Shown here: one piece after another, positions 1 through 64,000 of the stretch
How positions within the stretch are numbered: the first letter of the stretch is position 1
Layout: each line of letters begins with the position of its first letter
Source of the DNA: an uncultured Gammaproteobacteria bacterium
GTDB lineage: Bacteria > Patescibacteriota > Microgenomatia > Levybacterales > UBA12049
NCBI GenBank assembly: GCA_964571255.1
Contig: CAZNAA010000001.1
Location: 254,986 to 318,985 of the forward strand
Reading direction: 5' to 3'
DNA length: 64,000 nucleotides
Translations under genes and position numbers: made by a program
Notes under the pieces: model-generated
The model's input: only the letters and a program-made list of their open reading frames with translations
Told to the model about the DNA's origin: nothing
Databases searched by the model: none

Positions 1-56
1 TCTCCCTTTTTGAGATTATAACGAGTATTGATAACGCGATTATCAATGCAGAAGTT

Positions 57-932
57 TTGTCTGGAATGAGTCAAAAAGCCAGAAGATGGTTTTTAGTCTA
101 TGGGTTTTTCTTTGCCGTTTTTGTGGTGAGAGGTCTTCTCCCCTTCCTGATTCTTTTTATTGCTAATCCATCCATTGGTCCTATGGGAGTGCTTTTTGCA
201 GCTTTTTCAAATGATCCTCATGTGGCTGAATCTATTGAACAAACTGCACCATTTCTTCTTTTAGGAGGAGGAGTTTTTCTTCTTTTTCTTTTCTTTAACT
301 GGTTATTTCTTGAATCAAAAAACTTTGGACTTCGTGGAGAAAGATTTTTTCAAGCTCAAGGACCATGGTTTTTTGCTGTTGTGTCAATAATCTTAACTGC
401 AGTTGTTTGGTTTGCTCTTCAAATTAGTTCTATGCTTGCTTTCTCTGCTGTTGTTGGATCGACTGCGTTTTTTATTATTCATGGATTTAGACAATTTGCT
501 GAACACCAAGAGCAACGACTTCTTAGTGGTGGCATGTCTGATATTAGTAAAATAGCTTATTTAGAAGTATTAGATTCTACTTTCTCCATTGATGGAGTTA
601 TTGGAGCTTTTGCCTTTACGTTCTCTATTCCATTTATCTTAATTGGAAATGGACTAGGGGCACTTGTTCTTCGAAAATTAACTATTAGTAATATTGAGAG
701 AATTAAAAAATATAAATATTTGAAAAACGGAGCAATGTATTCAATTCTGTTTCTTGGAGGTATTATGATTTCTCAAGGATTTGGTTTTCATCCACCTCAC
801 TGGCTCTCCCCTGTTATTACGTTTGGAACTGTAGCCTATTTCTTTCATAAGTCTCGACTTGATATGGATGATATCCAAGTAGCACTGGAGCCAAATACCT
901 TTAGAAAAGTGAAAGCAAAAAAGAAAAAGTAA
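57..932 (+). CDS. Polytopic integral membrane protein, uncharacterised
   Basis: 291-aa ORF with multiple hydrophobic helices and a Lys-rich C-terminus; no catalytic motif recognised. Confidence 0.5.
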   Translation: MSGMSQKARRWFLVYGFFFAVFVVRGLLPFLILFIANPSIGPMGVLFAAFSNDPHVAESIEQTAPFLLLGGGVFLLFLFFNWLFLESKNFGLRGERFFQAQGPWFFAVVSIILTAVVWFALQISSMLAFSAVVGSTAFFIIHGFRQFAEHQEQRLLSGGMSDISKIAYLEVLDSTFSIDGVIGAFAFTFSIPFILIGNGLGALVLRKLTISNIERIKKYKYLKNGAMYSILFLGGIMISQGFGFHPPHWLSPVITFGTVAYFFHKSRLDMDDIQVALEPNTFRKVKAKKKK

Positions 933-998
933 TTCCTCTTTGTATTTGTGTAGTAAATCCAAGAAGTAAATGAATAATTGTGGTGTTTTAGATTGGCG

Positions 999-1021
999 CC
1001 CCGCTGCGTAGTGCAGCGGGA
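999..1021. terminator. GC-rich stem-loop between convergent genes (8-bp stem ccccgctgc/gcagcggg, 5-nt loop); no U-tract
   Basis: Perfect inverted repeat read directly at 1000-1007/1013-1020, downstream of both the 57..932 and 1038..1508 genes. Confidence 0.3.
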
Positions 1022-1037
1022 CACCGTTCTCTTGCAA

Positions 1038-1508
1038 CTAGATGTAGATGGGAATTACCCGTTTGGTTGTGGGGTCAATTAAGACCCCTTGGTTTTGCGT
1101 GGGAACCTCAATTTTCCAGTTCTCCCTCACAAACTCGTGAAGGAAAGTTAAGATTCGATAGTGATCCAGCACTAGAATCACTAACTCTTCCATCTGGTCG
1201 TTGAGGAATTGGACGACTCCCCTATTGTCCAACATGACATTCCTTTTTCCCGCTAACTCTGGGACAAGTGCCACTCGGCACAAATGAAAGTGTGATGCGA
1301 GCATTTCTGCTGCCGCGTGTGGACGACGATATTCGCTCGCTAGAATGAGCATAGGGAGACTACTGGGCACTTGGAAAATATGCCACACCATGTTTACCGT
1401 CAACTGTTCGGCTAGCGTGGCAGGAATGCAGAGGAGCTTTTGCGTAGGAAGGCTGAATCCTCCCTCCAAAATCGAGTTGACCTCGTGCCTCTCGTCTGTT
1501 CCGGTCAT
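1038..1508 (-). CDS. Hypothetical protein in a GC-rich compositional island
   Basis: 156-aa ORF; strong SD (ggaggtgaa) 6 nt upstream of ATG; local GC ~50% versus ~35% for the window; no family recognised. Confidence 0.5.
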   Translation of the reverse strand: MTGTDERHEVNSILEGGFSLPTQKLLCIPATLAEQLTVNMVWHIFQVPSSLPMLILASEYRRPHAAAEMLASHFHLCRVALVPELAGKRNVMLDNRGVVQFLNDQMEELVILVLDHYRILTFLHEFVRENWKIEVPTQNQGVLIDPTTKRVIPIYI

Positions 1509-1776
1509 GATTCACCTCCATTCCTGCTTTATTCTCCTACTCACACACATGTAAGTAGCAGTGAAGCAAGATAAAAGAAAAAGAATAGACTCTTTCCCTA
1601 TTATCTTGCTTCAAAAAGCAGAGTATCTATTTCCACAACTATTAATGTGCAAGAGAGTTAAAACTCATGAAACTAGTAATATTTCGCAATTGAAATACAG
1701 AAGAATCAAAAGTAAGGGAATAATACCAAAAAGAAGGAAATAAGTAAAGCTATAGGACTAAATAGTGAGATAGATA

Positions 1777-1806
1777 CAAAAAAACCTCATTGCTGAGGTT
1801 TTTTGC
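1777..1806. terminator. Bidirectional rho-independent terminator (stem aacctca/tgaggtt, loop ttgc, A-run 5' and T-run 3')
   Basis: Hairpin plus flanking A7/T6 runs read directly in the sequence. Confidence 0.5.
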
Positions 1807-1958
1807 GACAAGTTATTGCTAACAGATCTAAATTAATAATTGCTTATTAATCTGACGTGAGTATACATACATATCTTCTGCCTGTCAAGAGGGTAAAGTC
1901 AAAAATTAAGAATAGTCTATGCCTTTACTTCGCTATCTCTGACTGATACGATTTTTCT

Positions 1959-3152
1959 ATGAAGTCTCTCTCTTCTTTCTTCCTTCGGATAAAACCATAC
2001 CTTTCTTATTGTCTTCTCGTATCGGTAGGTATCATTGTTTCTCTTTCTTTATATCTTTTCCTCTCAAAACAAATTGTTTCCTTGCAAAAAGAAAAAGGAG
2101 AATTGAGTATTCAATTAGCAGAATCGAATAAGAAATATACGGGACTTGTGACTCAGGATCAATATAAGAGAAATGAAGCATTACAAAAGCAGATAAAACA
2201 ATTAGAAGATACCTATGCAAAATCTAGTCTTACCTATGAGCAGTTAGTTGAATTAAAATTACTAACCAAAACTGATACCCAAAAATTAGATAAGGACTAT
2301 GCAACTCTTATTAAGCTTCTTTCTCAAAAAAACTATGCCTCGGCTTCCTCCTCGCTTGTTTTATTATCCTCCACCATTAAAACAGAAACGGCAAAAGCTG
2401 CGAGTAGTTTTGCTGGTACTTCTTCACAACTTGCTAATGTTCCCTCCTCCAATTCTCCTCCAGGAAGTGGGTATAGCAGACAAAAAGTAACGACAAGTGT
2501 TGGAGACTTTATTGTAAGTATTGTTTCAGCGGATTTGAACTCTACTCGAGTGATTGTAGATACGGCAAGTGACGGGGATTGTAAGGACAACTGCCCAGTG
2601 CTTTCTCTTGGGGACTATGTCTCACGAAGTGGAGCATTTGCAGGAATTAATGGAACTTATTTTTGTCCTGCTGATTATCCATCTTGTGTTGGGAAAGCGA
2701 ATTCATTTGATTTACTCGTTATGAATAAGAATAAAAAATATATCAACTCGGATAACAATGTCTACAGTACTAACCCTGCTGTTATTTTCCAAAATGGCAG
2801 TATCCGTTTTGTTGGGCGTGCACTTGAATGGGGACGAGATACAGGAGTTGATGGTGTGTTATCAAACTATCCCCTCCTTCTCTCAGGAGGAACTATTCAG
2901 TTTGGAGGAGACGGAGATCCTAAAAAAGGAAGTAAAGGACCTAGAGGTTTTGTCGGAGCAAAAGGGTCAACAGTCTATATCGGAATTGTCCAAAACGCTA
3001 CGGTTGCCGAAGGGGCATATGTTCTTAAGGCATTAGGTCTTACTGAGGCTATGAATCTAGATAGTGGTGGATCAACAGCTCTTTGGTCTGGAGGATATAA
3101 GGCAGGACCTGGAAGAGCAATTCCTAATGCAATTCTTTTTGTTAGGAAATAA
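1959..3152 (+). CDS. Membrane-anchored phosphodiester glycosidase family protein (DUF2233/NAGPA-like) with coiled-coil linker
   Basis: N-terminal TM helix, coiled-coil region, C-terminal domain with GINGTYF...NLDSGGSTALW motifs typical of the phosphodiester glycosidase family. Confidence 0.65.
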   Translation: MKSLSSFFLRIKPYLSYCLLVSVGIIVSLSLYLFLSKQIVSLQKEKGELSIQLAESNKKYTGLVTQDQYKRNEALQKQIKQLEDTYAKSSLTYEQLVELKLLTKTDTQKLDKDYATLIKLLSQKNYASASSSLVLLSSTIKTETAKAASSFAGTSSQLANVPSSNSPPGSGYSRQKVTTSVGDFIVSIVSADLNSTRVIVDTASDGDCKDNCPVLSLGDYVSRSGAFAGINGTYFCPADYPSCVGKANSFDLLVMNKNKKYINSDNNVYSTNPAVIFQNGSIRFVGRALEWGRDTGVDGVLSNYPLLLSGGTIQFGGDGDPKKGSKGPRGFVGAKGSTVYIGIVQNATVAEGAYVLKALGLTEAMNLDSGGSTALWSGGYKAGPGRAIPNAILFVRK

Positions 3153-3387
3153 GGGGGAAACTAACAGTAAAAGTAGTTCCCTTTTTCTTGTCACTTCTCA
3201 CGCTGATACTGCCTTCATGAGACTCAACAAGTTGTTTAGCAATAGATAATCCCAATCCATATCCTCCTATATCTTCTTTACTTCGAGATTTATTGCCTCG
3301 ATAAAATCTTTCAAAAAGATGAGATATATCGGATTTATCAATCGGTTCTCCTGAATTTGTAACAGATACTCTTACTTCTTTGCTTGT
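3142..3387 (-). pseudogene. Remnant of a sensor histidine kinase C-terminal HATPase_c domain (no start codon)
   Basis: Minus-strand frame between two stops translates to ...TNSGEPIDKSDISHLFERFYRG...GGYGLGLSIAKQLVESHEGSISVRSDKKKGTTFTVSFPL: G1-like box, G2 box GxGLGLSI, and the TTFTV ending of HATPase_c. No in-frame Met; no upstream HisKA/DHp part. Confidence 0.5.
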
Positions 3388-3420
3388 TTATCAGGATGTT
3401 TCTGAAAAGGAGCTGAAGAT

Positions 3421-3451
3421 ACAAAAACACCCCCAGATCTGGGGGTGTTTT
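3421..3451 (-). terminator. Rho-independent terminator of the cupredoxin gene (stem acaccccca/tgggggtgt around an agatct core, then T-run on the minus strand)
   Basis: Perfect GC-rich hairpin followed by tttttgt on the minus strand, 20 nt downstream of the 3470 stop. Confidence 0.55.
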
Positions 3452-3469
3452 AAAACAGAAAAATAGATA

Positions 3470-3970
3470 TTATTCAACGATAAGTGTTCCTATTTGTCCC
3501 ATTTGTCTGTGATTTCCGACACTGCAGTAAAACTCATAAGTTCCTATTTTATCTGCGGTAAACTCCACAGTCCCTGTCTTACCAGATTGAGTAACCGGAA
3601 TTTTCACGTTTAATTCATCAATATTAAAGTCATGCATCATACTGACACTGTTCATTACAACTTTTACTTTATCTCCTTTTTTCACTTTAATTTCACTTGG
3701 TTTGTAGTAAAAGCTTCCGGCTTCAATTGTGATTGTTTTTATATCTCCTTCAGTTGTTATTTCAGATGTTGGAGTAATTGCTCCAGTAGTTTCTGAAGAA
3801 GGTTGGGTTGTTTGATCCGTGCTTTCCCCCTGATTCACAATCGTGTTATCTGAATTTTTTTGTCCTCTTTGCAGCATGACTACTCCAACTCCAATAAGGA
3901 GAACAATAACGACTGCTGTAATAATAAAAGCGGGGTTTACTCCTTTACCACTTGTTGTATTCTCTTCCAT
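3470..3970 (-). CDS. Membrane-anchored cupredoxin (type-1 blue copper protein-like)
   Basis: N-terminal TM helix, Thr/Ser-rich linker, C-terminal domain with His(MMHDF)...Cys-x-x-Gly-x-His-x-x-Met (YCSVGNHRQMG), the plastocyanin/azurin-type copper ligand pattern. Confidence 0.65.
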   Translation of the reverse strand: MEENTTSGKGVNPAFIITAVVIVLLIGVGVVMLQRGQKNSDNTIVNQGESTDQTTQPSSETTGAITPTSEITTEGDIKTITIEAGSFYYKPSEIKVKKGDKVKVVMNSVSMMHDFNIDELNVKIPVTQSGKTGTVEFTADKIGTYEFYCSVGNHRQMGQIGTLIVE

Positions 3971-4065
3971 AATTTTTTCACCTCCTTTACTGTACTATCC
4001 TATCTATCTTATCTGAAAAATTGCTGAATACTAGATAGAGATTTCTCTTTTTTTTCAAGAATACT

Positions 4066-4692
4066 CTATTTTTCTAATTTTAGAGAAATGGCGGTATCAG
4101 CAAATATTTCTGTTTTCCATTTAGTAGTATTTTTCAACTGTGTTAAATACTTCCCTCCTTTTTCATCTCTGAGAAAAAGATTTGCTGTTACTAAAATTCC
4201 TCCTTTTCGAAGTAATCTGTCAAACTGAGTGAGAAACTTTACTTGCGGGACATATCCATCAAAAAAAATTAAATCATATTCTGGAGAAAGAGTAGGAAGG
4301 ATATCTTCCCCTTTTCCTTCAAGAGAAGTAATATTGTGTACTCCTAGTGTTTCCCACCATCGTTTTGCAATAGATATATGTGTTTCGTCTTGATCAATCG
4401 TATCAATTTGGCCATCAGGAAGAACAGTTGCTAAACAAGCGGTTGCATACCCAATCCCCGTTCCTAGCTCAAGTATGCGAGTTGCTCTAATAGAAACAGC
4501 AGTTTTGGTGAGACTTGGAACTTGCTCATATGGGTAGGTTCCACAAAGATGTTGGCTTTTATGATACAAAGATTCCTTAAAATAAGTACTTTTTTGTTTG
4601 TCATTCATGAGAAGAGTATAGCAAATGAGAATTCGATTGAGGATAGTACGATTATTTTTCAATATATTTAAATCGGGATACTTTTTTCCCAT
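4066..4692 (-). CDS. Class I SAM-dependent O-methyltransferase (caffeoyl-CoA OMT/YrrM-like)
   Basis: Motif I ILELGTGIGYAT, acidic motif DLIFFD, 208 aa. Confidence 0.75.
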   Translation of the reverse strand: MGKKYPDLNILKNNRTILNRILICYTLLMNDKQKSTYFKESLYHKSQHLCGTYPYEQVPSLTKTAVSIRATRILELGTGIGYATACLATVLPDGQIDTIDQDETHISIAKRWWETLGVHNITSLEGKGEDILPTLSPEYDLIFFDGYVPQVKFLTQFDRLLRKGGILVTANLFLRDEKGGKYLTQLKNTTKWKTEIFADTAISLKLEK

Positions 4693-4873
4693 TAAGTATC
4701 ACTTTTTCTGTAAACCTCTTAAGAGGTCTCACCCATATTTTACTTCTTGGATTATCATACAAACATTCATACACGACGAGTTCTTCTAGTGTTTCTGAAT
4801 GTTTCGCAATAGAGAGAACTTGATAAAAATTTCCACTTTTTGTATGAAGATATTTTCCCAGTTTAAGTTTCAT
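4652..4873 (-). CDS. DUF1653 family small protein
   Basis: 73-aa ORF KYLHTKSGNFYQVL...ELVVYECLYDN...WVRPLKRF resembles DUF1653; start of operon with the OMT gene (overlap). Confidence 0.45.
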   Translation of the reverse strand: MKLKLGKYLHTKSGNFYQVLSIAKHSETLEELVVYECLYDNPRSKIWVRPLKRFTEKVILNGKKVSRFKYIEK

Positions 4874-4916
4874 TTTTCTTATTTTATCACTTTTTCTCTA
4901 TGATACAATTTGGCTA

Positions 4917-5444
4917 ATGAAAGTAGTTATCACTTCAAAAAATCCAGTAAAAATAAATGCAGTGAAGTATGGCTTTACTACCTGTTTTCCAAAAGAACAA
5001 TTTATCTTTCAATCTATTTCTGTCCCATCGGGTGTAAGTGACCAACCGATAAGTGATGAAGAAACGTACAAAGGAGCAAAACAAAGAGTAGAAAAGGCTA
5101 TAAAGGACAGACCTCTGGCAGATTATTGGATTGGGATTGAAGCAGGAGTCGATACAAAATACGAAGAAATGGATGCATACGCTTGGGTATATCTTAAAGA
5201 TAAGAACGGAAAAGAAGGAAAAGGAAGATCAGGAACATTCTTTCTCCCCGAAGAAATAGCTAGTTTAGTAAAACAAGGGTATGAGTTAGGAGTTGCTGAT
5301 GATATGTATTTTAAGAGAGTAAATTCAAAACAGAAAGACGGAACTATAGGTGCATTAACTCACAATATTGTGAATAGAACAGAGTATTACAAACAGCCAG
5401 TTATTTTTGCTCTTATCCCCTTTCTTAATCCTGAATTATTTTAA
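4917..5444 (+). CDS. yjjX: Inosine/xanthosine triphosphatase (non-canonical purine NTP phosphatase, YjjX/DUF84 family)
   Basis: MKVVITSKNPVKINAV... N-terminal signature of the YjjX ITPase family; 175 aa. Confidence 0.65.
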   Translation: MKVVITSKNPVKINAVKYGFTTCFPKEQFIFQSISVPSGVSDQPISDEETYKGAKQRVEKAIKDRPLADYWIGIEAGVDTKYEEMDAYAWVYLKDKNGKEGKGRSGTFFLPEEIASLVKQGYELGVADDMYFKRVNSKQKDGTIGALTHNIVNRTEYYKQPVIFALIPFLNPELF

Positions 5445-5490
5445 TACACGAAAACAGCTCCTTGGTACCAAAGAGCTGTATCGGTAGAAA

Positions 5491-5979
5491 CTATTTCATC
5501 TTCATGATGAAATGATGTCCTTTCATACCATGGCCCATGACATATTTCAGGTCAATGCCATTCTCTTTTGCCCAAGCTTCAAGAGTTGTTCTCTCCTTTT
5601 TCATGGCTTTTTTTCTCTCTTCATCAGTCATGTCTTCCATCTTTTCTCGATTGGCTTCTCGAGTTGACTGGAGCTCTGTTTGCTTATCTTGAATGAGCTT
5701 TTTTTGCGCTTCAGTGAGTTTCCCATCTTTCACAAGTTGGTCTAACCGAGCAGTCATTTGCCCCTTCATTTTTGCTTCCATTGCTGTATGTTCTTGATCA
5801 AATAGCTCTTGAAATTCAGTCTTATTCAGATTGAATTTATCTGCTATTTTCTGAACTAAGGAAGTATAGGGTGCATCAACATTGCTCTGTGCAGATACGT
5901 GAGCTACTCCTACGACTCCAGTTCCAATCATACTCAAAAAAAGCGCAGAAAGAATTAGTTGTTTATTTATAATTATCAC
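5491..5979 (-). CDS. Secreted Spy/CpxP-like protein (LTXXQ motif), His-rich C-terminus
   Basis: Signal peptide, LTEAQ motif, predicted helical/coiled-coil, C-terminal GHGMKGHHF. Confidence 0.45.
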   Translation of the reverse strand: MIIINKQLILSALFLSMIGTGVVGVAHVSAQSNVDAPYTSLVQKIADKFNLNKTEFQELFDQEHTAMEAKMKGQMTARLDQLVKDGKLTEAQKKLIQDKQTELQSTREANREKMEDMTDEERKKAMKKERTTLEAWAKENGIDLKYVMGHGMKGHHFIMKMK

Positions 5980-6053
5980 CTCCTTTCATTAGAGGAAGTG
6001 TAATTGATGGAACTTAAAGAACGCTGAAGAGATAGACAGGAAAGAAGAAGTAA

Positions 6054-7277
6054 TTATTCTACAAAAGTAATTGCAATACCTTTTTTATTTGCTCGTCCTG
6101 TTCTTCCAATACGATGAACATAGTCATCATAAGAAGTAGGTGCATCAAAATTAATAACGTGGGTTACGTCTTCAATATCTAGTCCTCTTGATGCAACGTC
6201 TGTTGCAAGGAGTACTTGTACTTCGTTTCTTTTAAAGAGATCTAGTGCGCGTTGTCGTTGTCCCTGAGACTTATTCCCGTGAATTGCCACTGCTTGGCAC
6301 CCTTCTTGTAATAAAGCTCTGGTAAGTTTCTCAATTCCCCATTTAGTTTCTCCAAAAATAAGTACTTTCTCGAATTCTTCTTTTCGTAAAAGATTAACTA
6401 ATACTTCAAACTTTTTCTCTTTATCTGATGGAACTTTAATAATATTCTGATCAATATTATTTGAGGTTTCTTCCTTCTTAACAGATACTTTTACAGGGTT
6501 TGTAACAAAGTCTCGTAAAATCTCCTCTACTTTGCCTGAAACCGTTGCTGAGAAGAAAAGAGATTGACGTTTTTTAGGAAGAAGAGCTACTAAAAACTTA
6601 ATATCATGAATAAATCCAATATCTACCATGCGATCAACCTCATCTAAAACAATAGTTTGAAAAAGGGCCAAGTTTAAAGAATGTCTTTTAACTAAATCTT
6701 TTAATCTTCCTGGGGTTCCAACCACAAAGTGTGGATTATGATATAACCTTTTTTCTTGTCGTTTAATATCAGTTCCTCCGATACATAATGTTCCTTCTAA
6801 ATCCATTCCGTGAGTAAGCGCTGCAAGTTCGTCAAGAATTTGTACAGCAAGCTCACGAGTTGGAGTAATAATAAGAACTCTTTCAGCTCTATTTTGGAAC
6901 ACCTTATTTACACAAGGAATAAGAAAAGCAGCGGTTTTACCTGTTCCAGTATTGGCAATACCAATAATATCTTTTCCTTCTAAAAGGTGCGGAATACTTT
7001 GTTCTTGAATAGGAGTTGGTGAAACATAGCCTTTGAGAGCAATGTTCCTTTGCAACTTTTCATTTAAAGTAAAATCCGTGAATACAGCAGTTGAAACTAC
7101 TCCTTCACTCACTTCAAGTTCCGCAGCTTTTTTGATAAACAGATTGACGTCAAGTTTTTTGAGATTACGACGAGAAAACCTTCGTGAAGGCTGACTTCTC
7201 GTGCCATTTTGGCTTCGAGAAGAATAATTCCCGCGTTCGTCGCGTCTTTGATATCGATTATTCTGTGAATAATTCAT
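6054..7277 (-). CDS. DEAD-box ATP-dependent RNA helicase (motif II variant DEVD) with Arg/Ser-rich N-terminal tail
   Basis: Q-motif region, Walker A TGTGKTAAF, PTRELA, DEVD, SAT, HRIGRTGR. Confidence 0.9.
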   Translation of the reverse strand: MNYSQNNRYQRRDERGNYSSRSQNGTRSQPSRRFSRRNLKKLDVNLFIKKAAELEVSEGVVSTAVFTDFTLNEKLQRNIALKGYVSPTPIQEQSIPHLLEGKDIIGIANTGTGKTAAFLIPCVNKVFQNRAERVLIITPTRELAVQILDELAALTHGMDLEGTLCIGGTDIKRQEKRLYHNPHFVVGTPGRLKDLVKRHSLNLALFQTIVLDEVDRMVDIGFIHDIKFLVALLPKKRQSLFFSATVSGKVEEILRDFVTNPVKVSVKKEETSNNIDQNIIKVPSDKEKKFEVLVNLLRKEEFEKVLIFGETKWGIEKLTRALLQEGCQAVAIHGNKSQGQRQRALDLFKRNEVQVLLATDVASRGLDIEDVTHVINFDAPTSYDDYVHRIGRTGRANKKGIAITFVE

Positions 7278-7463
7278 ATTATTTAATAGTACATTATTAT
7301 TTCTGCTACCAAATGAGGTGTCTTACTATACGGTGGAAAGATACAGGTTTAAAAAGTAAATATCGGGGTATCTTTATCTTTTGAAAATAAAACGAAATAA
7401 ATCGAAGCAGAAGTAAAAATGTACTACCTGCAAAACGTAGTATACCAAACTAAAATCCTATAG

Positions 7464-7751
7464 TCAAGGGGCAAGTTCTGTCTTTTTGAGTTTGTTAGCT
7501 TCTCTTGTGCGTAATCTAGCCTCACTTCTCTTCCCTTCCTCAACCATTCTGTCTTCTTTTAATTTGATTCTTTTTGCTGTTTGTTTATCTTTTTCTTCCT
7601 GACATTTCTCATCTGAACAACGGTATACCGTAGTGGTTTGGGGAAAGCGAGAACCTTCAACTTTTTCGGTCACTGTACTAACTTCAATAAGAGGAGAGTT
7701 GCAAACTGAGCATTTTAACGTTACTGAATTCACATCTACAGTATAGCACAC
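7464..7751 (-). CDS. Small zinc-ribbon protein with Lys/Glu-rich tail
   Basis: CSVCNS...YRCSDEKC (two Cys pairs); 95 aa. Confidence 0.4.
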   Translation of the reverse strand: MCYTVDVNSVTLKCSVCNSPLIEVSTVTEKVEGSRFPQTTTVYRCSDEKCQEEKDKQTAKRIKLKEDRMVEEGKRSEARLRTREANKLKKTELAP

Positions 7752-7753
7752 TT

Positions 7754-8095
7754 TCAGTCTAATTTCAGGGGTAAAATGGACTGCTTCCTCCCTTGGAAGT
7801 AAAATAGTCCTTGAAGGAAAAAAATAACTCCAAGATAGAAACCTAATTTAGTACAAAAACTTAACAGTGAAATTTGAGGTGTAGAAAAAATCATAAAAAT
7901 TCCTGTAATTGTTTGATAGAAAGTTCCTATCCATAAATACCTCCCTAGGTTTTTGAAAGAAGAAATGTCATTTAAAAACAGAACGTGTAAAGATTTTGTT
8001 ATTACTCCAAATGAGAAAAAGGCACCAAGTAAATGAAGAAATAAAAAGAGTTGATTTAGTTCCACTGTATCTACTATATCATATCTATTTTGCAT
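7754..8095 (-). CDS. Small integral membrane protein, uncharacterised
   Basis: 113 aa, 3-4 predicted TM helices, tightly linked to the zinc-ribbon gene. Confidence 0.4.
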   Translation of the reverse strand: MQNRYDIVDTVELNQLFLFLHLLGAFFSFGVITKSLHVLFLNDISSFKNLGRYLWIGTFYQTITGIFMIFSTPQISLLSFCTKLGFYLGVIFFLQGLFYFQGRKQSILPLKLD

Positions 8096-8118
8096 CTGTT
8101 TGGTGATAGAATAGAGGA

Positions 8119-9885
8119 ATGAAGAAACTTTTCTTTTTTGTTTTTATCTTTCTTTTTATCACTTCCCCATTCCCTGTTTTTGCAGAAACGGAATGGACAA
8201 TAACGGATTTTCATAGTGATATTATTGTTCAATCTGACGGGAAAGTATCTATTAAAGAAAAAATCTCAGTAGATTTTAACTCTTTAGAAAAACATGGCAT
8301 TTATCGAGATATTCCTTATGTGTATGAGTCCTCAACGGGAGAAAAAACGTATACAACACTTGATATAGGTGAGGTGATACAAGATAACCAGAGAGCAATG
8401 ATTGAAACATCTAACAATGGTGCTAATTTGCGGATCCGAATTGGCGATCCTGATACTACTATTTCTGGAAAACATACATACCAAATCTCCTACATTGCGA
8501 CTGGAGTTTTACTTTCCCACCCAGATTATGATGAGTTATATTGGAACGTTACAGGACAGGATTGGGAGGCAGATATTGAGAAAGTCAGTACAACTGTTAC
8601 TTTGCCAAAAGAGAAAATAGAAATTATGAATTGTTTTGAAGGATATTCAAAATCTACTCTCATGTGTTCCATTTCACAAACATCTCCAAAAACTGTTTCC
8701 TTTGCTTCGACAAATCCTCTTTATCCTCACCAAGGAATAACGATTGGAGTGGGTTTTACAAAGGGCATAGTTCCTCTTCTTACTGTTTCTCCACCTCGAA
8801 CCATTTTTGATGAAGTACAGACTCTTCCTTCTCTGATTACCCTACTCGTAACCATCCTTACAGGGTGTGGAACTATTTTTTATGTATGGATGAGTAATGG
8901 ACGAGATTTATGGTATAAAACTAGACGAGTTTTTTCTTCAAACATAAAAGAAGAACATCGTCCTTTTTGGGCTTATGAGCCCACTCTTGTGGAGTTTGAA
9001 TCACCTGAGAAGCTACCTCCTGCTATTTTAGGAGTAGTAATGGATGAGAAAGCAGATACTCTTGATGTAACAGCAACTCTTGTTGATTTAGCAACTCGTG
9101 GATTTATGACTATTACAGAAATTCCTAAAAAATGGTTGTTTGGGACAGTTGATTATGAACTTTCGTTAACTGGAAAGGGATTGGAAAAACTTTACCAATA
9201 TGAAAAGACATTATTGAATAGACTTTTTTCAGGAAATAAAGAAAAAATCCTTGTTTCCTCACTTAAAAAAACCTTTTATGATGATTTGGCAATAGTAAAA
9301 ACACAACTTTACGAAGAAGTTGTTAAGAAAAAACTGTTTTCTACTCATCCTGAAACGACACGACACATCTATATTGGATCATCTATTATTATCAGTATAC
9401 TAGGTGGAGGAATAATTAAATTTGCCTTTGAGTATCTATCTGGGCCTGGGGTGATGTTTGGTATAGGAGTCATTATTAGTGGAATTATTCTTCTTTTCTC
9501 ATCTCGAAGTATGCCAAGACGGAGTGCATATGGACGAGATGTTTATCTTCGAGCTAAAGGATATCGTCTGTTTATTAGTGGAGCTGAAAAATATCGTCAA
9601 CAATTTTTTGAAAAGAAAAATATATTTAATGAAGTTCTCCCTTATGCCATTATTTTTGGACTAACTGAAAAATTTGCTCAGAGTATGAAGGAGATGGGAC
9701 TTAAACCGTCCTCCCCTTCCTGGTATTCCGGAACTAGAGTCTTTGTTCCTTCTTATTTTGTTTCTGATGTGAATTCTTTCTCAAAATCTCTCTCCAGTGC
9801 TATTGCCTCAACTCCTTCAAGTAGCGGCTCTAGTGGTGGATCAAGTGGAGGAGGATTTGGTGGAGGCGGTGGAGGAAGTTGGTAA
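8119..9885 (+). CDS. DUF2207 family membrane protein with Gly-rich C-terminus
   Basis: Signal peptide, beta-rich N-domain, two TM segments, C-terminal SSGSSGGSSGGGFGGGGGGSW tail characteristic of DUF2207. Confidence 0.65.
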   Translation: MKKLFFFVFIFLFITSPFPVFAETEWTITDFHSDIIVQSDGKVSIKEKISVDFNSLEKHGIYRDIPYVYESSTGEKTYTTLDIGEVIQDNQRAMIETSNNGANLRIRIGDPDTTISGKHTYQISYIATGVLLSHPDYDELYWNVTGQDWEADIEKVSTTVTLPKEKIEIMNCFEGYSKSTLMCSISQTSPKTVSFASTNPLYPHQGITIGVGFTKGIVPLLTVSPPRTIFDEVQTLPSLITLLVTILTGCGTIFYVWMSNGRDLWYKTRRVFSSNIKEEHRPFWAYEPTLVEFESPEKLPPAILGVVMDEKADTLDVTATLVDLATRGFMTITEIPKKWLFGTVDYELSLTGKGLEKLYQYEKTLLNRLFSGNKEKILVSSLKKTFYDDLAIVKTQLYEEVVKKKLFSTHPETTRHIYIGSSIIISILGGGIIKFAFEYLSGPGVMFGIGVIISGIILLFSSRSMPRRSAYGRDVYLRAKGYRLFISGAEKYRQQFFEKKNIFNEVLPYAIIFGLTEKFAQSMKEMGLKPSSPSWYSGTRVFVPSYFVSDVNSFSKSLSSAIASTPSSSGSSGGSSGGGFGGGGGGSW

Positions 9886-9934
9886 TGAGTTACTTTTTTC
9901 TCCTTTACTCACATATTGAGTATAAAGGGGTAAT

Positions 9935-10381
9935 TTAGGAACTAAGGAGATTTTCTTCTTCAAGAAGTTTTTTGATACTTTCTAAAACCATTTGCCAGTT
10001 TTTCTCAGAATGCTCTTTGGCTTCTTCGTTAAGATTATTGTCCTGGGTAATGGTAAGCGTGATACTCTCTCCATCTGGCTCAATCTCGTAGGTGACAGTA
10101 GCATAATTTTCTGGCTTATCTTCTGTACCTGACATACTGCTCCAATAAGTTGATTTAAGAAGTTTTTCTGGAATTACTTGAAGAATAGTCCCTTTATCTT
10201 CATAGGTTTTTCCTTCCCATTCTCCAGTATAGGTAATAGGACTTCCCTCTTCCCATGTAGTAGTGACTGTTGTTCCAAAGAGATATTTTTTAATTAATTC
10301 AGGATCAGTGAGTGCCTTCCATACTTCTGAAGGTGAAGCATCAATAGAAATGGTTGCTTGAGCGGTTAAATTATTTTCCAT
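9935..10381 (-). CDS. SRPBCC/AHSA1 (activator of Hsp90 ATPase homolog-like) domain protein
   Basis: ISIDASPSEVWKALTDPELIKKYLFG... typical AHSA1/SRPBCC start; 148 aa. Confidence 0.6.
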   Translation of the reverse strand: MENNLTAQATISIDASPSEVWKALTDPELIKKYLFGTTVTTTWEEGSPITYTGEWEGKTYEDKGTILQVIPEKLLKSTYWSSMSGTEDKPENYATVTYEIEPDGESITLTITQDNNLNEEAKEHSEKNWQMVLESIKKLLEEENLLSS

Positions 10382-10496
10382 ATTCTTATTTTATTTTCTC
10401 ATAAAGGAAATGTAAATATGCAAGAAAGGTGTATGATTATCGTTAAATAAATTTCTCTAGTGACAATAGTGATTATAACGTTTACTATAAGTAAAG

Positions 10497-11849
10497 ATGA
10501 AAACAGTATCCTTTCATGGGGCAAGTGGTGGTGAAGTTACCGGATCCAATTATGTAGTTACTGCACAAGATGATAATCAAGTACTCGTTGATTTTGGTAT
10601 GTTTCAAGGTTCCGATACCCTTGAAAAACGAAATTATGAACCTCTTCAGTTTAACCCAACAAATCTTCAAGCGGTTTTTTTAACCCATGCGCATCTAGAT
10701 CATAGTGGCAGACTTCCCTTACTTGTTTTTGGTGGATTTAATGGAAAAATCTATATGACTGCACCCAGTAAAGCCTTTATTGAAATTATCCTATCTGATT
10801 CAGCTCGAATTGCTGAAAAGGAGCATCCTGAAAATCCTCTGTATACCCAAAGTGAAGTCTCAAAGGTTCTTTCTATGGTTGAGATTGTTCCCTACAACAA
10901 AGAAATACAGGTGGGAAGTTTTAGTGCAGTATTTAGAGACGCAGGGCATATTTTAGGTTCCTCTAGTATTGAATTAACTGATGTAAGTAGTAATACTCGT
11001 GACACGATTGTTTTTAGTGGAGATTTGGGAAATACCCCTCAATCCATTGTCAAGCCAACCCAATATATTGAAAAGGCAGATTATGTCGTTATGGAATCAA
11101 CCTATGGCGACTCAGCTCACCCAGAGGAAGATGCGATACAAATAATTCAAGAAGAAATAAATACCGTTGAGGAAAAAGGTGGAGTCCTCCTTATTCCCTG
11201 TTTTGCCCTAGAGCGAACGCAAGAACTCCTTCATGTTTTATATCACTTGAAAAAAGAAGGAAAAGTAAAACCAGAAACACTTGTATATCTTGATAGTCCT
11301 ATGGCAACTGATGCCACACTTGTGTATATGGGGTTTAACGAATTTTTTAATGATGAGATTCGAGCTCATACGGATAATCCATACGAGTTCGAAGGACTAC
11401 GGGTAACCTATGAAGCTAAAGACAGTAGGCAAATTCTTAAAGAGACCTTGCCTAAAGTGATTATTGCAGGCTCTGGAATGATGTCAGGAGGACGAATCCT
11501 TCACCATGTCCAGTCATATCTCTCGGATCCTACTACTCGAGTATTATTTGTAGGATATCAAGCTGATGAAACCATGGGGAAAGAAATCTTAGAAGGAGCA
11601 CAGCAAGTGCGATTAAAAGATGTAACAATTCAAGTCAGATCCCACATTAGAGAAATCAAAACTCTGAGTTCTCACGCTGATCAACCTCGTCTTTTAACTT
11701 GGCTTAAAGAGATTAAAGGAGTAAAGAAAGTATTTTTAACTCATGGAGAATTAGCTCAACAAGAAGCACTAGCTGAGAAAATTAAACAAGAAACAGGTAT
11801 TCAAAGTGTTACTCTTCCTGCTCAGAATTCTGAGCATCCACTCTCATAA
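10497..11849 (+). CDS. MBL-fold metallo-hydrolase of the beta-CASP RNA-metabolising family (RNase J/CPSF-like)
   Basis: HxHxDH motif (THAHLDHSG), beta-CASP-like C-terminal region, 450 aa. Confidence 0.75.
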   Translation: MKTVSFHGASGGEVTGSNYVVTAQDDNQVLVDFGMFQGSDTLEKRNYEPLQFNPTNLQAVFLTHAHLDHSGRLPLLVFGGFNGKIYMTAPSKAFIEIILSDSARIAEKEHPENPLYTQSEVSKVLSMVEIVPYNKEIQVGSFSAVFRDAGHILGSSSIELTDVSSNTRDTIVFSGDLGNTPQSIVKPTQYIEKADYVVMESTYGDSAHPEEDAIQIIQEEINTVEEKGGVLLIPCFALERTQELLHVLYHLKKEGKVKPETLVYLDSPMATDATLVYMGFNEFFNDEIRAHTDNPYEFEGLRVTYEAKDSRQILKETLPKVIIAGSGMMSGGRILHHVQSYLSDPTTRVLFVGYQADETMGKEILEGAQQVRLKDVTIQVRSHIREIKTLSSHADQPRLLTWLKEIKGVKKVFLTHGELAQQEALAEKIKQETGIQSVTLPAQNSEHPLS

Positions 11850-11896
11850 ATAGTACTACTCCTCTCTCTTAGAGTACATCAAGTATAATATGTCCT

Positions 11897-12337
11897 ATGA
11901 AGATTGTTCTTCCCTACGTTGAAACTCCTAGCGAAAAGGTTGAGAAAATGATTGTGTTTGCAAACATAAAACCTGGACAAAAAAGTGTAGATTTAGGTTC
12001 AGGTGACGGAAGAGTTGTGATTGCAATGGCAAAATCCGGTGCAATTGCTTATGGATTTGAACATATTGAAAAGTATGTAAGACTATCTAAAGTAAATATA
12101 GTCAAAGAAGGACTAGTGGGAAAAGCATTTATTTCGTTAGCTGATTTTTGGAAAGAAGATTTATCAGAATATGACATTGTTACCATTTACGGTATGGCAG
12201 CACTCATGGATGAATTAGAGAAAAAGTTAAGTACGGAGCTTCGTCCAGGAACGGTAGTTATCTCAAATGGATTCAAGATTCCCCATTGGAAGGAGATAAA
12301 AGAAGATGATCATCTCCACTTCTATATAAAAGCCTAA
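11897..12337 (+). CDS. Small SAM-dependent methyltransferase-like protein
   Basis: Motif I-like VDLGSGDGRVV; 146 aa. Confidence 0.4.
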   Translation: MKIVLPYVETPSEKVEKMIVFANIKPGQKSVDLGSGDGRVVIAMAKSGAIAYGFEHIEKYVRLSKVNIVKEGLVGKAFISLADFWKEDLSEYDIVTIYGMAALMDELEKKLSTELRPGTVVISNGFKIPHWKEIKEDDHLHFYIKA

Positions 12338-12405
12338 TATAACTTTACGTTCAACAAGTAATACTCACTACTATTTCTTATATACGAGGTATATCATATA
12401 TATAG

Positions 12406-13458
12406 ATGAACCTATTAACAGATTCTCCAAGTTCTGAAGAATTAGCTAAAGAAATGAATTTGCGATATGTGTCTGATTCTCAACCAGGATTTTTCAGACA
12501 AAGAAATAAAAAGTCATTTACCTATTATGATCAAGCAGGGGGGAAAATTGATGACCCCAAAATACTCCAAAGAATAGTGGACTTGAAAATACCTCCTGCG
12601 TGGGAAGAAGTATGGGTTTGCCCACTCAGTTTTGGTCACTTACAAGTAACAGGAAGAGATGAAAAAAGAAGAAAACAATATATTTATCACACTCGTTGGT
12701 CTGAAATTGCCAACCAAACGAAGTTTGATAAAATGCTCTATTTTTCAGAAGTACTTCCCAGTATTAGAGACCGAGTAAGTAAAGATATGGGCGTAACTGG
12801 GTTAAAACAAGAAAGAATTTTAGCTACTATTGTTTGGCTTTTGGATAATACCTATATTCGAATAGGAAATGAAGAATATGCACGAAATAATAGTCACTAT
12901 GGTCTTACAACCCTTCGTTCAAAACATGTGGATATTCATGGTCAAACTGTAACATTAGTTTTTACAGGGAAAAGTGGTAAAGACCATAAGATCTCTGTTT
13001 CTCACCCAAAGGTATTGAAAACGATTAAAAAATTAGAAGAGCTTCCAGGATACGAATTATTCCAATATCTCGATGATAGCGGAGAAAAGCACACGATTGA
13101 CTCCCAAGATGTAAATGAATATATAAAAGAGATTGTAAAAGATAATATTACTGCTAAAGAATTTAGAACCTGGGGTGGGACAGTCCTTGCAGGGACAAGT
13201 TTAAGAAAAATCGGAGACTATCAAAATAAAAAAGACCTGAAACACAATTTAACAACAGCAGTTTGTAGTGTTGCAAAGGTTTTAGGCAATACTCCAACAG
13301 TTTGTAGAGGATATTATGTCCATCCAATTATTGTAAAAAGTTATGAAAAAAAGATCCTTATCCCTCATTACGAAAAGCATAATAAATCAAAAATTCGAGG
13401 ATTAGACAGAGACGAATACGCTGTTACTCTCCTCCTAGAAAAACATTCAGTCTTATAG
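12406..13458 (+). CDS. Type IB DNA topoisomerase (poxvirus/bacterial TopIB family)
   Basis: 350 aa; N-domain KIPPAWEEVWVC, catalytic core with RSKH, GKSGKDH, FRTWGGT and the C-terminal active-site Tyr context VCRGYYVHP (S-x-Y-x-HP-like). Confidence 0.75.
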   Translation: MNLLTDSPSSEELAKEMNLRYVSDSQPGFFRQRNKKSFTYYDQAGGKIDDPKILQRIVDLKIPPAWEEVWVCPLSFGHLQVTGRDEKRRKQYIYHTRWSEIANQTKFDKMLYFSEVLPSIRDRVSKDMGVTGLKQERILATIVWLLDNTYIRIGNEEYARNNSHYGLTTLRSKHVDIHGQTVTLVFTGKSGKDHKISVSHPKVLKTIKKLEELPGYELFQYLDDSGEKHTIDSQDVNEYIKEIVKDNITAKEFRTWGGTVLAGTSLRKIGDYQNKKDLKHNLTTAVCSVAKVLGNTPTVCRGYYVHPIIVKSYEKKILIPHYEKHNKSKIRGLDRDEYAVTLLLEKHSVL

Positions 13459-13507
13459 GAAAGTTCGCTCCTTGGGGATTGCAATCTTTGACTATGTTGT
13501 AGCTTTC

Positions 13508-13990
13508 TTATAAGTTTTTTCTTAGTTCCTCTACCTTTAAGTGTGCCTCTTTGGGTGTATTTATGAAATTATTCTTTATATCTTCTAATAACCAATCTCG
13601 TATCTCTAGCGGATATACTAACATATTTCTTAAGTCACTAATTGGGAACCATTGAGGATTATAATAATCGTTTCCTTTTTTCATATCTTCTTTTTCATTT
13701 GCTTCTCCTAACTTGGGTTCACCTGAAAGATAGGAACACAAATAGAAATATTGATTACTTCTTCCCTTATGCGGACTATCATAGTAGTGTGTATAAAGCT
13801 TTTTCTGTATTTTAACTGATACTGTGGTTTCTTCCTCAATTTCTCTTAAAACTGCTTCTTCAACGGTTTCTCTTTCTTCTATTCCTCCGCCAGGAAAAAC
13901 AAAATAATGTTTTCCATTATTTTTTCTTTCCATAAGAAGTACATCATGATCTTTTATTACTATTGCAACTGCTCGTCCTGGATAATTCAT
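13508..13990 (-). CDS. NUDIX hydrolase
   Basis: Nudix box GGGIEERETVEEAVLREIEEETTV. Confidence 0.8.
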   Translation of the reverse strand: MNYPGRAVAIVIKDHDVLLMERKNNGKHYFVFPGGGIEERETVEEAVLREIEEETTVSVKIQKKLYTHYYDSPHKGRSNQYFYLCSYLSGEPKLGEANEKEDMKKGNDYYNPQWFPISDLRNMLVYPLEIRDWLLEDIKNNFINTPKEAHLKVEELRKNL

Positions 13991-14163
13991 GTTTGGAGTA
14001 TACCAAAAGTAGTATTAGATTATTTCTTCCTCCCACTGCTCTCTTTTTCCTTCAGCGGCATTTCGTCTTTTCGCATCTTTATTGTATGCTTCTATTAGCT
14101 GTTGTTTAATTTCCGTAGGTGAAGTATAGCAAATTAAAAAGGGAAAGAATTGATATATTAAGC

Positions 14164-14232
14164 TGCTGAGCCTGGATTCGAACCAGAATAAACGGATTCA
14201 AAGTCCGTTGTCCTACCATTAGACGACTCAGC
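14164..14232 (-). tRNA. tRNA-Gln (anticodon TTG)
   Basis: Reverse complement folds as a cloverleaf: acceptor GCTGAGT/…CTCAGC, anticodon loop CTTTGAA, T-loop GTTCGAATC. Confidence 0.75.
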
Positions 14233-14250
14233 AATGTAAATATACTGTAT

Positions 14251-14325
14251 TGGAGCGGCGAACCGGGATCGGACCGGCGACCTTCTCGTTGGCAACGAGA
14301 CGTTCTACCACTGAACTACCGCCGC
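14251..14325 (-). tRNA. tRNA-Gly (anticodon GCC), CCA encoded
   Basis: Reverse complement GCGGCGGTAGTTCAGTGGTAGAAC...TTGCCAA...GGTTCGATCCC...CGCCGCTCCA. Confidence 0.8.
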
Positions 14326-14381
14326 AGTAGCAGTATTATATCAAATACATACATTAATGAGTATGCTAGTATGATAATAGT

Positions 14382-15005
14382 ATGAGTGATGAAAATAAAA
14401 GTGATAAAGTAATACGGATTCGGCCAGCACAAACACTAGATGCAGTCGAATTTAGTACCCATACTCTCCCTCCATGGAAAAGAGACTTTCGGGGTTTCTC
14501 AGGAACGTTAGGAAATCGAGAAGATAGTGGAAGAAACCCTCTTGAAGTTATTCAAACTGGGATTGAAATGGTGAAATCCATAGTAGCGGAAGTAAGAAGA
14601 CATGATGCAGTTTCAGTTGGAGCGAGACGTTTTGATACACCTGAGACACAAAGACGAATAAAACTCATAAACCGAATATGTTCAGATATCCAAGAAGTTC
14701 AGATAAAAAATCCAACTACCCCTATAGAAAAGTATATCCATATATTAGATATGAAAAGCTTACAAGCTGATTCTGGGTACTCATCTGATGAAATAATGGA
14801 AATAGTTCATTTCTTTATGGTTAAAGAAGGAGAACCAGTCATTGAACCATTTCACGACTTCACGATAGAAACCTACTCTACTATTCTTACTAATGAACTT
14901 CAATTAGAAGAAGTAAGAAAGAAAACGGAAAACGGAGATGAGTTAATCGTAGCTCATCTTGTAGGAAGACTTAGCAAAGAAGCATTTAGAGAACAAAACC
15001 AATAA
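14382..15005 (+). CDS. Hypothetical protein (no recognisable domain), tRNA-adjacent
   Basis: 207-aa ORF with good coding periodicity; slightly higher GC than flanks. Confidence 0.5.
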   Translation: MSDENKSDKVIRIRPAQTLDAVEFSTHTLPPWKRDFRGFSGTLGNREDSGRNPLEVIQTGIEMVKSIVAEVRRHDAVSVGARRFDTPETQRRIKLINRICSDIQEVQIKNPTTPIEKYIHILDMKSLQADSGYSSDEIMEIVHFFMVKEGEPVIEPFHDFTIETYSTILTNELQLEEVRKKTENGDELIVAHLVGRLSKEAFREQNQ

Positions 15006-15045
15006 TCCTCTTGAATATCAATAAAACTAGTATTAGGATGTCTCT

Positions 15046-15603
15046 ATGGGAAGACATGAGGATGGAAAAGATGGAATAGTTGGTGCCATAAGTTTTAAAC
15101 GAGACACTCTTCCCAGAGGATATCTCATTACAGGCGCAGAGTTTAGAAATAATGAACCTGGAGGTGGGCCGTATGGAGAACTTAGTACAGGTGTAATTCG
15201 GGCAATAACTCAAGCAAGAAGAAATAGAGATCAACAGCCCGATATCAAATTAAGAGAAGCTGGAGTAATAGTTGATATCCTTACTGAGGCAGGAGTTACT
15301 TTACTTGGAACAGTGTATAAGATTAACCCTTCAACTCTAGCGGATATTTTTTTCCAATTTGACCTTGCCAATATGGCAACTCAATATACCTCTGATAGAT
15401 TTGCCGTTTCTCCTGCATTTGTGTATCAAACTCTTAACTTAGGGTTTGGAGTAATTGGCAGTAGAAGAGAAAGAGTAGATGGTGTTCAACAAATTATAAC
15501 GTGCGAAACAATTTTGTCACGTCACCTTTTCCTTAAAGCAACCCAAAAAAATAATTATATCCAACAGTTTGGAATATATGGAGCAAATGTTCTAACACGA
15601 TGA
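15046..15603 (+). CDS. Hypothetical protein (no recognisable domain)
   Basis: 185-aa ORF; stop overlaps the UDG start (ATGA). Confidence 0.5.
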   Translation: MGRHEDGKDGIVGAISFKRDTLPRGYLITGAEFRNNEPGGGPYGELSTGVIRAITQARRNRDQQPDIKLREAGVIVDILTEAGVTLLGTVYKINPSTLADIFFQFDLANMATQYTSDRFAVSPAFVYQTLNLGFGVIGSRRERVDGVQQIITCETILSRHLFLKATQKNNYIQQFGIYGANVLTR

Positions 15604-16196
15604 CAAAAACAGATCAACTAAAACAGATTAGAGACGAAGTATTAAACCTGACTACCTCTCCTCTTTATACATATCGAAAAGAAAATAAATACTATCCCGT
15701 GATTGGTGAAGGAAATCATGATGCAGAAATTATCTTTATTGGAGAAGCACCGGGTGAAAATGAAGCTAAAACTGCTCGACCTTTTTGTGGAGCTGCAGGG
15801 AAAGTTCTAGACGAACTCCTGGCTTCAATTAATCTGGAAAGAAAAGCAGTGTATGTAACAAATATTGTAAAAGATAGACCACCAGGAAATAGAGATCCTC
15901 TTCCATCAGAAATTGCACTCTACTCCCCTTTTCTTCTTAGACAAATTACTATTATTAAACCTAAAGTTATAGCAACTCTTGGACGATTTTCTATGCAGTG
16001 GATTTTAGAAACGTTTCACTCCCCTCTCTCGTCAGGTAGTATCTCTCAGCTTCATGGACAATTGCTTCCTATAACGACTGAGTATGGAGAGGCTGTAGTT
16101 ATTCCTCTGTATCATCCGGCTGTTGCTTTGTATAAAGCAGCAAGTAAAGAAACTCTCATGCAGGATTTTCAGGTTTTAAAGAACTTTGTGAAGTAG
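15600..16196 (+). CDS. Uracil-DNA glycosylase, family 4
   Basis: GEGNHDAEIIFIGEAPGENE...PFCGAAG (family-4 motif A, Fe-S Cys), HPA motif near C-terminus. Confidence 0.85.
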   Translation: MTKTDQLKQIRDEVLNLTTSPLYTYRKENKYYPVIGEGNHDAEIIFIGEAPGENEAKTARPFCGAAGKVLDELLASINLERKAVYVTNIVKDRPPGNRDPLPSEIALYSPFLLRQITIIKPKVIATLGRFSMQWILETFHSPLSSGSISQLHGQLLPITTEYGEAVVIPLYHPAVALYKAASKETLMQDFQVLKNFVK

Positions 16197-17879
16197 TTAT
16201 TTTCTTTTAAACAGTCTATATAACTCCTGAAGAGAAAGAAGAATTTTTGTTGGTCGTCCATGAGGACAAGTTGCATTATTGGGGCTATTTTCAAGTTGAG
16301 TTAATAAGTCCTTCATCTGAATGTCTGATAGAAAATCTCCTGCTTTAATCGCTGCTTTACAAGACAGAAAACAAAGCATGGATTCAATTTGTTTATCTTT
16401 TGATGCTACTCCTACCTCTCTTATTTGGTCTAAAATCTCATGAATTGTGTCTTCATGGTTAAACTCCAGAAAAAATGTGGGAACTGAAGTAATAAGAAGT
16501 GTCTTCTCATGAAACTCTTCAATACCATACCCTACTTCTTTAATAATTTCCCTAGCTTCTTCAAAAAGATGAAATTCACTTAGAGACATCTCAAGTGAGA
16601 TTGGTGTAGAAAGAAGAGTTGTTTTCTTTTCTTTTTTCCTTGCTTCTAATCGTTTCTTAAACTTTTCATAAAGAACTCGTTCATGAGCTGCATGTTGATC
16701 AATAAGAAGAATTCCCTGTTTTGTTTGGGTTACCAAAAAAACTCGGTGAAGTTGAATAATTGAATCAGATAAACTCTCTCCCAATACGTCTTCTCTTTCT
16801 AAAAAAACCTCTTCCTTTAGTTCTTGTCCTGTAGAACTTTTCGTAATAATTTGATTTTTTCCATCAGTCTTCCAAGTAAGTGAAGAAAAAGTAAGATTTT
16901 GATTAGCAAGCTCTGTTTTTACTTCTTTTTCCAGTATCGAATAAAGAGAAACTGGGTCATGAAAAGCAAGGTGTTCCTTTCTAGGGTGGATATTCACGTC
17001 AATCATTTCAGGAGGAATAGACAGATGAAGAATATAAAAAGGAAACTGAGTTTTTTCAATAAGAGTTCGATAGGCTTCCTTTATCGAGGCAAGGATTAAT
17101 TTATCTTGCACTAATCGATTATTAATAAAAAGATATTCCTTAGAAGTAGTTGTAGCAATTTGTGGCTTTCCTAATCTCCCTTGTCCTTTGATATAGGAAT
17201 CTTCAAAGATAAAAGAAAATGTTTGAGAAAATACTTTTTTTCCAATAACATTTTCAACTCGCTCTTCGTAAGAAGAAGGTGAAAGATCAAGAAGAGTCTT
17301 TCCATTATGACTTAAGAAAAATCTTTTTTGAGGAAAGCAAACTGCGTAGGAGCTAATCATCTCGACAATGAGGCGTAGTTCTGATGCAATGGATCTAAGA
17401 AACTTCTTTCGAGCTGGAATAGTATGAAAAAGGTTTTTGACAATAAGTTGAGTCCCTTCAGGCATTCCTGTAGGAGTGATCTCTTTAAGAGTTCCATATT
17501 CACTCTCAATCATCCACCCACTACTCTCCCCTTTTTTCCTTGATCGAAGTGTTAAATGACTAATTGATGCGATACTACTGAGTGCTTCACCTCGAAACCC
17601 TAGTGTTTTAATGGAATGAAGAGAGGTAGTGTCTGTTAGTTTACTCGTAGCGTGAGGGTGAAGAGCAAGAAGCAAATCTTTTTTTCCAATTCCTTCTCCA
17701 TTATCAGTTATTTTTATTTCTTTAATCCCTGCATCTTGCAGTTCAATAATGAGATGGGTAGCTAGTGCGTCCAGTGCATTTTCCAGTAGTTCTTTAACCG
17801 CAAATGAAGGACGTTCTATTACCTCCCCTGCTGCAATTTGAGCAATAAGTTCCTGAGGAAGGATATGAATTGTTGGCAT
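16197..17879 (-). CDS. mutL: DNA mismatch repair protein MutL
   Basis: N-terminal GHKL ATPase IHILPQELIAQIAAGEVIERP...ELLENALDA, 560 aa. Confidence 0.9.
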   Translation of the reverse strand: MPTIHILPQELIAQIAAGEVIERPSFAVKELLENALDALATHLIIELQDAGIKEIKITDNGEGIGKKDLLLALHPHATSKLTDTTSLHSIKTLGFRGEALSSIASISHLTLRSRKKGESSGWMIESEYGTLKEITPTGMPEGTQLIVKNLFHTIPARKKFLRSIASELRLIVEMISSYAVCFPQKRFFLSHNGKTLLDLSPSSYEERVENVIGKKVFSQTFSFIFEDSYIKGQGRLGKPQIATTTSKEYLFINNRLVQDKLILASIKEAYRTLIEKTQFPFYILHLSIPPEMIDVNIHPRKEHLAFHDPVSLYSILEKEVKTELANQNLTFSSLTWKTDGKNQIITKSSTGQELKEEVFLEREDVLGESLSDSIIQLHRVFLVTQTKQGILLIDQHAAHERVLYEKFKKRLEARKKEKKTTLLSTPISLEMSLSEFHLFEEAREIIKEVGYGIEEFHEKTLLITSVPTFFLEFNHEDTIHEILDQIREVGVASKDKQIESMLCFLSCKAAIKAGDFLSDIQMKDLLTQLENSPNNATCPHGRPTKILLSLQELYRLFKRK

Positions 17880-17882
17880 AGA

Positions 17883-18467
17883 TTAGTTCAATTGTGTTAT
17901 TGGTAGATGAATATATTCTTGTGCTGCTTTGAAGATCGTTTTATGATCTCCTTTCGTAAACTGACTTAACCATTTTTCTGCATCACGTAATTTACTTTCT
18001 TCCTCTTGTACAACCTTTTCTTGTATTTCTGAGGAGAAAACGAAATCTGTAGCAAGAGTATCAACTTCATATTCAGGACCAAAAACGTATTCTGCGTTTA
18101 GTTTTATCCGATTTGTATGGGGAAATATTCCAATAATAAGTCCTTTCTTCCATTTTCTTGGAAGAAAAAATTGTTCTTTTACATAACAAAGATTTGCAAC
18201 AGTTGTTTGAGAATTTTCTTCAAGCAAGATAGCATTTTGAGGTATTCCTAATGATCTAGCATACTTTGCCATCACTTGTGCTTCAGTACTGGGAGGAGGA
18301 GTAGCATTTAGCCTCCAGGTGTATTTTCCAGAAAAAATGATAAAAGGTGCTTGGGTTTTGTTATATAGTTCTACTCCCTTTTCTATGGTTGATATAGAAC
18401 TTTCAGGAAGCGTATTCTCACTAGTTGTTCCTCTTCCTGGAATAATTATTGTGTCATATGTATTCAT
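17883..18467 (-). CDS. DUF218 (YdcF/ElyC/SanA) family protein
   Basis: IIIPGRG...FIIFSGKYT pattern of the DUF218 family; sits between mutS and mutL. Confidence 0.6.
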   Translation of the reverse strand: MNTYDTIIIPGRGTTSENTLPESSISTIEKGVELYNKTQAPFIIFSGKYTWRLNATPPPSTEAQVMAKYARSLGIPQNAILLEENSQTTVANLCYVKEQFFLPRKWKKGLIIGIFPHTNRIKLNAEYVFGPEYEVDTLATDFVFSSEIQEKVVQEEESKLRDAEKWLSQFTKGDHKTIFKAAQEYIHLPITQLN

Positions 18468-18472
18468 GTATG

Positions 18473-21127
18473 TTAGTCTACCTTACGGTATTTCTTTTGA
18501 GAAGAGGAAGAAGTGGCTAATTTTACTTTGTCTTTTAACTCAGCTAATTTATTCAATGCATCAAGAGGGGTAAGTTGATGAATATCAATTTCATCAAGCT
18601 CTTTGTGGATGAGATGGTCTACTAAATTATCTTGAGTGTAATGAGTAACAGAGTGTTCTTCTCTCTCTTTACTTCTATTTTCTAAAAGAGATAGCATTTC
18701 GTAGGCTTTTTTCACTACTTCTTGGGGAACTCCTGCTAGTTTGGCAACTGCTACTCCAAAACTGTGAGATGCTCCCCCTGGGAGAATAACATGAAGAAAG
18801 ACTGGTTCACCCTTTTGTTCTGTTACTTCCATATGATAATTACTAATATGTTTTGGAAACTTTTCCTCCAGTTGTTGCAATTCGTGATAATGAGTTGCAA
18901 AAAGTGTTTTTGGAGGAGTTGGAAAATGAGTAACAAGATACTCACTTACTGCCCAAGCAATACTAATCCCGTCATACGTACTTGTTCCCCGTCCTATCTC
19001 GTCCATAACAATAAGTGAATCTTTGGTTGCGTGATGAAGAATATGAGCAGTTTCTACCATTTCAACCATAAAAGTAGAAAGACCAGAAGTAATAACATCA
19101 GAGGCTCCACTTCGAACAAAAATTCGATCAACAATTGATAATTGAGCTTTTTCAGCAGGAACAAAACTTCCAATTTGTGAAAGAAGGACGATGAGTGCAA
19201 CTTGTCTGATAAATACAGACTTCCCTGCCATGTTTGGTCCGGTGAGTAACAGAAGTTTTTTCCCTTGAGGATCCATAGAAAGATCATTGGGTACAAAGTT
19301 GCCTGATTCAAGCAGTTTTTCAACCACAGGATGTCTACCTTTTATAATTTTTATCTCTCCTGAATATAAGAGTTTAGGTCGAATATAGTTTTCTTTCTCG
19401 GAGAGAAAAGAAAAACCAAGGAGACAATCCATGTGCGCAATTTGTTCTCCAGCATCCTGAAGAACAGGAAGATAGGAGAGAAGATTTGATAAAAATTGGG
19501 TGAATAACTCGTACTCTAAAGCATTAATCTTCTCCTCTGCTGTTAGAATAATCTCTTCATGCTTTTTTAGCTCTTCTGTTATGAAGCGTTCCGCATTTAC
19601 TAAGGTTTGTTTTCGGATATAAGACACTGGGACTAGATGTAAATTTGCATTACTCACTTCAATATAAAATCCAAATACTTTATTAAATCGAACTTTTAAG
19701 GTGGCTATTCCTGTCTTCTCTTTTTCTTCTTTCTCAAGAGTGAGAATATAGGCCTTACTATCTTTAATCGTATCTTTAAGCTCATCAAGTTTTTTACTTA
19801 CACCCTCTTTTATTATTCCTCCCTCTTTTAGCGCGATAGGAGGTTCCGGAACAAGTGTTGCATCGATCTGTTCAATAACACTTTGAATAGATGAATGAAT
19901 AAGCTTTGAAAGGGACTGAGTAAGTGGATCTGTTATGTTACTTGTTTTGTCTTTAACCTCTTGAATAGTAATAAGCGATAACTGCAAATTTCGAATATCT
20001 CTAGCATTCCCTAACCCTACAGAAAGACGGGAAAGAAGTCTTTCAATATCCGACACCTTTTTGAGTAGTTCTCGCAGTTCATCTCGTTGGGATATATGAG
20101 TTAAAAAATAAGAAACTGTATCATATCTTTTTTCTATTTCTTCTTTTTGGACTAATGGTTTACAAAGCCACTGTTTCAAAAGTCTTCCTCCCATAGCTGT
20201 AATGGTTTGATCAATAACAGTTAGAAGAGAGGCTTTGGTGTCATGTTCACGAATGGTCGAGAACAGTTCCAAATTAATCATTGTTGATCTATCAAGAGTC
20301 ATATATGTTTGATCAGTTAATAAAGAAATTTTTCTAATATGCACAAGGGATGATTTTTGCATTTCTTTTAAGTACCCTAAAAGTGCAGCAGAAGTTTTTA
20401 AACATAAATCTTTTTCTTCTAAGTTAAAGCTGGCAAGGGTTGAAACACCAAAGTGTTCTTTGAGTTGGTTTTTTGCATTGATGCTGTATCTTTCCCACTC
20501 TGAGAAGGGGTAAATAGTCATTTGTCTTTCTGATTTTAAAACAGAGAGAAGCTCAGGAGAGTTATAAAGACTATCTGGCAGAATACATTCTCTTGGGTTG
20601 AAATGAGACAACTCGTCCTTTATCAGTTGATATGGTGTATCAGATTGTTTTTCAAAGGTTGCAAAGTAGCCTGTTGAGATATCAGCAATACTAAAAGCAA
20701 TAGTAGCTTTTTCTAAAAGTAGACTGAGAATATAGTTGTGCTCTTTTTTTTCTAAGGCTTTCTCGTCTAGCACTGTTCCTGGAGTTATGACTCGAACCAC
20801 TTCCCTATCAATGATTCCTGTTTTACTAGGCAGGCTTACTTGCTCACAAATGGCTACTTTATATCCCGCTTTAACCAGTTTCGTAAGATAAGCATCCACT
20901 GCATGATATGGAACACCTGCCATAGGAATTCTTCCATCTTTTCCTTTAGCTCTACTCGTTAAGGTAATATTTAATACCTGAGATCCAATGAGTGCATCAG
21001 TAAGAAACAATTCATAAAAGTCCCCCATTCGATAAAACAATAGACAGTCTTGATAGTCTTTTTTAATCTTTTCATACTGTTTCATCATGGGGGTAGTAAA
21101 CTCAGATGGATGCATAGTATTTATCAT
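18473..21127 (-). CDS. mutS: DNA mismatch repair protein MutS
   Basis: MMKQYEKIKKDYQDCLLFYRMGDFYELF N-terminus, Walker A TGPNMAGKS, 884 aa. Confidence 0.92.
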   Translation of the reverse strand: MINTMHPSEFTTPMMKQYEKIKKDYQDCLLFYRMGDFYELFLTDALIGSQVLNITLTSRAKGKDGRIPMAGVPYHAVDAYLTKLVKAGYKVAICEQVSLPSKTGIIDREVVRVITPGTVLDEKALEKKEHNYILSLLLEKATIAFSIADISTGYFATFEKQSDTPYQLIKDELSHFNPRECILPDSLYNSPELLSVLKSERQMTIYPFSEWERYSINAKNQLKEHFGVSTLASFNLEEKDLCLKTSAALLGYLKEMQKSSLVHIRKISLLTDQTYMTLDRSTMINLELFSTIREHDTKASLLTVIDQTITAMGGRLLKQWLCKPLVQKEEIEKRYDTVSYFLTHISQRDELRELLKKVSDIERLLSRLSVGLGNARDIRNLQLSLITIQEVKDKTSNITDPLTQSLSKLIHSSIQSVIEQIDATLVPEPPIALKEGGIIKEGVSKKLDELKDTIKDSKAYILTLEKEEKEKTGIATLKVRFNKVFGFYIEVSNANLHLVPVSYIRKQTLVNAERFITEELKKHEEIILTAEEKINALEYELFTQFLSNLLSYLPVLQDAGEQIAHMDCLLGFSFLSEKENYIRPKLLYSGEIKIIKGRHPVVEKLLESGNFVPNDLSMDPQGKKLLLLTGPNMAGKSVFIRQVALIVLLSQIGSFVPAEKAQLSIVDRIFVRSGASDVITSGLSTFMVEMVETAHILHHATKDSLIVMDEIGRGTSTYDGISIAWAVSEYLVTHFPTPPKTLFATHYHELQQLEEKFPKHISNYHMEVTEQKGEPVFLHVILPGGASHSFGVAVAKLAGVPQEVVKKAYEMLSLLENRSKEREEHSVTHYTQDNLVDHLIHKELDEIDIHQLTPLDALNKLAELKDKVKLATSSSSQKKYRKVD

Positions 21128-21153
21128 ACCTGCCTAAGTGAGGTATTGGCAAC

Positions 21154-21441
21154 TTATCTTTGTCCAACTGTATCAATAAGAGGAAACTTAAGACGAACGA
21201 GTTCCCAAAACTTTTCTGAAAGATTCTCACTAAACTTCCCAAATCTACTATTCTCACTTTTACTACATAAATCATTTTCGTATCTTCTGATAACTCGGAG
21301 TACTTTCGAGCCAACTGTATAAAATTCTTCTTCCTGTTCTATGTCTCCTGATTTCACTTGATCGTGAAGTGTTTGAAATTCAGAGAAAAGATCTGAACAG
21401 TCATCAAGCATAGTTTGAAACATTTTCTCGTATTTACTCAT
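21154..21441 (-). CDS. Hypothetical small protein upstream of mutS
   Basis: 95-aa ORF in the mutS leader on the same strand; no motif recognised. Confidence 0.35.
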   Translation of the reverse strand: MSKYEKMFQTMLDDCSDLFSEFQTLHDQVKSGDIEQEEEFYTVGSKVLRVIRRYENDLCSKSENSRFGKFSENLSEKFWELVRLKFPLIDTVGQR

Positions 21442-21475
21442 ATCGATATTTATCGTACTCTATACCAATAATCCT

Positions 21476-22024
21476 ATGCAACTTACATTTGTTACTGGCA
21501 ATGATGAAAAAGTAAAAGAAGCGCAAGCAATTTTGGGGTTTCCTATTGAGATCAAAAAGGTTGATTTGGATGAAATTCAACATACCGACATAACAGAAGT
21601 GGTAAAGCAAAAAGCTAAAGATGCCTATGCGATTGTTCAGTCTCCTGTTATTGTCGATGATGTGGGATTTTATGTTGACGTTTGGAATGGATTTCCTGGA
21701 CCATTTGTAAAATTCATCAGACAAAACGATACAAATGACTTACTTCTTTATTTGATGAGACAGGAAACAAATAGAAAAATAAAAGCAGTTTCAGCTATTG
21801 GATTTTATGATGGGAAAACAGCTGAGGCATTTATTGGAGAGATGGAGGGAAAATTGACAACAGAGGAACGAGGAAAAGGATGGGGCTTTGATCCTATTAT
21901 TATTCCTCTTGGATATACCCAAACAGTTGGAGAGTTAGGAGATGAGATCAAAAATACGCTTTCTCATAGAAAGCATTCTCTTGAAAAATTCAGAGAATTT
22001 CTTAAAGACTATTCTCCTAAGTAG
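21476..22024 (+). CDS. rdgB: dITP/XTP pyrophosphatase (Ham1/RdgB family)
   Basis: MQLTFVTGNDEKVKEAQAILG N-terminal signature; 182 aa. Confidence 0.85.
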   Translation: MQLTFVTGNDEKVKEAQAILGFPIEIKKVDLDEIQHTDITEVVKQKAKDAYAIVQSPVIVDDVGFYVDVWNGFPGPFVKFIRQNDTNDLLLYLMRQETNRKIKAVSAIGFYDGKTAEAFIGEMEGKLTTEERGKGWGFDPIIIPLGYTQTVGELGDEIKNTLSHRKHSLEKFREFLKDYSPK

Positions 22025-23399
22025 TTTTAAAATATGTATCCTTTATCTTCATCCAATATGGTTCTTGTCTGCATAATTTCTTCTCGTCGTCCTTATCCTC
22101 TAGAATGTATTTAATAGCTTCTTCTAGATAAAGGGTATTCTGAGAGCCTTTGACTAGTAAGATCGTTTTATGAGGCATATATGCCTTTAAATACCGTCCT
22201 GCATCATGAGCTGTAGAAAACCATCTGATTTCTTTAGTTACTTTATTCACTTTGTTATCAACATACGCAATGATGTGTTCTAGAGTTAAAGGGCCAATAC
22301 AATACAAATACTCAACAGTTTCTGAAATTTTCTCAGCTACTTCTCTATGTTCTCCTTTCGCTTCGCCACCTAACTCCCTCATATCTCCAAGAAGAAGAGC
22401 TGAGGGCCGTTTGTGCTTTCTGGATAGATCAGAGAGAAGAGACAAAAATGCTAGAACAGAAAGTTTTGAGGCGTTATAGGAAGAGTCAATAATAACTGAT
22501 TTGCCTATTCCTTCAAACATACTGCTTCTTCCTTTTGGAAGAGTGAAGTTTTTCTCAAGAGCTGTAGTTATTTGAAAGGTTGATAAGCCTAGCTCCTTCC
22601 CTGCTAGAAAAGTAGCAGCAAATAATTCTCGATATTCTTTCAAGAGGAGGAGTTTTTTAAAGGTAAGAGCCGCTTTTTCTTCTTTTGTAGCTTTGTATAA
22701 GAAGCGATAAGATGTTCCTTCAAGAGTAGTTGCGTGATCAATATAAGAAACAGTATTCTCTTTCTCTTCTCCAAACGTGAGTATTTTTGTTGCTGGGTTA
22801 CTCCAGTAAGCAAAGACTTGTTTTAAATAGGCATCATCTTTATTGTAAATTCCCACCTTGCACCCACTCCCAGTTATAATCTTTGCATCCTCCTCTGCCA
22901 TTTTTTGCAAAAGATATTCATGTTTTTCCTCTGCAGTTGCGTTCTTTGGTGCTTTATCTTCATCAAGTATCTTTTCAAATTGCTCAGTATGAGTTGCTGC
23001 AATATTTAAAGAAATAGCAATATGTGGTTTCACAATAGATAAAAGGTAGGACATGTTTTTAGGAGGGTATGGGTCATCAATTCCCATTTCAACGATAAGA
23101 TATTTGGTTCCTTTAAGGTAATTTATGCCTTTTGGAGCAAGAAGAAGCATTTCAACCCAGTTTTTTTTGGAAAAGCCTGAAGGAGTGATTCCTAAAATCC
23201 CAAGAGGAATCCCTGTTTCTGAATTCCCCACCATTTTTACAGAGTAATATTCATTCAGTACGGCAAAGAGTGCATTTCGGGTTGAGGACTTGCCAACACT
23301 GCCTGCAATTCCAACAACTGTAGGGCGATGTAGTAGAAGAGCAATTTTAGCTAAGTAGCGAAGGTAAGTAAGAACGATCCACACTCCAATTTCTCTCAT
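22017..23399 (-). CDS. Mur ligase family protein, MurF-like (UDP-MurNAc-tripeptide:D-Ala-D-Ala ligase)
   Basis: P-loop VGIAGSVGKSST, GNSETGIPLGILG, DSSYNAS motifs. Confidence 0.7.
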   Translation of the reverse strand: MREIGVWIVLTYLRYLAKIALLLHRPTVVGIAGSVGKSSTRNALFAVLNEYYSVKMVGNSETGIPLGILGITPSGFSKKNWVEMLLLAPKGINYLKGTKYLIVEMGIDDPYPPKNMSYLLSIVKPHIAISLNIAATHTEQFEKILDEDKAPKNATAEEKHEYLLQKMAEEDAKIITGSGCKVGIYNKDDAYLKQVFAYWSNPATKILTFGEEKENTVSYIDHATTLEGTSYRFLYKATKEEKAALTFKKLLLLKEYRELFAATFLAGKELGLSTFQITTALEKNFTLPKGRSSMFEGIGKSVIIDSSYNASKLSVLAFLSLLSDLSRKHKRPSALLLGDMRELGGEAKGEHREVAEKISETVEYLYCIGPLTLEHIIAYVDNKVNKVTKEIRWFSTAHDAGRYLKAYMPHKTILLVKGSQNTLYLEEAIKYILEDKDDEKKLCRQEPYWMKIKDTYFKTT

Positions 23400-23441
23400 A
23401 GATATATTATATCAAGGGACATGCAACTCTGTTAGAGTGTA

Positions 23442-23756
23442 TTATTTAAAAATTAACTCTCTTTTGCCTTCCGCGAAATCATGAAGCAAAGCTCCTAGTA
23501 ATGTTTGATAAGGGATTTGTTTTCTTTTAGCTTTTGCTTTAATTTTGATTAAATCAAGTTGATTAATTCTTAATGTAACTGGTTTAGAGGTATGTAATTC
23601 CAAATATCGAGCTGCTGCTTCTTGTAACATACGCTTTGTACTCTCAAAGTTGGCATCTTCCTTGAATTCATCTCTTTCAAAAGCTTCTTCGAGAAGCTTT
23701 TCTTCTTCATCCAGAATTTGATTAATAAATGGATCTTGGTGTTTTGTCTTTTTCAT
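23442..23756 (-). CDS. brnA: BrnA-type antitoxin
   Basis: 104 aa, C-terminal KQIPYQTLLGALLHDFAEGK typical of BrnA; overlaps the upstream brnT stop by 4 nt. Confidence 0.65.
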   Translation of the reverse strand: MKKTKHQDPFINQILDEEEKLLEEAFERDEFKEDANFESTKRMLQEAAARYLELHTSKPVTLRINQLDLIKIKAKAKRKQIPYQTLLGALLHDFAEGKRELIFK

Positions 23757-24040
23757 AATCTCTCCTTTTTTATATATCGATTTGTTAAAACTCGACTGGC
23801 ATACATAGTTTTAAGAAAAATCTCTCTTTTTTTTTGATTAATTATGTATGGTACGGCATAGGCATAATTATTTATTGCTAGTATATAGATACGTTGATGT
23901 TTATAAACCCTACTAGAATGAGCAACATTTACTAGGACATTCCCTTTTTCAATAGCAGCGACTGCATCATCAAAATTAACTCCTCTTGTGGCTTTTAGAA
24001 GTTGGTTTTTTTCTTCATTAAACCTAATGGTCAAAGCCAT
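23753..24040 (-). CDS. brnT: BrnT-type ribonuclease toxin (DUF497)
   Basis: IRFNEEKNQLLKATRGVNFDDAVAAI...RIYILAINNYAYAVPYI...YASRVLTNRY matches the DUF497/BrnT consensus spacing. Confidence 0.7.
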   Translation of the reverse strand: MALTIRFNEEKNQLLKATRGVNFDDAVAAIEKGNVLVNVAHSSRVYKHQRIYILAINNYAYAVPYIINQKKREIFLKTMYASRVLTNRYIKKERL

Positions 24041-24146
24041 AACAAAATAATACCAATATGTACATTAATTGTCAATACAAATAATCTGTGGGAATAACTA
24101 AGTTAATACCTTTGATTTAACAAAAGATTTTTCAAATGACAAATAT

Positions 24147-24491
24147 TTAAAATCCAAAGGATTGTTTAACAATAAGCCAGAACTTTCCCCACCCCGATGC
24201 TTTTTGATAGGCAAGATAACGGTTTCTTTTTTTCTCATCCTGAGTTCCACTCATTGGAGGGTCCATCCAGGCAGAAACGATAATCCATTCGTACCTTTCA
24301 TTTTGTTTACAAATAAGAGTAACTTTATAGGTATCAAATCGCTTAATATATTCTGTCGTTCCATATTGTTTTCCTTTTATTGATTGATCTGGAGAGTTAA
24401 AGGTTTGATAAATATAGGAATCAGGTATCTTTCGCTCTTGAATACGATCTTTAGCGTGATTGGTAAGAATATATGAACTCACAATGCCCAA
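24147..24491 (-). CDS. DUF4258 family protein (putative toxin-like)
   Basis: N-terminal HAKDRIQERKI resembles the DUF4258 HA-x-eR-x-eR signature; 114 aa. Confidence 0.45.
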   Translation of the reverse strand: MGIVSSYILTNHAKDRIQERKIPDSYIYQTFNSPDQSIKGKQYGTTEYIKRFDTYKVTLICKQNERYEWIIVSAWMDPPMSGTQDEKKRNRYLAYQKASGWGKFWLIVKQSFGF

Positions 24492-24973
24492 TTCTCCTTA
24501 AAACTTTTCGGAAGAGTAAATCCTGCCATGGTAAAGTAGGAAATAAATTGTCCATGATGAAGTCTTTCATGAGAAATAAGACTAGTAATATGAGTTATGA
24601 GTGGTTGGTTAAACCCTGGCCAAGCGATCTTATACTCTTCCTCTTCTCTTTTTGATCGGATTACTTCAATCCACTTTCTGTCTGATTCTTTAAGAAAAGC
24701 AAGAAGAGAAGGTTTATCTTTAAACTCTGACTTATCTGGAAGTGATGGTGAGGAGAATAAAGAAAAATCCATTTCTCCTGAGATGACTGCTTCTGTATAG
24801 ACCATTTGTGTTCTACCAATACAGCCAAATTCCCAAAAAAGTGGTTGCCACTTCTCCCCCTCTGGCTTAAAGGATAATTCCGAGTCAGAAAGGGAATTTA
24901 AAATAGCAAGAGTTTCGCTTCTAGTAAAGTTCCAACTTCGTACGAAATTTGTTACGAGATCTTTGTATTGCAT
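24479..24973 (-). CDS. DinB/YfiT-like (DinB_2) putative metal-dependent hydrolase
   Basis: Conserved His positions including HERLHHGQ near C-terminus; 164 aa. Confidence 0.55.
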   Translation of the reverse strand: MQYKDLVTNFVRSWNFTRSETLAILNSLSDSELSFKPEGEKWQPLFWEFGCIGRTQMVYTEAVISGEMDFSLFSSPSLPDKSEFKDKPSLLAFLKESDRKWIEVIRSKREEEEYKIAWPGFNQPLITHITSLISHERLHHGQFISYFTMAGFTLPKSFKENWAL

Positions 24974-24975
24974 AG

Positions 24976-25599
24976 CTATTCGTACAAATCTTCCAGAAGA
25001 TGTCCTGGCTTTGGCCCTCTGGCTGGACTATGTTCTCGTCCATAGAGAATTAGGAGGTGAGGAAAATCAATCCAGTATTCTTTTGGGACAATTCTCATCA
25101 AATCCTCCTCAATTTTTTCAGGAGTTTTCTGATCAGTTAAGCCAAGAAGAGTTGATAGTCTCATAACGTGAGTGTCTACGACTACTCCTTCAGCTATTCC
25201 AAATGCATTTCCCAATACAACATTGGCTGTTTTTCTGGCAACTCCTGGAAGCGCATCTAGTTCTTCCATAGTATGTGGAACTTCTCCATTGTGTTGAGTC
25301 ACTATCATTTCACAGGCTCCTTTAATTGACTTAGCTTTATTTTGATGGAAGTTTACTTTTCTAATCATCTCATCAATCTCCTCCACTTGAGCTGAGGCAA
25401 AATCGTTTGCTGATTTGAATTTTTCAAAAAGAGCAGGAGTTAGGGTATTTACTAACTTATCGGTAGCTTGTGCTGACATAATGGTAGCAATAAGAAGCTG
25501 AAGAGGAGTTTTGAATTCTAGGGCTGTTTTGGGATGGGGATAAAGTGTATAGAGTCTTTTGATAATCTCTTTTACTTTGTCTTCACGAGTCATATTCAT
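24976..25599 (-). CDS. nth: Endonuclease III-like HhH-GPD DNA glycosylase lacking the [4Fe-4S] cysteine cluster
   Basis: HhH motif LDALPGVARKTANVVLGNAFG, catalytic Lys/Asp context. The C-terminus HLLILYGREHSPARGPKPG has no Cys where Nth carries Cx6Cx2Cx5C. Confidence 0.8.
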   Translation of the reverse strand: MNMTREDKVKEIIKRLYTLYPHPKTALEFKTPLQLLIATIMSAQATDKLVNTLTPALFEKFKSANDFASAQVEEIDEMIRKVNFHQNKAKSIKGACEMIVTQHNGEVPHTMEELDALPGVARKTANVVLGNAFGIAEGVVVDTHVMRLSTLLGLTDQKTPEKIEEDLMRIVPKEYWIDFPHLLILYGREHSPARGPKPGHLLEDLYE

Positions 25600-25654
25600 A
25601 ATTATACCCTTTCTTTTTTAATTGGCAATTCTTATTGTTTCTTGATAAAATCAA

Positions 25655-26905
25655 GTGATGCGAAACTTTGCTAAATCTAATCCTCTTTTTGCTATTATTT
25701 TTACTGTTTTTGTAGATGTATTGGGTATTGGAATTCTCATTCCAGTTATCCCCCAGCTTCTTGCAAATCCTCAATCTGAATACTTTCTTCTTCCTACAGG
25801 CATGGATCTGAATGGAGGGTATATTCTTTTAGGTTATCTAACAGCTATTTTCCCTCTGATGCAATTTATTGCTGCTCCTATCTTGGGACAACTTTCGGAT
25901 AAGTATGGAAGAAAACCTGTTTTGATCATTTCTCTTATTGGTACTTCTCTTTCGTATGTTGTGTTTGCCATAGGATTATTCCTAAGAAATTTGCCTCTTC
26001 TTTTTGTTTCCAGAGGTTTTGATGGAATAACTGGGGGAAATATATCGGTGGCCTATGCAGCAATTGCTGATATCACCGAACCAGAGCATCGAGCGAAAAA
26101 TTTTGGTCTGATTGGAGCAGCCTTTGGAATTGGATTTATTTTAGGTCCGTTTATTGGAGGAAAGCTGTCAGATCCAAGCTTAGTGAGTTGGTTTAATGTG
26201 CAAACTCCATTTTGGTTTGCTGCTATTTTAAGTTTTGCAAACGTAGTTTCAGTTTATTTCATGTTTCCTGAGACACACAAACATAAAAACTTACAATTTA
26301 TTATTGATTGGACTAAATCAGTTCACAATATTTTAAAAGCGTTTTCTCTTCGCCAGCTTCGTCCTCTTTTTATTACTATTTTTCTCTACACAGCAGGCTT
26401 TACTTTCTTTACCACCTTCTTTGGCGTTTTTCTCATCGAAAGATTTGGCTTTACTCAAGGCCAAATTGGAGACTTTTTCGCATACGTTGGGTTATGGATT
26501 GCTTTTACGCAAGCTATTGTTACGAGGTATGTCGCCAAAAAATTTAAAGAGAGTGATGTATTAAAATTCAGTATGGTAGGAACTGGAATTGCTGTCTTTT
26601 TATACTTTCTTCCAACTCAATGGTGGCAACTTCTTCTCATAACACCATTTTTTGCAATGATGAATGGATTAACTTTTGCCAATATCACTGCTCTTATCTC
26701 TCGGTCAGCTGATCATACGATTCAAGGAGAAGTAATGGGAATTAATACGAGTGTTCAGGCTCTTGGTCAAGCTATTCCACCTATTCTTTCAGGCTATATT
26801 GCGGCCAGCCTTGTCTCCTCTTCTCCACTTATTGTTGCAGGAACCGTTGTTATTCTTTCTGGGTTATTCTTCTTTGCTATTTATAAACCTATAAAATCTA
26901 TCTAG
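25655..26905 (+). CDS. MFS transporter
   Basis: 12 predicted TM helices, MFS motif A-like GQLSDKYGRKPVL. Confidence 0.85.
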   Translation: MMRNFAKSNPLFAIIFTVFVDVLGIGILIPVIPQLLANPQSEYFLLPTGMDLNGGYILLGYLTAIFPLMQFIAAPILGQLSDKYGRKPVLIISLIGTSLSYVVFAIGLFLRNLPLLFVSRGFDGITGGNISVAYAAIADITEPEHRAKNFGLIGAAFGIGFILGPFIGGKLSDPSLVSWFNVQTPFWFAAILSFANVVSVYFMFPETHKHKNLQFIIDWTKSVHNILKAFSLRQLRPLFITIFLYTAGFTFFTTFFGVFLIERFGFTQGQIGDFFAYVGLWIAFTQAIVTRYVAKKFKESDVLKFSMVGTGIAVFLYFLPTQWWQLLLITPFFAMMNGLTFANITALISRSADHTIQGEVMGINTSVQALGQAIPPILSGYIAASLVSSSPLIVAGTVVILSGLFFFAIYKPIKSI

Positions 26906-26955
26906 TCAATTTTCCCCCTTGCACTGTGTTTTATATTCTCTTATAGTTAGTTGAT

Positions 26956-27417
26956 ATGGATGATACACAACAGGTAGTTGATGGAGACATTGTTGAAGAA
27001 GAGACCTCTGTAGCCTCACCGAATAGCTCTTCTGAGGACGCAACAGTTCTTTTAAGCCTTGAGGAAATGATCAAGAACAATATTGAAAGTTTAGAAACCC
27101 TTCAAGGAGAATTATCTCAAGTTCGTGGCATGTTTGAGGATTCCTTTAATGGAGATCCTCATTTTATTGAGAAATCAGAAGAAGCAAAAAAAGTAGTGAA
27201 AGCAAAATCAGAAGTAAAACAACGAATTATGCAACAACCTGCTGTTAAGGACTTAGCTGATAAAGTAAAACACCTTAGATCAGAAATTTCAGAAAGACGA
27301 AGTGCACTATCTGATTACCTCCAAGAATTTCAACGAATGACTGGGGCTACACAGATCGAAGGAAGAGATGGAAAAATTCATCAAATTGTAAACACTGCAA
27401 AAGTGGTAAATGCTTAG
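26956..27417 (+). CDS. Acidic helical hypothetical protein
   Basis: 153 aa, acidic N-terminus, predicted helical; no known motif. Confidence 0.4.
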   Translation: MDDTQQVVDGDIVEEETSVASPNSSSEDATVLLSLEEMIKNNIESLETLQGELSQVRGMFEDSFNGDPHFIEKSEEAKKVVKAKSEVKQRIMQQPAVKDLADKVKHLRSEISERRSALSDYLQEFQRMTGATQIEGRDGKIHQIVNTAKVVNA

Positions 27418-27464
27418 TCACTTTCCCCCTAACAGATTATAAAAAAAATCGATATACTTTTTCT

Positions 27465-28031
27465 ATGGAGTTAATCCCCTACCTATCTCTTGCAGTAATC
27501 GTTTTCTTTATTAACTGCTTTCCCGCTTTCATGCCTCCTACCTGGTCTATTCTCGCTTTTTTTTATATCACCTATCACCTTCCCGTTATTCCTCTTATTC
27601 TTATTGGAGTTTTATTTGCAACATTAGGAAGAATTGTTTTGTACTACATTGCGAAGTATTTAGGGAAATATATTTTCCCTACGTCTTCTAAAGAAAATTT
27701 AGAATTTCTAGGCAAGTACTTAAATACAAAAAAACATATCTCAATTCCCTTTTTCCTTACTTGTGCATTTATTCCTCTTCCTTCAAACCAACTCTTTATT
27801 ACCGCTGGACTTGCAAGAGCGAATATTCTTCTTTTATCAATCTCTTTTGCCTTTGGAAGACTCTTTAGTTATTCCTGGACTGTTCTTACTTCAGCCTTTG
27901 TGATTAACAACACATCAGTTGAGCTTTCTTTTACTCCTCAAATAAACTTTCTTATTCAAATAGGAGCACTTGCTAGTGTGTACTTTATTGGATTTATTCC
28001 TTGGAAAAAAATCTTAAAAGGAAGATTATAG
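27465..28031 (+). CDS. Small membrane protein, possibly DedA/VTT-like
   Basis: 188 aa, 4-5 TM helices, IPLPSNQLFITAGLARAN resembles the VTT-domain motif. Confidence 0.4.
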   Translation: MELIPYLSLAVIVFFINCFPAFMPPTWSILAFFYITYHLPVIPLILIGVLFATLGRIVLYYIAKYLGKYIFPTSSKENLEFLGKYLNTKKHISIPFFLTCAFIPLPSNQLFITAGLARANILLLSISFAFGRLFSYSWTVLTSAFVINNTSVELSFTPQINFLIQIGALASVYFIGFIPWKKILKGRL

Positions 28032-28619
28032 TGACTTTTCTGTGTGAGTTTGAAAAAGAGATAGAAACGTTTCGTTTTGAGAAAGGAGTAGTGCTTCTTC
28101 TTCAGACCAGGGTGAATACGTCCCTGGATGCTTCTTGATTGTTTCAAGATACGTTTCCCAAGGAATCCATTGTATTTTCTCTACTTCATCAGGATTTGGC
28201 GTAGGATGTTGTGTCGTAAATCCTATGAGTACTGGACAAAACTCATGCTCAACTATTCCTAAGTATTCAAATCGGTAACTATATCGAGAAAGAATTTCAA
28301 AAAGAGAAAAATCAGTCATACCTAATTCAAACTGAGCCCGTCTTCTTGCTACTTGTTCATTGGTTTCTCCAAGAGTGTGATGTCCACAGCAACTATTTGA
28401 CCAGATAAGGGGCCAGGTTTTTTTCATATGACTTCTCTGCTGAAGTAAAAGTTCTCCTTGTGGGTTAAATAGGAATAAGGAGAAAGCACGATGCAAAGGA
28501 GTATTGGTATTATGAGTTTCTAGTTTTGGCGCTGTTCCTAGTTCATTATTTTCAGTATCAACTAAAATGACGTAGTCGGTTTGATCAGCTGGTGTTCCTT
28601 GTCCTGGGGAAAGTTGCAT
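28026..28619 (-). CDS. idi: Isopentenyl-diphosphate delta-isomerase, type 1
   Basis: HRAFSLFLFNPQGELLLQQRSHMKKTWPLIWSNSCCGHHTLGE: IDI-1 Cys/Glu active-site motifs. Confidence 0.85.
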   Translation of the reverse strand: MQLSPGQGTPADQTDYVILVDTENNELGTAPKLETHNTNTPLHRAFSLFLFNPQGELLLQQRSHMKKTWPLIWSNSCCGHHTLGETNEQVARRRAQFELGMTDFSLFEILSRYSYRFEYLGIVEHEFCPVLIGFTTQHPTPNPDEVEKIQWIPWETYLETIKKHPGTYSPWSEEEALLLSQNETFLSLFQTHTEKSL

Positions 28620-29334
28620 ATATAGTTAAAAAGATAAAGATAGTATATATAACTCCCACAAAAATAGGAATAGCATAACCTTTAACTAAAACCACACCTG
28701 TCCAAAAACTAAGAAGAAATAAAAGACTATATACACCTGATAACGGAAGGGATTTTTGTATTTTTTTATACCAAAAATAATAAAGTAAAGCTCCGGTTAA
28801 TATCCACCCCAAAAAGTTCATAAGAGGAACTTGGTAAAACATGCCTCCTTTTTCGTATGTCCATAATCCCATCGCAACTGCTCCTGGATCTATTACTAAG
28901 TCTGTTGCCATAAGAAGAAATGGTGCTGTAACTAAAGGAGAAAATTGTTTAGGAAGATATGAGACTAGAGAAAGTACTCCCAAAAAGAGAGGAATAAATC
29001 CTAATGGAACAATGAGAGGGGTAAGAAAAAATAGTTTAGGTAATAAATATGATGCATAGATAAAATGACCGTAGGGGTATCCCGTAAGTAAGGCGATAGT
29101 TTCTATAGCTAAAATACATCCAGCAAGTATAAGTAAAATACGAATTCCTTCTTTCCTCCCCCATATACGTATGCAGGTAATACAAACTGGTAATGCAAAA
29201 AGAAGTGGAATGAGAAATGCTATTACACTATTTGATGGAAGAGATATATTTCCAACACCAACGCCCCCTAAAAAGAGTGTTATAGATAAAAAAAGAAGAA
29301 TTTTCATAAGAATCGTACTCCTAATAATAACCAT
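28585..29334 (-). CDS. Carotenoid biosynthesis membrane protein (CruF/PF04240-like or fused lycopene-cyclase-domain protein)
   Basis: 249-aa polytopic membrane protein embedded in the crt operon between the UbiA prenyltransferase and idi; overlaps both neighbours. Confidence 0.5.
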   Translation of the reverse strand: MVIIRSTILMKILLFLSITLFLGGVGVGNISLPSNSVIAFLIPLLFALPVCITCIRIWGRKEGIRILLILAGCILAIETIALLTGYPYGHFIYASYLLPKLFFLTPLIVPLGFIPLFLGVLSLVSYLPKQFSPLVTAPFLLMATDLVIDPGAVAMGLWTYEKGGMFYQVPLMNFLGWILTGALLYYFWYKKIQKSLPLSGVYSLLFLLSFWTGVVLVKGYAIPIFVGVIYTIFIFLTIYATFPRTRNTS

Positions 29335-30143
29335 ATTAGTAATCCTGTGACAAGATTAAGTTGAGGAAAATACCAATATATTTTTACGAGTTGTTCTTTC
29401 GATGCGTATAGTAAACATAAGGGAAGAAGAGGGTAAATACTTCCTAAGAGGAAAAGTGGTGACCAAGTAGTTGCTAATAACATACTACTACTCCATAAAA
29501 ACGTACAGAGAAGAAGACTTTTTTTTGTTCCAAGATATACAGCAGTCGTTATTATACCTGCTTTTTTGTCATAGACGATATCAGGAATTGCTGAGAATAA
29601 ATGCATTGCACTTAGCCAACACCAAGTCGATAGGATAATACTAATAGATGGAATATCTCCTGTAAGATCTGTATAAACAAAGAATCCAGGAAGTGCGTAT
29701 AGAATATTTGAGGCAGAATCAAGAAAAAGACGTGATTTAAATCTAATAGGTTTTAGGCTATAAAATAAACTAAGAAAAATAAAAAGACTTAAGATACTAA
29801 GTGATAGGAATGTTTTGAATATAAAGAATAGTGGAATAAGCAATGTAAAAGATATTCCAATAGCAGAAAGATACAATTTGTAAGTGTTTTTTTTAATCTG
29901 TATCTCTTTATCCAGTTTTTTTGGATTGTTACTATCTGTGTCTGCGTCTGAGATGTCATTTACTCCGTACAAGATGATATTTGCTGGAATGAGAAACCAA
30001 AAAAAAGTGTACCAAAAAGAAAAAGAAGTAAAAAAACTGAGTGAAGCTGTTCCAGCAATACTACCTACTAAGAATGGTCCAGCCAGATAAAACCAAAATC
30101 GTGGTCTGGAAAGAGAAAGAAAGGTGGAAACGGTTGATTTCAT
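29304..30143 (-). CDS. UbiA-family prenyltransferase (lycopene elongase CrtEb/LyeJ-like)
   Basis: NDISDADTD (NDxxDxxxD) motif, 8-9 TM helices, operonic with crtI/crtB. Confidence 0.75.
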   Translation of the reverse strand: MKSTVSTFLSLSRPRFWFYLAGPFLVGSIAGTASLSFFTSFSFWYTFFWFLIPANIILYGVNDISDADTDSNNPKKLDKEIQIKKNTYKLYLSAIGISFTLLIPLFFIFKTFLSLSILSLFIFLSLFYSLKPIRFKSRLFLDSASNILYALPGFFVYTDLTGDIPSISIILSTWCWLSAMHLFSAIPDIVYDKKAGIITTAVYLGTKKSLLLCTFLWSSSMLLATTWSPLFLLGSIYPLLPLCLLYASKEQLVKIYWYFPQLNLVTGLLIWLLLGVRFL

Positions 30144-31204
30144 ACTTTACGCTGTAAATTGTACTGTAGAAATTCTGATAAAATATTTCTTGGATCTCCT
30201 GCAGGTAAACTCTCAATCAGAGTTGTTGCTTCGGTTACGAAAGTAGAAAGAATAGTATCAATGTGACGACTAATATTATATTTGGTATAGTATTCTCTCA
30301 GTTGCACTAGTTGTTGTGTAGAAAGAGTATCGTTTCCAAAACATTTCTCTAGAAACTCTTTGTGTATGTCTGGTGTATGTTCAAAAAGTAGTTGTCTGAT
30401 AAGAGTTTTTTTATTTTCTCTAATATCTGAACCTTCAGGTTTTCCTATTTCGGTTGATTTTCCTAGAAATCCTATTTCATCATCTTTGATCTGAAAAATT
30501 ATCCCTATACTTTTCCCTAATTCTTCTAGAGTCTGACATAAAGACTCAGATGCCCCTGCTTTATTGGCACCAAGAAGAAGTGGAAGAACAACGGAGTAAT
30601 ATGCTGTTTTATTTAAATAGATAGAGAGAATTTGTTCACTTGTTGCAGTATCTTTTGTCATTCCTAAGCGAAAATCAAGCATCTGAGCAAAAATACATCT
30701 TTCAAATGTGTGAGTATACCAAGTAAAACTACTATTAGAAACATGAGATGACTCTCCTGTTAGTCCTTTACTTAATGTTTCAAATGCAAGAAAGAAACAA
30801 ATATCACCAGCACAAATTCCCATCCCTTGACCAAAGAAAAGTGAATTTTTAACTTGTTCTTCCTTTCCTTTGTCAGCATATTGTGCATAAATTGTTTTTT
30901 CACCTCGTCTTAGCTCATCCTGATCCATAATATCGTCATGAATCAACGCTCCGGCTTGTGTTAGTTCCATCGCAACTGCTAGATCTAATACTTCATCTAT
31001 TTTTTTCCCTCCAGCCATTTCGTAGCCAAGCAGTACCAGGATAGGACGTAACATTTTCCCTTTTGAGGTAAATATTTCTAATCGATTAAGAAGCTCAACT
31101 GCTTGTTCATCATATGAAAAAAAAGTTCGTTTTTCTGCAAAAAACCGTTGAAGTTTAATCGTGATAAATGGTTTATTTGTGGTAATATATTTTTTTAAGT
31201 TCAT
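30140..31204 (-). CDS. Polyprenyl (geranylgeranyl) diphosphate synthase
   Basis: FARM motif ALIHDDIMDQD; second motif GIIFQIKDDEIG (degenerate DDxxD). Confidence 0.8.
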   Translation of the reverse strand: MNLKKYITTNKPFITIKLQRFFAEKRTFFSYDEQAVELLNRLEIFTSKGKMLRPILVLLGYEMAGGKKIDEVLDLAVAMELTQAGALIHDDIMDQDELRRGEKTIYAQYADKGKEEQVKNSLFFGQGMGICAGDICFFLAFETLSKGLTGESSHVSNSSFTWYTHTFERCIFAQMLDFRLGMTKDTATSEQILSIYLNKTAYYSVVLPLLLGANKAGASESLCQTLEELGKSIGIIFQIKDDEIGFLGKSTEIGKPEGSDIRENKKTLIRQLLFEHTPDIHKEFLEKCFGNDTLSTQQLVQLREYYTKYNISRHIDTILSTFVTEATTLIESLPAGDPRNILSEFLQYNLQRKV

Positions 31205-32004
31205 GAGCTAAACATATTTTTAAATATAGTTAGTATAACAAGTCTTTTATTTGGTTTTACTTTTTTTCTCCAAATAACACTTGGATCTTTTTCAATTTGT
31301 TTCGCTGTCCATTTATACATATCTCCTGCAGTTTTAATCGGAACAAGGTATCTTTTAGGAATATATTTATACCCTTTTTCAGCCTCAATTTGCAACTCTG
31401 AGAATCTTTTTAGTTCAAATTGAATAAATTTTTTTACATCCTTAGTATAAACAGAAAGAGTTTGAATGTGAAATTTCTCTAATTCTACTTTTGGTAGGTA
31501 GGTTCTTCCTAGTGAAATATCTTCTGTAATATCTCGAAGCATATTTATAAACTGCATTGATTCTCCAAGTTTTTGAGCGTACGGATAGGATTTTTCAGGG
31601 AGAGATAAAATTTTTGCCATAAACAACCCGATTACTTCAGCAGAGCCATAAATATATTTTTTTAGGGTATGATATGTCTGATATTTATTAATAGTTAAAT
31701 CCATTTCTAAAGAGTATAAAAATGCTTTTGTCCATTCTGTTTTAAATTGTTTCTTTCTTGACAGTTCAACAAATTCTTGAATAATAAGATTTTCGCTCTT
31801 TCCACTTATAAGTGCTGCCAGTGTCTCTATTTTAAAGTCTTGAAATGCTTTTTTATTTTGAGGAAGTGTATCTACAAAGTCATCAGCTGTTCTTACAAAG
31901 GCATATAAAGTAAATACATCTTCTTTTACCTCTCTAGGAAAAAATAGACTAGCAGTGTGAAAAGTAACACTGGCGTTTTTAAAAATAAGGTGTTTATTGT
32001 TCAT
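31201..32004 (-). CDS. crtB: Phytoene (squalene/phytoene family) synthase
   Basis: YAFVRTADDFVD Asp-rich motif, second motif region MQFINMLRDITED. Confidence 0.8.
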   Translation of the reverse strand: MNNKHLIFKNASVTFHTASLFFPREVKEDVFTLYAFVRTADDFVDTLPQNKKAFQDFKIETLAALISGKSENLIIQEFVELSRKKQFKTEWTKAFLYSLEMDLTINKYQTYHTLKKYIYGSAEVIGLFMAKILSLPEKSYPYAQKLGESMQFINMLRDITEDISLGRTYLPKVELEKFHIQTLSVYTKDVKKFIQFELKRFSELQIEAEKGYKYIPKRYLVPIKTAGDMYKWTAKQIEKDPSVIWRKKVKPNKRLVILTIFKNMFSS

Positions 32005-33487
32005 GATGAATTCGATTAGCTACTAATTCAGCTGAGATAAGACAAATTGGCATTCCAATTCCAGGTTGGGTATATTGTCCAACAAAATACAGATTTGAAA
32101 CCTTTTTACTTTTGTTTTGTGGTCGAAAAAAAGCTGTTTGAAATAATGTATGAGCAAGTCCTAATGCTGTTCCTTTGTAGGCATTATATCTTCCTTGAAA
32201 GTCTCGTTGGGTGAAAATCCTTTTTACCACTATTCTATCTTGAAATCGTTCATCGATTTGTTTTTCTAAATCTGAAAGTACCTGTTTTGCGTACTTTTCT
32301 CTTTGTACATCTGTATCTTTTAAGCCTGAGGCAATAGGTGTGAGGAAAAAAATATTTTCTGAATCTTTAGGAGCTACAGATGAGTCAGACTTTGAAGGAG
32401 CACAAACATAATAAGACGGCTTTTTAGGCCAAGAAGGATTCTTGAAAATCTCATCAAAATGAGCTCTCCAATCATTAGCAAAGAAGAGATTATGATGAGA
32501 CAAGTTTTGTACTCGTCCCTTTATTCCTAGATACATAAGAAAAGTGGATGGAGCAAGTGTTTTCTTTTTCCAATATGATTCAGAGTATGTTTGCCATTCT
32601 TTCGTAAGTAATTGAGTCTCAACGTGATGATAATCAGCATTTGCTAGAACAATGTCTGCACGCAAAAGTTTCTTGTTACTTATTACACCAATTGCTTTCC
32701 CATTCTCAACAATAATCTGCTCAACAGATTCCTTTGTTTTAATAATCACCTCATTATCTTTACAAAGTGTTATTAATCCTTTTATAACTTCATACATTCC
32801 ACCCATCGGATAGAATACTCCCATATGAAAATCAATATGAGACATTAAAGAATAAAATGCGGGAGTATTATGGGGAGATCCTCCTAAAAACACAATCGTG
32901 TATTCTAAAATTTGTTTTATCCGTTCATCTTTTACGTATCCTGAAACAAAACTATCAAGCGATTTATAAATAGGGAGTTTACGACCCTCTCTCATAATAT
33001 CTTTTTTAAGAAAATCTGTAATCGAAGTGAAATTGTTATACAAAAGGTGTGTTACTGAAGCTACATACATTTTTTCAGCTTGTTCTAAATATTCGGAAAC
33101 TTTTTTACCAGCACCCTTTTCCATTTTTTCAAATAGTGCAAGATTTTCTTTTAAGTTTGATGAAATATCAACAAACTCTCCTGAGCCAAAAAAAACTCGG
33201 TATTGAGGATTTAATCGTTTAAGTTTAAAAAAATCACTTGGTTTTTTTCCAAAATAGGAAAAATATTTTTCAAATACATCTGGCATTAAATACCATGATG
33301 GTCCCATGTCAAAAGTAAACCCTTTTTCTGAAAAAATAGATGCTCTTCCTCCTACCATCTCATTTTTTTCAAGAAGGGTTACGCTATACCCCTTTTTTCC
33401 TAGAAGTGCTGCGGTAGCTAATCCACCAATTCCTCCACCAATTATAATAATTTTTTTCACTTCCTTATTATACAGATAGATTGACAA
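31994..33487 (-). CDS. crtI: Phytoene desaturase (CrtI family FAD-dependent oxidoreductase)
   Basis: Rossmann fold IIIGGGIGGLATAALLGKKGYSVTLLEKNEMVGGRA, C-terminal GQYTQPGIGMPIC. Confidence 0.85.
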   Translation of the reverse strand: MSIYLYNKEVKKIIIIGGGIGGLATAALLGKKGYSVTLLEKNEMVGGRASIFSEKGFTFDMGPSWYLMPDVFEKYFSYFGKKPSDFFKLKRLNPQYRVFFGSGEFVDISSNLKENLALFEKMEKGAGKKVSEYLEQAEKMYVASVTHLLYNNFTSITDFLKKDIMREGRKLPIYKSLDSFVSGYVKDERIKQILEYTIVFLGGSPHNTPAFYSLMSHIDFHMGVFYPMGGMYEVIKGLITLCKDNEVIIKTKESVEQIIVENGKAIGVISNKKLLRADIVLANADYHHVETQLLTKEWQTYSESYWKKKTLAPSTFLMYLGIKGRVQNLSHHNLFFANDWRAHFDEIFKNPSWPKKPSYYVCAPSKSDSSVAPKDSENIFFLTPIASGLKDTDVQREKYAKQVLSDLEKQIDERFQDRIVVKRIFTQRDFQGRYNAYKGTALGLAHTLFQTAFFRPQNKSKKVSNLYFVGQYTQPGIGMPICLISAELVANRIHHEQ

Positions 33488-33508
33488 TTCAGGGGTACTT
33501 CTTCTAGG

Positions 33509-33871
33509 ATGAGTATGGGTATGGACAATTTTCTTATTTTTGTGCTTTCATCATGCCTTGCTTATCTTATCTTCTCTTATTTTACAGATTCGCCAAAGGA
33601 TTTAAAATCTAAAAAACACCGTCTCCCAAAATTAAAATATAAAAATGTAGAATTTTCTCCCTATGTACGTATTCATATACGAAAAAAAACATTTCATTTG
33701 CATCATTGGATTACTTTAACTTTTATTACAGGAATTACCTTCTTGTGGACAGATAGTTTTTCTCACTATTTACTTCTTAAGGCTGCAGGTATTGGTGGAA
33801 TTATTCAAGGACTAAGATACAAAGATAGATTTAAATTTTGGTATCCTCGAGGAACTGATCACAGGAGTTAA
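33509..33871 (+). CDS. Small membrane protein, uncharacterised
   Basis: 120-aa ORF with 3 hydrophobic segments; starts only 21 nt from the divergent crtI start, so the true start may be later. Confidence 0.3.
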   Translation: MSMGMDNFLIFVLSSCLAYLIFSYFTDSPKDLKSKKHRLPKLKYKNVEFSPYVRIHIRKKTFHLHHWITLTFITGITFLWTDSFSHYLLLKAAGIGGIIQGLRYKDRFKFWYPRGTDHRS

Positions 33872-35691
33872 CGGTTTGAACGTACACGATCAAGTCTACT
33901 TAAATATTTTTTTCGAAGTCTTAAATTTTCTGGTGTTACTTCAAGTAATTCGTCCTCTTCTAAAAAGTCCAAACATTGTTCAAGGCTCATTGCTGTTGGC
34001 GGTGTAAGCGCGATTGCCATGTCTGCTCCACTTGATCGCATATTAGTTTGTTTCTTCTCTTTTGTTACATTGATCTCAATATCTTCTCCTCGAGCATGAA
34101 GTCCGATGATCATACCTTCATATACTTTAGTTCCAGCTGTTATGAATGTTGTTCCTCTCTCTTGTGCATTTTGTAGTCCGTATGTGAGTGCAACTCCTCC
34201 TTCTGAGGTAATAAGTACTCCATTTCTAATTTTTGGGAGTGGTGGAGAAATAGGAGCATAGGAATCAAACATAGTATTAAGAATCGCTGTACCTTTAGTA
34301 CGGGTCAAAAGAATACTTCTCAATCCAATCATCCCTTTTGAAGTAATGATATATTCTAAACGAGTTGATCCTTTCCCATCTGTTTCCATATTTTTCATTG
34401 TTCCTTTTCGTTTTCCAATTTCTTCAGTAATTTGTCCAACAAAATCATCAGGAACATCAACAATTAACTCCTCAACAGGTTCCATTTGTTTCCCATCAAT
34501 CTCTTTTGTGATAACTTCTGGTTTTCCTACTTGGAATTCGTATCCTTCTCGTCTTAACGTTTCGATAAGAACAGAGAGATGTAACTCTCCTCGTCCAGAA
34601 ACAATAAATACTCCCCCATCCATTACTTCAAGTCGAAGACTAACGTTTGTTTCTAATTCTTTGGTGAGTCGCTCAAGAAGTTGTCGGGAGTTTGAAAATT
34701 GTCCTTCTTTTCCTGCAAAAGGAGAAGTGTTTGCTGAAAAACTAATTTTAATGGTTGGTTCTTCAATAGAAAGACGTGGAAGAGGTGTTTTATCAGAAGG
34801 GTCTGTAATGGTATCTCCAATTTCTGCTGCTTCAAATCCAGTAATTTCGACAATATCTCCAGCAACTGCTTCTTGAACTAGTTGTTTTTTAAGCCCAAGT
34901 GTTACATACATATGCTCAATTCTTCCTTGAATTTCTTTATTTTCTTTTAAGAGAATAAGGGGTTGATTTATACTCGCTTTACCACTGATAATTCTCCCAA
35001 TAATATGTTTTCCTTTATGAGTATCATAATCAAGGGCTGAGACAAGTAACTTAAATTCCCCTTCGACTATAGGAGGACTGGATATTTCAGCAATGATAGC
35101 GTCAAGAATTACTTTTAATGAGTCACTTTCTCCTACTTCTTCAGGAGTTGTTGCAGCCTTTCCTTCTCTTCCTATAGCGAAAAAGATAGGAAAGTCCAAC
35201 TGAGACGATTCAGTTGCAAGTTCTAAAAATAAATCACTTGTCTTCTCAAGTGTTTTTGGAATATCTGCAAGTTGCTTATCAATTTTATTAATAACTACAA
35301 TAACTTTAAGTCCTAATCCTAACGCCTTTTTTAGTACAAATTTGGTTTGAGGCATAGGTCCTTCTTGCGCATCAATAATAAGAAGTGCTCCATCTGCCAT
35401 ATTCAGAGTTCTTTCCACTTCTCCTGAAAAGTCAGCGTGTCCTGGAGTATCAATAATATTAATCTTATGTTCCTTATAAAAAATGGCAGTATTCTTAGCA
35501 AGAATAGTAATTCCTCGCTCTCTCTCTAAAGGATTAGAATCCATAATAGTAGTCTGAGTCATTTCTGCTTCATTTTGTCTAAATGTATCAGACTGTTTAA
35601 GCATGAAATCCACAAGAGTAGTTTTGCCATGATCAACGTGGGCGATAACAGCGATATTTCGAATATTGGTAGATAAATAACTATTTTCCAT
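33868..35691 (-). CDS. typA: Translational GTPase TypA/BipA
   Basis: MENSYLSTNIRNIAVIAHVDHGKTTLVD G1 box, DTPGHADF, NKID. The ORF track extends to a TTG at 35772, but the ATG at 35689-35691 matches the BipA N-terminus. Confidence 0.9.
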   Translation of the reverse strand: MENSYLSTNIRNIAVIAHVDHGKTTLVDFMLKQSDTFRQNEAEMTQTTIMDSNPLERERGITILAKNTAIFYKEHKINIIDTPGHADFSGEVERTLNMADGALLIIDAQEGPMPQTKFVLKKALGLGLKVIVVINKIDKQLADIPKTLEKTSDLFLELATESSQLDFPIFFAIGREGKAATTPEEVGESDSLKVILDAIIAEISSPPIVEGEFKLLVSALDYDTHKGKHIIGRIISGKASINQPLILLKENKEIQGRIEHMYVTLGLKKQLVQEAVAGDIVEITGFEAAEIGDTITDPSDKTPLPRLSIEEPTIKISFSANTSPFAGKEGQFSNSRQLLERLTKELETNVSLRLEVMDGGVFIVSGRGELHLSVLIETLRREGYEFQVGKPEVITKEIDGKQMEPVEELIVDVPDDFVGQITEEIGKRKGTMKNMETDGKGSTRLEYIITSKGMIGLRSILLTRTKGTAILNTMFDSYAPISPPLPKIRNGVLITSEGGVALTYGLQNAQERGTTFITAGTKVYEGMIIGLHARGEDIEINVTKEKKQTNMRSSGADMAIALTPPTAMSLEQCLDFLEEDELLEVTPENLRLRKKYLSRLDRVRSNR

Positions 35692-35771
35692 AAAAAAACC
35701 AGCCGTGCTGGTTAGCGTCTTACTATTATAGGTGATTTGACAATAAAACACAAAGGTATATAATTTCAGCA

Positions 35772-36269
35772 ATGAATAACCTTCGTATTCTTCTTATTCT
35801 TGTTCTGCTTCTTATTGTTGTTAGCGCACTACAAGCCGTGTTTGTTAAGAAAGAATCAATCAGTATTTCCCCCACTCCCACTCCTTCAGAAAAGAAGAAA
35901 ATGTCACCATCTGCGACTCCAACTCCAGAAGTACAAACATTTTTTAATTCCTCTCCAACGAGTACTCCCACCCCTACTCCTTCTTCATTACCAAATCAAT
36001 CTAGTGGAAATTATCAATATCCTGGAAGTACATCAGTTGGTGGAAATACGTATAAAAGCACGGTGGATCCTGATGTTATTACTGAATGGTATAGACAAAA
36101 GTTTGCTGATGAAGGAATGGGTGCAACCTCTGTGATTAAAACGAAAGCAAACGAGAAAGTGATAAATAAGATTGTGGCAGCAGATAATAGTAAACAAGTG
36201 AGTGTGGAAATCACTCGAGATCCTGGACAAGCAGAGACTATGATTGTCGTCTTAGTAACTTCTTCTTAA
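35772..36269 (+). CDS. Secreted protein with Pro/Thr/Ser-rich linker
   Basis: Signal peptide, PTPTPS low-complexity region, C-terminal globular segment; 165 aa. Confidence 0.5.
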   Translation: MNNLRILLILVLLLIVVSALQAVFVKKESISISPTPTPSEKKKMSPSATPTPEVQTFFNSSPTSTPTPTPSSLPNQSSGNYQYPGSTSVGGNTYKSTVDPDVITEWYRQKFADEGMGATSVIKTKANEKVINKIVAADNSKQVSVEITRDPGQAETMIVVLVTSS

Positions 36270-36316
36270 TACCTTCCATTTGAACGCATTACTTACTAGT
36301 GATATAATCCTGTAGT

Positions 36317-37054
36317 ATGGCAGTGTATGAAAGAGTATCCAAATCTCGTGGTCTTCTTGTTATGAGTGAAAGAACGAACGGAGGTATTGACCCCAAGTCC
36401 GGAAAAACTGATGGTATGAGGTCTGTTGAGCTTCGGTTCCAAGACACGATTGAAAACCTTCTTAAACGATTATATCTAGACGAAAAAAAGAACCCAGAAC
36501 AAATCGGTACGATTTTTGGGGTTAGTGAAGGAGCGGTAAGAGCTTGGTTAATTAGATCCAATATCCCTCTTCGTACTGTTTCTGAAGCTCGTCAGTTAGT
36601 AGATCATACCATTTTAAGACAAGTAGTAAGAGAAAGAACTATACGTAGACAAAGAGAAGCATTTGGAGGAGATATAAGAGATATGCTTCTTCGAAAACAT
36701 TATATGGAGTATCTTACTATCTCGGAAATAAGTACCTCTACAGGTTTTGCGTACCCAACAGTTGTTGAGTATATGAAAAATAATGGAATGCCTGATATTA
36801 CTCCTACAAAAGGATGGATAAGACAACATACAAAACTTGGAACTTTACTGGGTAAAGTATGGGCTGATCCTACTCTTATGGAAGTTCTCTCAGCAGATGA
36901 GGTTAGCGTATTAAGAAGAAGACATTTGGATGGTATAGCAACACTTGAAGAAATTGGATATGAACTAGAGGTAACTCGGCAAGCAGTTAAACAATTGGAA
37001 GATTCTGCAATTAATAAATTGAAATTAGCAATAAAGTTAAAAAATATTACTTAG
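36317..37054 (+). CDS. Sigma-70 region-4 domain protein with multiple HTH motifs (atypical sigma/transcription regulator)
   Basis: C-terminal LDGIATLEEIGYELEVTRQAVKQLEDSAINKLK is a textbook sigma region 4.2; two further HTH-like segments (PEQIGTIFGVSEGAVRAWLIR; LTISEISTSTGFAYPTVVEYM); regions 2/3 not evident. Confidence 0.5.
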   Translation: MAVYERVSKSRGLLVMSERTNGGIDPKSGKTDGMRSVELRFQDTIENLLKRLYLDEKKNPEQIGTIFGVSEGAVRAWLIRSNIPLRTVSEARQLVDHTILRQVVRERTIRRQREAFGGDIRDMLLRKHYMEYLTISEISTSTGFAYPTVVEYMKNNGMPDITPTKGWIRQHTKLGTLLGKVWADPTLMEVLSADEVSVLRRRHLDGIATLEEIGYELEVTRQAVKQLEDSAINKLKLAIKLKNIT

Positions 37055-37127
37055 TATCTCAATCTCCCCCTTGACATCTTTTTTTCTCCTTGATAACATC
37101 CAGATCAATTAACCTGCCACGTTTAAT

Positions 37128-37847
37128 ATGACAATCGGCAGTAGACCACTTTCATTCTCTCTCCCTCAAATTTCTTTCTCAACATTTATGAAGATGTCTG
37201 AAAAAGTTCGTCATTCACTCAATGATCTTTCAATGTCTACTCATTTCCAATCTATGAGAAATACTCCTCGAAAATTTAAAAACCTGTTTAGAAGTAAAAC
37301 TGTTTTAATTGGCGGAGCGTGTGGATTAGTTCTATTACTCCTTATTGGTTTTGCTCTCAAAACAGCTACACAAACTCCAGCTACGAGTAATGAGCGCCCA
37401 GAGGTTGGAAAACCCTATGCCTCTCAACCCGTGGATAAATCCTTCTCCTTCCCTATTAAAGATGAGACAGGAAAAAAGGTCAGTACAATTAAATACACGA
37501 TTGAAGTTGCAGAGCTGAGAAACGAGATTGTACACAAAGGACAACTGGTGCCAATCATTAAAGGACGAACAGCACTAGCACTTAATGTTAAGTTAACTAA
37601 TAATTTCAACAAACCAGTCAACGTAAATGTCCGTGATTATGTTCGTCTCTCAGTAAATGGAAAAAGTGAGAAATTTGCACCTGAGTTGCATAATGATCCT
37701 GTCGAGTCACAAGCTGGATCAAGTAGAAACACTTGGGCAGGATTTGTGATTAATGAAACAGATACCAAACTTATTCTTCACATCGGAGAATATGTAGGAG
37801 AAAATGCTAGTGGGAAAAAAGAAACAGTGGCACTTACTCTTAAGTAA
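37128..37847 (+). CDS. DUF4352-like secreted/membrane-anchored beta-sandwich protein
   Basis: N-terminal TM anchor; C-terminal domain with the DUF4352-like pattern (IEV...LALNVKLTNN...RLSVNGKS). Confidence 0.5.
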   Translation: MTIGSRPLSFSLPQISFSTFMKMSEKVRHSLNDLSMSTHFQSMRNTPRKFKNLFRSKTVLIGGACGLVLLLLIGFALKTATQTPATSNERPEVGKPYASQPVDKSFSFPIKDETGKKVSTIKYTIEVAELRNEIVHKGQLVPIIKGRTALALNVKLTNNFNKPVNVNVRDYVRLSVNGKSEKFAPELHNDPVESQAGSSRNTWAGFVINETDTKLILHIGEYVGENASGKKETVALTLK

Positions 37848-37870
37848 AAAGATCAGATCCAACATTTACT

Positions 37871-38035
37871 ATGGATTACTCAGTTAAGCAAATAAACGAA
37901 AAACTCATTGAAGAAATTATTCAAGCTCTTAAAAACATTAGGGGTTGGGGAAGTATTGAAATTCAAATCCAAGACTTTAAAGTGATCCAAATAACGGAGC
38001 GAAACATTCGTAAAACACCAAATACTCAGTCGTAG
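37871..38035 (+). CDS. Small DUF2292/YezD-like protein (54 aa), missed by the 60-aa ORF track
   Basis: atg...tag, MDYSVKQINEKLIEEIIQALKNIRGWGSIEIQIQDFKVIQITERNIRKTPNTQS; the GSIEIQIQDFKVIQIER core matches the YezD family. Confidence 0.45.
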   Translation: MDYSVKQINEKLIEEIIQALKNIRGWGSIEIQIQDFKVIQITERNIRKTPNTQS

Positions 38036-38047
38036 TGTTTTGATCTA

Positions 38048-38077
38048 TTGACAAACACTATTCATCTTACATATATT
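38048..38077 (+). promoter_or_regulatory. Sigma-70-like promoter candidate (TTGACA-17-ATATAT) followed by ~300-nt leader for the surface-protein locus
   Basis: TTGACA at 38048-38053, A/T-rich -10 at 38071-38077; strong SD aagggggtgaaa before ATG 38374. Confidence 0.3.
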
Positions 38078-38373
38078 GGTTAAGGAAAACTAAAACACTA
38101 GAGCTGACCGCTCACGGAGGCATCTATCATAAGAAGAGTTCTTTTTATGACAGGTGCCTCTTTTTGTATTTATGACTGAATTACTTTTACTTACTACTAA
38201 CAGAAACAGATTATGTAAAAACGGAGATATTTCTTTCTAGGTTTAGAAAGAAGTATGTCCGTTTTTCTTGTTTAAGCTCTACAGGCAGTAGACAAGGGAG
38301 AACTGACAAAAGAAGTGCTTATTACCTCAGGGGTATTAAGACTCTTAAAAAGAAAGGGGGTGAAAATAATATA

Positions 38374-39615
38374 ATGACTATTCGAACACGTATTACTACA
38401 GCAATTGCAACAGGCGCAGTCTTAGCGCAAGCTTTAAGTCCTCTTGCTTTTGCAGCAGACCAAACTATTACTAATAACGGAGCTTTATCTACAAATCAGA
38501 TTAACTCTTCAACTAGTAATACCACTGTTGTTGAACAAAACAATAATGCGAATGTTTCTAACGTTGTGAGTTCAACCTCATCAACTGGAGGAAATACCGC
38601 TGATTTCAACACAGGGGGAAATACAACAATCGTAACTGGAAATGCGACAAATACAACTCAGATTTCAACAGCAGCAAACCTCAATCAAGCACAAGTTGCT
38701 CCTTGCGGTAACTGCGCTGGACAAGGTGCTGATCTCACTATTTCAAACAATGGTGCAGCATCTAATAATAAAATCAATGAGGCTGTAAACGCAAATCGAA
38801 ACACCGCTAACGTAGCTGTTGGTCAAAACAACAATGCAAACGTTTATAACGGAGTTTCAGGAAACGCAAGTACAGGAGGAAATTCAGCATCACACCAAAC
38901 TAATGGAGATGTTGCTATCGTTACTGGAAACGCAGTTTCTGATGTTACAGTTGTAAATACATTGAACCAAAACAGAGCACGAGTCGGAGGAGGAATTGGA
39001 GCTGGATCAGCTAATGATTCAGAACTCTTAATCAACGGAAACGGTGCATTAAGTGTAAACCAAATCAACTCAACTCGAGAATCTGCAATTGTTCTTGCAC
39101 AGAACAATTCAGCATCTGTTTCTAACATTGTAGCTTCAAACGCTACAACGGGAGCAAACAATGCTAACTTCAACACAGGAGGAAACACTATCATCGGAAC
39201 AGGACATGCTAAAGCTAAAACAGTTGTGAGTAACACTCTCAATATGAACGTAGCTACAGTTGACTGTTCTTGTGTACTTGGAGGAGTTGATCTTACCAAG
39301 ATTGGTGGAAACGGCGCAGCATCTGTTAACGTCGTAAACCAACTGCACGAAGCAGCTGTCTTTGCTGCACAGAATGGAAATGCTGCACTCTATAACGGAG
39401 TTGGAGCAAATTCATCAACTGGCGCAAATGGAGCTAGTTTTGGAACCGGATCAGCAGACAGTGACCCAGCAATCCTTACAGGAGGAGCTGATAACATGAC
39501 TGTTGTTTCAACAACCAGTAATGCAAACGTTTTTGGTCAAGGATCTCTTCCACTAGCTGGAGTTGACCTTACCTTAAACTTTGGTCCTTTAATGGGACTA
39601 CTCTGGTGGTTATAA
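38374..39615 (+). CDS. Secreted N/T/G-rich modular repeat protein A (four ~91-aa modules, predicted beta-rich)
   Basis: Signal peptide ending AFAADQ; modules begin (T/L)I(T/S)NNGA(L/A)S.N.IN; CxxC-type Cys pairs APCGNCAG and DCSCVLGG; no LPXTG. Confidence 0.7.
   Translation: MTIRTRITTAIATGAVLAQALSPLAFAADQTITNNGALSTNQINSSTSNTTVVEQNNNANVSNVVSSTSSTGGNTADFNTGGNTTIVTGNATNTTQISTAANLNQAQVAPCGNCAGQGADLTISNNGAASNNKINEAVNANRNTANVAVGQNNNANVYNGVSGNASTGGNSASHQTNGDVAIVTGNAVSDVTVVNTLNQNRARVGGGIGAGSANDSELLINGNGALSVNQINSTRESAIVLAQNNSASVSNIVASNATTGANNANFNTGGNTIIGTGHAKAKTVVSNTLNMNVATVDCSCVLGGVDLTKIGGNGAASVNVVNQLHEAAVFAAQNGNAALYNGVGANSSTGANGASFGTGSADSDPAILTGGADNMTVVSTTSNANVFGQGSLPLAGVDLTLNFGPLMGLLWWL
38464..39573 (+). 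repeat. Intragenic tandem repeat, 4 copies of ~270-295 nt (aa 31-121, 122-219, 220-309, 310-400)
   Basis: Repeating motif series NNGA-S-N-IN / NNNANV-N / TGGN-A-NTGGN-I-TGNA found by direct reading. Confidence 0.7.
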
Positions 39616-39716
39616 CTGAGAGGTAGGTGTGTCTGGCTAGCACTTCGGTCAGACACCCTGCCCTAAAGTTTAGAGAAAATTTAATAAGAAGTGAAAAAAG
39701 AAAGTAAGAAAAATAA

Positions 39717-41948
39717 ATGAAAAACATGAAACATATAACAAGAAAAATACTAACTATTTTATTAGTTCTTAATCTCATCTTTATGCAGGCTCCTCTCGCC
39801 TTTGCTGATGACATTACAGTTCCAACAGCTCCAAGTGCACCTAGTACTCCGAGTACTCCTTCAACCCCTGAAACACCTAGTGCAAATCCAGCAAGCTCAG
39901 GTATCTCTTCCCCTACTCCACCAAGTGCACCAACACTTGAGGAAGTTTTGGCAACTCCTACTCCTACCCCAACTGGTACATCTCAAGCCCAAGCAGCAGT
40001 TACTCCATCAGCAGACTCTTCTTCTCAACAAGTTGCAAGTAATGGAGATGACAGTGATATTCAAGGCTCAGGAGGAGTAAACGCAAGCGGAAATGCTGGA
40101 GATACAATTATTTCAACAGGCAACTCGACCAATTCAGCAGTTTCAACTGCTCAAGCAAATACTAATCTCTCAACAGGTGGTGGGAGTACAACCGGACAGG
40201 GTCAAGGAGGATCAGCGGTTAGTAATTCTAACAACGGAGCAGGAAGTGCTAATACTTCAACAAATGATGAAGCTAGTGCCAAAGTAACTAATCAACAAAA
40301 CAGTGCAACTGTTGATAATTCACTCACCCAATCAACCACTACAGGAAAAAACACATCCAGTGACAATATGGGTAATACAATCATTAACACAGGAGATGCG
40401 AATGTCTCAGGAACTGCTATTACCTCAGTTAATACCAATATGGATGGAGTAATGGTAGCTGAGTTTAATATCGCTGATGATCACAAGGGTGATATTGTTT
40501 TAGATTTTGTTTCTAATTGTATTTCTGGCTGCTCCGGAGGAAACGGAAGCGCTTCAAACAAGAACAATGGAGCAAATTCTACTAATAACGCAACCAATAA
40601 CAGTACTTCAAGTAACACAACTAATCAAGACAACACAGCAACAACAGGAAATACCTTAAACCTTTCAGCCGATTCTGGAAGTAACGAAGGAAGTCGAAAT
40701 ACCAATGGAGATACTACTATTAACACAGGAGATGCAAATGTTTCTGCTAACTCTCTCACCTTTGCAAATAATAACTTCTCAGGAAACGTTGTCTATGGAG
40801 TTGTCAATATCTATGGCAATCTTGAAGGAGACATTATTCTTCCTCAAGGAGCAATTGATGCTATTCCAACAGCTGACAAAGATGCAAGTGGTAATTCAAA
40901 TAATGGAGCTGGATCAAATAACTCAACAGCAAATAACGTTTCAAATACCGATGCATCTTTCCAAAATAATGATGCCAGTATTAGTAATGAACTTGTGTTT
41001 GATGCTAATACCGGACAAAACACGGGGAGTATGAACACCAATGGAACAACGACAACTAAGACAGGTAATGCAAACGTAACAGCTAATGCCCTAAACATTG
41101 CTAATTCTAACCTTAATGGTGGCACGTGGTGGTTAATTCTGATCAATGACGGTGGGAACTGGGTTGGAAAAATCGTTGGACTTGATGATGATGCTACTAT
41201 GGCTGGATCTCAAGGCACAGAGTTTACTAAAGACGAAAATGGAACTATTAATGCTACCAGAAATGATGGTAACGGAGTTGGATCAAATAACACAGCTACG
41301 AATAATAGTACGAATACCAATACAACCACTCAAAATAACAAAGCAAACGTTAAAAACACCATGAATCTTTCTGCTAATACTGGAAAAAATGATACCAGTT
41401 ACAACACAGGGGGAAATAACAATATAAACACTGGGGATGCAAATATTACGGCTAACATGGTTAACTTTGTAAACAACAATGTCACTGGTGGAGGAAAACT
41501 CATTGTAACAGTTGTCAATGTATTTGGCAGTTGGCTTGGAGACTTTGTTACTCCAGATCAACAAAAACAACCAAAGTCTAGTGCTAAGTTACTTACTAGT
41601 GCTCAAACACAAAATCAAGAAACTACGTCATCAGGAGTAACTCCTACCCCTACTCCAACAACCTCACAACAAACAGTAGCTTCTGTTGCGCTAAGTACAG
41701 CAAAGAACTTACTCTCAGTCTCTGTTCCTGGAGGAAGTTCTTCTTCAGAGTCTCAAACAACTGTAGGAGTTTCAGGAGGAACAAATGAAGTATCAGTAAC
41801 AGGAAATGGTACAGAAAGTTTGGTTAAAGGAACAAGTACACATAATGATACATTGACTTTGAATCTTGCATGGTTAATACTGGCTTTGCCACTAGGACTT
41901 ATCCTATTTGCAGGACGAAAAGTATTAAGACGATTTAAAACTGCCTAA
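39717..41948 (+). CDS. Secreted modular repeat protein B (743 aa) with Pro/Ser/Thr-rich N-linker, four ~100-aa modules and C-terminal hydrophobic anchor
   Basis: Signal peptide, PSTPSTPETPS linker, modules NNGAGS.NTS...NTGDANV.AN, each ending in a hydrophobic Trp/Gly motif (WWLILINDGGNWVGKIVG; IVTVVNVFGSWLGDFV); C-terminal LAWLILALPLGLILFAGRKVLRRFKTA; no LPXTG. Confidence 0.7.
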   Translation: MKNMKHITRKILTILLVLNLIFMQAPLAFADDITVPTAPSAPSTPSTPSTPETPSANPASSGISSPTPPSAPTLEEVLATPTPTPTGTSQAQAAVTPSADSSSQQVASNGDDSDIQGSGGVNASGNAGDTIISTGNSTNSAVSTAQANTNLSTGGGSTTGQGQGGSAVSNSNNGAGSANTSTNDEASAKVTNQQNSATVDNSLTQSTTTGKNTSSDNMGNTIINTGDANVSGTAITSVNTNMDGVMVAEFNIADDHKGDIVLDFVSNCISGCSGGNGSASNKNNGANSTNNATNNSTSSNTTNQDNTATTGNTLNLSADSGSNEGSRNTNGDTTINTGDANVSANSLTFANNNFSGNVVYGVVNIYGNLEGDIILPQGAIDAIPTADKDASGNSNNGAGSNNSTANNVSNTDASFQNNDASISNELVFDANTGQNTGSMNTNGTTTTKTGNANVTANALNIANSNLNGGTWWLILINDGGNWVGKIVGLDDDATMAGSQGTEFTKDENGTINATRNDGNGVGSNNTATNNSTNTNTTTQNNKANVKNTMNLSANTGKNDTSYNTGGNNNINTGDANITANMVNFVNNNVTGGGKLIVTVVNVFGSWLGDFVTPDQQKQPKSSAKLLTSAQTQNQETTSSGVTPTPTPTTSQQTVASVALSTAKNLLSVSVPGGSSSSESQTTVGVSGGTNEVSVTGNGTESLVKGTSTHNDTLTLNLAWLILALPLGLILFAGRKVLRRFKTA

Positions 41949-41997
41949 CTTAGATACACTGCCTCGTATCGAAAGTATTCTGCCCCAATCTAAACGT

Positions 41998-43119
41998 ATG
42001 AAACAAATCCATATTATTTTTGGACTTATTATTTTATTATCACCATCTCTTGCCTATGCTGATGAGATTGTAGTAACAGATAATGGAGCAGCATCAGTAA
42101 ATACAGCAGAATCTAATAACTCTCAAACAACTGTTGTACAACAAAATAATACAGCTACTGTTACCAATGTAGTTACGTCTTCTTCTAATACAGGAGATAA
42201 TCAAGCAAACAATACAACGGGTGGAAATACTGCTATTTCAACAGGAAATGCCACTACAGTAACAGATGTATCAACAAGTGGAAATAACTCAGTTAGCAAC
42301 GCAGGATGCTGTGTAGAGACTCAAGACAGCTCTGTAACGGTTAGTGGAAATGGAGCAATCTCAGTCAACTCAGGAAGTGCAAATCAGAACACTACAGTAA
42401 GTCAAACATCCAACAACACGATGTCTTTAACAAATACAGTTAAAGGAGTAGCAAATACTGGAGGAAATGTTGCTAATAGTTCCAATGGAAATGTGTATAT
42501 TGAAACTGGAAAAGTAACAATTATTACAAAAAATGAGAACGGTCCTATTAATACTGCTATCAACCAAGCTGGTGTCTCCACTCAATCACATACAAATCTC
42601 AAAATCTCAGGCAATGGAGCTGGATCAGTTAACTCAGTAACTGCCTCAAATGTATTTACCGTTACCCAAGTTGAAAATAACGTAGCAAATATTATTAATG
42701 ATATCTATTCCAATGGAAACTCAGGGGGAAATACAGCCTCTTTCACTGTTGGTGACGTTGTGATTAAAACAGGAGATGTGAGTATTCTTAATTATATTAA
42801 AAATGGACCAATCAACACTTCAATCTCAGAAGTAATTTGCTGTGATCCTGGTGAGAAAACACCTCCAACAGATAATCCTCCTACCACTCCTCCATCAAAC
42901 CCAGGAGGAGGAAGTGTAACAACAAATAATCCTGGAGGAGGGTCAAGTGGAAGTTCCAACGGAAGTAGTGGATCAACGAATAATCCTGGAAATGGTAGAG
43001 TTCTCCCTGCAACAGGTAACATTGGATATCTTCTTGCAATCCTTGCAAATACGCTTCTTCTTCTCTTCGGTGGTTGGCTAAGACTGCGCGCTGGAAACTC
43101 TCCAGGGTTTCTGATGTAG
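41998..43119 (+). CDS. LPXTG-anchored modular repeat protein C (cell-wall sorting signal LPATG)
   Basis: Signal peptide, same repeat family (VTDNGAASVNTAESNN...), Cys pairs AGCCVET and ICCDPGE, Pro/Thr-rich stalk, LPATG + hydrophobic stretch + RLRAGN tail. Confidence 0.75.
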   Translation: MKQIHIIFGLIILLSPSLAYADEIVVTDNGAASVNTAESNNSQTTVVQQNNTATVTNVVTSSSNTGDNQANNTTGGNTAISTGNATTVTDVSTSGNNSVSNAGCCVETQDSSVTVSGNGAISVNSGSANQNTTVSQTSNNTMSLTNTVKGVANTGGNVANSSNGNVYIETGKVTIITKNENGPINTAINQAGVSTQSHTNLKISGNGAGSVNSVTASNVFTVTQVENNVANIINDIYSNGNSGGNTASFTVGDVVIKTGDVSILNYIKNGPINTSISEVICCDPGEKTPPTDNPPTTPPSNPGGGSVTTNNPGGGSSGSSNGSSGSTNNPGNGRVLPATGNIGYLLAILANTLLLLFGGWLRLRAGNSPGFLM

Positions 43120-43126
43120 TCTAATG

Positions 43127-43155
43127 AAAAGAAGCGGAGAAATCCGCTTTTTTTA
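43127..43155 (+). terminator. Rho-independent terminator after repeat protein C (stem aagcgga/tccgctt, loop gaaa, T7)
   Basis: Read directly: aagcggagaaatccgcttttttt. Confidence 0.55.
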
Positions 43156-43194
43156 TGCTTTACAAGATATGTAGTAAAACAGTAGAATCACTTC

Positions 43195-43731
43195 ATGCGA
43201 AGTATGCGTCTTCTCTCAACCATTTGTATCATTCTTTCTCTATCAGGATTTGTTCTTTTAGGACTTCCTTTGGCTCTTTCCTACTTCCCCGCTCCTGTGG
43301 ATTTGTCTCACGAAGTATTTAGTCTTTCTATTCCAAAAATTAAAGCACAAGCCAAAATAGTTCCCTCAGTTGATCCATGGGATGAAGAAACATATAGTAA
43401 GGCATTGAAAGTAGGGATTGCTCAAGCAAAGGGATCAGGGTTACCAAGTGAAGAAAAAGGGATGTATCTTTTTGCCCACTCATCTCTTCCCTATTTAGAT
43501 ATGATCAAAACTCATCCTGTCTTTTTTCGTTTAGGAGAGTTACAAACAGGTGATCAGATATACATTACTTATAACAAGAAAGAGTATATCTATACTGTTA
43601 CGGATAAAAAGGTGATTTGGCCAACAGAAGTAGAATATTTGACAAATAATAAATTTGACTTAGTCTTACAAACGTGTACTCCACCAGGAACAGATTTTCA
43701 AAGGTTATTAATTTTTGCTAAGAAAAATTAG
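43195..43731 (+). CDS. Sortase (transpeptidase) family protein
   Basis: N-terminal TM anchor, His in LFAHSS, catalytic Cys motif LVLQTCTPPGT (TLxTC), conserved Arg in QRLLIFAKK; 178 aa. Confidence 0.8.
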   Translation: MRSMRLLSTICIILSLSGFVLLGLPLALSYFPAPVDLSHEVFSLSIPKIKAQAKIVPSVDPWDEETYSKALKVGIAQAKGSGLPSEEKGMYLFAHSSLPYLDMIKTHPVFFRLGELQTGDQIYITYNKKEYIYTVTDKKVIWPTEVEYLTNNKFDLVLQTCTPPGTDFQRLLIFAKKN

Positions 43732-43910
43732 TAGTAGTTTTTGAGGCAAAGAATAAAGATGAGAAGAACAGTCGAAAGTGTCAAAAGTACTCCGTATCCG
43801 AGAATATTATGCACTGGTTGTTCCAATTTGTGAGTTAGCGATTTTCTCTTACTTTCAGCCATATATCTAGATTACTGATATCTCTTACACTCTGTCAATG
43901 AGGAAAACAA

Positions 43911-43941
43911 AAAAGGCCCCGCTGCAGCGAGACCTTTTTGC
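43911..43941. terminator. Bidirectional GC-rich palindromic stem-loop flanked by A-run/T-run between convergent genes
   Basis: aaaaaggccccgctgcagcgagacctttttg; core cgctgcagcg is a perfect palindrome. Confidence 0.4.
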
Positions 43942-43957
43942 AAAACGAACCCAGCTT

Positions 43958-44554
43958 CTAGAGAGCTGCTACGTTTGAAGATCCTCCAACAGTAACACCA
44001 ACACCAGTGGATGTTCCACCTGTCATGATACCGTTAGCTCCTCCAGTATTGAAACTAGAAGAGTTGTTTCCCGTGTTATTTACAACATTTGTATTCGTTG
44101 ATACAGATGTTGCATTAGTTTGACCTAACATAGTTGTATCCATCCATGTTAAGTTAACACCTGAATTCGAGAATGCACCATTTGCTCCGTTATTAATAAC
44201 AGCAGGTGCAGCAGGTACACATCCACAACCATTTACAGCTGTGTTTGTATTACCAGTAACTCCAACAGTAACTCCAGTTGTTGCAGGTCCTGTAACGATC
44301 CCATTTGTTCCACCTGTGTTAAAGTTAGAAGCGTTTCCTCCAGTATTGTTCACAACATTTGTGTTTGTTGCGACAGCTGTTGTATTTGTCTGACTAACCG
44401 CTGTTGTTTTTACTTTAAGTACATTTACAAAACTAGTTGAGAACGCACCATTTGCTCCATTGTTAATAGTAAGAGCGAATGAAGGAGTAGCCATAGCTGC
44501 AAATGCTGCTGCTGTAGCGATTCCTGTTCCAAATCTAATGATTAATTTGTTCAT
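43958..44554 (-). CDS. Secreted modular repeat protein D (two modules), same family as A-C
   Basis: Signal peptide ATPSFA; modules INNGANGAFS...NTGGN.S.FNTGG.NGI.TG; Cys pair GCGCVPAAP; strong SD ggaggtgaaaaat before ATG; no anchor. Confidence 0.65.
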   Translation of the reverse strand: MNKLIIRFGTGIATAAAFAAMATPSFALTINNGANGAFSTSFVNVLKVKTTAVSQTNTTAVATNTNVVNNTGGNASNFNTGGTNGIVTGPATTGVTVGVTGNTNTAVNGCGCVPAAPAVINNGANGAFSNSGVNLTWMDTTMLGQTNATSVSTNTNVVNNTGNNSSSFNTGGANGIMTGGTSTGVGVTVGGSSNVAAL

Positions 44555-44853
44555 AATTATTTTTCACCTCCTTTCCATTAAAAAAACCCCTCAAATGAAA
44601 TATATTGAGAGGTTCCAATTAAAGCTAACGGGCAGTTGCTAATCATAGAAATAAAACTAAATACTCTATTGATCAGCCTCCGTTGACGGTCGGCTTCTTA
44701 TCTAGAGTACAGTGGTAAAATATATCTTGTCAAGACCTAATCTAGTGTTAGTCATAATTGTGATCCACTAGTGCCAACAATTAATAACAATCACTATTTT
44801 ACTTACTTTAGTATAGAGAATCGACAAGTTTTATGTAAGAAAAGTATAAGGTA

Positions 44854-45621
44854 TTATCTGAAGAATAAGAGGTAGTAGCAGATTGAGAGTATAATTCTAT
44901 ACACTCCAAAAGCAAAAAAAGAATGACTTTGAACATAAGAGATAAACGTTTTAATTGCAATGTAGGCAGTAATAAAAGATCCCATGCATCCTAGTACTAG
45001 TAAGAAGTATTCATAAGAGGAAAAATGAAGATTAGATTTGAGCAGATCATATCCAGTTGCAGCTGCCATTGTGGGTACAGCAAGGAGAAAAGAATACTCT
45101 ACTGCGTCTTTTTTTGAAAGTCCTATTCCCAGTCCCCCAACAATAGTTGCTCCAGCTCGAGAAATACCTGGGATAACAGACACAGATTGGCATAATCCAA
45201 TAATGAGTGCTTGTTTCACGGTCATATTTGCAGTCGAAATAATTTTTTTTGTACGAAAGAGTTTATCAATAAAGAGAAAAAGTACTCCTCCCAAAAATAG
45301 CATCACTACTGTTAATAGCACGTTTTCTAAAAAAACTTCTTTAATAAGCTTATAGGCTAAAAGTCCTACAATTGCTGTCGGAAGAAAAGAGAGAAAAAGT
45401 TTTTGCATAAGGGAAATATTTTTTAGTACCGTTTTTCCGTAAGGAATAACTACGGCAAGAATAGCTCCAAGTTGAATGGCAATTTCAAATGTCTTGAGAA
45501 ACTCTGTTGGTGGAAGCTGTAGTAGGTTTGCAGTGAGAATGAGATGTCCAGTTGATGAGACAGGAAGAAATTCCGTGAGTCCCTCAACAAGAGATAAAAG
45601 GAGTGTATCAAATATTGTCAT
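44854..45621 (-). CDS. uppP: Undecaprenyl-diphosphate phosphatase
   Basis: LVEGLTEFLPVSSTGHLIL signature, 8 TM helices. Confidence 0.9.
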   Translation of the reverse strand: MTIFDTLLLSLVEGLTEFLPVSSTGHLILTANLLQLPPTEFLKTFEIAIQLGAILAVVIPYGKTVLKNISLMQKLFLSFLPTAIVGLLAYKLIKEVFLENVLLTVVMLFLGGVLFLFIDKLFRTKKIISTANMTVKQALIIGLCQSVSVIPGISRAGATIVGGLGIGLSKKDAVEYSFLLAVPTMAAATGYDLLKSNLHFSSYEYFLLVLGCMGSFITAYIAIKTFISYVQSHSFFAFGVYRIILSICYYLLFFR

Positions 45622-45624
45622 AGT

Positions 45625-46497
45625 TTATTTTTTCACAAGTAAGATAGGAATCTCAACGGTCAGTTGCAATCCTATGTGATCTGAAAGATAAATTTCCCTT
45701 CGTGGTTTTACTAGTTCTTTTTCTTCAAAAAGATACTGTGGATTTTTTATACCTATACCCTTCTCTGTTGATACCAGTAAGTAATCAAGTGTCTGGGCTG
45801 GAATATCTTTTGGAAGAAACTCTTCTCGATAGGTAGGTTTGTTTGACTGCTCAAATCCGTCTTCTACTGATATCAGTTTTTTAAACTGTGAATAATTAGA
45901 AGAAGTGCGAGGGAAATTTAAATCTCCACCAATAATACAAACATTATTCAGTTTTTTGAAGAAGGAGATGAGGGTAGCGAGTTGAGTTACTTGAGAAAGT
46001 TGCGTAGTGTGAAACAGACTTGACTCATTCCATATATGATGAAAGTCTCCGTTAAGATAAACATTAAAACACACTACATGCATCTCTTGTAGCTTTACAA
46101 CCAAAATCCCACTTTTGGCAATGTGTGAAACTACTGCCTTGCTTTTTAATGGACCTCGCTCTCTAAAGTTCGTAAAAGTAGCATATTCGACTGGATATTT
46201 TGAAAAGATAACCAGTCCCCCTTTTGCTTTTCTTCTTGTGTTTACAAAAGCAACATATGGATAGTTAGTAAGACGCCTCTTGAGAAGTGAGAAGATTACT
46301 CCCATATGGACTTCTTGTAAAAAAAGAATATCTGCATTACTTTCATTGAGTTTTGTTGCAACTACTTTCATACGAGCAACAAGGTGTTTTGAAAGTTGGA
46401 GGAAATTTCTTACTTTATGAGTTGCAGTAAAAGGTACTCCTAAGAGATTAAAGGTAAGGACAGAGAGGGATATCGTTGATAGACTTTTCTCTCCCAT
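45625..46497 (-). CDS. Endonuclease/exonuclease/phosphatase (EEP) family protein
   Basis: LTFNLLG...ADILFLQEVH and C-terminal SDHIG motifs of the EEP fold. Confidence 0.7.
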   Translation of the reverse strand: MGEKSLSTISLSVLTFNLLGVPFTATHKVRNFLQLSKHLVARMKVVATKLNESNADILFLQEVHMGVIFSLLKRRLTNYPYVAFVNTRRKAKGGLVIFSKYPVEYATFTNFRERGPLKSKAVVSHIAKSGILVVKLQEMHVVCFNVYLNGDFHHIWNESSLFHTTQLSQVTQLATLISFFKKLNNVCIIGGDLNFPRTSSNYSQFKKLISVEDGFEQSNKPTYREEFLPKDIPAQTLDYLLVSTEKGIGIKNPQYLFEEKELVKPRREIYLSDHIGLQLTVEIPILLVKK

Positions 46498-46524
46498 CTA
46501 CATATTGTATCATTAAACGTATCC

Positions 46525-47457
46525 ATGAAAAAATTAATTGCATCAATTCTTTTTATTCTAGGAATATTTCTCCTTTTCTTTTCTCTGTCTTACGTATTCT
46601 CTCCCGCTTCCCAAAAAGTCTTTGTTTCTCCTCCTGTGTCTCGTCCAGAGCTTGGAGAGATATTAGGAGATGCGTTTAGTTCTTTTATTGACTCCTCTAC
46701 TCCACCTGTTATTGGAGCAAAGTCAGCACTTATTTTTGATATTGATACAAAAACACTTCTATATGAAAAAGACCCCAAAACCCCTCGTCCTATGGCCTCA
46801 CTCACTAAAATTATGACTGCTATTGTAGCTTTGGAAAACAAAAGAGAAGATGATCGCTACAAAGTGTCTCGAACTGCAATTGTGGGAGAAAACAGCATGG
46901 GATTGGAGTCAGGTGAGGTTTTGTCACTTGAAGAGCTTCTCTATGGTCTCATTCTTCCATCCGGGAATGATGCAGCTGAAACCTTAGCCCAAAACTATCC
47001 CTATGGAAGAGTGGAGTTTATTAACGAAATGAATAAACGGGCACAGGAAATTGGTGCAAAAAATACTAATTTCACTAATCCTTCTGGTCTTCAAGGTGAT
47101 GGAGATCAATATACAACGGCTGAGGATTTAGTGCGAATTACTTTCTATGCCCTTGAAAATTTTCCAGAATTTAAGGAAGTAGTACAAACCGTTGATATCA
47201 CTCTCCCGGCAACTGGACAGCACAAGTCATATACATTAACAAACGAAACAAACCTGTTAACTTCCTATCCAGGGGTTAAAGGGGTAAAAACAGGCTATAC
47301 TCCCGAAGCTGGGCTCTGTTTAGTTACCTATATTGAATATGAAGGAAAGCGACTTATTGGAGTGATCTTAGGGAGTGAAAATAGAAGAGCTGAGATGAAA
47401 TCTCTTCTTGATTATTCGTTAAATAAAGCTGGAGTGAAACCTCCAAAGCACGATTAA
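46525..47457 (+). CDS. D-alanyl-D-alanine carboxypeptidase (S11 peptidase, low-MW PBP)
   Basis: Signal/TM anchor, SxxK (ASLTK), SGN (PSGND), KTG (VKTGYT). Confidence 0.85.
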   Translation: MKKLIASILFILGIFLLFFSLSYVFSPASQKVFVSPPVSRPELGEILGDAFSSFIDSSTPPVIGAKSALIFDIDTKTLLYEKDPKTPRPMASLTKIMTAIVALENKREDDRYKVSRTAIVGENSMGLESGEVLSLEELLYGLILPSGNDAAETLAQNYPYGRVEFINEMNKRAQEIGAKNTNFTNPSGLQGDGDQYTTAEDLVRITFYALENFPEFKEVVQTVDITLPATGQHKSYTLTNETNLLTSYPGVKGVKTGYTPEAGLCLVTYIEYEGKRLIGVILGSENRRAEMKSLLDYSLNKAGVKPPKHD

Positions 47458-47496
47458 ATTCGTTTATTTTGTTGGCTAACTTGATATAATAACTTT

Positions 47497-48144
47497 ATGA
47501 ATCCACCAATAGAACAAGGAGAGATGGAACAAAATCCACTAGAAGAAATTGACAAAAAACTTGCTATTCTTAAAGGATTTGAAACAGACTTGCATAATCA
47601 AGAAGTTGAGCAAGCTAGAGTATCAATTGCATCAATCATTGAAGGAGATATAGATTGGTTAAATACTCAGAGAATGGTAGCTACCTGTCATGGATCTCTT
47701 CAATATAACGATCCTCGAAATTTAGATGGGGACATTATGTTTATTACAGATACTCCAGGACTAAGCATTACAAATCCAGAGTACAACTCCCATGAGTATG
47801 CTATGGGAGAGATATTATCTCTTCCTAAAATGTGGCCACGTGTTCCGTTTGAACCTGAATTTTATATAGTAAATATTAGTAACTTTGAACAAATGCTTTC
47901 ATTAGTTGAAGCCGGTACAGCAACAGAGCTTGATGTAGAACGATTGTCCAATGCTGGATATGTTTTAAGCTCTGCGTTAATTAATAGCACTCAAGAGAAG
48001 CTATTTCGTGAACTTCAACAGAAAGTAAGAAGTATTGCTGAGGGAAGTAAATGGCTAAGAGAATCTATTATTGAAAATTTAAATAATGCAATTACTATAA
48101 GAAAAATAAGACGTGGACTACTTCCTCCTGAAACAGAAGAGTAA
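47497..48144 (+). CDS. Pol-beta-superfamily nucleotidyltransferase domain protein
   Basis: hGS-x9-13-DhD pattern: CHGSLQYNDPRNLDGDIMFITD. Confidence 0.55.
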   Translation: MNPPIEQGEMEQNPLEEIDKKLAILKGFETDLHNQEVEQARVSIASIIEGDIDWLNTQRMVATCHGSLQYNDPRNLDGDIMFITDTPGLSITNPEYNSHEYAMGEILSLPKMWPRVPFEPEFYIVNISNFEQMLSLVEAGTATELDVERLSNAGYVLSSALINSTQEKLFRELQQKVRSIAEGSKWLRESIIENLNNAITIRKIRRGLLPPETEE

Positions 48145-48300
48145 ATCTTCTTGTTGCTATTCCTTCTCTTTACTGATAAGGTTAAGTCTATGAGTACGAA
48201 ACTAAGGAGCGAAACCAAAAAGAATCCAAAATCTCTTTTGAAACCTAAGATGAGAGCTGGAGTAAAAGGACGAAGAGACAGACGAAAAATAAAGTAATCC

Positions 48301-49119
48301 TTACTTTTCCTCTTTAAGAAACAAATCTATTTTCTCAAATATCTCTTCAATATCTGAAAGTACCACAATGTGATTTCCCTCCTCTATATAAGAAAGTTTT
48401 GAGTTAGGAATAAGTGTATGAAGTGTCTCTGCAACTTGTGGAGGATAAATACGATCATGTCTTCCTTCAATAATAAGAGTAGGAAGAGAAATCTGTTTTA
48501 CTAATTCTCTTATCTGAGTTTCCATAACTGTTATGGTAAGAAGCAAGTAACTTCTTATTGAGGTATGTAATACATCAGAAGTAATTCGAGGAATGGAATA
48601 GTCACTTCCTCCAACAAACTGAGAGTAATTTACTTTTCCTTTCATATGAATATTGGGAAGAATACGTGAGAGAAAATAGATACTTGTTTTAATGCCAGGT
48701 AGTTTCCCAATGAGCCTTCCAAACCAAGGAGATTGATAACTAGTATCTATGAGTATTAAATTACTCAAGACCTCTTCTAGATCCTTTGTGGCTTGAATAG
48801 CAACCATTCCTCCAAAACAATGCCCAATAAGAACTCCTTTTGTTACTTTCTCCTCTGTAATAACTTGAATAACATCTTGTGCTAGTCTCTCAAGAAAATA
48901 ATCCACTCTTTTAGTAGGTCTTCCTGACTCTCCTTGTCCTCTAATATCAATAGCCAGAGTAGAATACCCTTTTTTGTGAAATAGTGAACGAAGAGAATCA
49001 AGTGCAGTGAGGTCGCCTCCTAGCCCGTGAAGAAAGACAAGTGAGTTTGTAGGGTTGAAGGTGGAACTTAGATCGTAGTTAATTTGTATGTTATCTAGAG
49101 AAGTAATCGTTTTTCTCAT
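48301..49119 (-). CDS. Alpha/beta-hydrolase fold protein with Cys in the nucleophile elbow (GHCFGG)
   Basis: HGLGGD oxyanion region, nucleophile elbow G-H-C-F-G, C-terminal His; 272 aa. Confidence 0.75.
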   Translation of the reverse strand: MRKTITSLDNIQINYDLSSTFNPTNSLVFLHGLGGDLTALDSLRSLFHKKGYSTLAIDIRGQGESGRPTKRVDYFLERLAQDVIQVITEEKVTKGVLIGHCFGGMVAIQATKDLEEVLSNLILIDTSYQSPWFGRLIGKLPGIKTSIYFLSRILPNIHMKGKVNYSQFVGGSDYSIPRITSDVLHTSIRSYLLLTITVMETQIRELVKQISLPTLIIEGRHDRIYPPQVAETLHTLIPNSKLSYIEEGNHIVVLSDIEEIFEKIDLFLKEEK

Positions 49120-49178
49120 GAAGTATGTTTAGTATAAACAGATAAAGAAGTAGATTATAGAGGTGAATTAAAAGTTTG

Positions 49179-49252
49179 TCGGGGACAGAAGACTCGAACT
49201 TCCGGCCTCACGGTCCCAAACCGCGCGCTCTAGCCAACTGAGCTAGTCCCCG
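49179..49252 (-). tRNA. tRNA-Pro (anticodon TGG)
   Basis: Reverse complement CGGGGACTAGCTCAGTTGGCTAGAGC...TTTGGGA...GGTTCGAGTC...GTCCCCG+A. Confidence 0.75.
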
Positions 49253-49298
49253 ATGAACTGAAGTCTATTGTACCTAAAAACCATTCTAACTTCAATCT

Positions 49299-50594
49299 TT
49301 AACGTGTATCTATTTGAATCGTCTTTCCATCTCTTAATATCCACCAAATAAGCTTCCCTGAAGGAGTACTGGTAAGAACGTCTTCTTTATCAAAGGCAAC
49401 TTGTCCAATATAGTAAGGAATTACTCCATCAATGGAATATGTGTATGATTTTTTATTTGCTAGCTCTGTATACCATTTCACTTCTAAATAAGTAATCGGA
49501 TCCTCAGTCATAATAAGATCTGTTGGTTGGGATTTAGCCAGAATCATTTGTACCTCTTCTCTGATATATGGCTTATTTACGGTATGGGTGATTTCATCAG
49601 CTGAGACATAACTCGCATAGAGAAAACTTCCAATAAGAAGTGTCAAAAGTAGTTTTGAAATCCTATTTTCACTCCATAATTTAGAAATTCCATAACTGAC
49701 AAACACAATAAAAAGAGGAAGTGAGGAAATAAGGTATCGTTCGTGATAAATGGGAGTCTTGTAGTGAGATAAATAATACGTCAGAATAATTGGGATAAAC
49801 GTTAAGAAGAGTGAAATAAGAGCTACCCTGTCAAACTTCTTTTCTTGCTTTGCAATATAGTAGGATACTCCAAAAACAGTAATAAGCAGACCAAAAAGAT
49901 ACACAGCTGCTTGAGATTCATGCCAAATATCCCCTCTTCCAAACTTTTCTAAAAGATGAGTGAACATGTAAGTAGTTTTCTCTGAAATCCAAAACTCCTC
50001 ACTAATCCTATTGAATTGGGTAATAAGGAAAATACTCCAAAAACTTCCTACTAGGAATGGAAGTGCAAAAATGCTTAGTCCTTCATGAAGATGTTTTAAT
50101 ACCTCTTTTCGTTTTTCATATACCCACCATATTCCTAGTGACAAGACATTAAAGTAGGCAAAATTATGAGTAAGTAAGGAGAGTGAGAGAATAACGCTTG
50201 CAAACAAATATTGTTTTTTAAGAATGAGTAATATAGTAAAGGCAGTAAGAAAGGCAAAAAGACTATATGGTCGAACCTCTGCTGCATATTGAATAAGAAG
50301 AGGATTCAAAAGCACTGAAAGGACAACACACACTCTTCCTAGAATAGAGCGAATATAGTGCTTAGAGATAAAATAAATAACAACAGCGAGTAATATATGA
50401 AAGCAAATGGATAAGGCTCTGAGTGCTACCTCTCCTGTTCCAAACAGATGCATCCAGTAGTGCAAAAGAAGAAAGTATAAGGGAGGACTTTGATCCTCAA
50501 GCATTTTATATACAATATTTAGTGGAGAATTTTTTGCAATTAAAACGGAAAAGGCTTCGTCTCTCCAGAGACTTTGGGTAAAAAGTGATAGCAT
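49299..50594 (-). CDS. GT-C fold glycosyltransferase (GT39/ArnT/PMT-like)
   Basis: N-terminal loop-1 motif WRDEAF, ~11 TM helices, C-terminal soluble domain. Confidence 0.7.
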   Translation of the reverse strand: MLSLFTQSLWRDEAFSVLIAKNSPLNIVYKMLEDQSPPLYFLLLHYWMHLFGTGEVALRALSICFHILLAVVIYFISKHYIRSILGRVCVVLSVLLNPLLIQYAAEVRPYSLFAFLTAFTILLILKKQYLFASVILSLSLLTHNFAYFNVLSLGIWWVYEKRKEVLKHLHEGLSIFALPFLVGSFWSIFLITQFNRISEEFWISEKTTYMFTHLLEKFGRGDIWHESQAAVYLFGLLITVFGVSYYIAKQEKKFDRVALISLFLTFIPIILTYYLSHYKTPIYHERYLISSLPLFIVFVSYGISKLWSENRISKLLLTLLIGSFLYASYVSADEITHTVNKPYIREEVQMILAKSQPTDLIMTEDPITYLEVKWYTELANKKSYTYSIDGVIPYYIGQVAFDKEDVLTSTPSGKLIWWILRDGKTIQIDTR

Positions 50595-50621
50595 GAGTTA
50601 ATCGTAGCAGAAATTTAGGGG

Positions 50622-50705
50622 TGCCGCGAGAGAGACTCGAACTCTCACATCCGATAAAGGACAAAGGCTCTTAAGGCCCTCGTGTCTACCATTCCACCAT
50701 CGCGG
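50622..50705 (-). tRNA. tRNA-Leu (anticodon TAA), long variable arm
   Basis: Reverse complement GCCGCGATGGTGGAATGGTAGACAC...CTTAAGA...variable arm...GGTTCGAGTCTC...TCGCGGCA. Confidence 0.75.
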
Positions 50706-50745
50706 CGAGTTTCTTTATTGTACTTGAAATACAGCTAAATCGCAA

Positions 50746-51423
50746 TTATTTACCATTTTTTATAAAGAGCAAATGACGAATATATTGCAAAATAGTATTT
50801 GCCCATAGTGCATAACCAAAATCAGACGGATGAAACCCATCTTCTGCTAACATTTCAGGATATCTTCTAGCAAACATCCCACTAAGAGGAAAGAGATCAA
50901 CAATAATTACTTTTGCTTCTTTTCCTCTTCTCTCAATTCTTGTATTAAACCTTTTTACTTGTAGCAAACTTGCTGTTCTCACTCCTTTTGGAACTGCAGG
51001 AGTAACAGACATATTAGGAATTGTATTGATAACGATCTCTGCATGCGTTTCTCTTTTTAGTCGTTTGAGAATGATTTGAATATCTTTTTCAAACTCTAAA
51101 ATATTTCGTCTGTAACGCACATCGTTTGCTCCAATTGAGATTGTTACTAAATCAGGGGAAAGAGCAATGGATTTATCTAATTGTTCAGTCACTAAGTCTT
51201 TTGCAGTTGAGTCAAGTCGACCTAAGTTATAAAATTTTGCTTGTTTATAACTTCCTTTTATTGCTTCAAAGATAATAGCAGGATAGGTTCTATCAGGACT
51301 TGTTGCTCCAAGTCCTTCAACAGTACTATCTCCTAATGCAACGTAGGTGAAAGGGCGTTTCTTTAAAGGAAACGTTCTGATAAAAAGAGTCCGTAAAAAT
51401 AAGTAAATTCGTCTTAAAAACAT
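50746..51423 (-). CDS. SGNH/GDSL hydrolase
   Basis: Block I VALGDSTVEG, block III GANDV, C-terminal DxxH (DGFHPSD). Confidence 0.75.
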   Translation of the reverse strand: MFLRRIYLFLRTLFIRTFPLKKRPFTYVALGDSTVEGLGATSPDRTYPAIIFEAIKGSYKQAKFYNLGRLDSTAKDLVTEQLDKSIALSPDLVTISIGANDVRYRRNILEFEKDIQIILKRLKRETHAEIVINTIPNMSVTPAVPKGVRTASLLQVKRFNTRIERRGKEAKVIIVDLFPLSGMFARRYPEMLAEDGFHPSDFGYALWANTILQYIRHLLFIKNGK

Positions 51424-51492
51424 ATGCTGTATTGTAGCCTACTCTTGCTTTATTTGCATTTTAAATGCTTTTTGGTAGAATAAGAAAGTCTT

Positions 51493-51563
51493 GCGGGTGT
51501 AGTTCAATGGTAGAACAGTAGATTTCCAATCTGCATACGAGGGTCCGATTCCCTTCACCCGCT
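51493..51563 (+). tRNA. tRNA-Gly (anticodon TCC)
   Basis: GCGGGTGTAGTTCAATGGTAGAAC...TTTCCAA...GGTCCGATTCCC...CACCCGC+T. Confidence 0.7.
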
Positions 51564-51571
51564 CATATTCT

Positions 51572-52717
51572 TCACTTATTTGTTCCTACTACTTGATGAT
51601 ATACTGCTTCATAACCTGGAATTATTTTCTCAGCTGTAAACTCATGAGAAGCTTTATAAGCCTCCTTGGTAAATGAATGTATCTTTTCTTCATCAACAAA
51701 GTGAGTAAGGATATGAGAAGCAAGTCCATCAATATCTCCAACGTCTGCCAAGTATCCTAATCTGTCATGCGTAATTACTTCAGAAATTCCTCCCACGTTT
51801 GTACTAAAAACTGGAACCCCATACGCAAGTGCTTCAAGTCCTACTAGACAAAAACTTTCATATTCTGAAGTAATAATTAACCCATCTGCAATTTCAAGAA
51901 AAGAGTAGGGATTTTTTACTCTGCCTACAAAATGAATGGAATCTTGGTTACGAACAGTCTCTTTTTGCTTTTTGATATTTTCAATTTCAGGACCTTCCCC
52001 AATAAGGAGTAAAACTGCTGGCATTTTTTTATTTACTTTTGAGAATATCTTGATGCAGTCCCCTATTCGCTTAATAGGTCTAAAGTTTGATATATGTACG
52101 AAAACTTTTTCATTTGAAGATGCATATTTCTTTTTTAACTGGGGACGAATTGCTTTTTGAGGAAAGGTAGAAAAGTTAATAAAGTTATATATTACTTCAA
52201 TTTGTTTTTTACACGCATAGATTTGCTTTGCTCTTTTAGCTAAATCGTTGGATACTGCAGTAACTCTGTCACTTTCTTCAAGGACGTATTTCATGATTTG
52301 AGGCACTTCTTGACCAAGACTCAACACATCGGTTCCATGCAACGTAGTTACTACTTTAATATCAATTCCTTTTTGTTTTAAAATTTCTCTTGCTTGCAAT
52401 GCGCAATAGGCAAAAGGAATAGCAAAATGAGCATGAATAAGATCTAATTTATGAAGAATTACTGCCTCAACAATCCCTTCAGTTAAGGATGCTTCGTTAA
52501 GCGGACTACTAAATAAAGCATGTTTTACATTGGATACTTTATGAAACATGATATTGTGCTTATTCATTCGAAATGGAAAATCTACTCCAATAAAAACAAC
52601 CTGATACTTATTCGTTTTTGCTAAATATTGAGCGAGTTCTGATCCCACTACCCCACTTCCACCAAGCCATGGAGAACACACAATACCAATTGAGAGTTTT
52701 TTAACGGAGTTTTTCAT
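51572..52717 (-). CDS. GT4 glycosyltransferase (BshA-like retaining glycosyltransferase)
   Basis: N-terminal GGSGVVGSELA, EX7E-like C-terminal motif; 381 aa. Confidence 0.8.
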   Translation of the reverse strand: MKNSVKKLSIGIVCSPWLGGSGVVGSELAQYLAKTNKYQVVFIGVDFPFRMNKHNIMFHKVSNVKHALFSSPLNEASLTEGIVEAVILHKLDLIHAHFAIPFAYCALQAREILKQKGIDIKVVTTLHGTDVLSLGQEVPQIMKYVLEESDRVTAVSNDLAKRAKQIYACKKQIEVIYNFINFSTFPQKAIRPQLKKKYASSNEKVFVHISNFRPIKRIGDCIKIFSKVNKKMPAVLLLIGEGPEIENIKKQKETVRNQDSIHFVGRVKNPYSFLEIADGLIITSEYESFCLVGLEALAYGVPVFSTNVGGISEVITHDRLGYLADVGDIDGLASHILTHFVDEEKIHSFTKEAYKASHEFTAEKIIPGYEAVYHQVVGTNK

Positions 52718-53865
52718 TACAAGAGTGCTTTTTTGTAGATTGAGAGAAGTTTAGAATGAATATTATCAGTAGATACTTCATGCTTAATGTCCTCACGGGT
52801 ATTGTCTCCAATACGTGAAGTGCTCATTTGTTTCACTTTATCATAGACTGCTTTTACAGAATGGAAATCAATAATTAGATTATCCAAACCTACCTTTCTA
52901 AAGGTTTCAGATACTCCCATATTTGAACTCACGAATGCAGGTGTACCAGACGCTACTGCTTCTTGAGGAACATTTCCATAAGTCTCAAAATGAGATGGAC
53001 AAAGTACCATTCCCATTCGTCCATAAAACTTCGCAAGTTTTGTTGCATCCATTGGCGAAAGAACTTTAGCAAATTGAGACGCTTTCTTGTCTTTTTCCTT
53101 CATTAAACTAGTATCAGTTACGATTGTGATATTAAAATAACCTCCCATTTTTTCATTGTATTTAACAAATTTTTTAATAAACTCAGGATTTTTGACTGGA
53201 CTCCATCTTCCTACTACACCAATATTTCTCGCTGATCCTTTAGTAGAAATATCAAAATAGTGATCTTGAATTGAGTTTGGAAGGATAGCACTTTGTGCGA
53301 TGGAATGACCAAATACTTCTTCTTCAACTACCTTTTTTGATAAAAGCGAAGGGAAAATATAATGGAGACGTTTATTATCAAATGTTTGTTCCATCTCCTT
53401 CATTAACTGACGTGCATGAGGAGTCCATGTTTCTGTTTCTTTGGTTAGAATTCCATGATAGTGCAAAACGAGTGGTAATTTAGTTTCTCGTGCAGCAAGA
53501 TATAAACACCAAGGAATAAAGTAAGTCCCATTAATGACAATTAAATCAGGTTTTTCTTCACTAATAATTTTCTTGTAGTATTCAATAATATGTTGATACT
53601 TTTTTTGGATTTCTTTTAATGAAGTAACTGTTTCGAGAAGTGGCTGAATCTTCTCACATTCAATTTCTTGCGTAATAATAGTAAAAGGACTATTTACCTT
53701 ACGAGAAGAGATCAGAGAAGATCCTTTCGTATATTTCCGAAGCACATCAATTCCGATTATTTCTACTTCTTGATCGTTTTGATTGGAAAGAAATTCTTTA
53801 AACGATGCTAAAGCTTGAGTAATTCCTCCTACTTGAACAGATTGAATGTTTGTTAATATTTTCAT
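52717..53865 (-). CDS. GT4-family glycosyltransferase
   Basis: C-terminal ETYGNVPQEAVASGTPAF (EX7E); stop/start overlap with the downstream GT4 gene. Confidence 0.75.
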   Translation of the reverse strand: MKILTNIQSVQVGGITQALASFKEFLSNQNDQEVEIIGIDVLRKYTKGSSLISSRKVNSPFTIITQEIECEKIQPLLETVTSLKEIQKKYQHIIEYYKKIISEEKPDLIVINGTYFIPWCLYLAARETKLPLVLHYHGILTKETETWTPHARQLMKEMEQTFDNKRLHYIFPSLLSKKVVEEEVFGHSIAQSAILPNSIQDHYFDISTKGSARNIGVVGRWSPVKNPEFIKKFVKYNEKMGGYFNITIVTDTSLMKEKDKKASQFAKVLSPMDATKLAKFYGRMGMVLCPSHFETYGNVPQEAVASGTPAFVSSNMGVSETFRKVGLDNLIIDFHSVKAVYDKVKQMSTSRIGDNTREDIKHEVSTDNIHSKLLSIYKKALL

Positions 53866-54093
53866 AAAAGTACGTTTTTACTACGTACAATGAAATATAA
53901 TCATAAGTTTGTTATTGTTTTTTGAATGTTCGTTCCATAGACAAAATTTCTAACAATAGGGTCTTTTGTAAGTAGTAGAGCATTATAGCATATAATGACA
54001 AAAAAAATTGAGGAACAGTAAGAGAACTATGTAATAAAACAGTATGAATAAGGGTATTATCTCATGATTATTACAGGATTAATTCGGTTAATT

Positions 54094-55086
54094 TTATTCT
54101 TCCTTAGAGTTAATATTGTTAAAGATAACAATCATAAAGGAGATAAAAGGAATAGAAAGAAGGGCTCCAACAATTCCCATCACACTTCCTCCAACAGTAA
54201 TTCCTAAAATAACCAGAATAGGATTCATTCCCACCGCTCGTTGCATAACATTTGGAACAAGTACATGGTTTTCAAATAATTGAATGACAATATAGGCAAT
54301 AGTGACTGCTAGAGCAAGTGTTGGTGAAATGGTGAGTGCTACGATAATTGCAGGAATTGCTGAGATGATTGGACCAATTGTTGGAAGTACTTCAAGTAGC
54401 CCAGCCATTAGAGCTAATGGAAGTGCATACTCCATTCCTAAGAATGAAAGAATAATCCAGGTTAAAATTCCAATGACAAATGATAATACTACTTGTCCTC
54501 GCATCCACGCTCCTAGCTTGTCATCGACCTGAGTCATAGTCGTAGTAACTCTTTCATGAAGCTTTGAAGGAAATAATCCTACAAACCACTCTTGGAACTG
54601 ATCCCTATAGAAAAGTAAATAGAAACTAACGATAAGAATCGTGAAAAGAGTGAAAACTCCTCCAAAAACACGACTAGTAAGAGAAACAGCGTTTTGACTC
54701 AAGTTTCCAATTTCTGAAGCAAGGTATCCTTGAACTGCATCCGCGTCAATCGGAATTCCAAGAATCTGAGTTGTTTCGTTAAGATATCTTGGCAATCCTT
54801 CAAAAAGTCCTTGTGTTTGTGTAATTGAGAAAGGAATAAGAGGAACAATCACAACTATAATTGCAAAAAGAACTCCGAAAAAAGGAATAAGAACACTGAG
54901 GATTCTTGGGAATTTGTGACGTCTTAAAAAGTGAACAAAGGGAATAAGAGCTGCCATAATGATATAGGATAAAAATACAGACGCCCAAATACCACGAGTT
55001 TCAAAAACAAACCACCCAAAAAGAAGCATGAAAACAGTAAGAACAACTTGGTTTCTTAAAAGATAAGAATAAAGCTTTTCAATCAT
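54094..55086 (-). CDS. AI-2E family transporter (PerM/UPF0118)
   Basis: 330 aa, 8 TM helices, typical AI-2E topology and N-terminal pattern. Confidence 0.75.
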   Translation of the reverse strand: MIEKLYSYLLRNQVVLTVFMLLFGWFVFETRGIWASVFLSYIIMAALIPFVHFLRRHKFPRILSVLIPFFGVLFAIIVVIVPLIPFSITQTQGLFEGLPRYLNETTQILGIPIDADAVQGYLASEIGNLSQNAVSLTSRVFGGVFTLFTILIVSFYLLFYRDQFQEWFVGLFPSKLHERVTTTMTQVDDKLGAWMRGQVVLSFVIGILTWIILSFLGMEYALPLALMAGLLEVLPTIGPIISAIPAIIVALTISPTLALAVTIAYIVIQLFENHVLVPNVMQRAVGMNPILVILGITVGGSVMGIVGALLSIPFISFMIVIFNNINSKEE

Positions 55087-55231
55087 ATATCTGTATGATA
55101 CGTAAGAAAAATTAAGAAGTCAAACAAGGTCCAACTAGATAATCTCTACTTAGGTAATTGTATCTTTTCTTATGGGATATATCAAGCGTGGTTGCACTTA
55201 TGGGTAATGATTGATAAAATACACTTACCTT

Positions 55232-55304
55232 GCCCCTGTAGCTCAGAGGATAGAGCTGGTCGGTTCTAACGACAAGGTCGGGGGTTCGAATCCCTCCAGG
55301 GGTA
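55232..55304 (+). tRNA. tRNA-Arg (anticodon TCT)
   Basis: GCCCCTGTAGCTCAGAGGATAGAGC...GTTCTAA...GGTTCGAATCCC...CAGGGGT+A (G1·U72 pair). Confidence 0.7.
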
Positions 55305-55330
55305 CATAGTTATAACGATGTCTTAAGTAT

Positions 55331-56464
55331 CTACTTTATGGAGTACATAACTCCTCTTGTACTTCCGATTTTTTTAATATATTTTTTAATTTCCAACTGT
55401 TTAATGTTATATCGAAGAGTTCTATCAGGAATACTTAGAAATCTTCTTTTTATTTGATCAAAAGAAAGAATTTTGTGTTCCCTAATAAGAAGTAAGATCT
55501 CTTTTCGTCTTGGGAGAAGCGTATCTTCTTCACTAAGAGCTTGAGGCTCTGCAAATTGCCCTTTTAGTTTGTCTGACTGCTCAAGGATAAGTTGTAAGAT
55601 ATATTCTATAAACCCAGTAGCATCAGACTGATCAAGAAGTGAATAATAACTTTGTTTTTTTTCTTGAAGCAGCTCCTCAACCGATAAGAGCCAATCAAAA
55701 TGATAATTAGATCTGGCAAGAAGTACTTGAAGAAGTAATCTCCCTACTCTCCCGTTTCCATCCATAAACGGGTGAATCTTTTCAAAGGACATATGAGCCA
55801 AAGCTGCTTGAATTAAAGGAGGACTATCAGATTTAGTATTTAAAAAAGTAAGAAGTGAAACAAGAAGAGAGGTAATTTCTGAGGGAGGAGGGGTCATATA
55901 GACAACATTTCCAAATTGATCAAATATCGCACTAGGTTCTGTACGCATTTTTCCAGCGTGTGAATCATGAACTAATTTATGCATGACCATTTTATGAAGT
56001 GTTTGAATAAAGTGGATGTCTATTACCTCAGGAAGTGGAGTTTCTTGAAGAAAGGTCAAAGTAGTAATAATATTCTCTATCTCTTGATATTCATATTGCT
56101 TCTGACTCATCTCCTCACTCTCTGATGCGTACTGTTCAAGAGAAATTGTATTTCCTTCAATTTGTGCTGAGTAAACAGAACTTTTTAGTAAGCTTTGTCT
56201 TTTTAGATTTAGGTATACTTCTTTAGGAAAAGATAAATGAGTAAATTGAGACCTATTAACTTCAATTTGACTAATAAGTTGAATCATTCTATTTGTGAGC
56301 TGATATGGGGGTGGAATAGGTATCATTGCCAAATACAGATAAATGTTACCAAATACTGCCAAATATTGCCAGATCATCATGATTCTTTTCTTTTGATTAG
56401 CCGCTAACTTGTGGCACCTAATACTATTTTTTACACTTGCAAAACATTGACAAGATGCCCACAT
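55331..56464 (-). CDS. Fic family protein, class II (internal inhibitory motif SAQIEGN)
   Basis: Fic motif HPFMDGNGRVGR; inhibitory [ST]xxxE[GN] at SAQIEGN upstream; 377 aa. Confidence 0.8.
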   Translation of the reverse strand: MWASCQCFASVKNSIRCHKLAANQKKRIMMIWQYLAVFGNIYLYLAMIPIPPPYQLTNRMIQLISQIEVNRSQFTHLSFPKEVYLNLKRQSLLKSSVYSAQIEGNTISLEQYASESEEMSQKQYEYQEIENIITTLTFLQETPLPEVIDIHFIQTLHKMVMHKLVHDSHAGKMRTEPSAIFDQFGNVVYMTPPPSEITSLLVSLLTFLNTKSDSPPLIQAALAHMSFEKIHPFMDGNGRVGRLLLQVLLARSNYHFDWLLSVEELLQEKKQSYYSLLDQSDATGFIEYILQLILEQSDKLKGQFAEPQALSEEDTLLPRRKEILLLIREHKILSFDQIKRRFLSIPDRTLRYNIKQLEIKKYIKKIGSTRGVMYSIK

Positions 56465-56481
56465 GACTTTATTCTAATTAA

Positions 56482-56952
56482 GTGAGAGTTTGTGTAAGGT
56501 GTAGAAATCAATTTCAAACAACAAGTAGACATCTCTCCTGCTCTAGTTGCAGAAAGAAATCTTACAAAAACCGTTGCACATCGTGCGGAGAGTTAAAGCA
56601 GCGTAAATCAAAGTTGTGCATAAATTGTTTTAAACAAAGTAAACAATATCCATACTCAAAAACAAAACATCTAAGTAAAAATGGCTATTATTATGTTTAC
56701 TACAGAGCACATCCATGCTCCGATAAAGAAGGAAGAGTTTTCGAGCATCGTCTCATTATGGAAAAGAAATTAGGAAGATATTTACTTCCATTTGAAAATG
56801 TTCATCATAAAAACGGTATAAGAATGGATAATAGGATTGAAAACTTAGAACTGTGGGTTAAATCACAGCCTACTGGCGCGAGAGTTGAAGATGTTGTAAA
56901 ATGGGCAAAGGAAGTTTTAAGGTTATATGGTGATGTTAGCTCAGTTGGTTAG
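56482..56952 (+). CDS. HNH endonuclease (phage-type HNH_3) with N-terminal Cys-rich zinc-finger region
   Basis: CxxC pairs in the N-terminus; EHRLIMEK...NVHHKNGIRMDNRIENLELW (HNH His/Asn core). 3' end overlaps tRNA-His by ~24 nt. Confidence 0.65.
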   Translation: MRVCVRCRNQFQTTSRHLSCSSCRKKSYKNRCTSCGELKQRKSKLCINCFKQSKQYPYSKTKHLSKNGYYYVYYRAHPCSDKEGRVFEHRLIMEKKLGRYLLPFENVHHKNGIRMDNRIENLELWVKSQPTGARVEDVVKWAKEVLRLYGDVSSVG

Positions 56953-57006
56953 AGCATCAGTTTGTGGTACTGAGGGTCGCCGGTTCAAGTCCGGTACATC
57001 ACCCCA
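56929..57006 (+). tRNA. tRNA-His (anticodon GTG) with genomically encoded G-1 and CCA
   Basis: G-GTGATGTTAGCTCAGTTGGTTAGAGC...TTGTGGT...GGTTCAAGTCC...ACATCAC-C-CCA. Confidence 0.8.
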
Positions 57007-57086
57007 AAAATTTTAGCCTCGGAAAAACATATCAAACTACTTCACCCTAAGACTGAGTTCGAACTTCTGCTATACTAGTCATTAGT

Positions 57087-57683
57087 ATGAGAAAGATTAT
57101 TGTTGTTGAATTTTCTACTCTTGATGGTGTTATTCAAGCACCAGGTGACTCCAAAGAAGATGCAGCAGAAGGTTTTAAATACGGCGGATGGATGGGACCA
57201 TATTTTGACAAAGATAATGTTTTAGGTGAAGAAATGGAAAAACAAATGAAAGAGACCTCTGGTCTTCTTCTTGGACGAAAAACCTACGACATCTTCGTAG
57301 GATATTGGCCAGAACACACAGAACCGTGGCCCCAAATCAACAAAATTCCTAAATATGTTGTCTCAAAAACCCTAAAAAACCCGACTTGGGAAAATACTGT
57401 AGTGATAAAAGATATCAATGAGTTAAAAAAGCTAAAGAACTCAGATGGTCCAGATTTACAGGTCTATGGAAGTGCAAACCTTGTTCAGACATTAATGGAG
57501 CATGATTTGGTAGATGAGTTTTGGCTTAAAATATTTCCTCTCACCCTTGGTACAGGGAAAAGATTGTTTGATAAAGGTACAATACCTGCTACCTTCAAGG
57601 TTGTTAAATCTAAAATTTCCCCAAGTGGTGTCATTATTGCATACTACAAACGCGAGGGAGGAGTTAAAACAATGTCTGTCTAA
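57087..57683 (+). CDS. Dihydrofolate reductase family protein (RibD C-terminal/YwjB-like)
   Basis: MRKIIVVEFSTLDGVIQAPG...LLLGRKTYD pattern; 198 aa. Confidence 0.7.
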   Translation: MRKIIVVEFSTLDGVIQAPGDSKEDAAEGFKYGGWMGPYFDKDNVLGEEMEKQMKETSGLLLGRKTYDIFVGYWPEHTEPWPQINKIPKYVVSKTLKNPTWENTVVIKDINELKKLKNSDGPDLQVYGSANLVQTLMEHDLVDEFWLKIFPLTLGTGKRLFDKGTIPATFKVVKSKISPSGVIIAYYKREGGVKTMSV

Positions 57684-57913
57684 ACAATAGCGAAAGATTT
57701 TTGGTAAAAGACTATTTCCTGTAAGGATATTTTAGAATAATAGGTTCGGACAGCATTCGGTAGCTGACCCTATAGTATTTAATAGATCTATATATACCTA
57801 TCTTTATCAAAAGATATAGTCTCAACTTGTACTTCCAATTTTCTGACAACGAGTTTGTGCATTTAACTAAATGCACCCCAAAACCATACTTAAAACTCTG
57901 ATATAATCTTACT

Positions 57914-58354
57914 ATGGATATAAGGATTTGGGATTCTTCGGGAAAGTATAAAGAAGGGTTTGTCAAAGAATATAAACATTGGGTATTAGAGGTAAGTTTT
58001 CTCCAACATACACTTGGTTGTTTCATTATTTTTGCAAAAAGAAATGTTGAAAGAATTTCTGAGCTTAACGATGATGAAGTCGTAGAACTTAGAAGTGTAA
58101 TGAAAGAATTAGAAGCAACTCTTTCAGCTATTGAAGAATTCAAGCCAGATAGATTTAACTATCTCCAAATGGGAAATGCCTTGCATCATTTGCACTTTCA
58201 TACAATACCACGATATGCAAAACCTAGAAATTTTGTAAATAGAGAATGGATTGATACAACATTCGGACATCCTCCTATTTGGAGCAAAGTAGAAGTAGAT
58301 AACGAAATAGTTTTTGCCATTAAGAAAACGTTTTTATCTCAACTCAATAAGTAA
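57914..58354 (+). CDS. HIT (histidine triad) family hydrolase
   Basis: Histidine triad HHLHFHTI (HxHxHxx); 146 aa. Confidence 0.6.
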   Translation: MDIRIWDSSGKYKEGFVKEYKHWVLEVSFLQHTLGCFIIFAKRNVERISELNDDEVVELRSVMKELEATLSAIEEFKPDRFNYLQMGNALHHLHFHTIPRYAKPRNFVNREWIDTTFGHPPIWSKVEVDNEIVFAIKKTFLSQLNK

Positions 58355-58413
58355 AATGTTATTCGGCGGGTTACTTCAAATTTAAGTTTCAATTTTAACA
58401 TTAAAAAATAAAT

Positions 58414-58797
58414 ATGGACATTCAAGCGTATAACAACTCTCAAACTCCTTCCGATAAAGAAATTTGTGAATTATTAAACACAGAAATCACTAACAATCTT
58501 CCAGATGCAGAAAGTAAAATTTGGCATGGTCATCCAGTCTGGTTTTTGGAAGGAAACCCAGTAGTAGGATATAGTAAGCTAAAAGGAAACGTTCGTTTAC
58601 TCTTTTGGAGTGGTCAATCTTTTGATGAAGCTAGCTTACAACCAGAAGGTACCTTTAAAGCAGCAGAAGCTAGATATACAAATCGTAACCAAGTTAATCT
58701 TGATGATTTACATCGTTGGCTCAAAAAGGCAACAGAAATTCAATGGGATTATAAAAATATTGTTAAACATCGCGGAGTACTAGAAAAATTGAGATAA
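58414..58797 (+). CDS. DUF1801 (YdhG-like) domain protein
   Basis: 127 aa; ...IWHGHPVWFLEGNPVVGYSKLKGNVRLLFW pattern of DUF1801. Confidence 0.5.
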   Translation: MDIQAYNNSQTPSDKEICELLNTEITNNLPDAESKIWHGHPVWFLEGNPVVGYSKLKGNVRLLFWSGQSFDEASLQPEGTFKAAEARYTNRNQVNLDDLHRWLKKATEIQWDYKNIVKHRGVLEKLR

Positions 58798-58906
58798 GAT
58801 ACTACTCACCTCATGATTTTTTCTCTTTAGAATATAGACAATTATATTTACAAATAGGCTTACAAACAATCACTTTTGACTATTTACAATAAGCTTTACA
58901 TATATA

Positions 58907-58935
58907 TTGACAATTAAAGTGTGGTATGCTATACT
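58907..58935 (+). promoter_or_regulatory. Near-consensus sigma-70 promoter TTGACA-17-TATACT, only 6 nt upstream of the Fic ATG (possible leaderless transcript)
   Basis: ttgaca(58907-58912)-attaaagtgtggtatgc-tatact(58930-58935); ATG at 58942; no SD. Confidence 0.4.
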
Positions 58936-58941
58936 TAACAC

Positions 58942-59985
58942 ATGTTTAAGCCAAAGTTTGAGCTCACTTTTCGCATTGTTAACGAACTATCCTCCATTGA
59001 AAGACTCTATGGTCAACTCATGGGTGAAAAACTCATTCCTTCCCTCTCTCTTCGTCTTTCTCAAGAGAATCAGATTCTTGCTACTCACCACTCAACTAGT
59101 ATTGAAGGAAATCCCCTTTCTCCTTATGACGTAACAAATATTATTCTTGGTGATCAAATTCCCCAAAATAAGTCTGAGAAAGAGGTAAAAAACTACTTTT
59201 CAGTTCTTAATATGCTCACTCCTCTTGTCCACAAAAGAGAGCCAATAACAGTTAAACTAACCGAGACTCTTCATAAACAATTACTGGAGGGAATTGAAAA
59301 AAAAGATGTAGGAAAAATTCGAGATAGTGGTGTGTTTGTTGGACACCAGTCCCAAGGAGAAATCGTTGTCAAACACGCTCCACCATTGCATACAGCTAAA
59401 GAAATCACTGAAGCTCTTGAGGCAATTTATGAATGGCTGCAAACTCCAACTGAGTATCCTCCTCTTATTAAAGCAGCTATTTTTCACCATCAATTTGCTT
59501 ATATCCATCCATTTTTAGATGGAAACGGGCGTCTTGCCCGTATCCTTACTGCCTATTACTTGTTACTTAATAAATATGAAGTCACTAAGTTTTTTATTCT
59601 TGATGATTTTTATGATATTGACCGTCATCTCTACTCAGATACCCTTCATGAAGCAGACAAAGGCAAACTTATAGAGTGGATTGAGTACTTTTTGGAAGGA
59701 ATCTCCTTTTCCCTTCAAGCTGCACTGAATAGAATTGATGAAATGAAGAAAATTAATATGGAGGAGATTAAAGGAGAAAAACGCGTACTCGTTACGCCTC
59801 GTGAAGAAGAAGTGTTACAAATTGTGATTGAGAAAAAAGCAATAAAAACTCCTGATGTTGAGGAAGTATTGGAAGTGACCCGTCAACAAGCTCATTCTCT
59901 ACTTGCATCATTAGTGAAAAAAGGACTCTTGGATAAATTTGGCAAAACAAAAACAAGTTATTACAAGTTAAAAGCCAAGAATTAA
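58942..59985 (+). CDS. Fic family protein, class II, with C-terminal winged-HTH-like domain
   Basis: Fic motif HPFLDGNGRLARIL; inhibitory motif STSIEGN upstream; 347 aa. Confidence 0.8.
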   Translation: MFKPKFELTFRIVNELSSIERLYGQLMGEKLIPSLSLRLSQENQILATHHSTSIEGNPLSPYDVTNIILGDQIPQNKSEKEVKNYFSVLNMLTPLVHKREPITVKLTETLHKQLLEGIEKKDVGKIRDSGVFVGHQSQGEIVVKHAPPLHTAKEITEALEAIYEWLQTPTEYPPLIKAAIFHHQFAYIHPFLDGNGRLARILTAYYLLLNKYEVTKFFILDDFYDIDRHLYSDTLHEADKGKLIEWIEYFLEGISFSLQAALNRIDEMKKINMEEIKGEKRVLVTPREEEVLQIVIEKKAIKTPDVEEVLEVTRQQAHSLLASLVKKGLLDKFGKTKTSYYKLKAKN

Positions 59986-60019
59986 TACTTCTTTTTACAG
60001 ATCTTGTATAATAGCCTAT

Positions 60020-60898
60020 ATGGCAAAAAAGAAATTCCTAACAGTCGGAAAGTATTCCTTTTGTTATACTCCACTTCCCTTCCCTCTTCTTATTACTCTG
60101 GCAACCCTTTTTTTCCTTTCTCTTTGTTTTCTTTTTCTAGTTTATCCTTCACCCAGACCTCATACAGAATATGCCTATCACCAGGCCATCACCTTGACTC
60201 AACCTGTCTCATCTGTTGCTCAGGCTCAAGACTTTTGCCAGACAGTTCCAGTTCTTTTGTATCATCATATCCAACCACTCCAGGAAGCAAAGAAACAAGG
60301 TCACGCCTCACTCACTTTGGATACAGCCGTTTTTGAGCAACAAGTTAGATATATTGTTGATCAGGGATACCTCACCCTTTCTGCTGAAGAGCTTGTTACA
60401 TCTCTTCTTGATAAAGTAGAAGTTCCAGAAAAATCAATCCTTCTCACCTTTGATGATGGATATGCAGATTGGTATACCTATCTCTATCCCCTTCTCACTA
60501 AGTATCAAATCCATGCTAACTTTATGATTCCAAGTGGACTTATTGGAACACCAGGATACGTAACGTGGGAGCAACTTCAAGAGATGGAACAAAGTCCCTT
60601 TGTCACAGTTTATAACCATACCTGGTCACATAAGGCGTTAGGGGATGCATCTAAAGAGCTGATTGACCTAGAACTTACAGCCTCTCAAAACGAGTTTGAA
60701 AAGTACTTGGGAGTTATTCCCTCTGTTTTCACCTATCCTTATGGTTCAAAAAGTGCAGCTACTGCAGCTCGATTAAAACTTCATGGCTTTCAAGGAGCGT
60801 TTACTACCCAACATGGAAGGATTCAATGCCTATCATCTATTATGAATTTACCTCGAGAACATATTGGCAACGCTCCTCTTTCTTTCTACGGTCTCTAA
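60020..60898 (+). CDS. Polysaccharide deacetylase (NodB/CE4 family), membrane-anchored
   Basis: N-terminal TM, CE4 motif LLTFDDGYADWY, His motifs HTWSH. Confidence 0.8.
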   Translation: MAKKKFLTVGKYSFCYTPLPFPLLITLATLFFLSLCFLFLVYPSPRPHTEYAYHQAITLTQPVSSVAQAQDFCQTVPVLLYHHIQPLQEAKKQGHASLTLDTAVFEQQVRYIVDQGYLTLSAEELVTSLLDKVEVPEKSILLTFDDGYADWYTYLYPLLTKYQIHANFMIPSGLIGTPGYVTWEQLQEMEQSPFVTVYNHTWSHKALGDASKELIDLELTASQNEFEKYLGVIPSVFTYPYGSKSAATAARLKLHGFQGAFTTQHGRIQCLSSIMNLPREHIGNAPLSFYGL

Positions 60899-60968
60899 TA
60901 AACTGATCTCTTTTGATCCTTTTTATTCTCTTTTATTTCGTATTAGTTTCTAGTAATTTATATTAACA

Positions 60969-62231
60969 GTGCAAAAATGTATTCTCCATATTGATTTTGA
61001 CTCCTTCTTTGCCAGTGTCGAGCAACAGGACCATCCAGAGTTTCGAGGAAAGCCGTTAGGGGTTACCGCAACGAATGGTCGAACCTGTATTATCGCAGCC
61101 TCACGGGAAGCCAAAAAAAGAGGAATCAAATCCCCTTCCAGTACCTATACAGCAGAGCTCATCTGTCCAGAAATTCAATTTACTAAAGCCAACTTCACTC
61201 GGTATTGGGAGATAAGTAAGGAATTTATTAAAATCTGTAAAAGCTTTAGTCCCTTTATTGAAGTCTTCTCTCTTGATGAGTTATTTATGGATGTTACCAA
61301 AACTGCTCATCTTTTTGGAGGAGTTGCTCCTCTGATAAACATGCTTAAAAAGCGCATTCATGACGAGATAGGCCCCTTCATCACAGTTTCCATAGGTATT
61401 GCAGAAAATAAGTTATTAGCAAAGCTAGCATCAGGAATGAGAAAGCCTAATGGGTTTTTTGTCATTCCTCCTGAGAAAGTAGCGGAAGTTTACTCCACTT
61501 CTCAATTAACAGATATCTGTGGAATTGGTCCTCGAATTGAAAGACGACTGCAACAAATGGGAGTCTATACTCTTTTGCAACTAAGAAAAATTTCTGTTGT
61601 CTCACTCATGGCTGAATTTGGCGTAGTTGAAGGTAACTTTCTCTACAACGTTGGACAAGGAATTGACCACTCCCCAGTTGTTCCCTATACGCAAGCTGAG
61701 GAAACAAAAAGTATTGGGAGAGATTATTGCCTCCCAGGCAACGAATATAATGAACGAGCAGTCTATCAGCTTGTTTATGAATTATCTGAAGAGTTAGGGA
61801 TAAAGTTAAGACGAATTCATAAAAAAGCCAGGCGCGTATCCGTATATCTCGGAGGAAGCATTCAAGTCTATTCTCATAAAACCTCTCATTTATATTTGCA
61901 AACAGGTAAAGAAATTTTTTCACAGTGTTTTGCGCAAATCAACTCTCCCACTTCTGGGTTTTTTGATATCGAGAGAGAAAATCGATATGTGAGACGAATT
62001 GGGATTGGCGTTTCTTCCTTAGCTGATGAGGCATGTATTCCTTCTGACCTTTTTGGAGAAAAAGAAAAACAAGACACTCTAACTCACGTAACAGATTTGA
62101 TCAATGAACGATTTGGAGATCATACGATTCGTAATGGATTCTTACTCTATGCCAAAAAGCTTACAACTGTTCCGAATGGGTTTATGGCTGATAGATATGA
62201 GAGACAACTTCTCTCCAGGGACCTTATTTAG
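60969..62231 (+). CDS. dinB: DNA polymerase IV (Y-family)
   Basis: ILHIDFDSFFASVE, SLDELFMDVT, little-finger domain; 420 aa. Confidence 0.9.
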   Translation: MQKCILHIDFDSFFASVEQQDHPEFRGKPLGVTATNGRTCIIAASREAKKRGIKSPSSTYTAELICPEIQFTKANFTRYWEISKEFIKICKSFSPFIEVFSLDELFMDVTKTAHLFGGVAPLINMLKKRIHDEIGPFITVSIGIAENKLLAKLASGMRKPNGFFVIPPEKVAEVYSTSQLTDICGIGPRIERRLQQMGVYTLLQLRKISVVSLMAEFGVVEGNFLYNVGQGIDHSPVVPYTQAEETKSIGRDYCLPGNEYNERAVYQLVYELSEELGIKLRRIHKKARRVSVYLGGSIQVYSHKTSHLYLQTGKEIFSQCFAQINSPTSGFFDIERENRYVRRIGIGVSSLADEACIPSDLFGEKEKQDTLTHVTDLINERFGDHTIRNGFLLYAKKLTTVPNGFMADRYERQLLSRDLI

Positions 62232-63039
62232 TTTGTCTAGCAGTTAAAAAGGTGATTTCCTCTCGTACTTTTCGCAATTGCTCAGGGTTAAGAAAAATTT
62301 CTTTTAAAATTTCAGGCTTCTCTTTAATTTGCAAACAAGTAACAATATGTCGATCTAAAAGCATTTTTTTCTGTCCTAATGAAAGAGAAGTCAAAGCAGT
62401 TACTGGATACAAGTTGTATTGTTCAATCAGCTCTCGCAGGCTTCCTCTTTCTGGATACCCCCAGCTAATAATTTTCATTTTGCTACACTCTGCAAAAGCA
62501 ATGGCATCTGTTGTGGCTTTGGTATTGGTAATAATCCACGCTTCTGTAAGAGTATGTTTCTCTTTAATATCATCAAACCGGGCTTTGGTATACATAGAAA
62601 CATGTAAGTCAGATCTAGTCCCAGGATCATTATGAAATTTGGCCTCAATGGAGGTTTTCATCCCGGATTTTTGGGCAATAACATCAATTTCATGAACGAC
62701 ACAATGCCCCTGAAGCATTTGACGAACCAAAACAGTGTAATCTTGCTGTTTCAAAAGCTCTCCTACATAATCCTCAAAAGGATACCCACTAGGTCCCAGA
62801 AGCATGAGAGATTGCTTCAAGCTATATTTTCCGGTGCTATAAGGGTGGCTTGAGTGAGAAAGAAATTCACTAATGTGATGATAAATTTCAAAGGTTGTTA
62901 TTTTGTCATGAACAATACCTACAACATGGGATAAAACTTTATCATGTAACTCTTTAGGAATCCCGGCTCTTTGAATAGATTGAATAACCTTTTCCTTACT
63001 AAATGGTTCAGTAGACCCATCAGCTTTAATAACGATCAT
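62224..63039 (-). CDS. ATP-cone domain protein fused to a PD-(D/E)xK restriction-endonuclease-like (Mrr-type) domain
   Basis: N-terminal ATP-cone MIVIKADGSTEPFSKEKVIQSI; C-terminal D...EIDVIA...IEAKF nuclease core. Confidence 0.5.
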   Translation of the reverse strand: MIVIKADGSTEPFSKEKVIQSIQRAGIPKELHDKVLSHVVGIVHDKITTFEIYHHISEFLSHSSHPYSTGKYSLKQSLMLLGPSGYPFEDYVGELLKQQDYTVLVRQMLQGHCVVHEIDVIAQKSGMKTSIEAKFHNDPGTRSDLHVSMYTKARFDDIKEKHTLTEAWIITNTKATTDAIAFAECSKMKIISWGYPERGSLRELIEQYNLYPVTALTSLSLGQKKMLLDRHIVTCLQIKEKPEILKEIFLNPEQLRKVREEITFLTARQTK

Positions 63040-63057
63040 GCATTTAGTATAGCAAGT

Positions 63058-63888
63058 TTAGTTGACACGTCGATAGATAACAAACCTTTCATTCTCGTGT
63101 ACAACTGTATGTAGTGTACTTTTTTTCAATGAGAGAAGCGCTTCATTGCTTTCTCCCTCTCTTTTTTTATCAATCACAATCACATCAGCAATAGAATCCC
63201 CTTGAGGAAAAATAAAAAGATTAGCTCTCTCTGCTACATGACCTCCAATATTATTACTCGCTGAGACACTATCAGTTGGAGAAAGAGATAAAAGATACCT
63301 GTTTAACTCTTTCTTTTCTTGAGAAAGAGATGTAAGCATGTCAATTTGAGGTTCTTCACTTAGAGGAAGAGGACCATATTTATGAGCAAAGAAAAAAGCA
63401 GGCAGAAAAACTCCAAGGAGAAAAAGGGTATGACGTTTTTTAGGAATTCTTCTGAGAAGAAATGTGACTCCATACATTGATGAAAGAAAAAGAAACGGGG
63501 TAAGAGTTGCTGTATATTGATAATACAATTGCCTCATGGTTATTTGACTACTCACCAAATACCCAAGTAACTCAGGGCCCATAAAGACAAGAAGCAAAGG
63601 AGAAAAAAAAGAAAGAAAAGAAAGAGGAGAAAATAGTCGAAATAAATACCATCCCCTTTCTTCTGTCACAATAGTTCCTATTACTTTTTCAGGATTTTTA
63701 ATAAGATTTTTAGTAACTGAGCCTGAATCTGTTCCGTATTCAGAATAAAAATTCAGAGCAAAGTGAGGAGCTTGATTAGCCTGAGGAATGGCATACAAAA
63801 TAAGAAAAAGCAAAAGAAAAAAAGAAATCATACCTACTACCCCTCCTCGAGCGTATTCTTTCCACTTTATTCCCCACCATATTCCCAA
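63058..63888 (-). CDS. Polytopic membrane protein, uncharacterised (probably continues into a further minus-strand membrane ORF to the window edge)
   Basis: 276 aa with several hydrophobic helices; further coding-like hydrophobic sequence 63900-64000 on the same strand. Confidence 0.35.
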   Translation of the reverse strand: MGIWWGIKWKEYARGGVVGMISFFLLLFLILYAIPQANQAPHFALNFYSEYGTDSGSVTKNLIKNPEKVIGTIVTEERGWYLFRLFSPLSFLSFFSPLLLVFMGPELLGYLVSSQITMRQLYYQYTATLTPFLFLSSMYGVTFLLRRIPKKRHTLFLLGVFLPAFFFAHKYGPLPLSEEPQIDMLTSLSQEKKELNRYLLSLSPTDSVSASNNIGGHVAERANLFIFPQGDSIADVIVIDKKREGESNEALLSLKKSTLHTVVHENERFVIYRRVN

Positions 63889-64000
63889 AAATCCTGTAAT
63901 AAGCCAGACTTGCTCTTTAGTAGATCCTGCTAATAAACAAAAAAATACAAACCATCCATATCGTTTCTCTAGTAGAAAATACCAAGCTCCAAGAAGAAAG

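Follow-up and report, generated by a model that had tools for sequence, protein, structure and literature searches.

Six consecutive minus-strand ORFs at positions 28026-33487 of the window (the whole 64-kb stretch of DNA analysed) form a carotenoid operon. Quite likely it gives its host, a CPR bacterium of the Microgenomates group, a self-contained route that starts from IPP and ends in a bacterioruberin-type carotenoid, acyclic, hydroxylated and lengthened by C5 units (C45/C50). We infer all catalytic activities, the product and the physiological role of the operon.

Operon organisation and conservation

The ORF listing gives the same coordinates at which a sequence-only reading had proposed one operon with overlapping ends, and an overlap is found at every junction: 11 nt for crtI/crtB, 4 nt of the ATGA type at each of crtB/ids, ids/lyeJ and lyeJ/cruF, and 35 nt for cruF/idi. 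Such short ATGA overlaps point to genes that are translationally coupled and expressed at a fixed stoichiometry. All six family assignments made in that reading held in profile searches (Table 1).

Table 1. Features of the operon and its upstream region
Feature	Position	Strand	Remarks
crtI/crtD-type FAD desaturase (CrtID family)	31994..33487	-	497 aa from TTG 33487; 488 aa from GTG 33460
Phytoene-synthase-like head-to-head prenyl condensing enzyme, crtB (inferred)	31201..32004	-	267 aa
trans-Prenyl diphosphate synthase (ids), probably GGPP synthase (crtE/idsA-like)	30140..31204	-	354 aa
UbiA-family lycopene elongase/1,2-hydratase homolog (lyeJ-like)	29304..30143	-	279 aa
CruF-like polytopic membrane protein (PF04240), candidate C50 carotenoid 2'',3''-hydratase	28585..29307	-	240 aa; 249 aa from alternative start 29334
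Type-1 isopentenyl-diphosphate delta-isomerase (idi)	28026..28619	-	197 aa
Short upstream region, possible promoter	33461..33508	-	conserved TATAAT box 33472-33467

For crtI the GTG start is more likely than the TTG, since the gene call of the sister species is 488 aa long. The TATAAT box then lies 6 nt before the start codon, and the upstream sequence AATTGTCAATCT..CTGTATAATAAG..GTGAAAAAA is kept in both the window and the sister locus L084; this region is a possible promoter, perhaps of a leaderless transcript. In a generic promoter scan sites were no commoner than in shuffled sequence.

In the sister species the same six genes form an operon of identical layout with identical neighbours, typA on one side and vtt188/MFS/nth on the other, at a synonymous divergence from the window of 0.5-1.7 substitutions per site. 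Purifying selection acts on each of the six genes, with dN/dS against the sister orthologs of 0.06-0.15 (desaturase 0.056, crtB 0.072, lyeJ-like gene 0.095, prenyl synthase 0.106, idi 0.113 and cruF-like gene 0.149; the desaturase and Idi are 88% and 90% identical to their orthologs), and together with the identical gene order this rules out a chance string of ORFs. By its TypA relatives the organism belongs to the Levybacteria/Roizmanbacteria group. It is a CPR bacterium of the Microgenomates group, with a tiny genome and probably symbiotic.

The early enzymes

The isomerase passes both NF002995 (200.7 bits, cutoff 127) and TIGR02150 (139 bits, cutoff 105.8), can be aligned to the Idi structures of Salmonella and E. 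coli, and has the NSxCGH Cys and the ExE motifs intact. In other lyeJ clusters Idi is fused to a CruF-like domain (P0258) or, in Armatimonadota, to a GT2 domain, which ties it to the pathway. Genes of neither the mevalonate nor the MEP route turned up in the 64-kb window, which counts against the presumed IPP supply; most Microgenomates, by a published report (PMC6107057), possess the mevalonate route together with IDI-I.

The prenyl synthase (PF00348, 159 bits) has as its best solved relative the Corynebacterium glutamicum GGPP synthase 3lk5 (113 bits), with which it shares residues before the first Asp-rich motif (QAGALIHDDIMD vs QACALIHDDIID), the second best being the FPP synthase 8f8f. 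It probably makes GGPP, as read from similarity in the chain-length region, and in many CPR-type loci ids likewise sits between crtB and lyeJ. The condensing enzyme matches PF00494 SQS_PSY at 156 bits and retains both Asp-rich motifs (DDFVD at residue 41 and DITED at residue 158); every NCBIfam equivalog cutoff is missed (HpnD 121, HpnC 95 and CrtB 72-89 bits), and among solved structures the phytoene synthase 5iys (60 bits) is followed closely by CrtM (56 bits). It is 38-52% identical to the crtB genes that lie beside lyeJ in 70 of 80 related loci, which suggests a phytoene-synthase-like CrtB.

The late enzymes

On the NF058655 CrtID model the desaturase scores 693.8 bits, above the curated equivalog cutoff of 640, where CrtI/D of the Halosimplex cluster, used as calibration, scores 735.8. 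It also matches TIGR02734 crtI_fam at 502 bits and has a GxGxxG motif at residue 8 of the 488-aa form. By family it is thus a CrtID, and would act as a bifunctional phytoene/3,4-desaturase. CrtI-type desaturases require O2 or a quinone as electron acceptor, as does Pantoea CrtI, and quinones are usually absent from CPR bacteria; this need counts against the proposed pathway in such a host.

The UbiA-family enzyme reaches 270.4 bits on NF009516/PRK12875 (cutoff 205; LyeJ of the canonical Halosimplex cluster gives 433.8 as calibration) and just 20-35 bits on MqnP, MenA, UbiA/4-HB and other prenyltransferase models with cutoffs of 180-414. The lycopene-elongase-like identity first proposed for it stands, no grouping with menaquinone or other UbiA families having appeared, and the NDxxDxxxD motif noted at the time is present as NDISDADTD at residue 62, which like DIVYD at residue 188 is invariant in 33 homologs. 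JGI names homologs 'lycopene elongase/hydratase', and the NCBI product name of PRK12875 is just 'prenyltransferase'. The AF2 model (pLDDT 94) has a UbiA fold, and its top hit in the PDB is AfUbiA in complex with DMAPP and Mg2+. The protein is LyeJ-type by family, with elongation as its predicted activity. Bacterial and archaeal lineages are intermixed in the LyeJ tree, the LyeJ of the window being placed with other low-GC, CPR-type sequences, apart from haloarchaea and Nanohaloarchaeota.

The membrane protein passes PF04240 (119 bits), the sole match in the profile search, and the fused lycopene-cyclase-domain identity that had been entertained for it is therefore not supported. It falls below the cutoffs of TIGR03460 (104.6 against 154.7 bits) and NF041333 (85.7 against 300 bits), although these bacterioruberin-type CruF models are its best and the gamma-carotene 1'-hydroxylase CruF gives 41.8 bits. 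In 36 homologs from CPR, DPANN, Asgard and haloarchaeal lineages 13 residues never vary, and the protein retains every one of them; it is a candidate C50 carotenoid 2'',3''-hydratase. The CruF/PF04240 type is one of the two that had been named from the sequence; in place of the length of 249 aa given then, the 240-aa form from ATG 29307 is favoured because public gene calls give it and an AGGAG box lies 10 nt upstream. The earlier C50/bacterioruberin-like reading as a whole is accordingly supported by the passed CrtID and PRK12875 cutoffs and the PF04240 match, and qualified by the missed CruF equivalog cutoffs.

A proposed pathway

In the proposed route Idi would interconvert IPP and DMAPP, the prenyl synthase would supply GGPP, and the CrtB-like enzyme would condense two GGPP to phytoene, which the single CrtID-type desaturase would take to lycopene, adding 3,4 double bonds later. 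The LyeJ-like enzyme would attach C5 from DMAPP at C-2 of one or both ends, water quenching the carbocation to leave a 1-hydroxyl, and the CruF-like protein would hydrate the added C5 units. DMAPP would so have two uses, priming GGPP synthesis and donating C5 for elongation, and an idi inside the operon would guarantee it for both. The pigment may span the membrane as a rigidifier and antioxidant.

Relation to known systems

The same three late enzymes occur in the same order and on the same strand in the Haloarcula japonica cluster crtI/crtD(c0507)-lyeJ(c0506)-cruF(c0505), whose pathway was defined by genetics (PMC11946383; Yatsunami et al. 2024); the cluster is also credited to Yang et al. 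2015, and lye of Halobacterium salinarum is related. Desaturase and elongase of the haloarchaeal (Halosimplex) trio match the same NCBIfam models, CrtID and PRK12875, and in both settings a single CrtI-family gene is predicted to serve phytoene and 3,4-desaturation. The window differs in adding crtB, the prenyl synthase and idi, and so the steps from IPP to the end product, to what in haloarchaea is a defined cluster of three late genes only, in having proteins just 33-43% identical to those of Halosimplex, in a CruF-like protein that lies under the equivalog cutoffs, and in its host, where an ultra-small CPR bacterium of low GC takes the place of a halophilic archaeon.

Patescibacteria from deep Lake Baikal (Haro-Moreno et al. 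2023, PMC9948471) share with the window the phylum-level host group, lyeJ, crtD and cruF, and a proposed role in membrane adaptation of small, cold-water cells. Their genes were reported unclustered, with cruF far from lyeJ/crtD or the genes on separate reads (PMC9948471), in contrast to the one overlapping operon here, in which the early steps and idi stand together with the late genes. Arthrobacter agilis and A. bussei (Flegler & Lipski, PMC8709818, PMC9122864) are bacterial, non-halophilic cases of the same pigment class, in which bacterioruberin is linked to membrane fluidity and cold growth; they are free-living high-GC actinobacteria with a demonstrated pigment. The decaprenoxanthin cluster of C. 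glutamicum, crtE-crtB-crtI-crtYe/Yf-crtEb (PMC3598387), also runs compactly from a GGPP synthase, the closest solved relative of the one here, to C50 products and uses a UbiA-family lycopene elongase; there the elongase is paired with a heterodimeric C50 cyclase to give cyclic C50 products, and the window has no cyclase. The elongase of the window scores 270 bits on PRK12875 against 94-105 bits on the other two UbiA-type models, PRK13105 and PRK13595. The pairing of elongase and membrane enzyme, at first described as a hallmark of C45/C50 pathways in haloarchaea and Actinobacteria, is of the haloarchaeal/Arthrobacter type (LyeJ with a CruF hydratase) and not of the Corynebacterium type (CrtEb with a C50 cyclase).

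Alternative readings

The product may depart from bacterioruberin: it could be a C40 carotenoid of the hydroxy-lycopene/rhodopin type, with the CruF-like protein as 1,2-hydratase, a C45 elongated at one end or, should the CruF-like protein have some other role, a bisanhydro-type C50 that is not hydrated. The missed bacterioruberin-hydratase cutoffs and the homology to gamma-carotene CruF allow this, as do the 45 of 80 loci without cruF nearby, where the LyeJ product may in some lineages be the end product; it is nonetheless unlikely, given the higher CruF scores on the archaeal/bacterioruberin models, a cruF-like gene directly after lyeJ as in haloarchaea, the retention of all invariant residues common to haloarchaeal CruF, and an elongase above its curated cutoff. 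Far less probable is a C30 backbone, with FPP from the prenyl synthase, a CrtM-like dehydrosqualene synthase and an elongase decorating a diapocarotenoid. The near-equal CrtM and phytoene synthase scores, the sub-cutoff HpnD and HpnC matches and the second rank of an FPP synthase would fit it, but the desaturase passes an equivalog built on C40 phytoene/3,4-desaturases, the condensing enzyme is 38-45% identical to crtB in Halorutilales and Nanosalina lyeJ clusters (L074, L021), and the prenyl synthase resembles a GGPP synthase first, chain-length-region residues included.

A horizontal island, newly acquired or in decay and without a function for the host, seems a highly improbable reading of the cluster. 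Its GC (0.29-0.34 in five genes) and GC3 (0.19-0.23) lie some 1-2 SD below the other genes of the window, the carotenoid genes are 77-90% identical to the sister's at the amino acid level where flanking housekeeping genes are 94-98%, and the LyeJ tree mixes domains. Against this stand intact ORFs with coupled overlaps, constraint on six of six genes, the same position in the sister species despite the synonymous divergence, a profile search of the neighbouring genes that found no flanking mobile-element genes, and the grouping of LyeJ with CPR-type rather than haloarchaeal sequences. Equally little credence goes to the UbiA enzyme and PF04240 protein serving a non-carotenoid isoprenoid pathway (quinone, heme O or archaeal-type lipid) as mere neighbours of crtI and crtB: the UbiA superfamily is broad and PRK12875 is generically named, yet scores on the other prenyltransferase models are very low and crtI and crtB recur near the enzyme across phyla.

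Distribution and biological meaning

Among 80 GTDB species loci, the best relatives of the elongase, genes were counted within the fetched flanks: crtI and crtB are each present in 70, ids in 36 and cruF in 35, with the exact order crtI-crtB-ids-lyeJ-cruF in 5 and no actinobacterial locus in the set. Many genomes of CPR, DPANN, Asgard and Armatimonadota carry the crtI-crtB-(ids)-lyeJ-(cruF) module; within CPR it is present in no fewer than 14 named species representatives, drawn from about nine lineages. To our knowledge no pigments or enzymes have been characterised from CPR organisms. The view that such an operon is unexpected in a small genome was overstated in light of this spread and of the lyeJ, crtD and cruF already published for Patescibacteria in 2023 (PMC9948471); the operon is a clean further example in a group with known carotenoid genes, and hence no new kind of system. 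A pigmented, membrane-protecting lifestyle of the host might follow from the proposed route, and if that is correct, this bacterium would have a red C50 pigment in its membrane, similar to the one made by salt-loving archaea.

Organisation of the operon

The six carotenoid genes are consecutive minus-strand ORFs, and the sequence-only reading had their span and their overlapping ends right, with two starts to be adjusted slightly. Three junctions (crtB/ids, ids/lyeJ and lyeJ/cruF) share a 4-nt ATGA start/stop overlap and at the remaining two crtI and crtB overlap by 11 nt and cruF and idi by 35 nt, so that all junctions of the six-gene unit overlap, a hallmark of translational coupling within an operon. 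In public gene calls the membrane protein encoded by cruF is 240 aa long, with an AGGAG box 10 nt upstream of its ATG, and crtI is called at 488 aa in the sister species, which in the window is the GTG and not the TTG. A TATAAT box shared with the sister species stops 6 nt short of this GTG, a spacing that hints at a leaderless or near-leaderless crtI transcript. A generic sigma-70 promoter scan was uninformative (34 sites vs 33.4 expected), and no terminator was found downstream of idi.

Two ORFs border the operon. Divergent from it, and overlapping the typA stop, is a 120-aa ORF (orf120) with predicted membrane segments and without a Pfam or NCBIfam hit; the sister species has ~95% identity over its C-terminal 82 aa, and the longer N-terminal part, too, looks conserved. 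At the other end a 188-aa membrane protein is convergent with idi, the ends overlapping by 6 nt; it has a weak, sub-threshold VTT/DedA match (21.6 bits), and its counterpart in the sister species shows 94% identity. DedA-family proteins have been linked to polyprenyl-phosphate recycling. Neither orf120 nor the VTT-like gene has homologs in 80 related loci and so they are not counted as parts of the system.

Coordinates of the operon genes and of other features discussed (positions in the window unless a locus is named)
Feature	Position	Strand	Remark
crtI (CrtID-type desaturase)	31994-33487	-	TTG at 33487; GTG at 33460
crtB-like (SQS_PSY)	31201-32004	-	
ids (prenyl synthase)	30140-31204	-	
lyeJ-like (UbiA-family elongase)	29304-30143	-	
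cruF-like (membrane protein)	28585-29334	-	240-aa form starts at 29307
idi (type-1)	28026-28619	-	
Gap between divergent ORF and crtI GTG	33461-33508	-	~48 nt
TATAAT box	33472-33467		
orf120	33509-33871	+	120 aa
VTT-like membrane protein	27465-28031	+	188 aa
DNA repair and sanitation genes	12406-25599 and 60969-62231		spans cited jointly
Cupredoxin-like protein	3470-3970	-	plastocyanin/azurin-like
Two large proteins, then sortase	39717-43731	+	743 and 373 aa
Fic/DOC-domain protein	55331-56464	-	
Fic/DOC-domain protein	58942-59985	+	
GT2-Idi fusion, Armatimonadota	L025:1280-2536		
GT2-Idi fusion, Armatimonadota	L043:7780-9039		
GT2-Idi fusion, Armatimonadota	L045:1393-2643		

Assignment of the enzymes

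Pfam and NCBIfam profile searches bear out every gene family proposed earlier from the sequence, and the predicted CrtID and LyeJ-type assignments sharpen two of them. LyeJ, of the UbiA superfamily, corresponds to NCBIfam NF009516 (PRK12875) and KEGG K20616, and the UbiA protein of the operon scores 270.4 bits on this model, passing the cutoff of 205. For calibration the crtI/D-lyeJ-cruF trio of a Halosimplex locus (L072) was scored against the same NCBIfam library; its LyeJ reaches 433.8 bits, and so PRK12875 is the model that covers haloarchaeal LyeJ, with Thorarchaeota and Armatimonadota homologs at 274 and 324 bits. The elongase has the Asp-rich motifs NDISDADTD (residue 62) and DIVYD (residue 188), neither of which varies among 33 homologs, and its AF2 model (pLDDT 94.1) has a UbiA fold, closest in the PDB to AfUbiA, the Archaeoglobus UbiA homolog, with DMAPP and Mg2+ (TM 0.65). 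In the window crtI lies upstream of the elongase gene and cruF immediately downstream. We infer that the protein is a lycopene elongase-hydratase, predicted to carry out C5 addition at C-2 of lycopene together with 1,2-hydration.

The desaturase passes the cutoff of NF058655 CrtID, the bifunctional phytoene desaturase/3,4-desaturase model, with 693.8 bits (cutoff 640), nearly level with the haloarchaeal enzyme (Halosimplex, 735.8 bits); the protein of one CPR-type locus, L007, scores 671.7. It is the one CrtI-family gene found among the scanned ORFs of the 64-kb window, and with the bifunctional assignment a separate crtD would be unneeded. Some related loci have a second, divergent crtI.

Idi, of the NUDIX superfamily, lies above the equivalog cutoffs for type-1 IPP isomerase (NF002995, 200.7 vs 127 bits; TIGR02150, 139.1 vs 105.8 bits) and keeps the catalytic Cys and Glu motifs, as NSCCGH and EHEFCPV, when aligned to Salmonella Idi (3hyq) and likewise to E. 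coli Idi. The prenyl synthase matches PF00348 with 159.5 bits, has its first Asp-rich motif, DDIMD, at residue 90, and is under every NCBIfam equivalog cutoff (best 152 vs 450 bits). Its best PDB match is the Corynebacterium glutamicum GGPP synthase 3lk5 and the two differ little in the residues before the first DDxxD, QAGALIHDDIMD in the prenyl synthase and QACALIHDDIID in 3lk5, so that the small residues at −4 and −5 would allow a C20 product in this subfamily; the enzyme is a predicted GGPP synthase.

Proposed pathway and alternative readings

From homology and synteny the product is probably a C5-elongated, hydroxylated acyclic carotenoid of bacterioruberin type. Idi would equilibrate IPP and DMAPP, the prenyl synthase would build GGPP and the CrtB-like enzyme would then make phytoene, which the CrtID-type desaturase would take to lycopene first, introducing 3,4-double bonds later. 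LyeJ would transfer a C5 unit from DMAPP onto C-2, with water captured at C-1, and the CruF-like protein would hydrate the added C5 units, so that the pathway would end in bacterioruberin or in its anhydro or C45 precursors. This enzymology follows the Haloarcula japonica genetics of Yang et al. 2015, as relayed in PMC11946383 and PMC9258230.

The main rival, a related but different end product, is unlikely and draws on the CruF-like protein being the least secure assignment of the operon. The best NCBIfam matches of this membrane protein are bacterioruberin-type CruF models, and it misses the cutoffs of both bisanhydrobacterioruberin hydratase equivalogs (TIGR03460, 104.6 vs 154.7 bits; NF041333, 85.7 vs 300 bits), for which reason it is labelled CruF-like and not an established equivalog; the CruF proteins of Halosimplex (204.7 and 432.8 bits) and Nanosalina pass both. 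The CruF-like proteins of other CPR-type, Woesearchaeota and Thorarchaeota clusters score 128-139 bits, also just under the CruF cutoff, and so the shortfall belongs to the whole non-halophile branch and not to the window gene alone. PF04240 is matched at 119.3 bits (cutoff 25) over residues 42-232 of the 249-aa form, and all 13 residues invariant across 36 CPR, DPANN, Asgard and haloarchaeal sequences, an alignment that takes in Halosimplex and Halorutilales, are kept (E69, G76, P78, Y79, F82, Y84, D136, D140, W149, P161, N164, G167 and W168 in 240-aa numbering). The protein is a candidate C50 carotenoid 2'',3''-hydratase. Between the two identities that the sequence-only reading had offered for it, the CruF type holds up, though under the equivalog cutoffs, and the fused lycopene-cyclase domain is rejected, PF04240 being the sole match.

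A C30 backbone is very unlikely. The SQS_PSY protein, which matches PF00494 with 156 bits and has the Asp-rich motifs DDFVD at residue 41 and DITED at residue 158, is under all NCBIfam equivalog cutoffs (HpnD 121.5 against 278.6, HpnC 95, CrtB 72-89 against 480-550 bits) and scores 60 bits on phytoene synthase vs 56 bits on CrtM in the PDB; its assignment as CrtB, the 15-cis-phytoene synthase, rests on operon context. A non-carotenoid role for the UbiA/PF04240 pair seems more improbable still, as the UbiA protein reaches only 20-35 bits on menaquinone, 4-hydroxybenzoate and other UbiA models, and the C50 reading made from the sequence, which grouping with menaquinone-type families was to overturn, survives. 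Just as improbable is a dead or foreign island. The GC and GC3 of the operon are only ~1-2 SD under those of the window's other genes, and no mobile-element genes flank it. In a sister species, represented by ENA and Logan contigs (loci L084-L086), the six-gene operon is identical, as is its neighbourhood from typA to MutS, and against this species all six genes have dN/dS of 0.06-0.15 at a synonymous divergence of 0.5-1.7, which is clear purifying selection. The operon is a stably inherited chromosomal one rather than a fresh island, and a carotenoid of bacterioruberin type stays the favoured product.

Distribution of the module

When one genome from each GTDB species was scanned with a pattern, 171 species proved to have an elongase relative, and the best 80 were fetched. 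By record title these 80 include 14 CPR genomes from about nine lineages (Roizman-, Davies-, Levyi-, Doudna-, Magasanik-, Gracili-, Sacchari-, Peri- and Paceibacteria), DPANN archaea (Woesearchaeota, Nanohaloarchaeota including Nanosalina, and one 'Micrarchaeota'), ~14 Asgard archaea, five Armatimonadota, Bathyarchaeia, Hadarchaeota and two haloarchaea. A further ~33 belong to one TPA MAG series labelled 'uncultured Gammaproteobacteria' or 'uncultured Pseudomonadales' (e.g. L010, L012-L015, L017-L019, L033), labels that are doubtful given the low GC and CPR-like gene order. The nearest GTDB-representative relative, L004 (JBFYLP010000002.1; elongase 47%, CrtI 56%), is labelled 'Candidatus Micrarchaeota archaeon'; it and the TPA loci are either mislabelled or reflect gene exchange between CPR and DPANN.

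Iterated HMM searches of the ORFs in flanks reaching up to 8 kb to either side of the elongase found crtI and crtB each in 70 of the best 80 loci, the prenyl synthase in 36, cruF in 35 and idi in ~8. The window's exact crtI-crtB-ids-lyeJ-cruF order occurs in 5/80 and cruF stands in front in 4/80; all six genes together were found in none of the 80 within the fetched flanks. Asgard loci (e.g. L037, L042, L044, L060, L062) have a second, divergent crtB-crtI pair on the strand opposite to crtI-lyeJ-cruF, with 25-31% identity to the window proteins, and often a second UbiA paralog, so that the carotenoid pathway of these clusters may be more elaborate.

A neighbour-joining tree of the elongase, built without support values, is deep and star-like. 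The window elongase falls among low-GC, CPR-type sequences, haloarchaea with Nanohaloarchaeota form a separate clade and the Asgard sequences another, and all LyeJ groups are set apart from the second UbiA paralog of the Asgard loci. The UbiA phylogeny had been proposed earlier as a check for horizontal origin, and this tree gives no sign of a recent transfer from haloarchaea. Nor is the operon as unexpected in a small genome as was first thought, since the module is broad across CPR, DPANN, Asgard and Armatimonadota and such genes were already noted in the literature.

Idi is found fused in some relatives. A hit of the CruF-like protein search from a Pyrinomonadaceae MAG (P0258) is a CruF-like/Idi fusion, the only CruF-Idi fusion found, and in three Armatimonadota loci a GT2 glycosyltransferase-Idi fusion directly follows lyeJ. 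These ~418-aa Armatimonadota ORFs had been considered as CruF-Idi fusions, which was rejected when Pfam showed GT2-Idi; the GT2 part suggests glycosylated C50 carotenoids there. Taken with the 35-nt cruF/idi overlap, the fusions tie type-1 Idi physically and repeatedly to late pathway steps, and such a link would make sense if the elongase draws on DMAPP.

Host and genomic surroundings

Elongase and TypA homologs carry the names Patescibacteria, Levybacteria, Roizmanbacteria and similar, and proteins identical to those of the operon are encoded on an NCBI contig of 772,860 bp and in the Logan assemblies SRR8893621, SRR8893622 and SRR8893624; homolog names and contig occurrences together make the host a Microgenomates-group CPR bacterium. 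None of the ~50 ORFs scanned in the 64-kb window is a mevalonate or MEP gene. Most Microgenomates are reported to have the mevalonate pathway with type-1 IDI (Hoshino & Gaucher, PMC6107057), and if it is present here too, IPP would be supplied and an isomerase would be necessary.

Beyond the operon, the window has many DNA repair genes, cell-envelope genes and hypothetical proteins, with BacA present. Repair and sanitation genes are dense near the operon (topoisomerase IB, NUDIX, UDG, MutL, MutS, Ham1, a DinB_2-family gene and endonuclease III), and a Y-family polymerase lies farther away. A cupredoxin of plastocyanin/azurin-like type in a CPR genome could be relevant to electron or oxygen handling in a quinone-less cell, for example CrtI reoxidation. 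Two large proteins without a Pfam match precede a sortase and may be surface proteins, and two Fic/DOC-domain proteins are also encoded.

Relation to known systems and significance

The closest known system is the haloarchaeal crtI/D-lyeJ-cruF cluster. Its three late enzymes recur in the window operon in unchanged order, extended by crtB, the prenyl synthase and idi into a single unit from IPP to product. In Patescibacteria of Lake Baikal, Haro-Moreno et al. 2023 reported lyeJ, crtD and cruF, for which they suggested a function in the membrane at low temperature (PMC9948471); those genes were reported as not clustered, whereas here they form one operon. A 2024 survey listed crtB, crtE, crtYf and ubiA in a Saccharimonas MAG (PMC11484240). 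With the key genes reported in Patescibacteria already in 2023 the finding is incremental, and what it adds is the compact six-gene form with idi, the selection evidence, the CrtID assignment and the breadth of the module across the groups surveyed. Haloarchaeal bacterioruberin-type enzymes failed to work in E. coli (PMC11946383), and an operon of ~5.4 kb, of low GC and non-halophile origin, is convenient for E. coli tests of this biosynthesis.

With so broad a phyletic spread, it may be asked where the bacterioruberin pathway arose. A tentative and somewhat unlikely reading is that the IPP-to-C50 module crtID-crtB-ids-lyeJ-cruF (± idi) is not peculiar to haloarchaea but an ancient kit for reinforcing membranes, exchanged widely among ultra-small and symbiotic prokaryotes (CPR, DPANN including Nanohaloarchaeota, and Asgard). 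On this reading haloarchaea would make up a single branch of its distribution and not the source, Idi, coupled physically through overlapping or fused genes, would supply the elongase with DMAPP, and the carotenoid would be the main self-made membrane lipid of a CPR cell unable to make fatty acids.

CPR bacteria are thought to be host-dependent for lipids and most building blocks. If the proposed pathway is right, a C50 carotenoid that spans the membrane would count among the few lipid-like molecules of their own making, and the operon would bear on how the membranes of such small cells are stabilised and protected.

Follow-up and report, generated by a model that had tools for sequence, protein, structure and literature searches.

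The core feature of the DNA analysed here, a window of 64,000 nt, is best read as a cassette of about 0.6 kb in which an HNH endonuclease gene runs into a tRNA-His gene; the nearby pair of Fic genes and the other neighbours are ordinary variable cargo. The genome is that of a candidate-phyla-radiation (CPR) bacterium, the chromosome being of the Microgenomates type of Patescibacteria. Judging from the sequences, we give a probability of roughly 0.55 to the reading that this is a selfish cassette built around a nuclease of the free-standing homing type, that it specialises in tRNA-like genes and that it brings its own copy of tRNA-His. The cassette comprises its own promoter, a leaderless or nearly leaderless HNH_3 ORF and a complete tRNA-His, with the truncated 5′ part of another tRNA-His immediately upstream. 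From left to right the locus reads tRNA-Arg, Fic1 (minus strand), HNH, tRNA-His, RibD_C, HIT, DUF1801 and Fic2 (Table 1).

Table 1. Features of the locus, in window coordinates.
Feature	Position	Strand	Evidence
tRNA-Arg(TCT)	55232-55305	+	ARAGORN; Rfam 57.9 bits
Fic1, class II Fic by motif, C-terminal winged helix	55331-56326	-	Pfam Fic 2e-20; motifs SAQIEGN, HPFMDGNGRVGR
Decayed stub, tRNA-His 5′ part	56375-56420	+	identified by position
Cassette promoter	56447-56475	+	promoter scan
HNH_3 endonuclease gene, 156 aa	56482-56952	+	Pfam HNH_3 7e-10; PHROG 20891 at 1e-33
tRNA-His(GTG)	56929-57006 including encoded G-1 (ARAGORN span 56930-57006)	+	Rfam 64.4 bits
Trailer of tRNA-His and RibD_C promoter/leader	57007-57086	+	conserved with L117, L136
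RibD_C (DHFR-like reductase), cargo	57087-57683	+	Pfam 5e-23
HIT-family protein, cargo	57914-58354	+	Pfam HIT 1.2e-6
DUF1801 protein, cargo	58414-58797	+	Pfam 5.7e-9
Fic2, class II Fic by motif, C-terminal winged helix	58942-59985	+	Pfam Fic 7e-19; motifs STSIEGN, HPFLDGNGRLAR
DinB (Y-family polymerase), conserved right-flank marker	60969-62231	+	tblastn 48-62% identity in L006, L126, L133

The HNH gene, its promoter and the two tRNA-His copies

The tRNA-His gene is the sole local one. As an earlier note on this DNA had stated, it carries an encoded G-1 (56929, opposite C73 at 57003) and an encoded CCA (57004-57006), and the 3′ end of the HNH gene extends some 24 nt into it. Counted from G-1 the overlap is 24 nt; the last eight codons of the ORF with the TAG stop lie within the tRNA, the first 24 nt of which double as the 3′ end of the nuclease gene. 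The same-frame overlap recurs in all 20 other gene-carrying locus records that were fetched (17 non-redundant loci; the records are L005, L006, L007 and 17 metagenome loci), and the tRNA-encoded tail ends about 95 of the 120 best HNH homologue clusters. This is far beyond chance. Across those ~95 clusters the length of 156 aa and the position of the gene are constant; in all, about a hundred related lineages have this arrangement.

The protein, a member of the PF13392 family, combines two zinc ribbons with an HNH core and a C-terminal helix, and its tail, encoded by the tRNA, is seven residues long and disordered (AF2 model: pLDDT 79.5, about 50 in the tail). No variation is seen at its catalytic and zinc-binding residues (Cys, His, Asn). 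The gene is under purifying selection (dN/dS ~0.1, dS saturated), and synonymous-site identity climbs from about 0.5 to 0.63-0.74 over the roughly 20 codons preceding the tRNA. The family is phage-like, with at least 574 viral relatives besides the PHROG match.

The promoter is made up of a -35 element (TTGACA, 56447-56452), a CCCACA box in the spacer (56458-56463) and a -10 element (TATTCT, 56470-56475); 6 nt separate the latter from the GTG start of HNH, which leaves the mRNA with no leader or hardly any. Across cassettes the pattern is TTGACA-N5-CCACA, and the promoter ends 6-9 nt 5′ of the start codon. The -35-like hexamer is present in 18/18 loci and a CC(A/G)C box in 17, at fixed distances; these two elements and an upstream TGTGG are positionally fixed in 16-18 of the 18 loci, where backgrounds are below 0.001 per nt. 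Two relatives linked to tmRNA (L010, L138) have the same promoter architecture.

A second, truncated tRNA-His, its 5′ part, lies 65-110 nt upstream and ranges by locus from near-perfect to decayed. Near-perfect copies occupy this position in L113, L103, L118, L126 and L106 (z = 11-25), the one in L126 scoring 37.8 bits with Rfam tRNA and reaching the threshold, and in several loci the stub terminates near the anticodon arm. The window stub has a recognisable core at about 56396-56419; it is decayed except for the anticodon-loop TGTGG (56410-56414, -72 from the HNH start) and is not significant alone (z=1.3). Sixteen of the 18 non-redundant loci have TGTGG at -72 to -78, the background rate being 0.0009 per nt. 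Between the flanks of the TGTGG and CCACA boxes covariation was not significant (p=0.17), and the link between the two is therefore the shared core motif only.

The acceptor 5′ strand of the stubs reads GTGG(N)TG and that of the cassette tRNAs GTG(G/A)TGT; L136, a locus without HNH, has an intact tRNA-His of the GTGG(N)TG type with its own promoter. The stub anticodon arm is closer to the intact tRNA of its own locus than to those of other loci (106 vs 90.6 ± 6.0 matches; 141 of 20000 permutations). The acceptor and D-loop of the stubs still differ from those of the intact copy, and near-perfect and fully decayed stubs coexist.

The HNH gene is dispensable, having been inactivated or lost repeatedly by three different routes: an IS200/IS605 insertion (L101), in-frame stops in a pseudogene (L111) and reduction to a 47-nt 3′ stub (L115). 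Thirteen loci are without it, some with a tRNA-His identical to that of an HNH-bearing locus. The HNH-free sites readable in detail (L115, L122) resemble losses, not naive sites. The pattern used in the metagenome scan was fitted to the cassette-type tRNA and is biased against naive alleles. In eight loci a more distant HNH relative (40-54% identity) adjoins the 3′ end of a tmRNA gene, and two of these loci share the promoter and box. The divergence of HNH roughly follows that of DinB, with identities ranking alike at the three loci comparable for both; together with the saturated dS, this makes the sampled copies look old and largely vertically inherited.

Fic proteins and other cargo

The earlier note had taken this region for a tRNA-flanked island of mobile-element remnants with Fic toxin or regulatory modules. 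Its gene list holds, since RibD_C, HIT, DUF1801 and both Fic genes have Pfam matches, but tRNA-Arg, which it placed between the Fic genes, precedes Fic1 and lies outside the pair. This tRNA is one of a conserved set of dispersed neighbouring tRNA genes (Pro, Leu, Gly, Arg, His), and a matching gene is found 5′ of tRNA-His in L006, L007, L104, L113, L115-L118, L122, L125, L127 and L133; the stretch from tRNA-Arg to tRNA-His is conserved backbone in many relatives, with no att pair. Gene content is variable, as the note had suggested. Between the two tRNAs relatives have nothing, a GIY-YIG ORF, HNH alone, GIY-YIG and HNH, or rhomboid and HNH, the window having Fic1 and HNH, and the interval from tRNA-His to DinB holds three different gene sets in three relatives. 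Two minus-strand ORFs follow DinB in the window; L133 keeps the order DinB, orf271, orf276.

In both Fic proteins HPF[ML]DGNGR is preceded by S(A/T)(Q/S)IEGN, and by these motifs they are predicted to be class II and cis-inhibited, the class the note had assigned. Their best solved relatives are class II (4RGL, SoFic and FICD for Fic1; 7XUX, 4RGL, FICD and SoFic for Fic2). The pair shares with SoFic (3EQX/3ZCN), FICD and 4RGL the motif HPFx(D/E)GNGRxxR and a same-chain N-terminal inhibitory motif, (S/T)xxxE(G/N), and with SoFic the C-terminal winged helix; the two reach 69-85 bits, well short of the 550 bits of the NCBIfam SoFic equivalog cut-off. They are 27% identical to each other over their full length. 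Fic2 also has weak MarR/TrmB matches, and a homologue 59% identical to it adjoins tRNA-Arg(TCG) in L099. The Fic1 ORF as listed has 377 aa and reaches 56464; its true start is probably M47 at 56326, the first 46 codons spanning the upstream region of the HNH cassette and the alignment with Fic2 beginning at residue 52. No separate antitoxin ORF was found beside the Fic genes, the inhibitory helix being in cis; they do not form toxin-antitoxin modules of two genes, which does not fit the note's toxin modules. Nothing ties these genes to the HNH cassette, and Fic1 is lineage-specific cargo, standing where relatives have a rhomboid gene, a GIY-YIG ORF or nothing.

RibD_C is a widely transferred gene, with 7933 homologues at E<=1e-40, many about 80% identical and in unrelated contexts (e.g. 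beside an IS66 transposase). It also follows tRNA-His in L117 and L136, with the same promoter/leader. This leader includes gagttcgaacttc (57055-57067) and an extended -10, TGCTATACT (57068-57076). The former had been put forward as a tRNA 3′-half fragment, an identity we reject: it is conserved before RibD_C in L117 and L136, a similar element precedes AAA_18 in L006, and it is absent 3′ of tRNA-His in most other HNH loci. The HIT and DUF1801 proteins had no match among the CPR loci compared. Fic1, RibD_C, HIT, DUF1801 and Fic2 are unrelated accessory cargo gathered in a tRNA-rich stretch of variable gene order.

Origin of the cassette

On the homing reading the cassette would have entered a resident tRNA-His gene, displacing its 5′ part. 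The in-frame overlap, the stub at a fixed distance, the fixed boxes, the invariant residues, the dispensability of the gene, its phage-like family and the tmRNA-abutting relatives argue for this, as do the two acceptor types, the tRNA type of L136, the likeness of stubs to their own loci and the synonymous-site rise before the tRNA. Against it stand the apparent age and vertical descent of the copies, the loss-like sites in L115 and L122, the insignificant window stub, the lack of significant flank covariation and the scan's bias against naive alleles; moreover, the intact cassette tRNA keeps the presumed target, which leaves self-immunity unaccounted for. Several of these points suit a domesticated host gene, which we consider possible but rather unlikely. 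Here one ancient rearrangement would have put HNH between two tRNA-His copies, followed by vertical descent with occasional loss; the gene would be retained because it serves the host, for example in DNA repair, in defence or in controlling tRNA-His expression, and the stub would persist by gene conversion from the intact copy or as a regulatory site. The low dN/dS with saturated dS, the constant length and position, the parallel with DinB, the tracking of the own-locus tRNA by the stub anticodon arm and the loss-like HNH-free sites are all in keeping with domestication. It fits poorly with loss by three routes, with relatives among phage HNH genes and tmRNA-flanking cassettes, and with the coexistence of near-perfect and fully decayed stubs that keep their acceptor and D-loop differences; no neighbour suggests a host function.

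The island of the earlier note, bounded by tRNAs, formed by site-specific recombination and carrying Fic toxin modules with HNH as a passenger, is largely refuted and very improbable. The differing cargo, the wide transfer of RibD_C and an IS66 transposase adjoining tRNA-His in L136 would agree with it, but a Pfam domain search found no integrase, a search for att-like repeats of tRNA 3′ ends found none, and there is no GC or skew shift; the backbone conserved between the two tRNAs and the cis-inhibited Fic proteins also speak against it. What survives is a mobile-element signature, whose repeat is the 5′ part of tRNA-His and flanks only the ~0.6-kb cassette. A group I intron or split tRNA as the source of the second tRNA-His, with HNH as the intron-encoded endonuclease, is contradicted and scarcely credible. 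[quoted passage not shown] Yet within 53000-62000 nothing matched a group I intron at E<=1, the tRNA-His that follows the nuclease gene is whole and of canonical form, a 3′ exon that could pair with the stub acceptor strand was not found, and the nuclease family is a different one, PF13392.

Comparison with known systems and presumed working

T4 SegB, a GIY-YIG homing endonuclease encoded in a tRNA cluster, has a recognition site that includes a T-stem-loop motif and drives the inheritance of itself and neighbouring tRNA genes (PMC2330249); HNH genes lie within phage-derived tRNA arrays of mycobacteria (PMC6582537). Like these, the window gene encodes a small nuclease and lies between tRNA genes, and its family, PHROG 20891, is phage-rich. 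Unlike them, it is chromosomal, belongs to a CPR bacterium and is tied to one tRNA, tRNA-His; it ends 24 nt inside that tRNA in a conserved frame, and upstream of it lie a conserved promoter of leaderless type, which contains a CCACA box, and a truncated tRNA-His, the 5′ part only.

Integrative elements that insert in tRNA and tmRNA genes rebuild the interrupted gene with sequence of their own (Williams 2002, as cited in PMC9897764). The cassette would be similar in that insertion leaves part of the tRNA behind as a direct repeat, element-borne sequence makes the tRNA functional again, and the wider family prefers tmRNA and tRNA as targets; it differs in being only ~0.6 kb and without an integrase, in duplicating the 5′ and not the 3′ part, and in apparently carrying along an entire tRNA of another sequence type.

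In fungal mitochondria, mobile endonuclease ORFs that integrate at a gene's end bring a substitute for the end they displace, as in Allomyces atp6. There too the nuclease travels with a partial duplicate of the host gene, which stays functional while the original piece decays alongside; those hosts are protein-coding genes of organelles with a duplicated 3′ end, whereas here the 5′ part of a bacterial tRNA gene would be displaced.

I-TevI represses its own synthesis by way of an operator similar to its homing site. This could be a model, purely by analogy and with box flanks that do not covary, for self-repression here: on either side of the nuclease -35 lie the stub TGTGGA and, inverted, the CCACA box, both candidate operators. 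The nuclease itself may recognise tRNA-His gene DNA near the anticodon and T arms; cassette-free alleles would be cut, and repair would copy the cassette in, with tRNA sequence as homology arms. RNase P cleavage at G-1 would strip the stop codon from the HNH mRNA and might keep nuclease output low. The working tRNA-His supplied by the cassette would be transcribable only through the nuclease gene, so that HNH may be hard to lose without losing tRNA-His expression.

Overlap of the HNH gene with tRNA-His

The HNH_3 gene ends inside tRNA-His (see table). An earlier note on this DNA had it running about 24 nt into a tRNA with encoded G-1 and CCA, which coordinates and sequence bear out. The protein terminates in ...LYGDVSSVG*, and its final eight codons and TAG stop are G-1 plus tRNA positions 1-23; C73 is encoded as well. 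A total of 2330 homologues of the protein were found, the best approximately 80 being 62-81% identical and mostly exactly 156 aa long; those with a named source belong to Levybacteria, Daviesbacteria or further Microgenomates. Of the 120 cluster representatives listed, about 95 terminate in YG(G/D)(V/I)SS.., the translated 5′ end of tRNA-His, and in one of the 120 the ORF reads through the whole tRNA. The gene enters tRNA-His by 23-32 nt in three homologue contigs, the neighbours differing in each. A metagenome scan, using a pattern from the tRNA 3′ half and biased to the cassette-type tRNA as against the type seen in the upstream stub and in locus L136 (e.g. GGTGGYTGTAGCTCA...TTGTGGA), recovered 38 tRNA-His loci: 18 with HNH in the same frame, 13 without it (at least 500 nt of upstream sequence being present) and seven too short to tell.

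Coordinates of the features discussed (window positions unless a comparison locus is named)
Feature	Position	Size	Basis or remark
tRNA-Arg(TCT)	55232-55305		ARAGORN, Rfam
tRNA-His(GTG)	56930-57006		ARAGORN, Rfam
tRNA-His processing marks	G-1 56929; C73 57003; CCA 57004-57006
HNH_3 ORF	56482-56952	156 aa	Pfam 7e-10; PHROG HNH endonuclease 1e-33
Cassette promoter	TTGACA 56447-56452; CCCACA 56458-56463; TATTCT 56470-56475		promoter scan and locus comparison
TGTGG of stub	56410-56414
Raised synonymous identity	56870-56928	~60 nt	HNH codons ~131-149
13-mer	57055-57067
Leader element	57019-57086; L117; L136 4560-4643; L006 ~5257-5320; L019 ~4490-4535
Five-tRNA series	49178-57006; L115 4845-8974; L127 301-2703
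Repeat proteins	39717-43731	743, 373 aa
GIY-YIG ORF (YhbQ-like)	L122 4121-4421; L127 2333-2628; L125 343-640		tRNA-His on + strand; all three loci stored in reverse orientation
Transposase gene in HNH ORF	L101 ~426-975		tRNA-His on + strand
HNH/tmRNA 3′ ends	L140 3459-3477; L025 2107-2112		19-nt overlap; 2-3 nt apart
Shortened HNH call	L001 822-1016	64 aa

Residues E88, H89, H108, H109, N111, D116, N117 and N121 and four cysteines are invariant in 23 sequences, as are the zinc-ribbon cysteines and HNH residues among 17 copies; together with the Pfam and PHROG matches, these place the protein in a homing-endonuclease family and show that its catalytic residues are intact. The gene is under purifying selection (dN/dS ~0.1, with synonymous sites saturated). 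An AF2 model was confident (pLDDT 79.5) outside the tRNA-encoded tail, which scored about 50. A phmmer search of the PDB with the HNH protein gave no match, and Foldseek ranked I-HmuI first for the model, at E=0.6.

Among 17 homologues, synonymous-site identity is ~0.5 along the ORF, climbs to 0.63-0.74 over the ~20 codons ahead of the tRNA and reaches 0.87 in the overlap; some constraint on the nucleic acid, or a gradient of co-conversion, therefore reaches upstream of the tRNA. The rise is compatible with co-conversion but also with plain constraint. No convincing promoter was found in the stretch of raised identity. Gene callers cut the ORF to 64-138 aa with loss of the zinc-ribbon domain (64 aa in comparison locus L001, 87-138 aa in many clusters), apparently because it begins with GTG, lacks a ribosome-binding site and overlaps the tRNA. 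This is a systematic annotation problem, callers shortening the HNH ORF to avoid the tRNA.

Promoter and truncated tRNA-His upstream of the HNH gene

Every cassette locus possesses a sigma-70-type promoter ending 6-9 nt ahead of the start codon, so that the mRNA would be leaderless or nearly so; the start codon is GTG in 10 of 17 loci. The promoter spacer carries a CCACA box at -22 to -24. The promoter scan revealed no other plus-strand promoter-like site between this promoter and tRNA-His, and neither the scan nor inspection by eye gave a convincing sigma-70 match, as an internal tRNA promoter, in the final 60 nt of the HNH ORF. With no further promoter-like site in between, transcription of tRNA-His probably proceeds through the HNH gene.

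A truncated 5′ part of a tRNA-His, the stub, lies on the same strand at about -110 to -65 from the HNH start. It is near-perfect in five comparison loci (L113, L103, L118, L126 and L106; z = 11-25 against shuffles), that of L126 scoring 37.8 bits with the Rfam tRNA model, and decayed in the window and in L005, L006, L133, L124 and L101. The anticodon-loop core TGTGG is found at -72 to -78 in 16 of 18 loci (background 0.0009 per nt) and is kept even in decayed stubs. The window stub by itself is not significant (z=1.3), and we call it a stub because of its position and the TGTGG motif. Depending on the locus, homology to tRNA extends to about position 41 or to about position 55; no displaced 3′ part (complement of the acceptor strand) was found downstream of the cassette. 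We also considered a hairpin or coupled sites, which we rejected: the sequences flanking TGTGG and the CCACA box do not covary (p=0.17). The stub remnant of L132, which lies some 115 to 85 nt ahead of the HNH start, has a GC-rich palindrome (CCCGCCTGCCGGCAGGCAGG) inserted in its D arm.

Stubs have the acceptor 5′ strand GTGG(N)TG and a short D loop; the intact copies have GTG(G/A)TGT and mostly a longer D loop, the TAG of which is the HNH stop codon. Locus L136, which has no HNH gene and shares the trailer and RibD_C with the window, carries under its own promoter an intact tRNA-His with the stub-type acceptor GTGGTTG. The anticodon arm of a stub is closer to the intact tRNA of its own locus than to those of other loci (106 matches versus 90.6 ± 6.0; 141 of 20000 permutations). 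This likeness would fit a common origin of the segment, gene conversion between the copies of one locus or a binding site that has co-evolved.

Fic proteins and the variable tRNA neighbourhood

Fic1 carries SAQIEGN and HPFMDGNGRVGR, and Fic2 carries STSIEGN and HPFLDGNGRLAR; each thus combines HxFx(D/E)GNGRxxR with an N-terminal (S/T)xxxE(G/N) in one polypeptide, as class II Fic proteins do. The best solved relatives of both are class II enzymes (SoFic, FICD, 4RGL), in agreement with the earlier description of two class-II proteins with internal inhibitory motifs. They are 27% identical over their whole length, and the Fic1 ORF probably overruns the true start by 46 codons. They do not form toxin-antitoxin modules of the class I Fic/Doc kind: both have the inhibitory motif in cis, and no small partner ORF with an inhibitory motif adjoins either gene.

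The Fic pair was said to bracket a segment of a tRNA-flanked accessory island. RibD_C, HIT, DUF1801 and the two Fic genes are indeed present (Pfam, ORFs), but tRNA-Arg lies outside the pair. Of an integrase-type island we found no sign. A search of 53800-61200 for att-like repeats of the tRNA 3′ ends gave only short chance families, and no integrase domain occurs in the eight ORFs scanned across 54094-60898. The GC content is 0.31-0.39 inside the region versus 0.28-0.42 outside; neither GC nor skew shifts. Non-coding RNAs other than the two tRNAs gave no Rfam match at E<=1. The integrase and the far-boundary tRNA 3′ repeat of an integrase-mediated tRNA-targeting genomic island are thus both missing.

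The comparison with relatives that had been proposed does reveal variation: gene content around the tRNAs differs and gene order is not identical. The succession of tRNA-Arg(TCT) and tRNA-His is a conserved backbone, present in more than 12 related loci. The gap between them is empty in L104, L115 and L117, and holds a small GIY-YIG ORF in L122 and L127, HNH alone in L113, L118 and L133, GIY-YIG plus HNH in L125, a rhomboid gene plus HNH in L006 and L007, and Fic1 plus HNH in the window. The GIY-YIG ORF is a second kind of small nuclease gene in this spacer, and the L122 copy may be a pseudogene. A longer series, Pro(TGG)/Leu(TAA) followed by Gly(TCC), Arg(TCT) and His(GTG), keeps its order in distant relatives. 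The five tRNAs stand close together in L115 and L127, and in the window protein genes separate them; the series looks like a conserved backbone that takes up insertions.

Beyond tRNA-His, the interval to DinB holds a different small-gene set in each of the window, L006 and L133; DinB and two ORFs after it are common to the window and L133. RibD_C has 7933 homologues at E<=1e-40, and copies about 80-89% identical occur in unrelated contexts, one adjoining an IS66 transposase; for this reason RibD_C, which led to L136, was rejected as a guide to close relatives. A scan of the genome collection with the AI-2E transporter gave only two distant loci, the useful one stopping 210 nt before the region; an identical transporter is present on two Logan contigs (SRR8893622, SRR8893623). 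The window is from a metagenome assembly of a Patescibacteria (CPR) member, and for this transporter the nearest species representative, a “Patescibacteria group bacterium”, is 47% identical. The compared genomes are distant (AI-2E 45%, DinB ~50-60%), so differences in gene content are expected. Because the tRNA backbone is conserved, the content between tRNAs differs and RibD_C recurs in unrelated contexts, the region is variable with transferable cargo, and not a bounded integrase-type island. Elsewhere, the window encodes a pair of large repeat proteins rich in Ser, Thr and Asn that bear signal peptides and C-terminal anchors. A small sortase-like ORF comes next, and the genes probably form a locus for surface proteins and their sortase.

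The 13-mer “gagttcgaacttc”, taken earlier for a tRNA 3′-half fragment, is not tRNA; it is a promoter/leader element of RibD_C. It lies within the ~80-nt stretch between tRNA-His and RibD_C, which is conserved with L117 and L136, where RibD_C also directly follows tRNA-His, and which has an extended -10 (TGCTATACT) at its end. In other HNH loci the sequence beyond tRNA-His is unrelated. The leader element, ...ATATCAAACTA...TCGAAC(T/C)T(C/T)TG(C/G)TATA(C/A)T, is found ahead of RibD_C, AAA_18 (in L006) and a viral-contig HNH homologue; within the promoter spacer it may serve as a regulatory site specific to the lineage.

Relatives at tmRNA, gene loss and the nature of the cassette

The HNH protein matches phage HNH family PHROG 20891, and viral contigs hold at least 574 relatives with 40-51% identity over the full length. 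Relatives at 40-54% identity adjoin the 3′ end of tmRNA in eight loci. The order is tmRNA then HNH in the CPR loci L010 and L138 (adjoining smpB) and the viral locus L027, and HNH is convergent on tmRNA in L014, L140, L022, L025 and L028. In L010 and L138 the same promoter with its CCACA box begins a few nt past the tmRNA 3′ end (3 nt in L010), the geometry being that between the tRNA-His stub and HNH. In the phage-like contigs L140 and L025 the two 3′ ends overlap or nearly touch (see table); the convergent overlap of L140 is a second kind of ORF/RNA-gene overlap within this protein family.

The HNH gene is dispensable. Its presence or absence is polymorphic at one site across the 38 loci, and disrupted copies occur: L101 has an IS200/IS605 transposase gene with hairpins on both sides inside the ORF, L111 is a pseudogene with two in-frame stops, and a deletion in L115 leaves the last 47 nt. 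L104, L117, L122 and others lack the gene, some sharing an identical tRNA-His with an HNH-bearing locus. Such polymorphism with degenerate copies is the mark of the invasion-decay-loss cycle of free-standing homing endonuclease genes, with the caveat that the empty sites examined resemble losses.

The best-supported reading is a free-standing cassette of homing-endonuclease type, specialised on tRNA-like genes. Its nuclease would cut tRNA-His genes without the cassette, and tRNA sequence would provide the homology arms; TGTGGA and the CCACA boxes are candidate operators, and RNase P cleavage at G-1 would remove the stop codon from the HNH mRNA. A group I intron with an HNH gene, of the Patescibacteria type, was rejected: there is no Intron_gpI match (E<=1), tRNA-His is uninterrupted, and no 3′ exon matches the stub. 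A domesticated, vertically inherited HNH gene is a serious rival to homing. HNH identities of 77, 70.5 and 66% for L006, L126 and L133 are roughly congruent with DinB identities of 61, 62 and 55%, these being the only three loci with a host marker and dS being saturated. This tracking of DinB, the saturated dS and the loss-like character of the readable empty sites count against active homing, as does the self-immunity of the cassette's own tRNA, which active homing leaves unexplained.

A bolder form of the homing-type reading, to which we give about three chances in ten, is a new kind of selfish element of CPR bacteria that takes an essential tRNA hostage. The ~0.6-kb cassette would truncate the resident tRNA-His and put in its place a copy of its own, which shares promoter and first 24 nt with the nuclease gene and cannot be parted from it there. 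Copies of the tRNA's anticodon-loop sequence around the -35 element would serve the cassette for self-repression. In other bacteria and in phages, members of this family would use tmRNA genes instead, and all would then belong to a general class of parasites of tRNA-like genes that need neither integrase nor intron. HNH genes in tRNA clusters (PMC6582537), SegB of phage T4 (PMC2330249) and group I introns with HNH genes in tRNA-Asn of Patescibacteria (PMC13011429) are known; our literature search for a tRNA-His cassette returned only HNH genes in tRNA clusters and tRNA group I introns of Patescibacteria.

Such an element would be compact and would let a selfish gene establish itself in an essential RNA gene with neither integrase nor intron, the expression of the replacement tRNA then depending on the element itself. 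It would help explain the persistence of nuclease genes in very small CPR genomes, and it offers a defined candidate nuclease for recognition of tRNA-His gene DNA or, among its relatives, that of tmRNA. If the nuclease is an ordinary domesticated gene, the locus is still a clean case in which a CDS and a tRNA have kept 24 nt in common through a long span of evolution.
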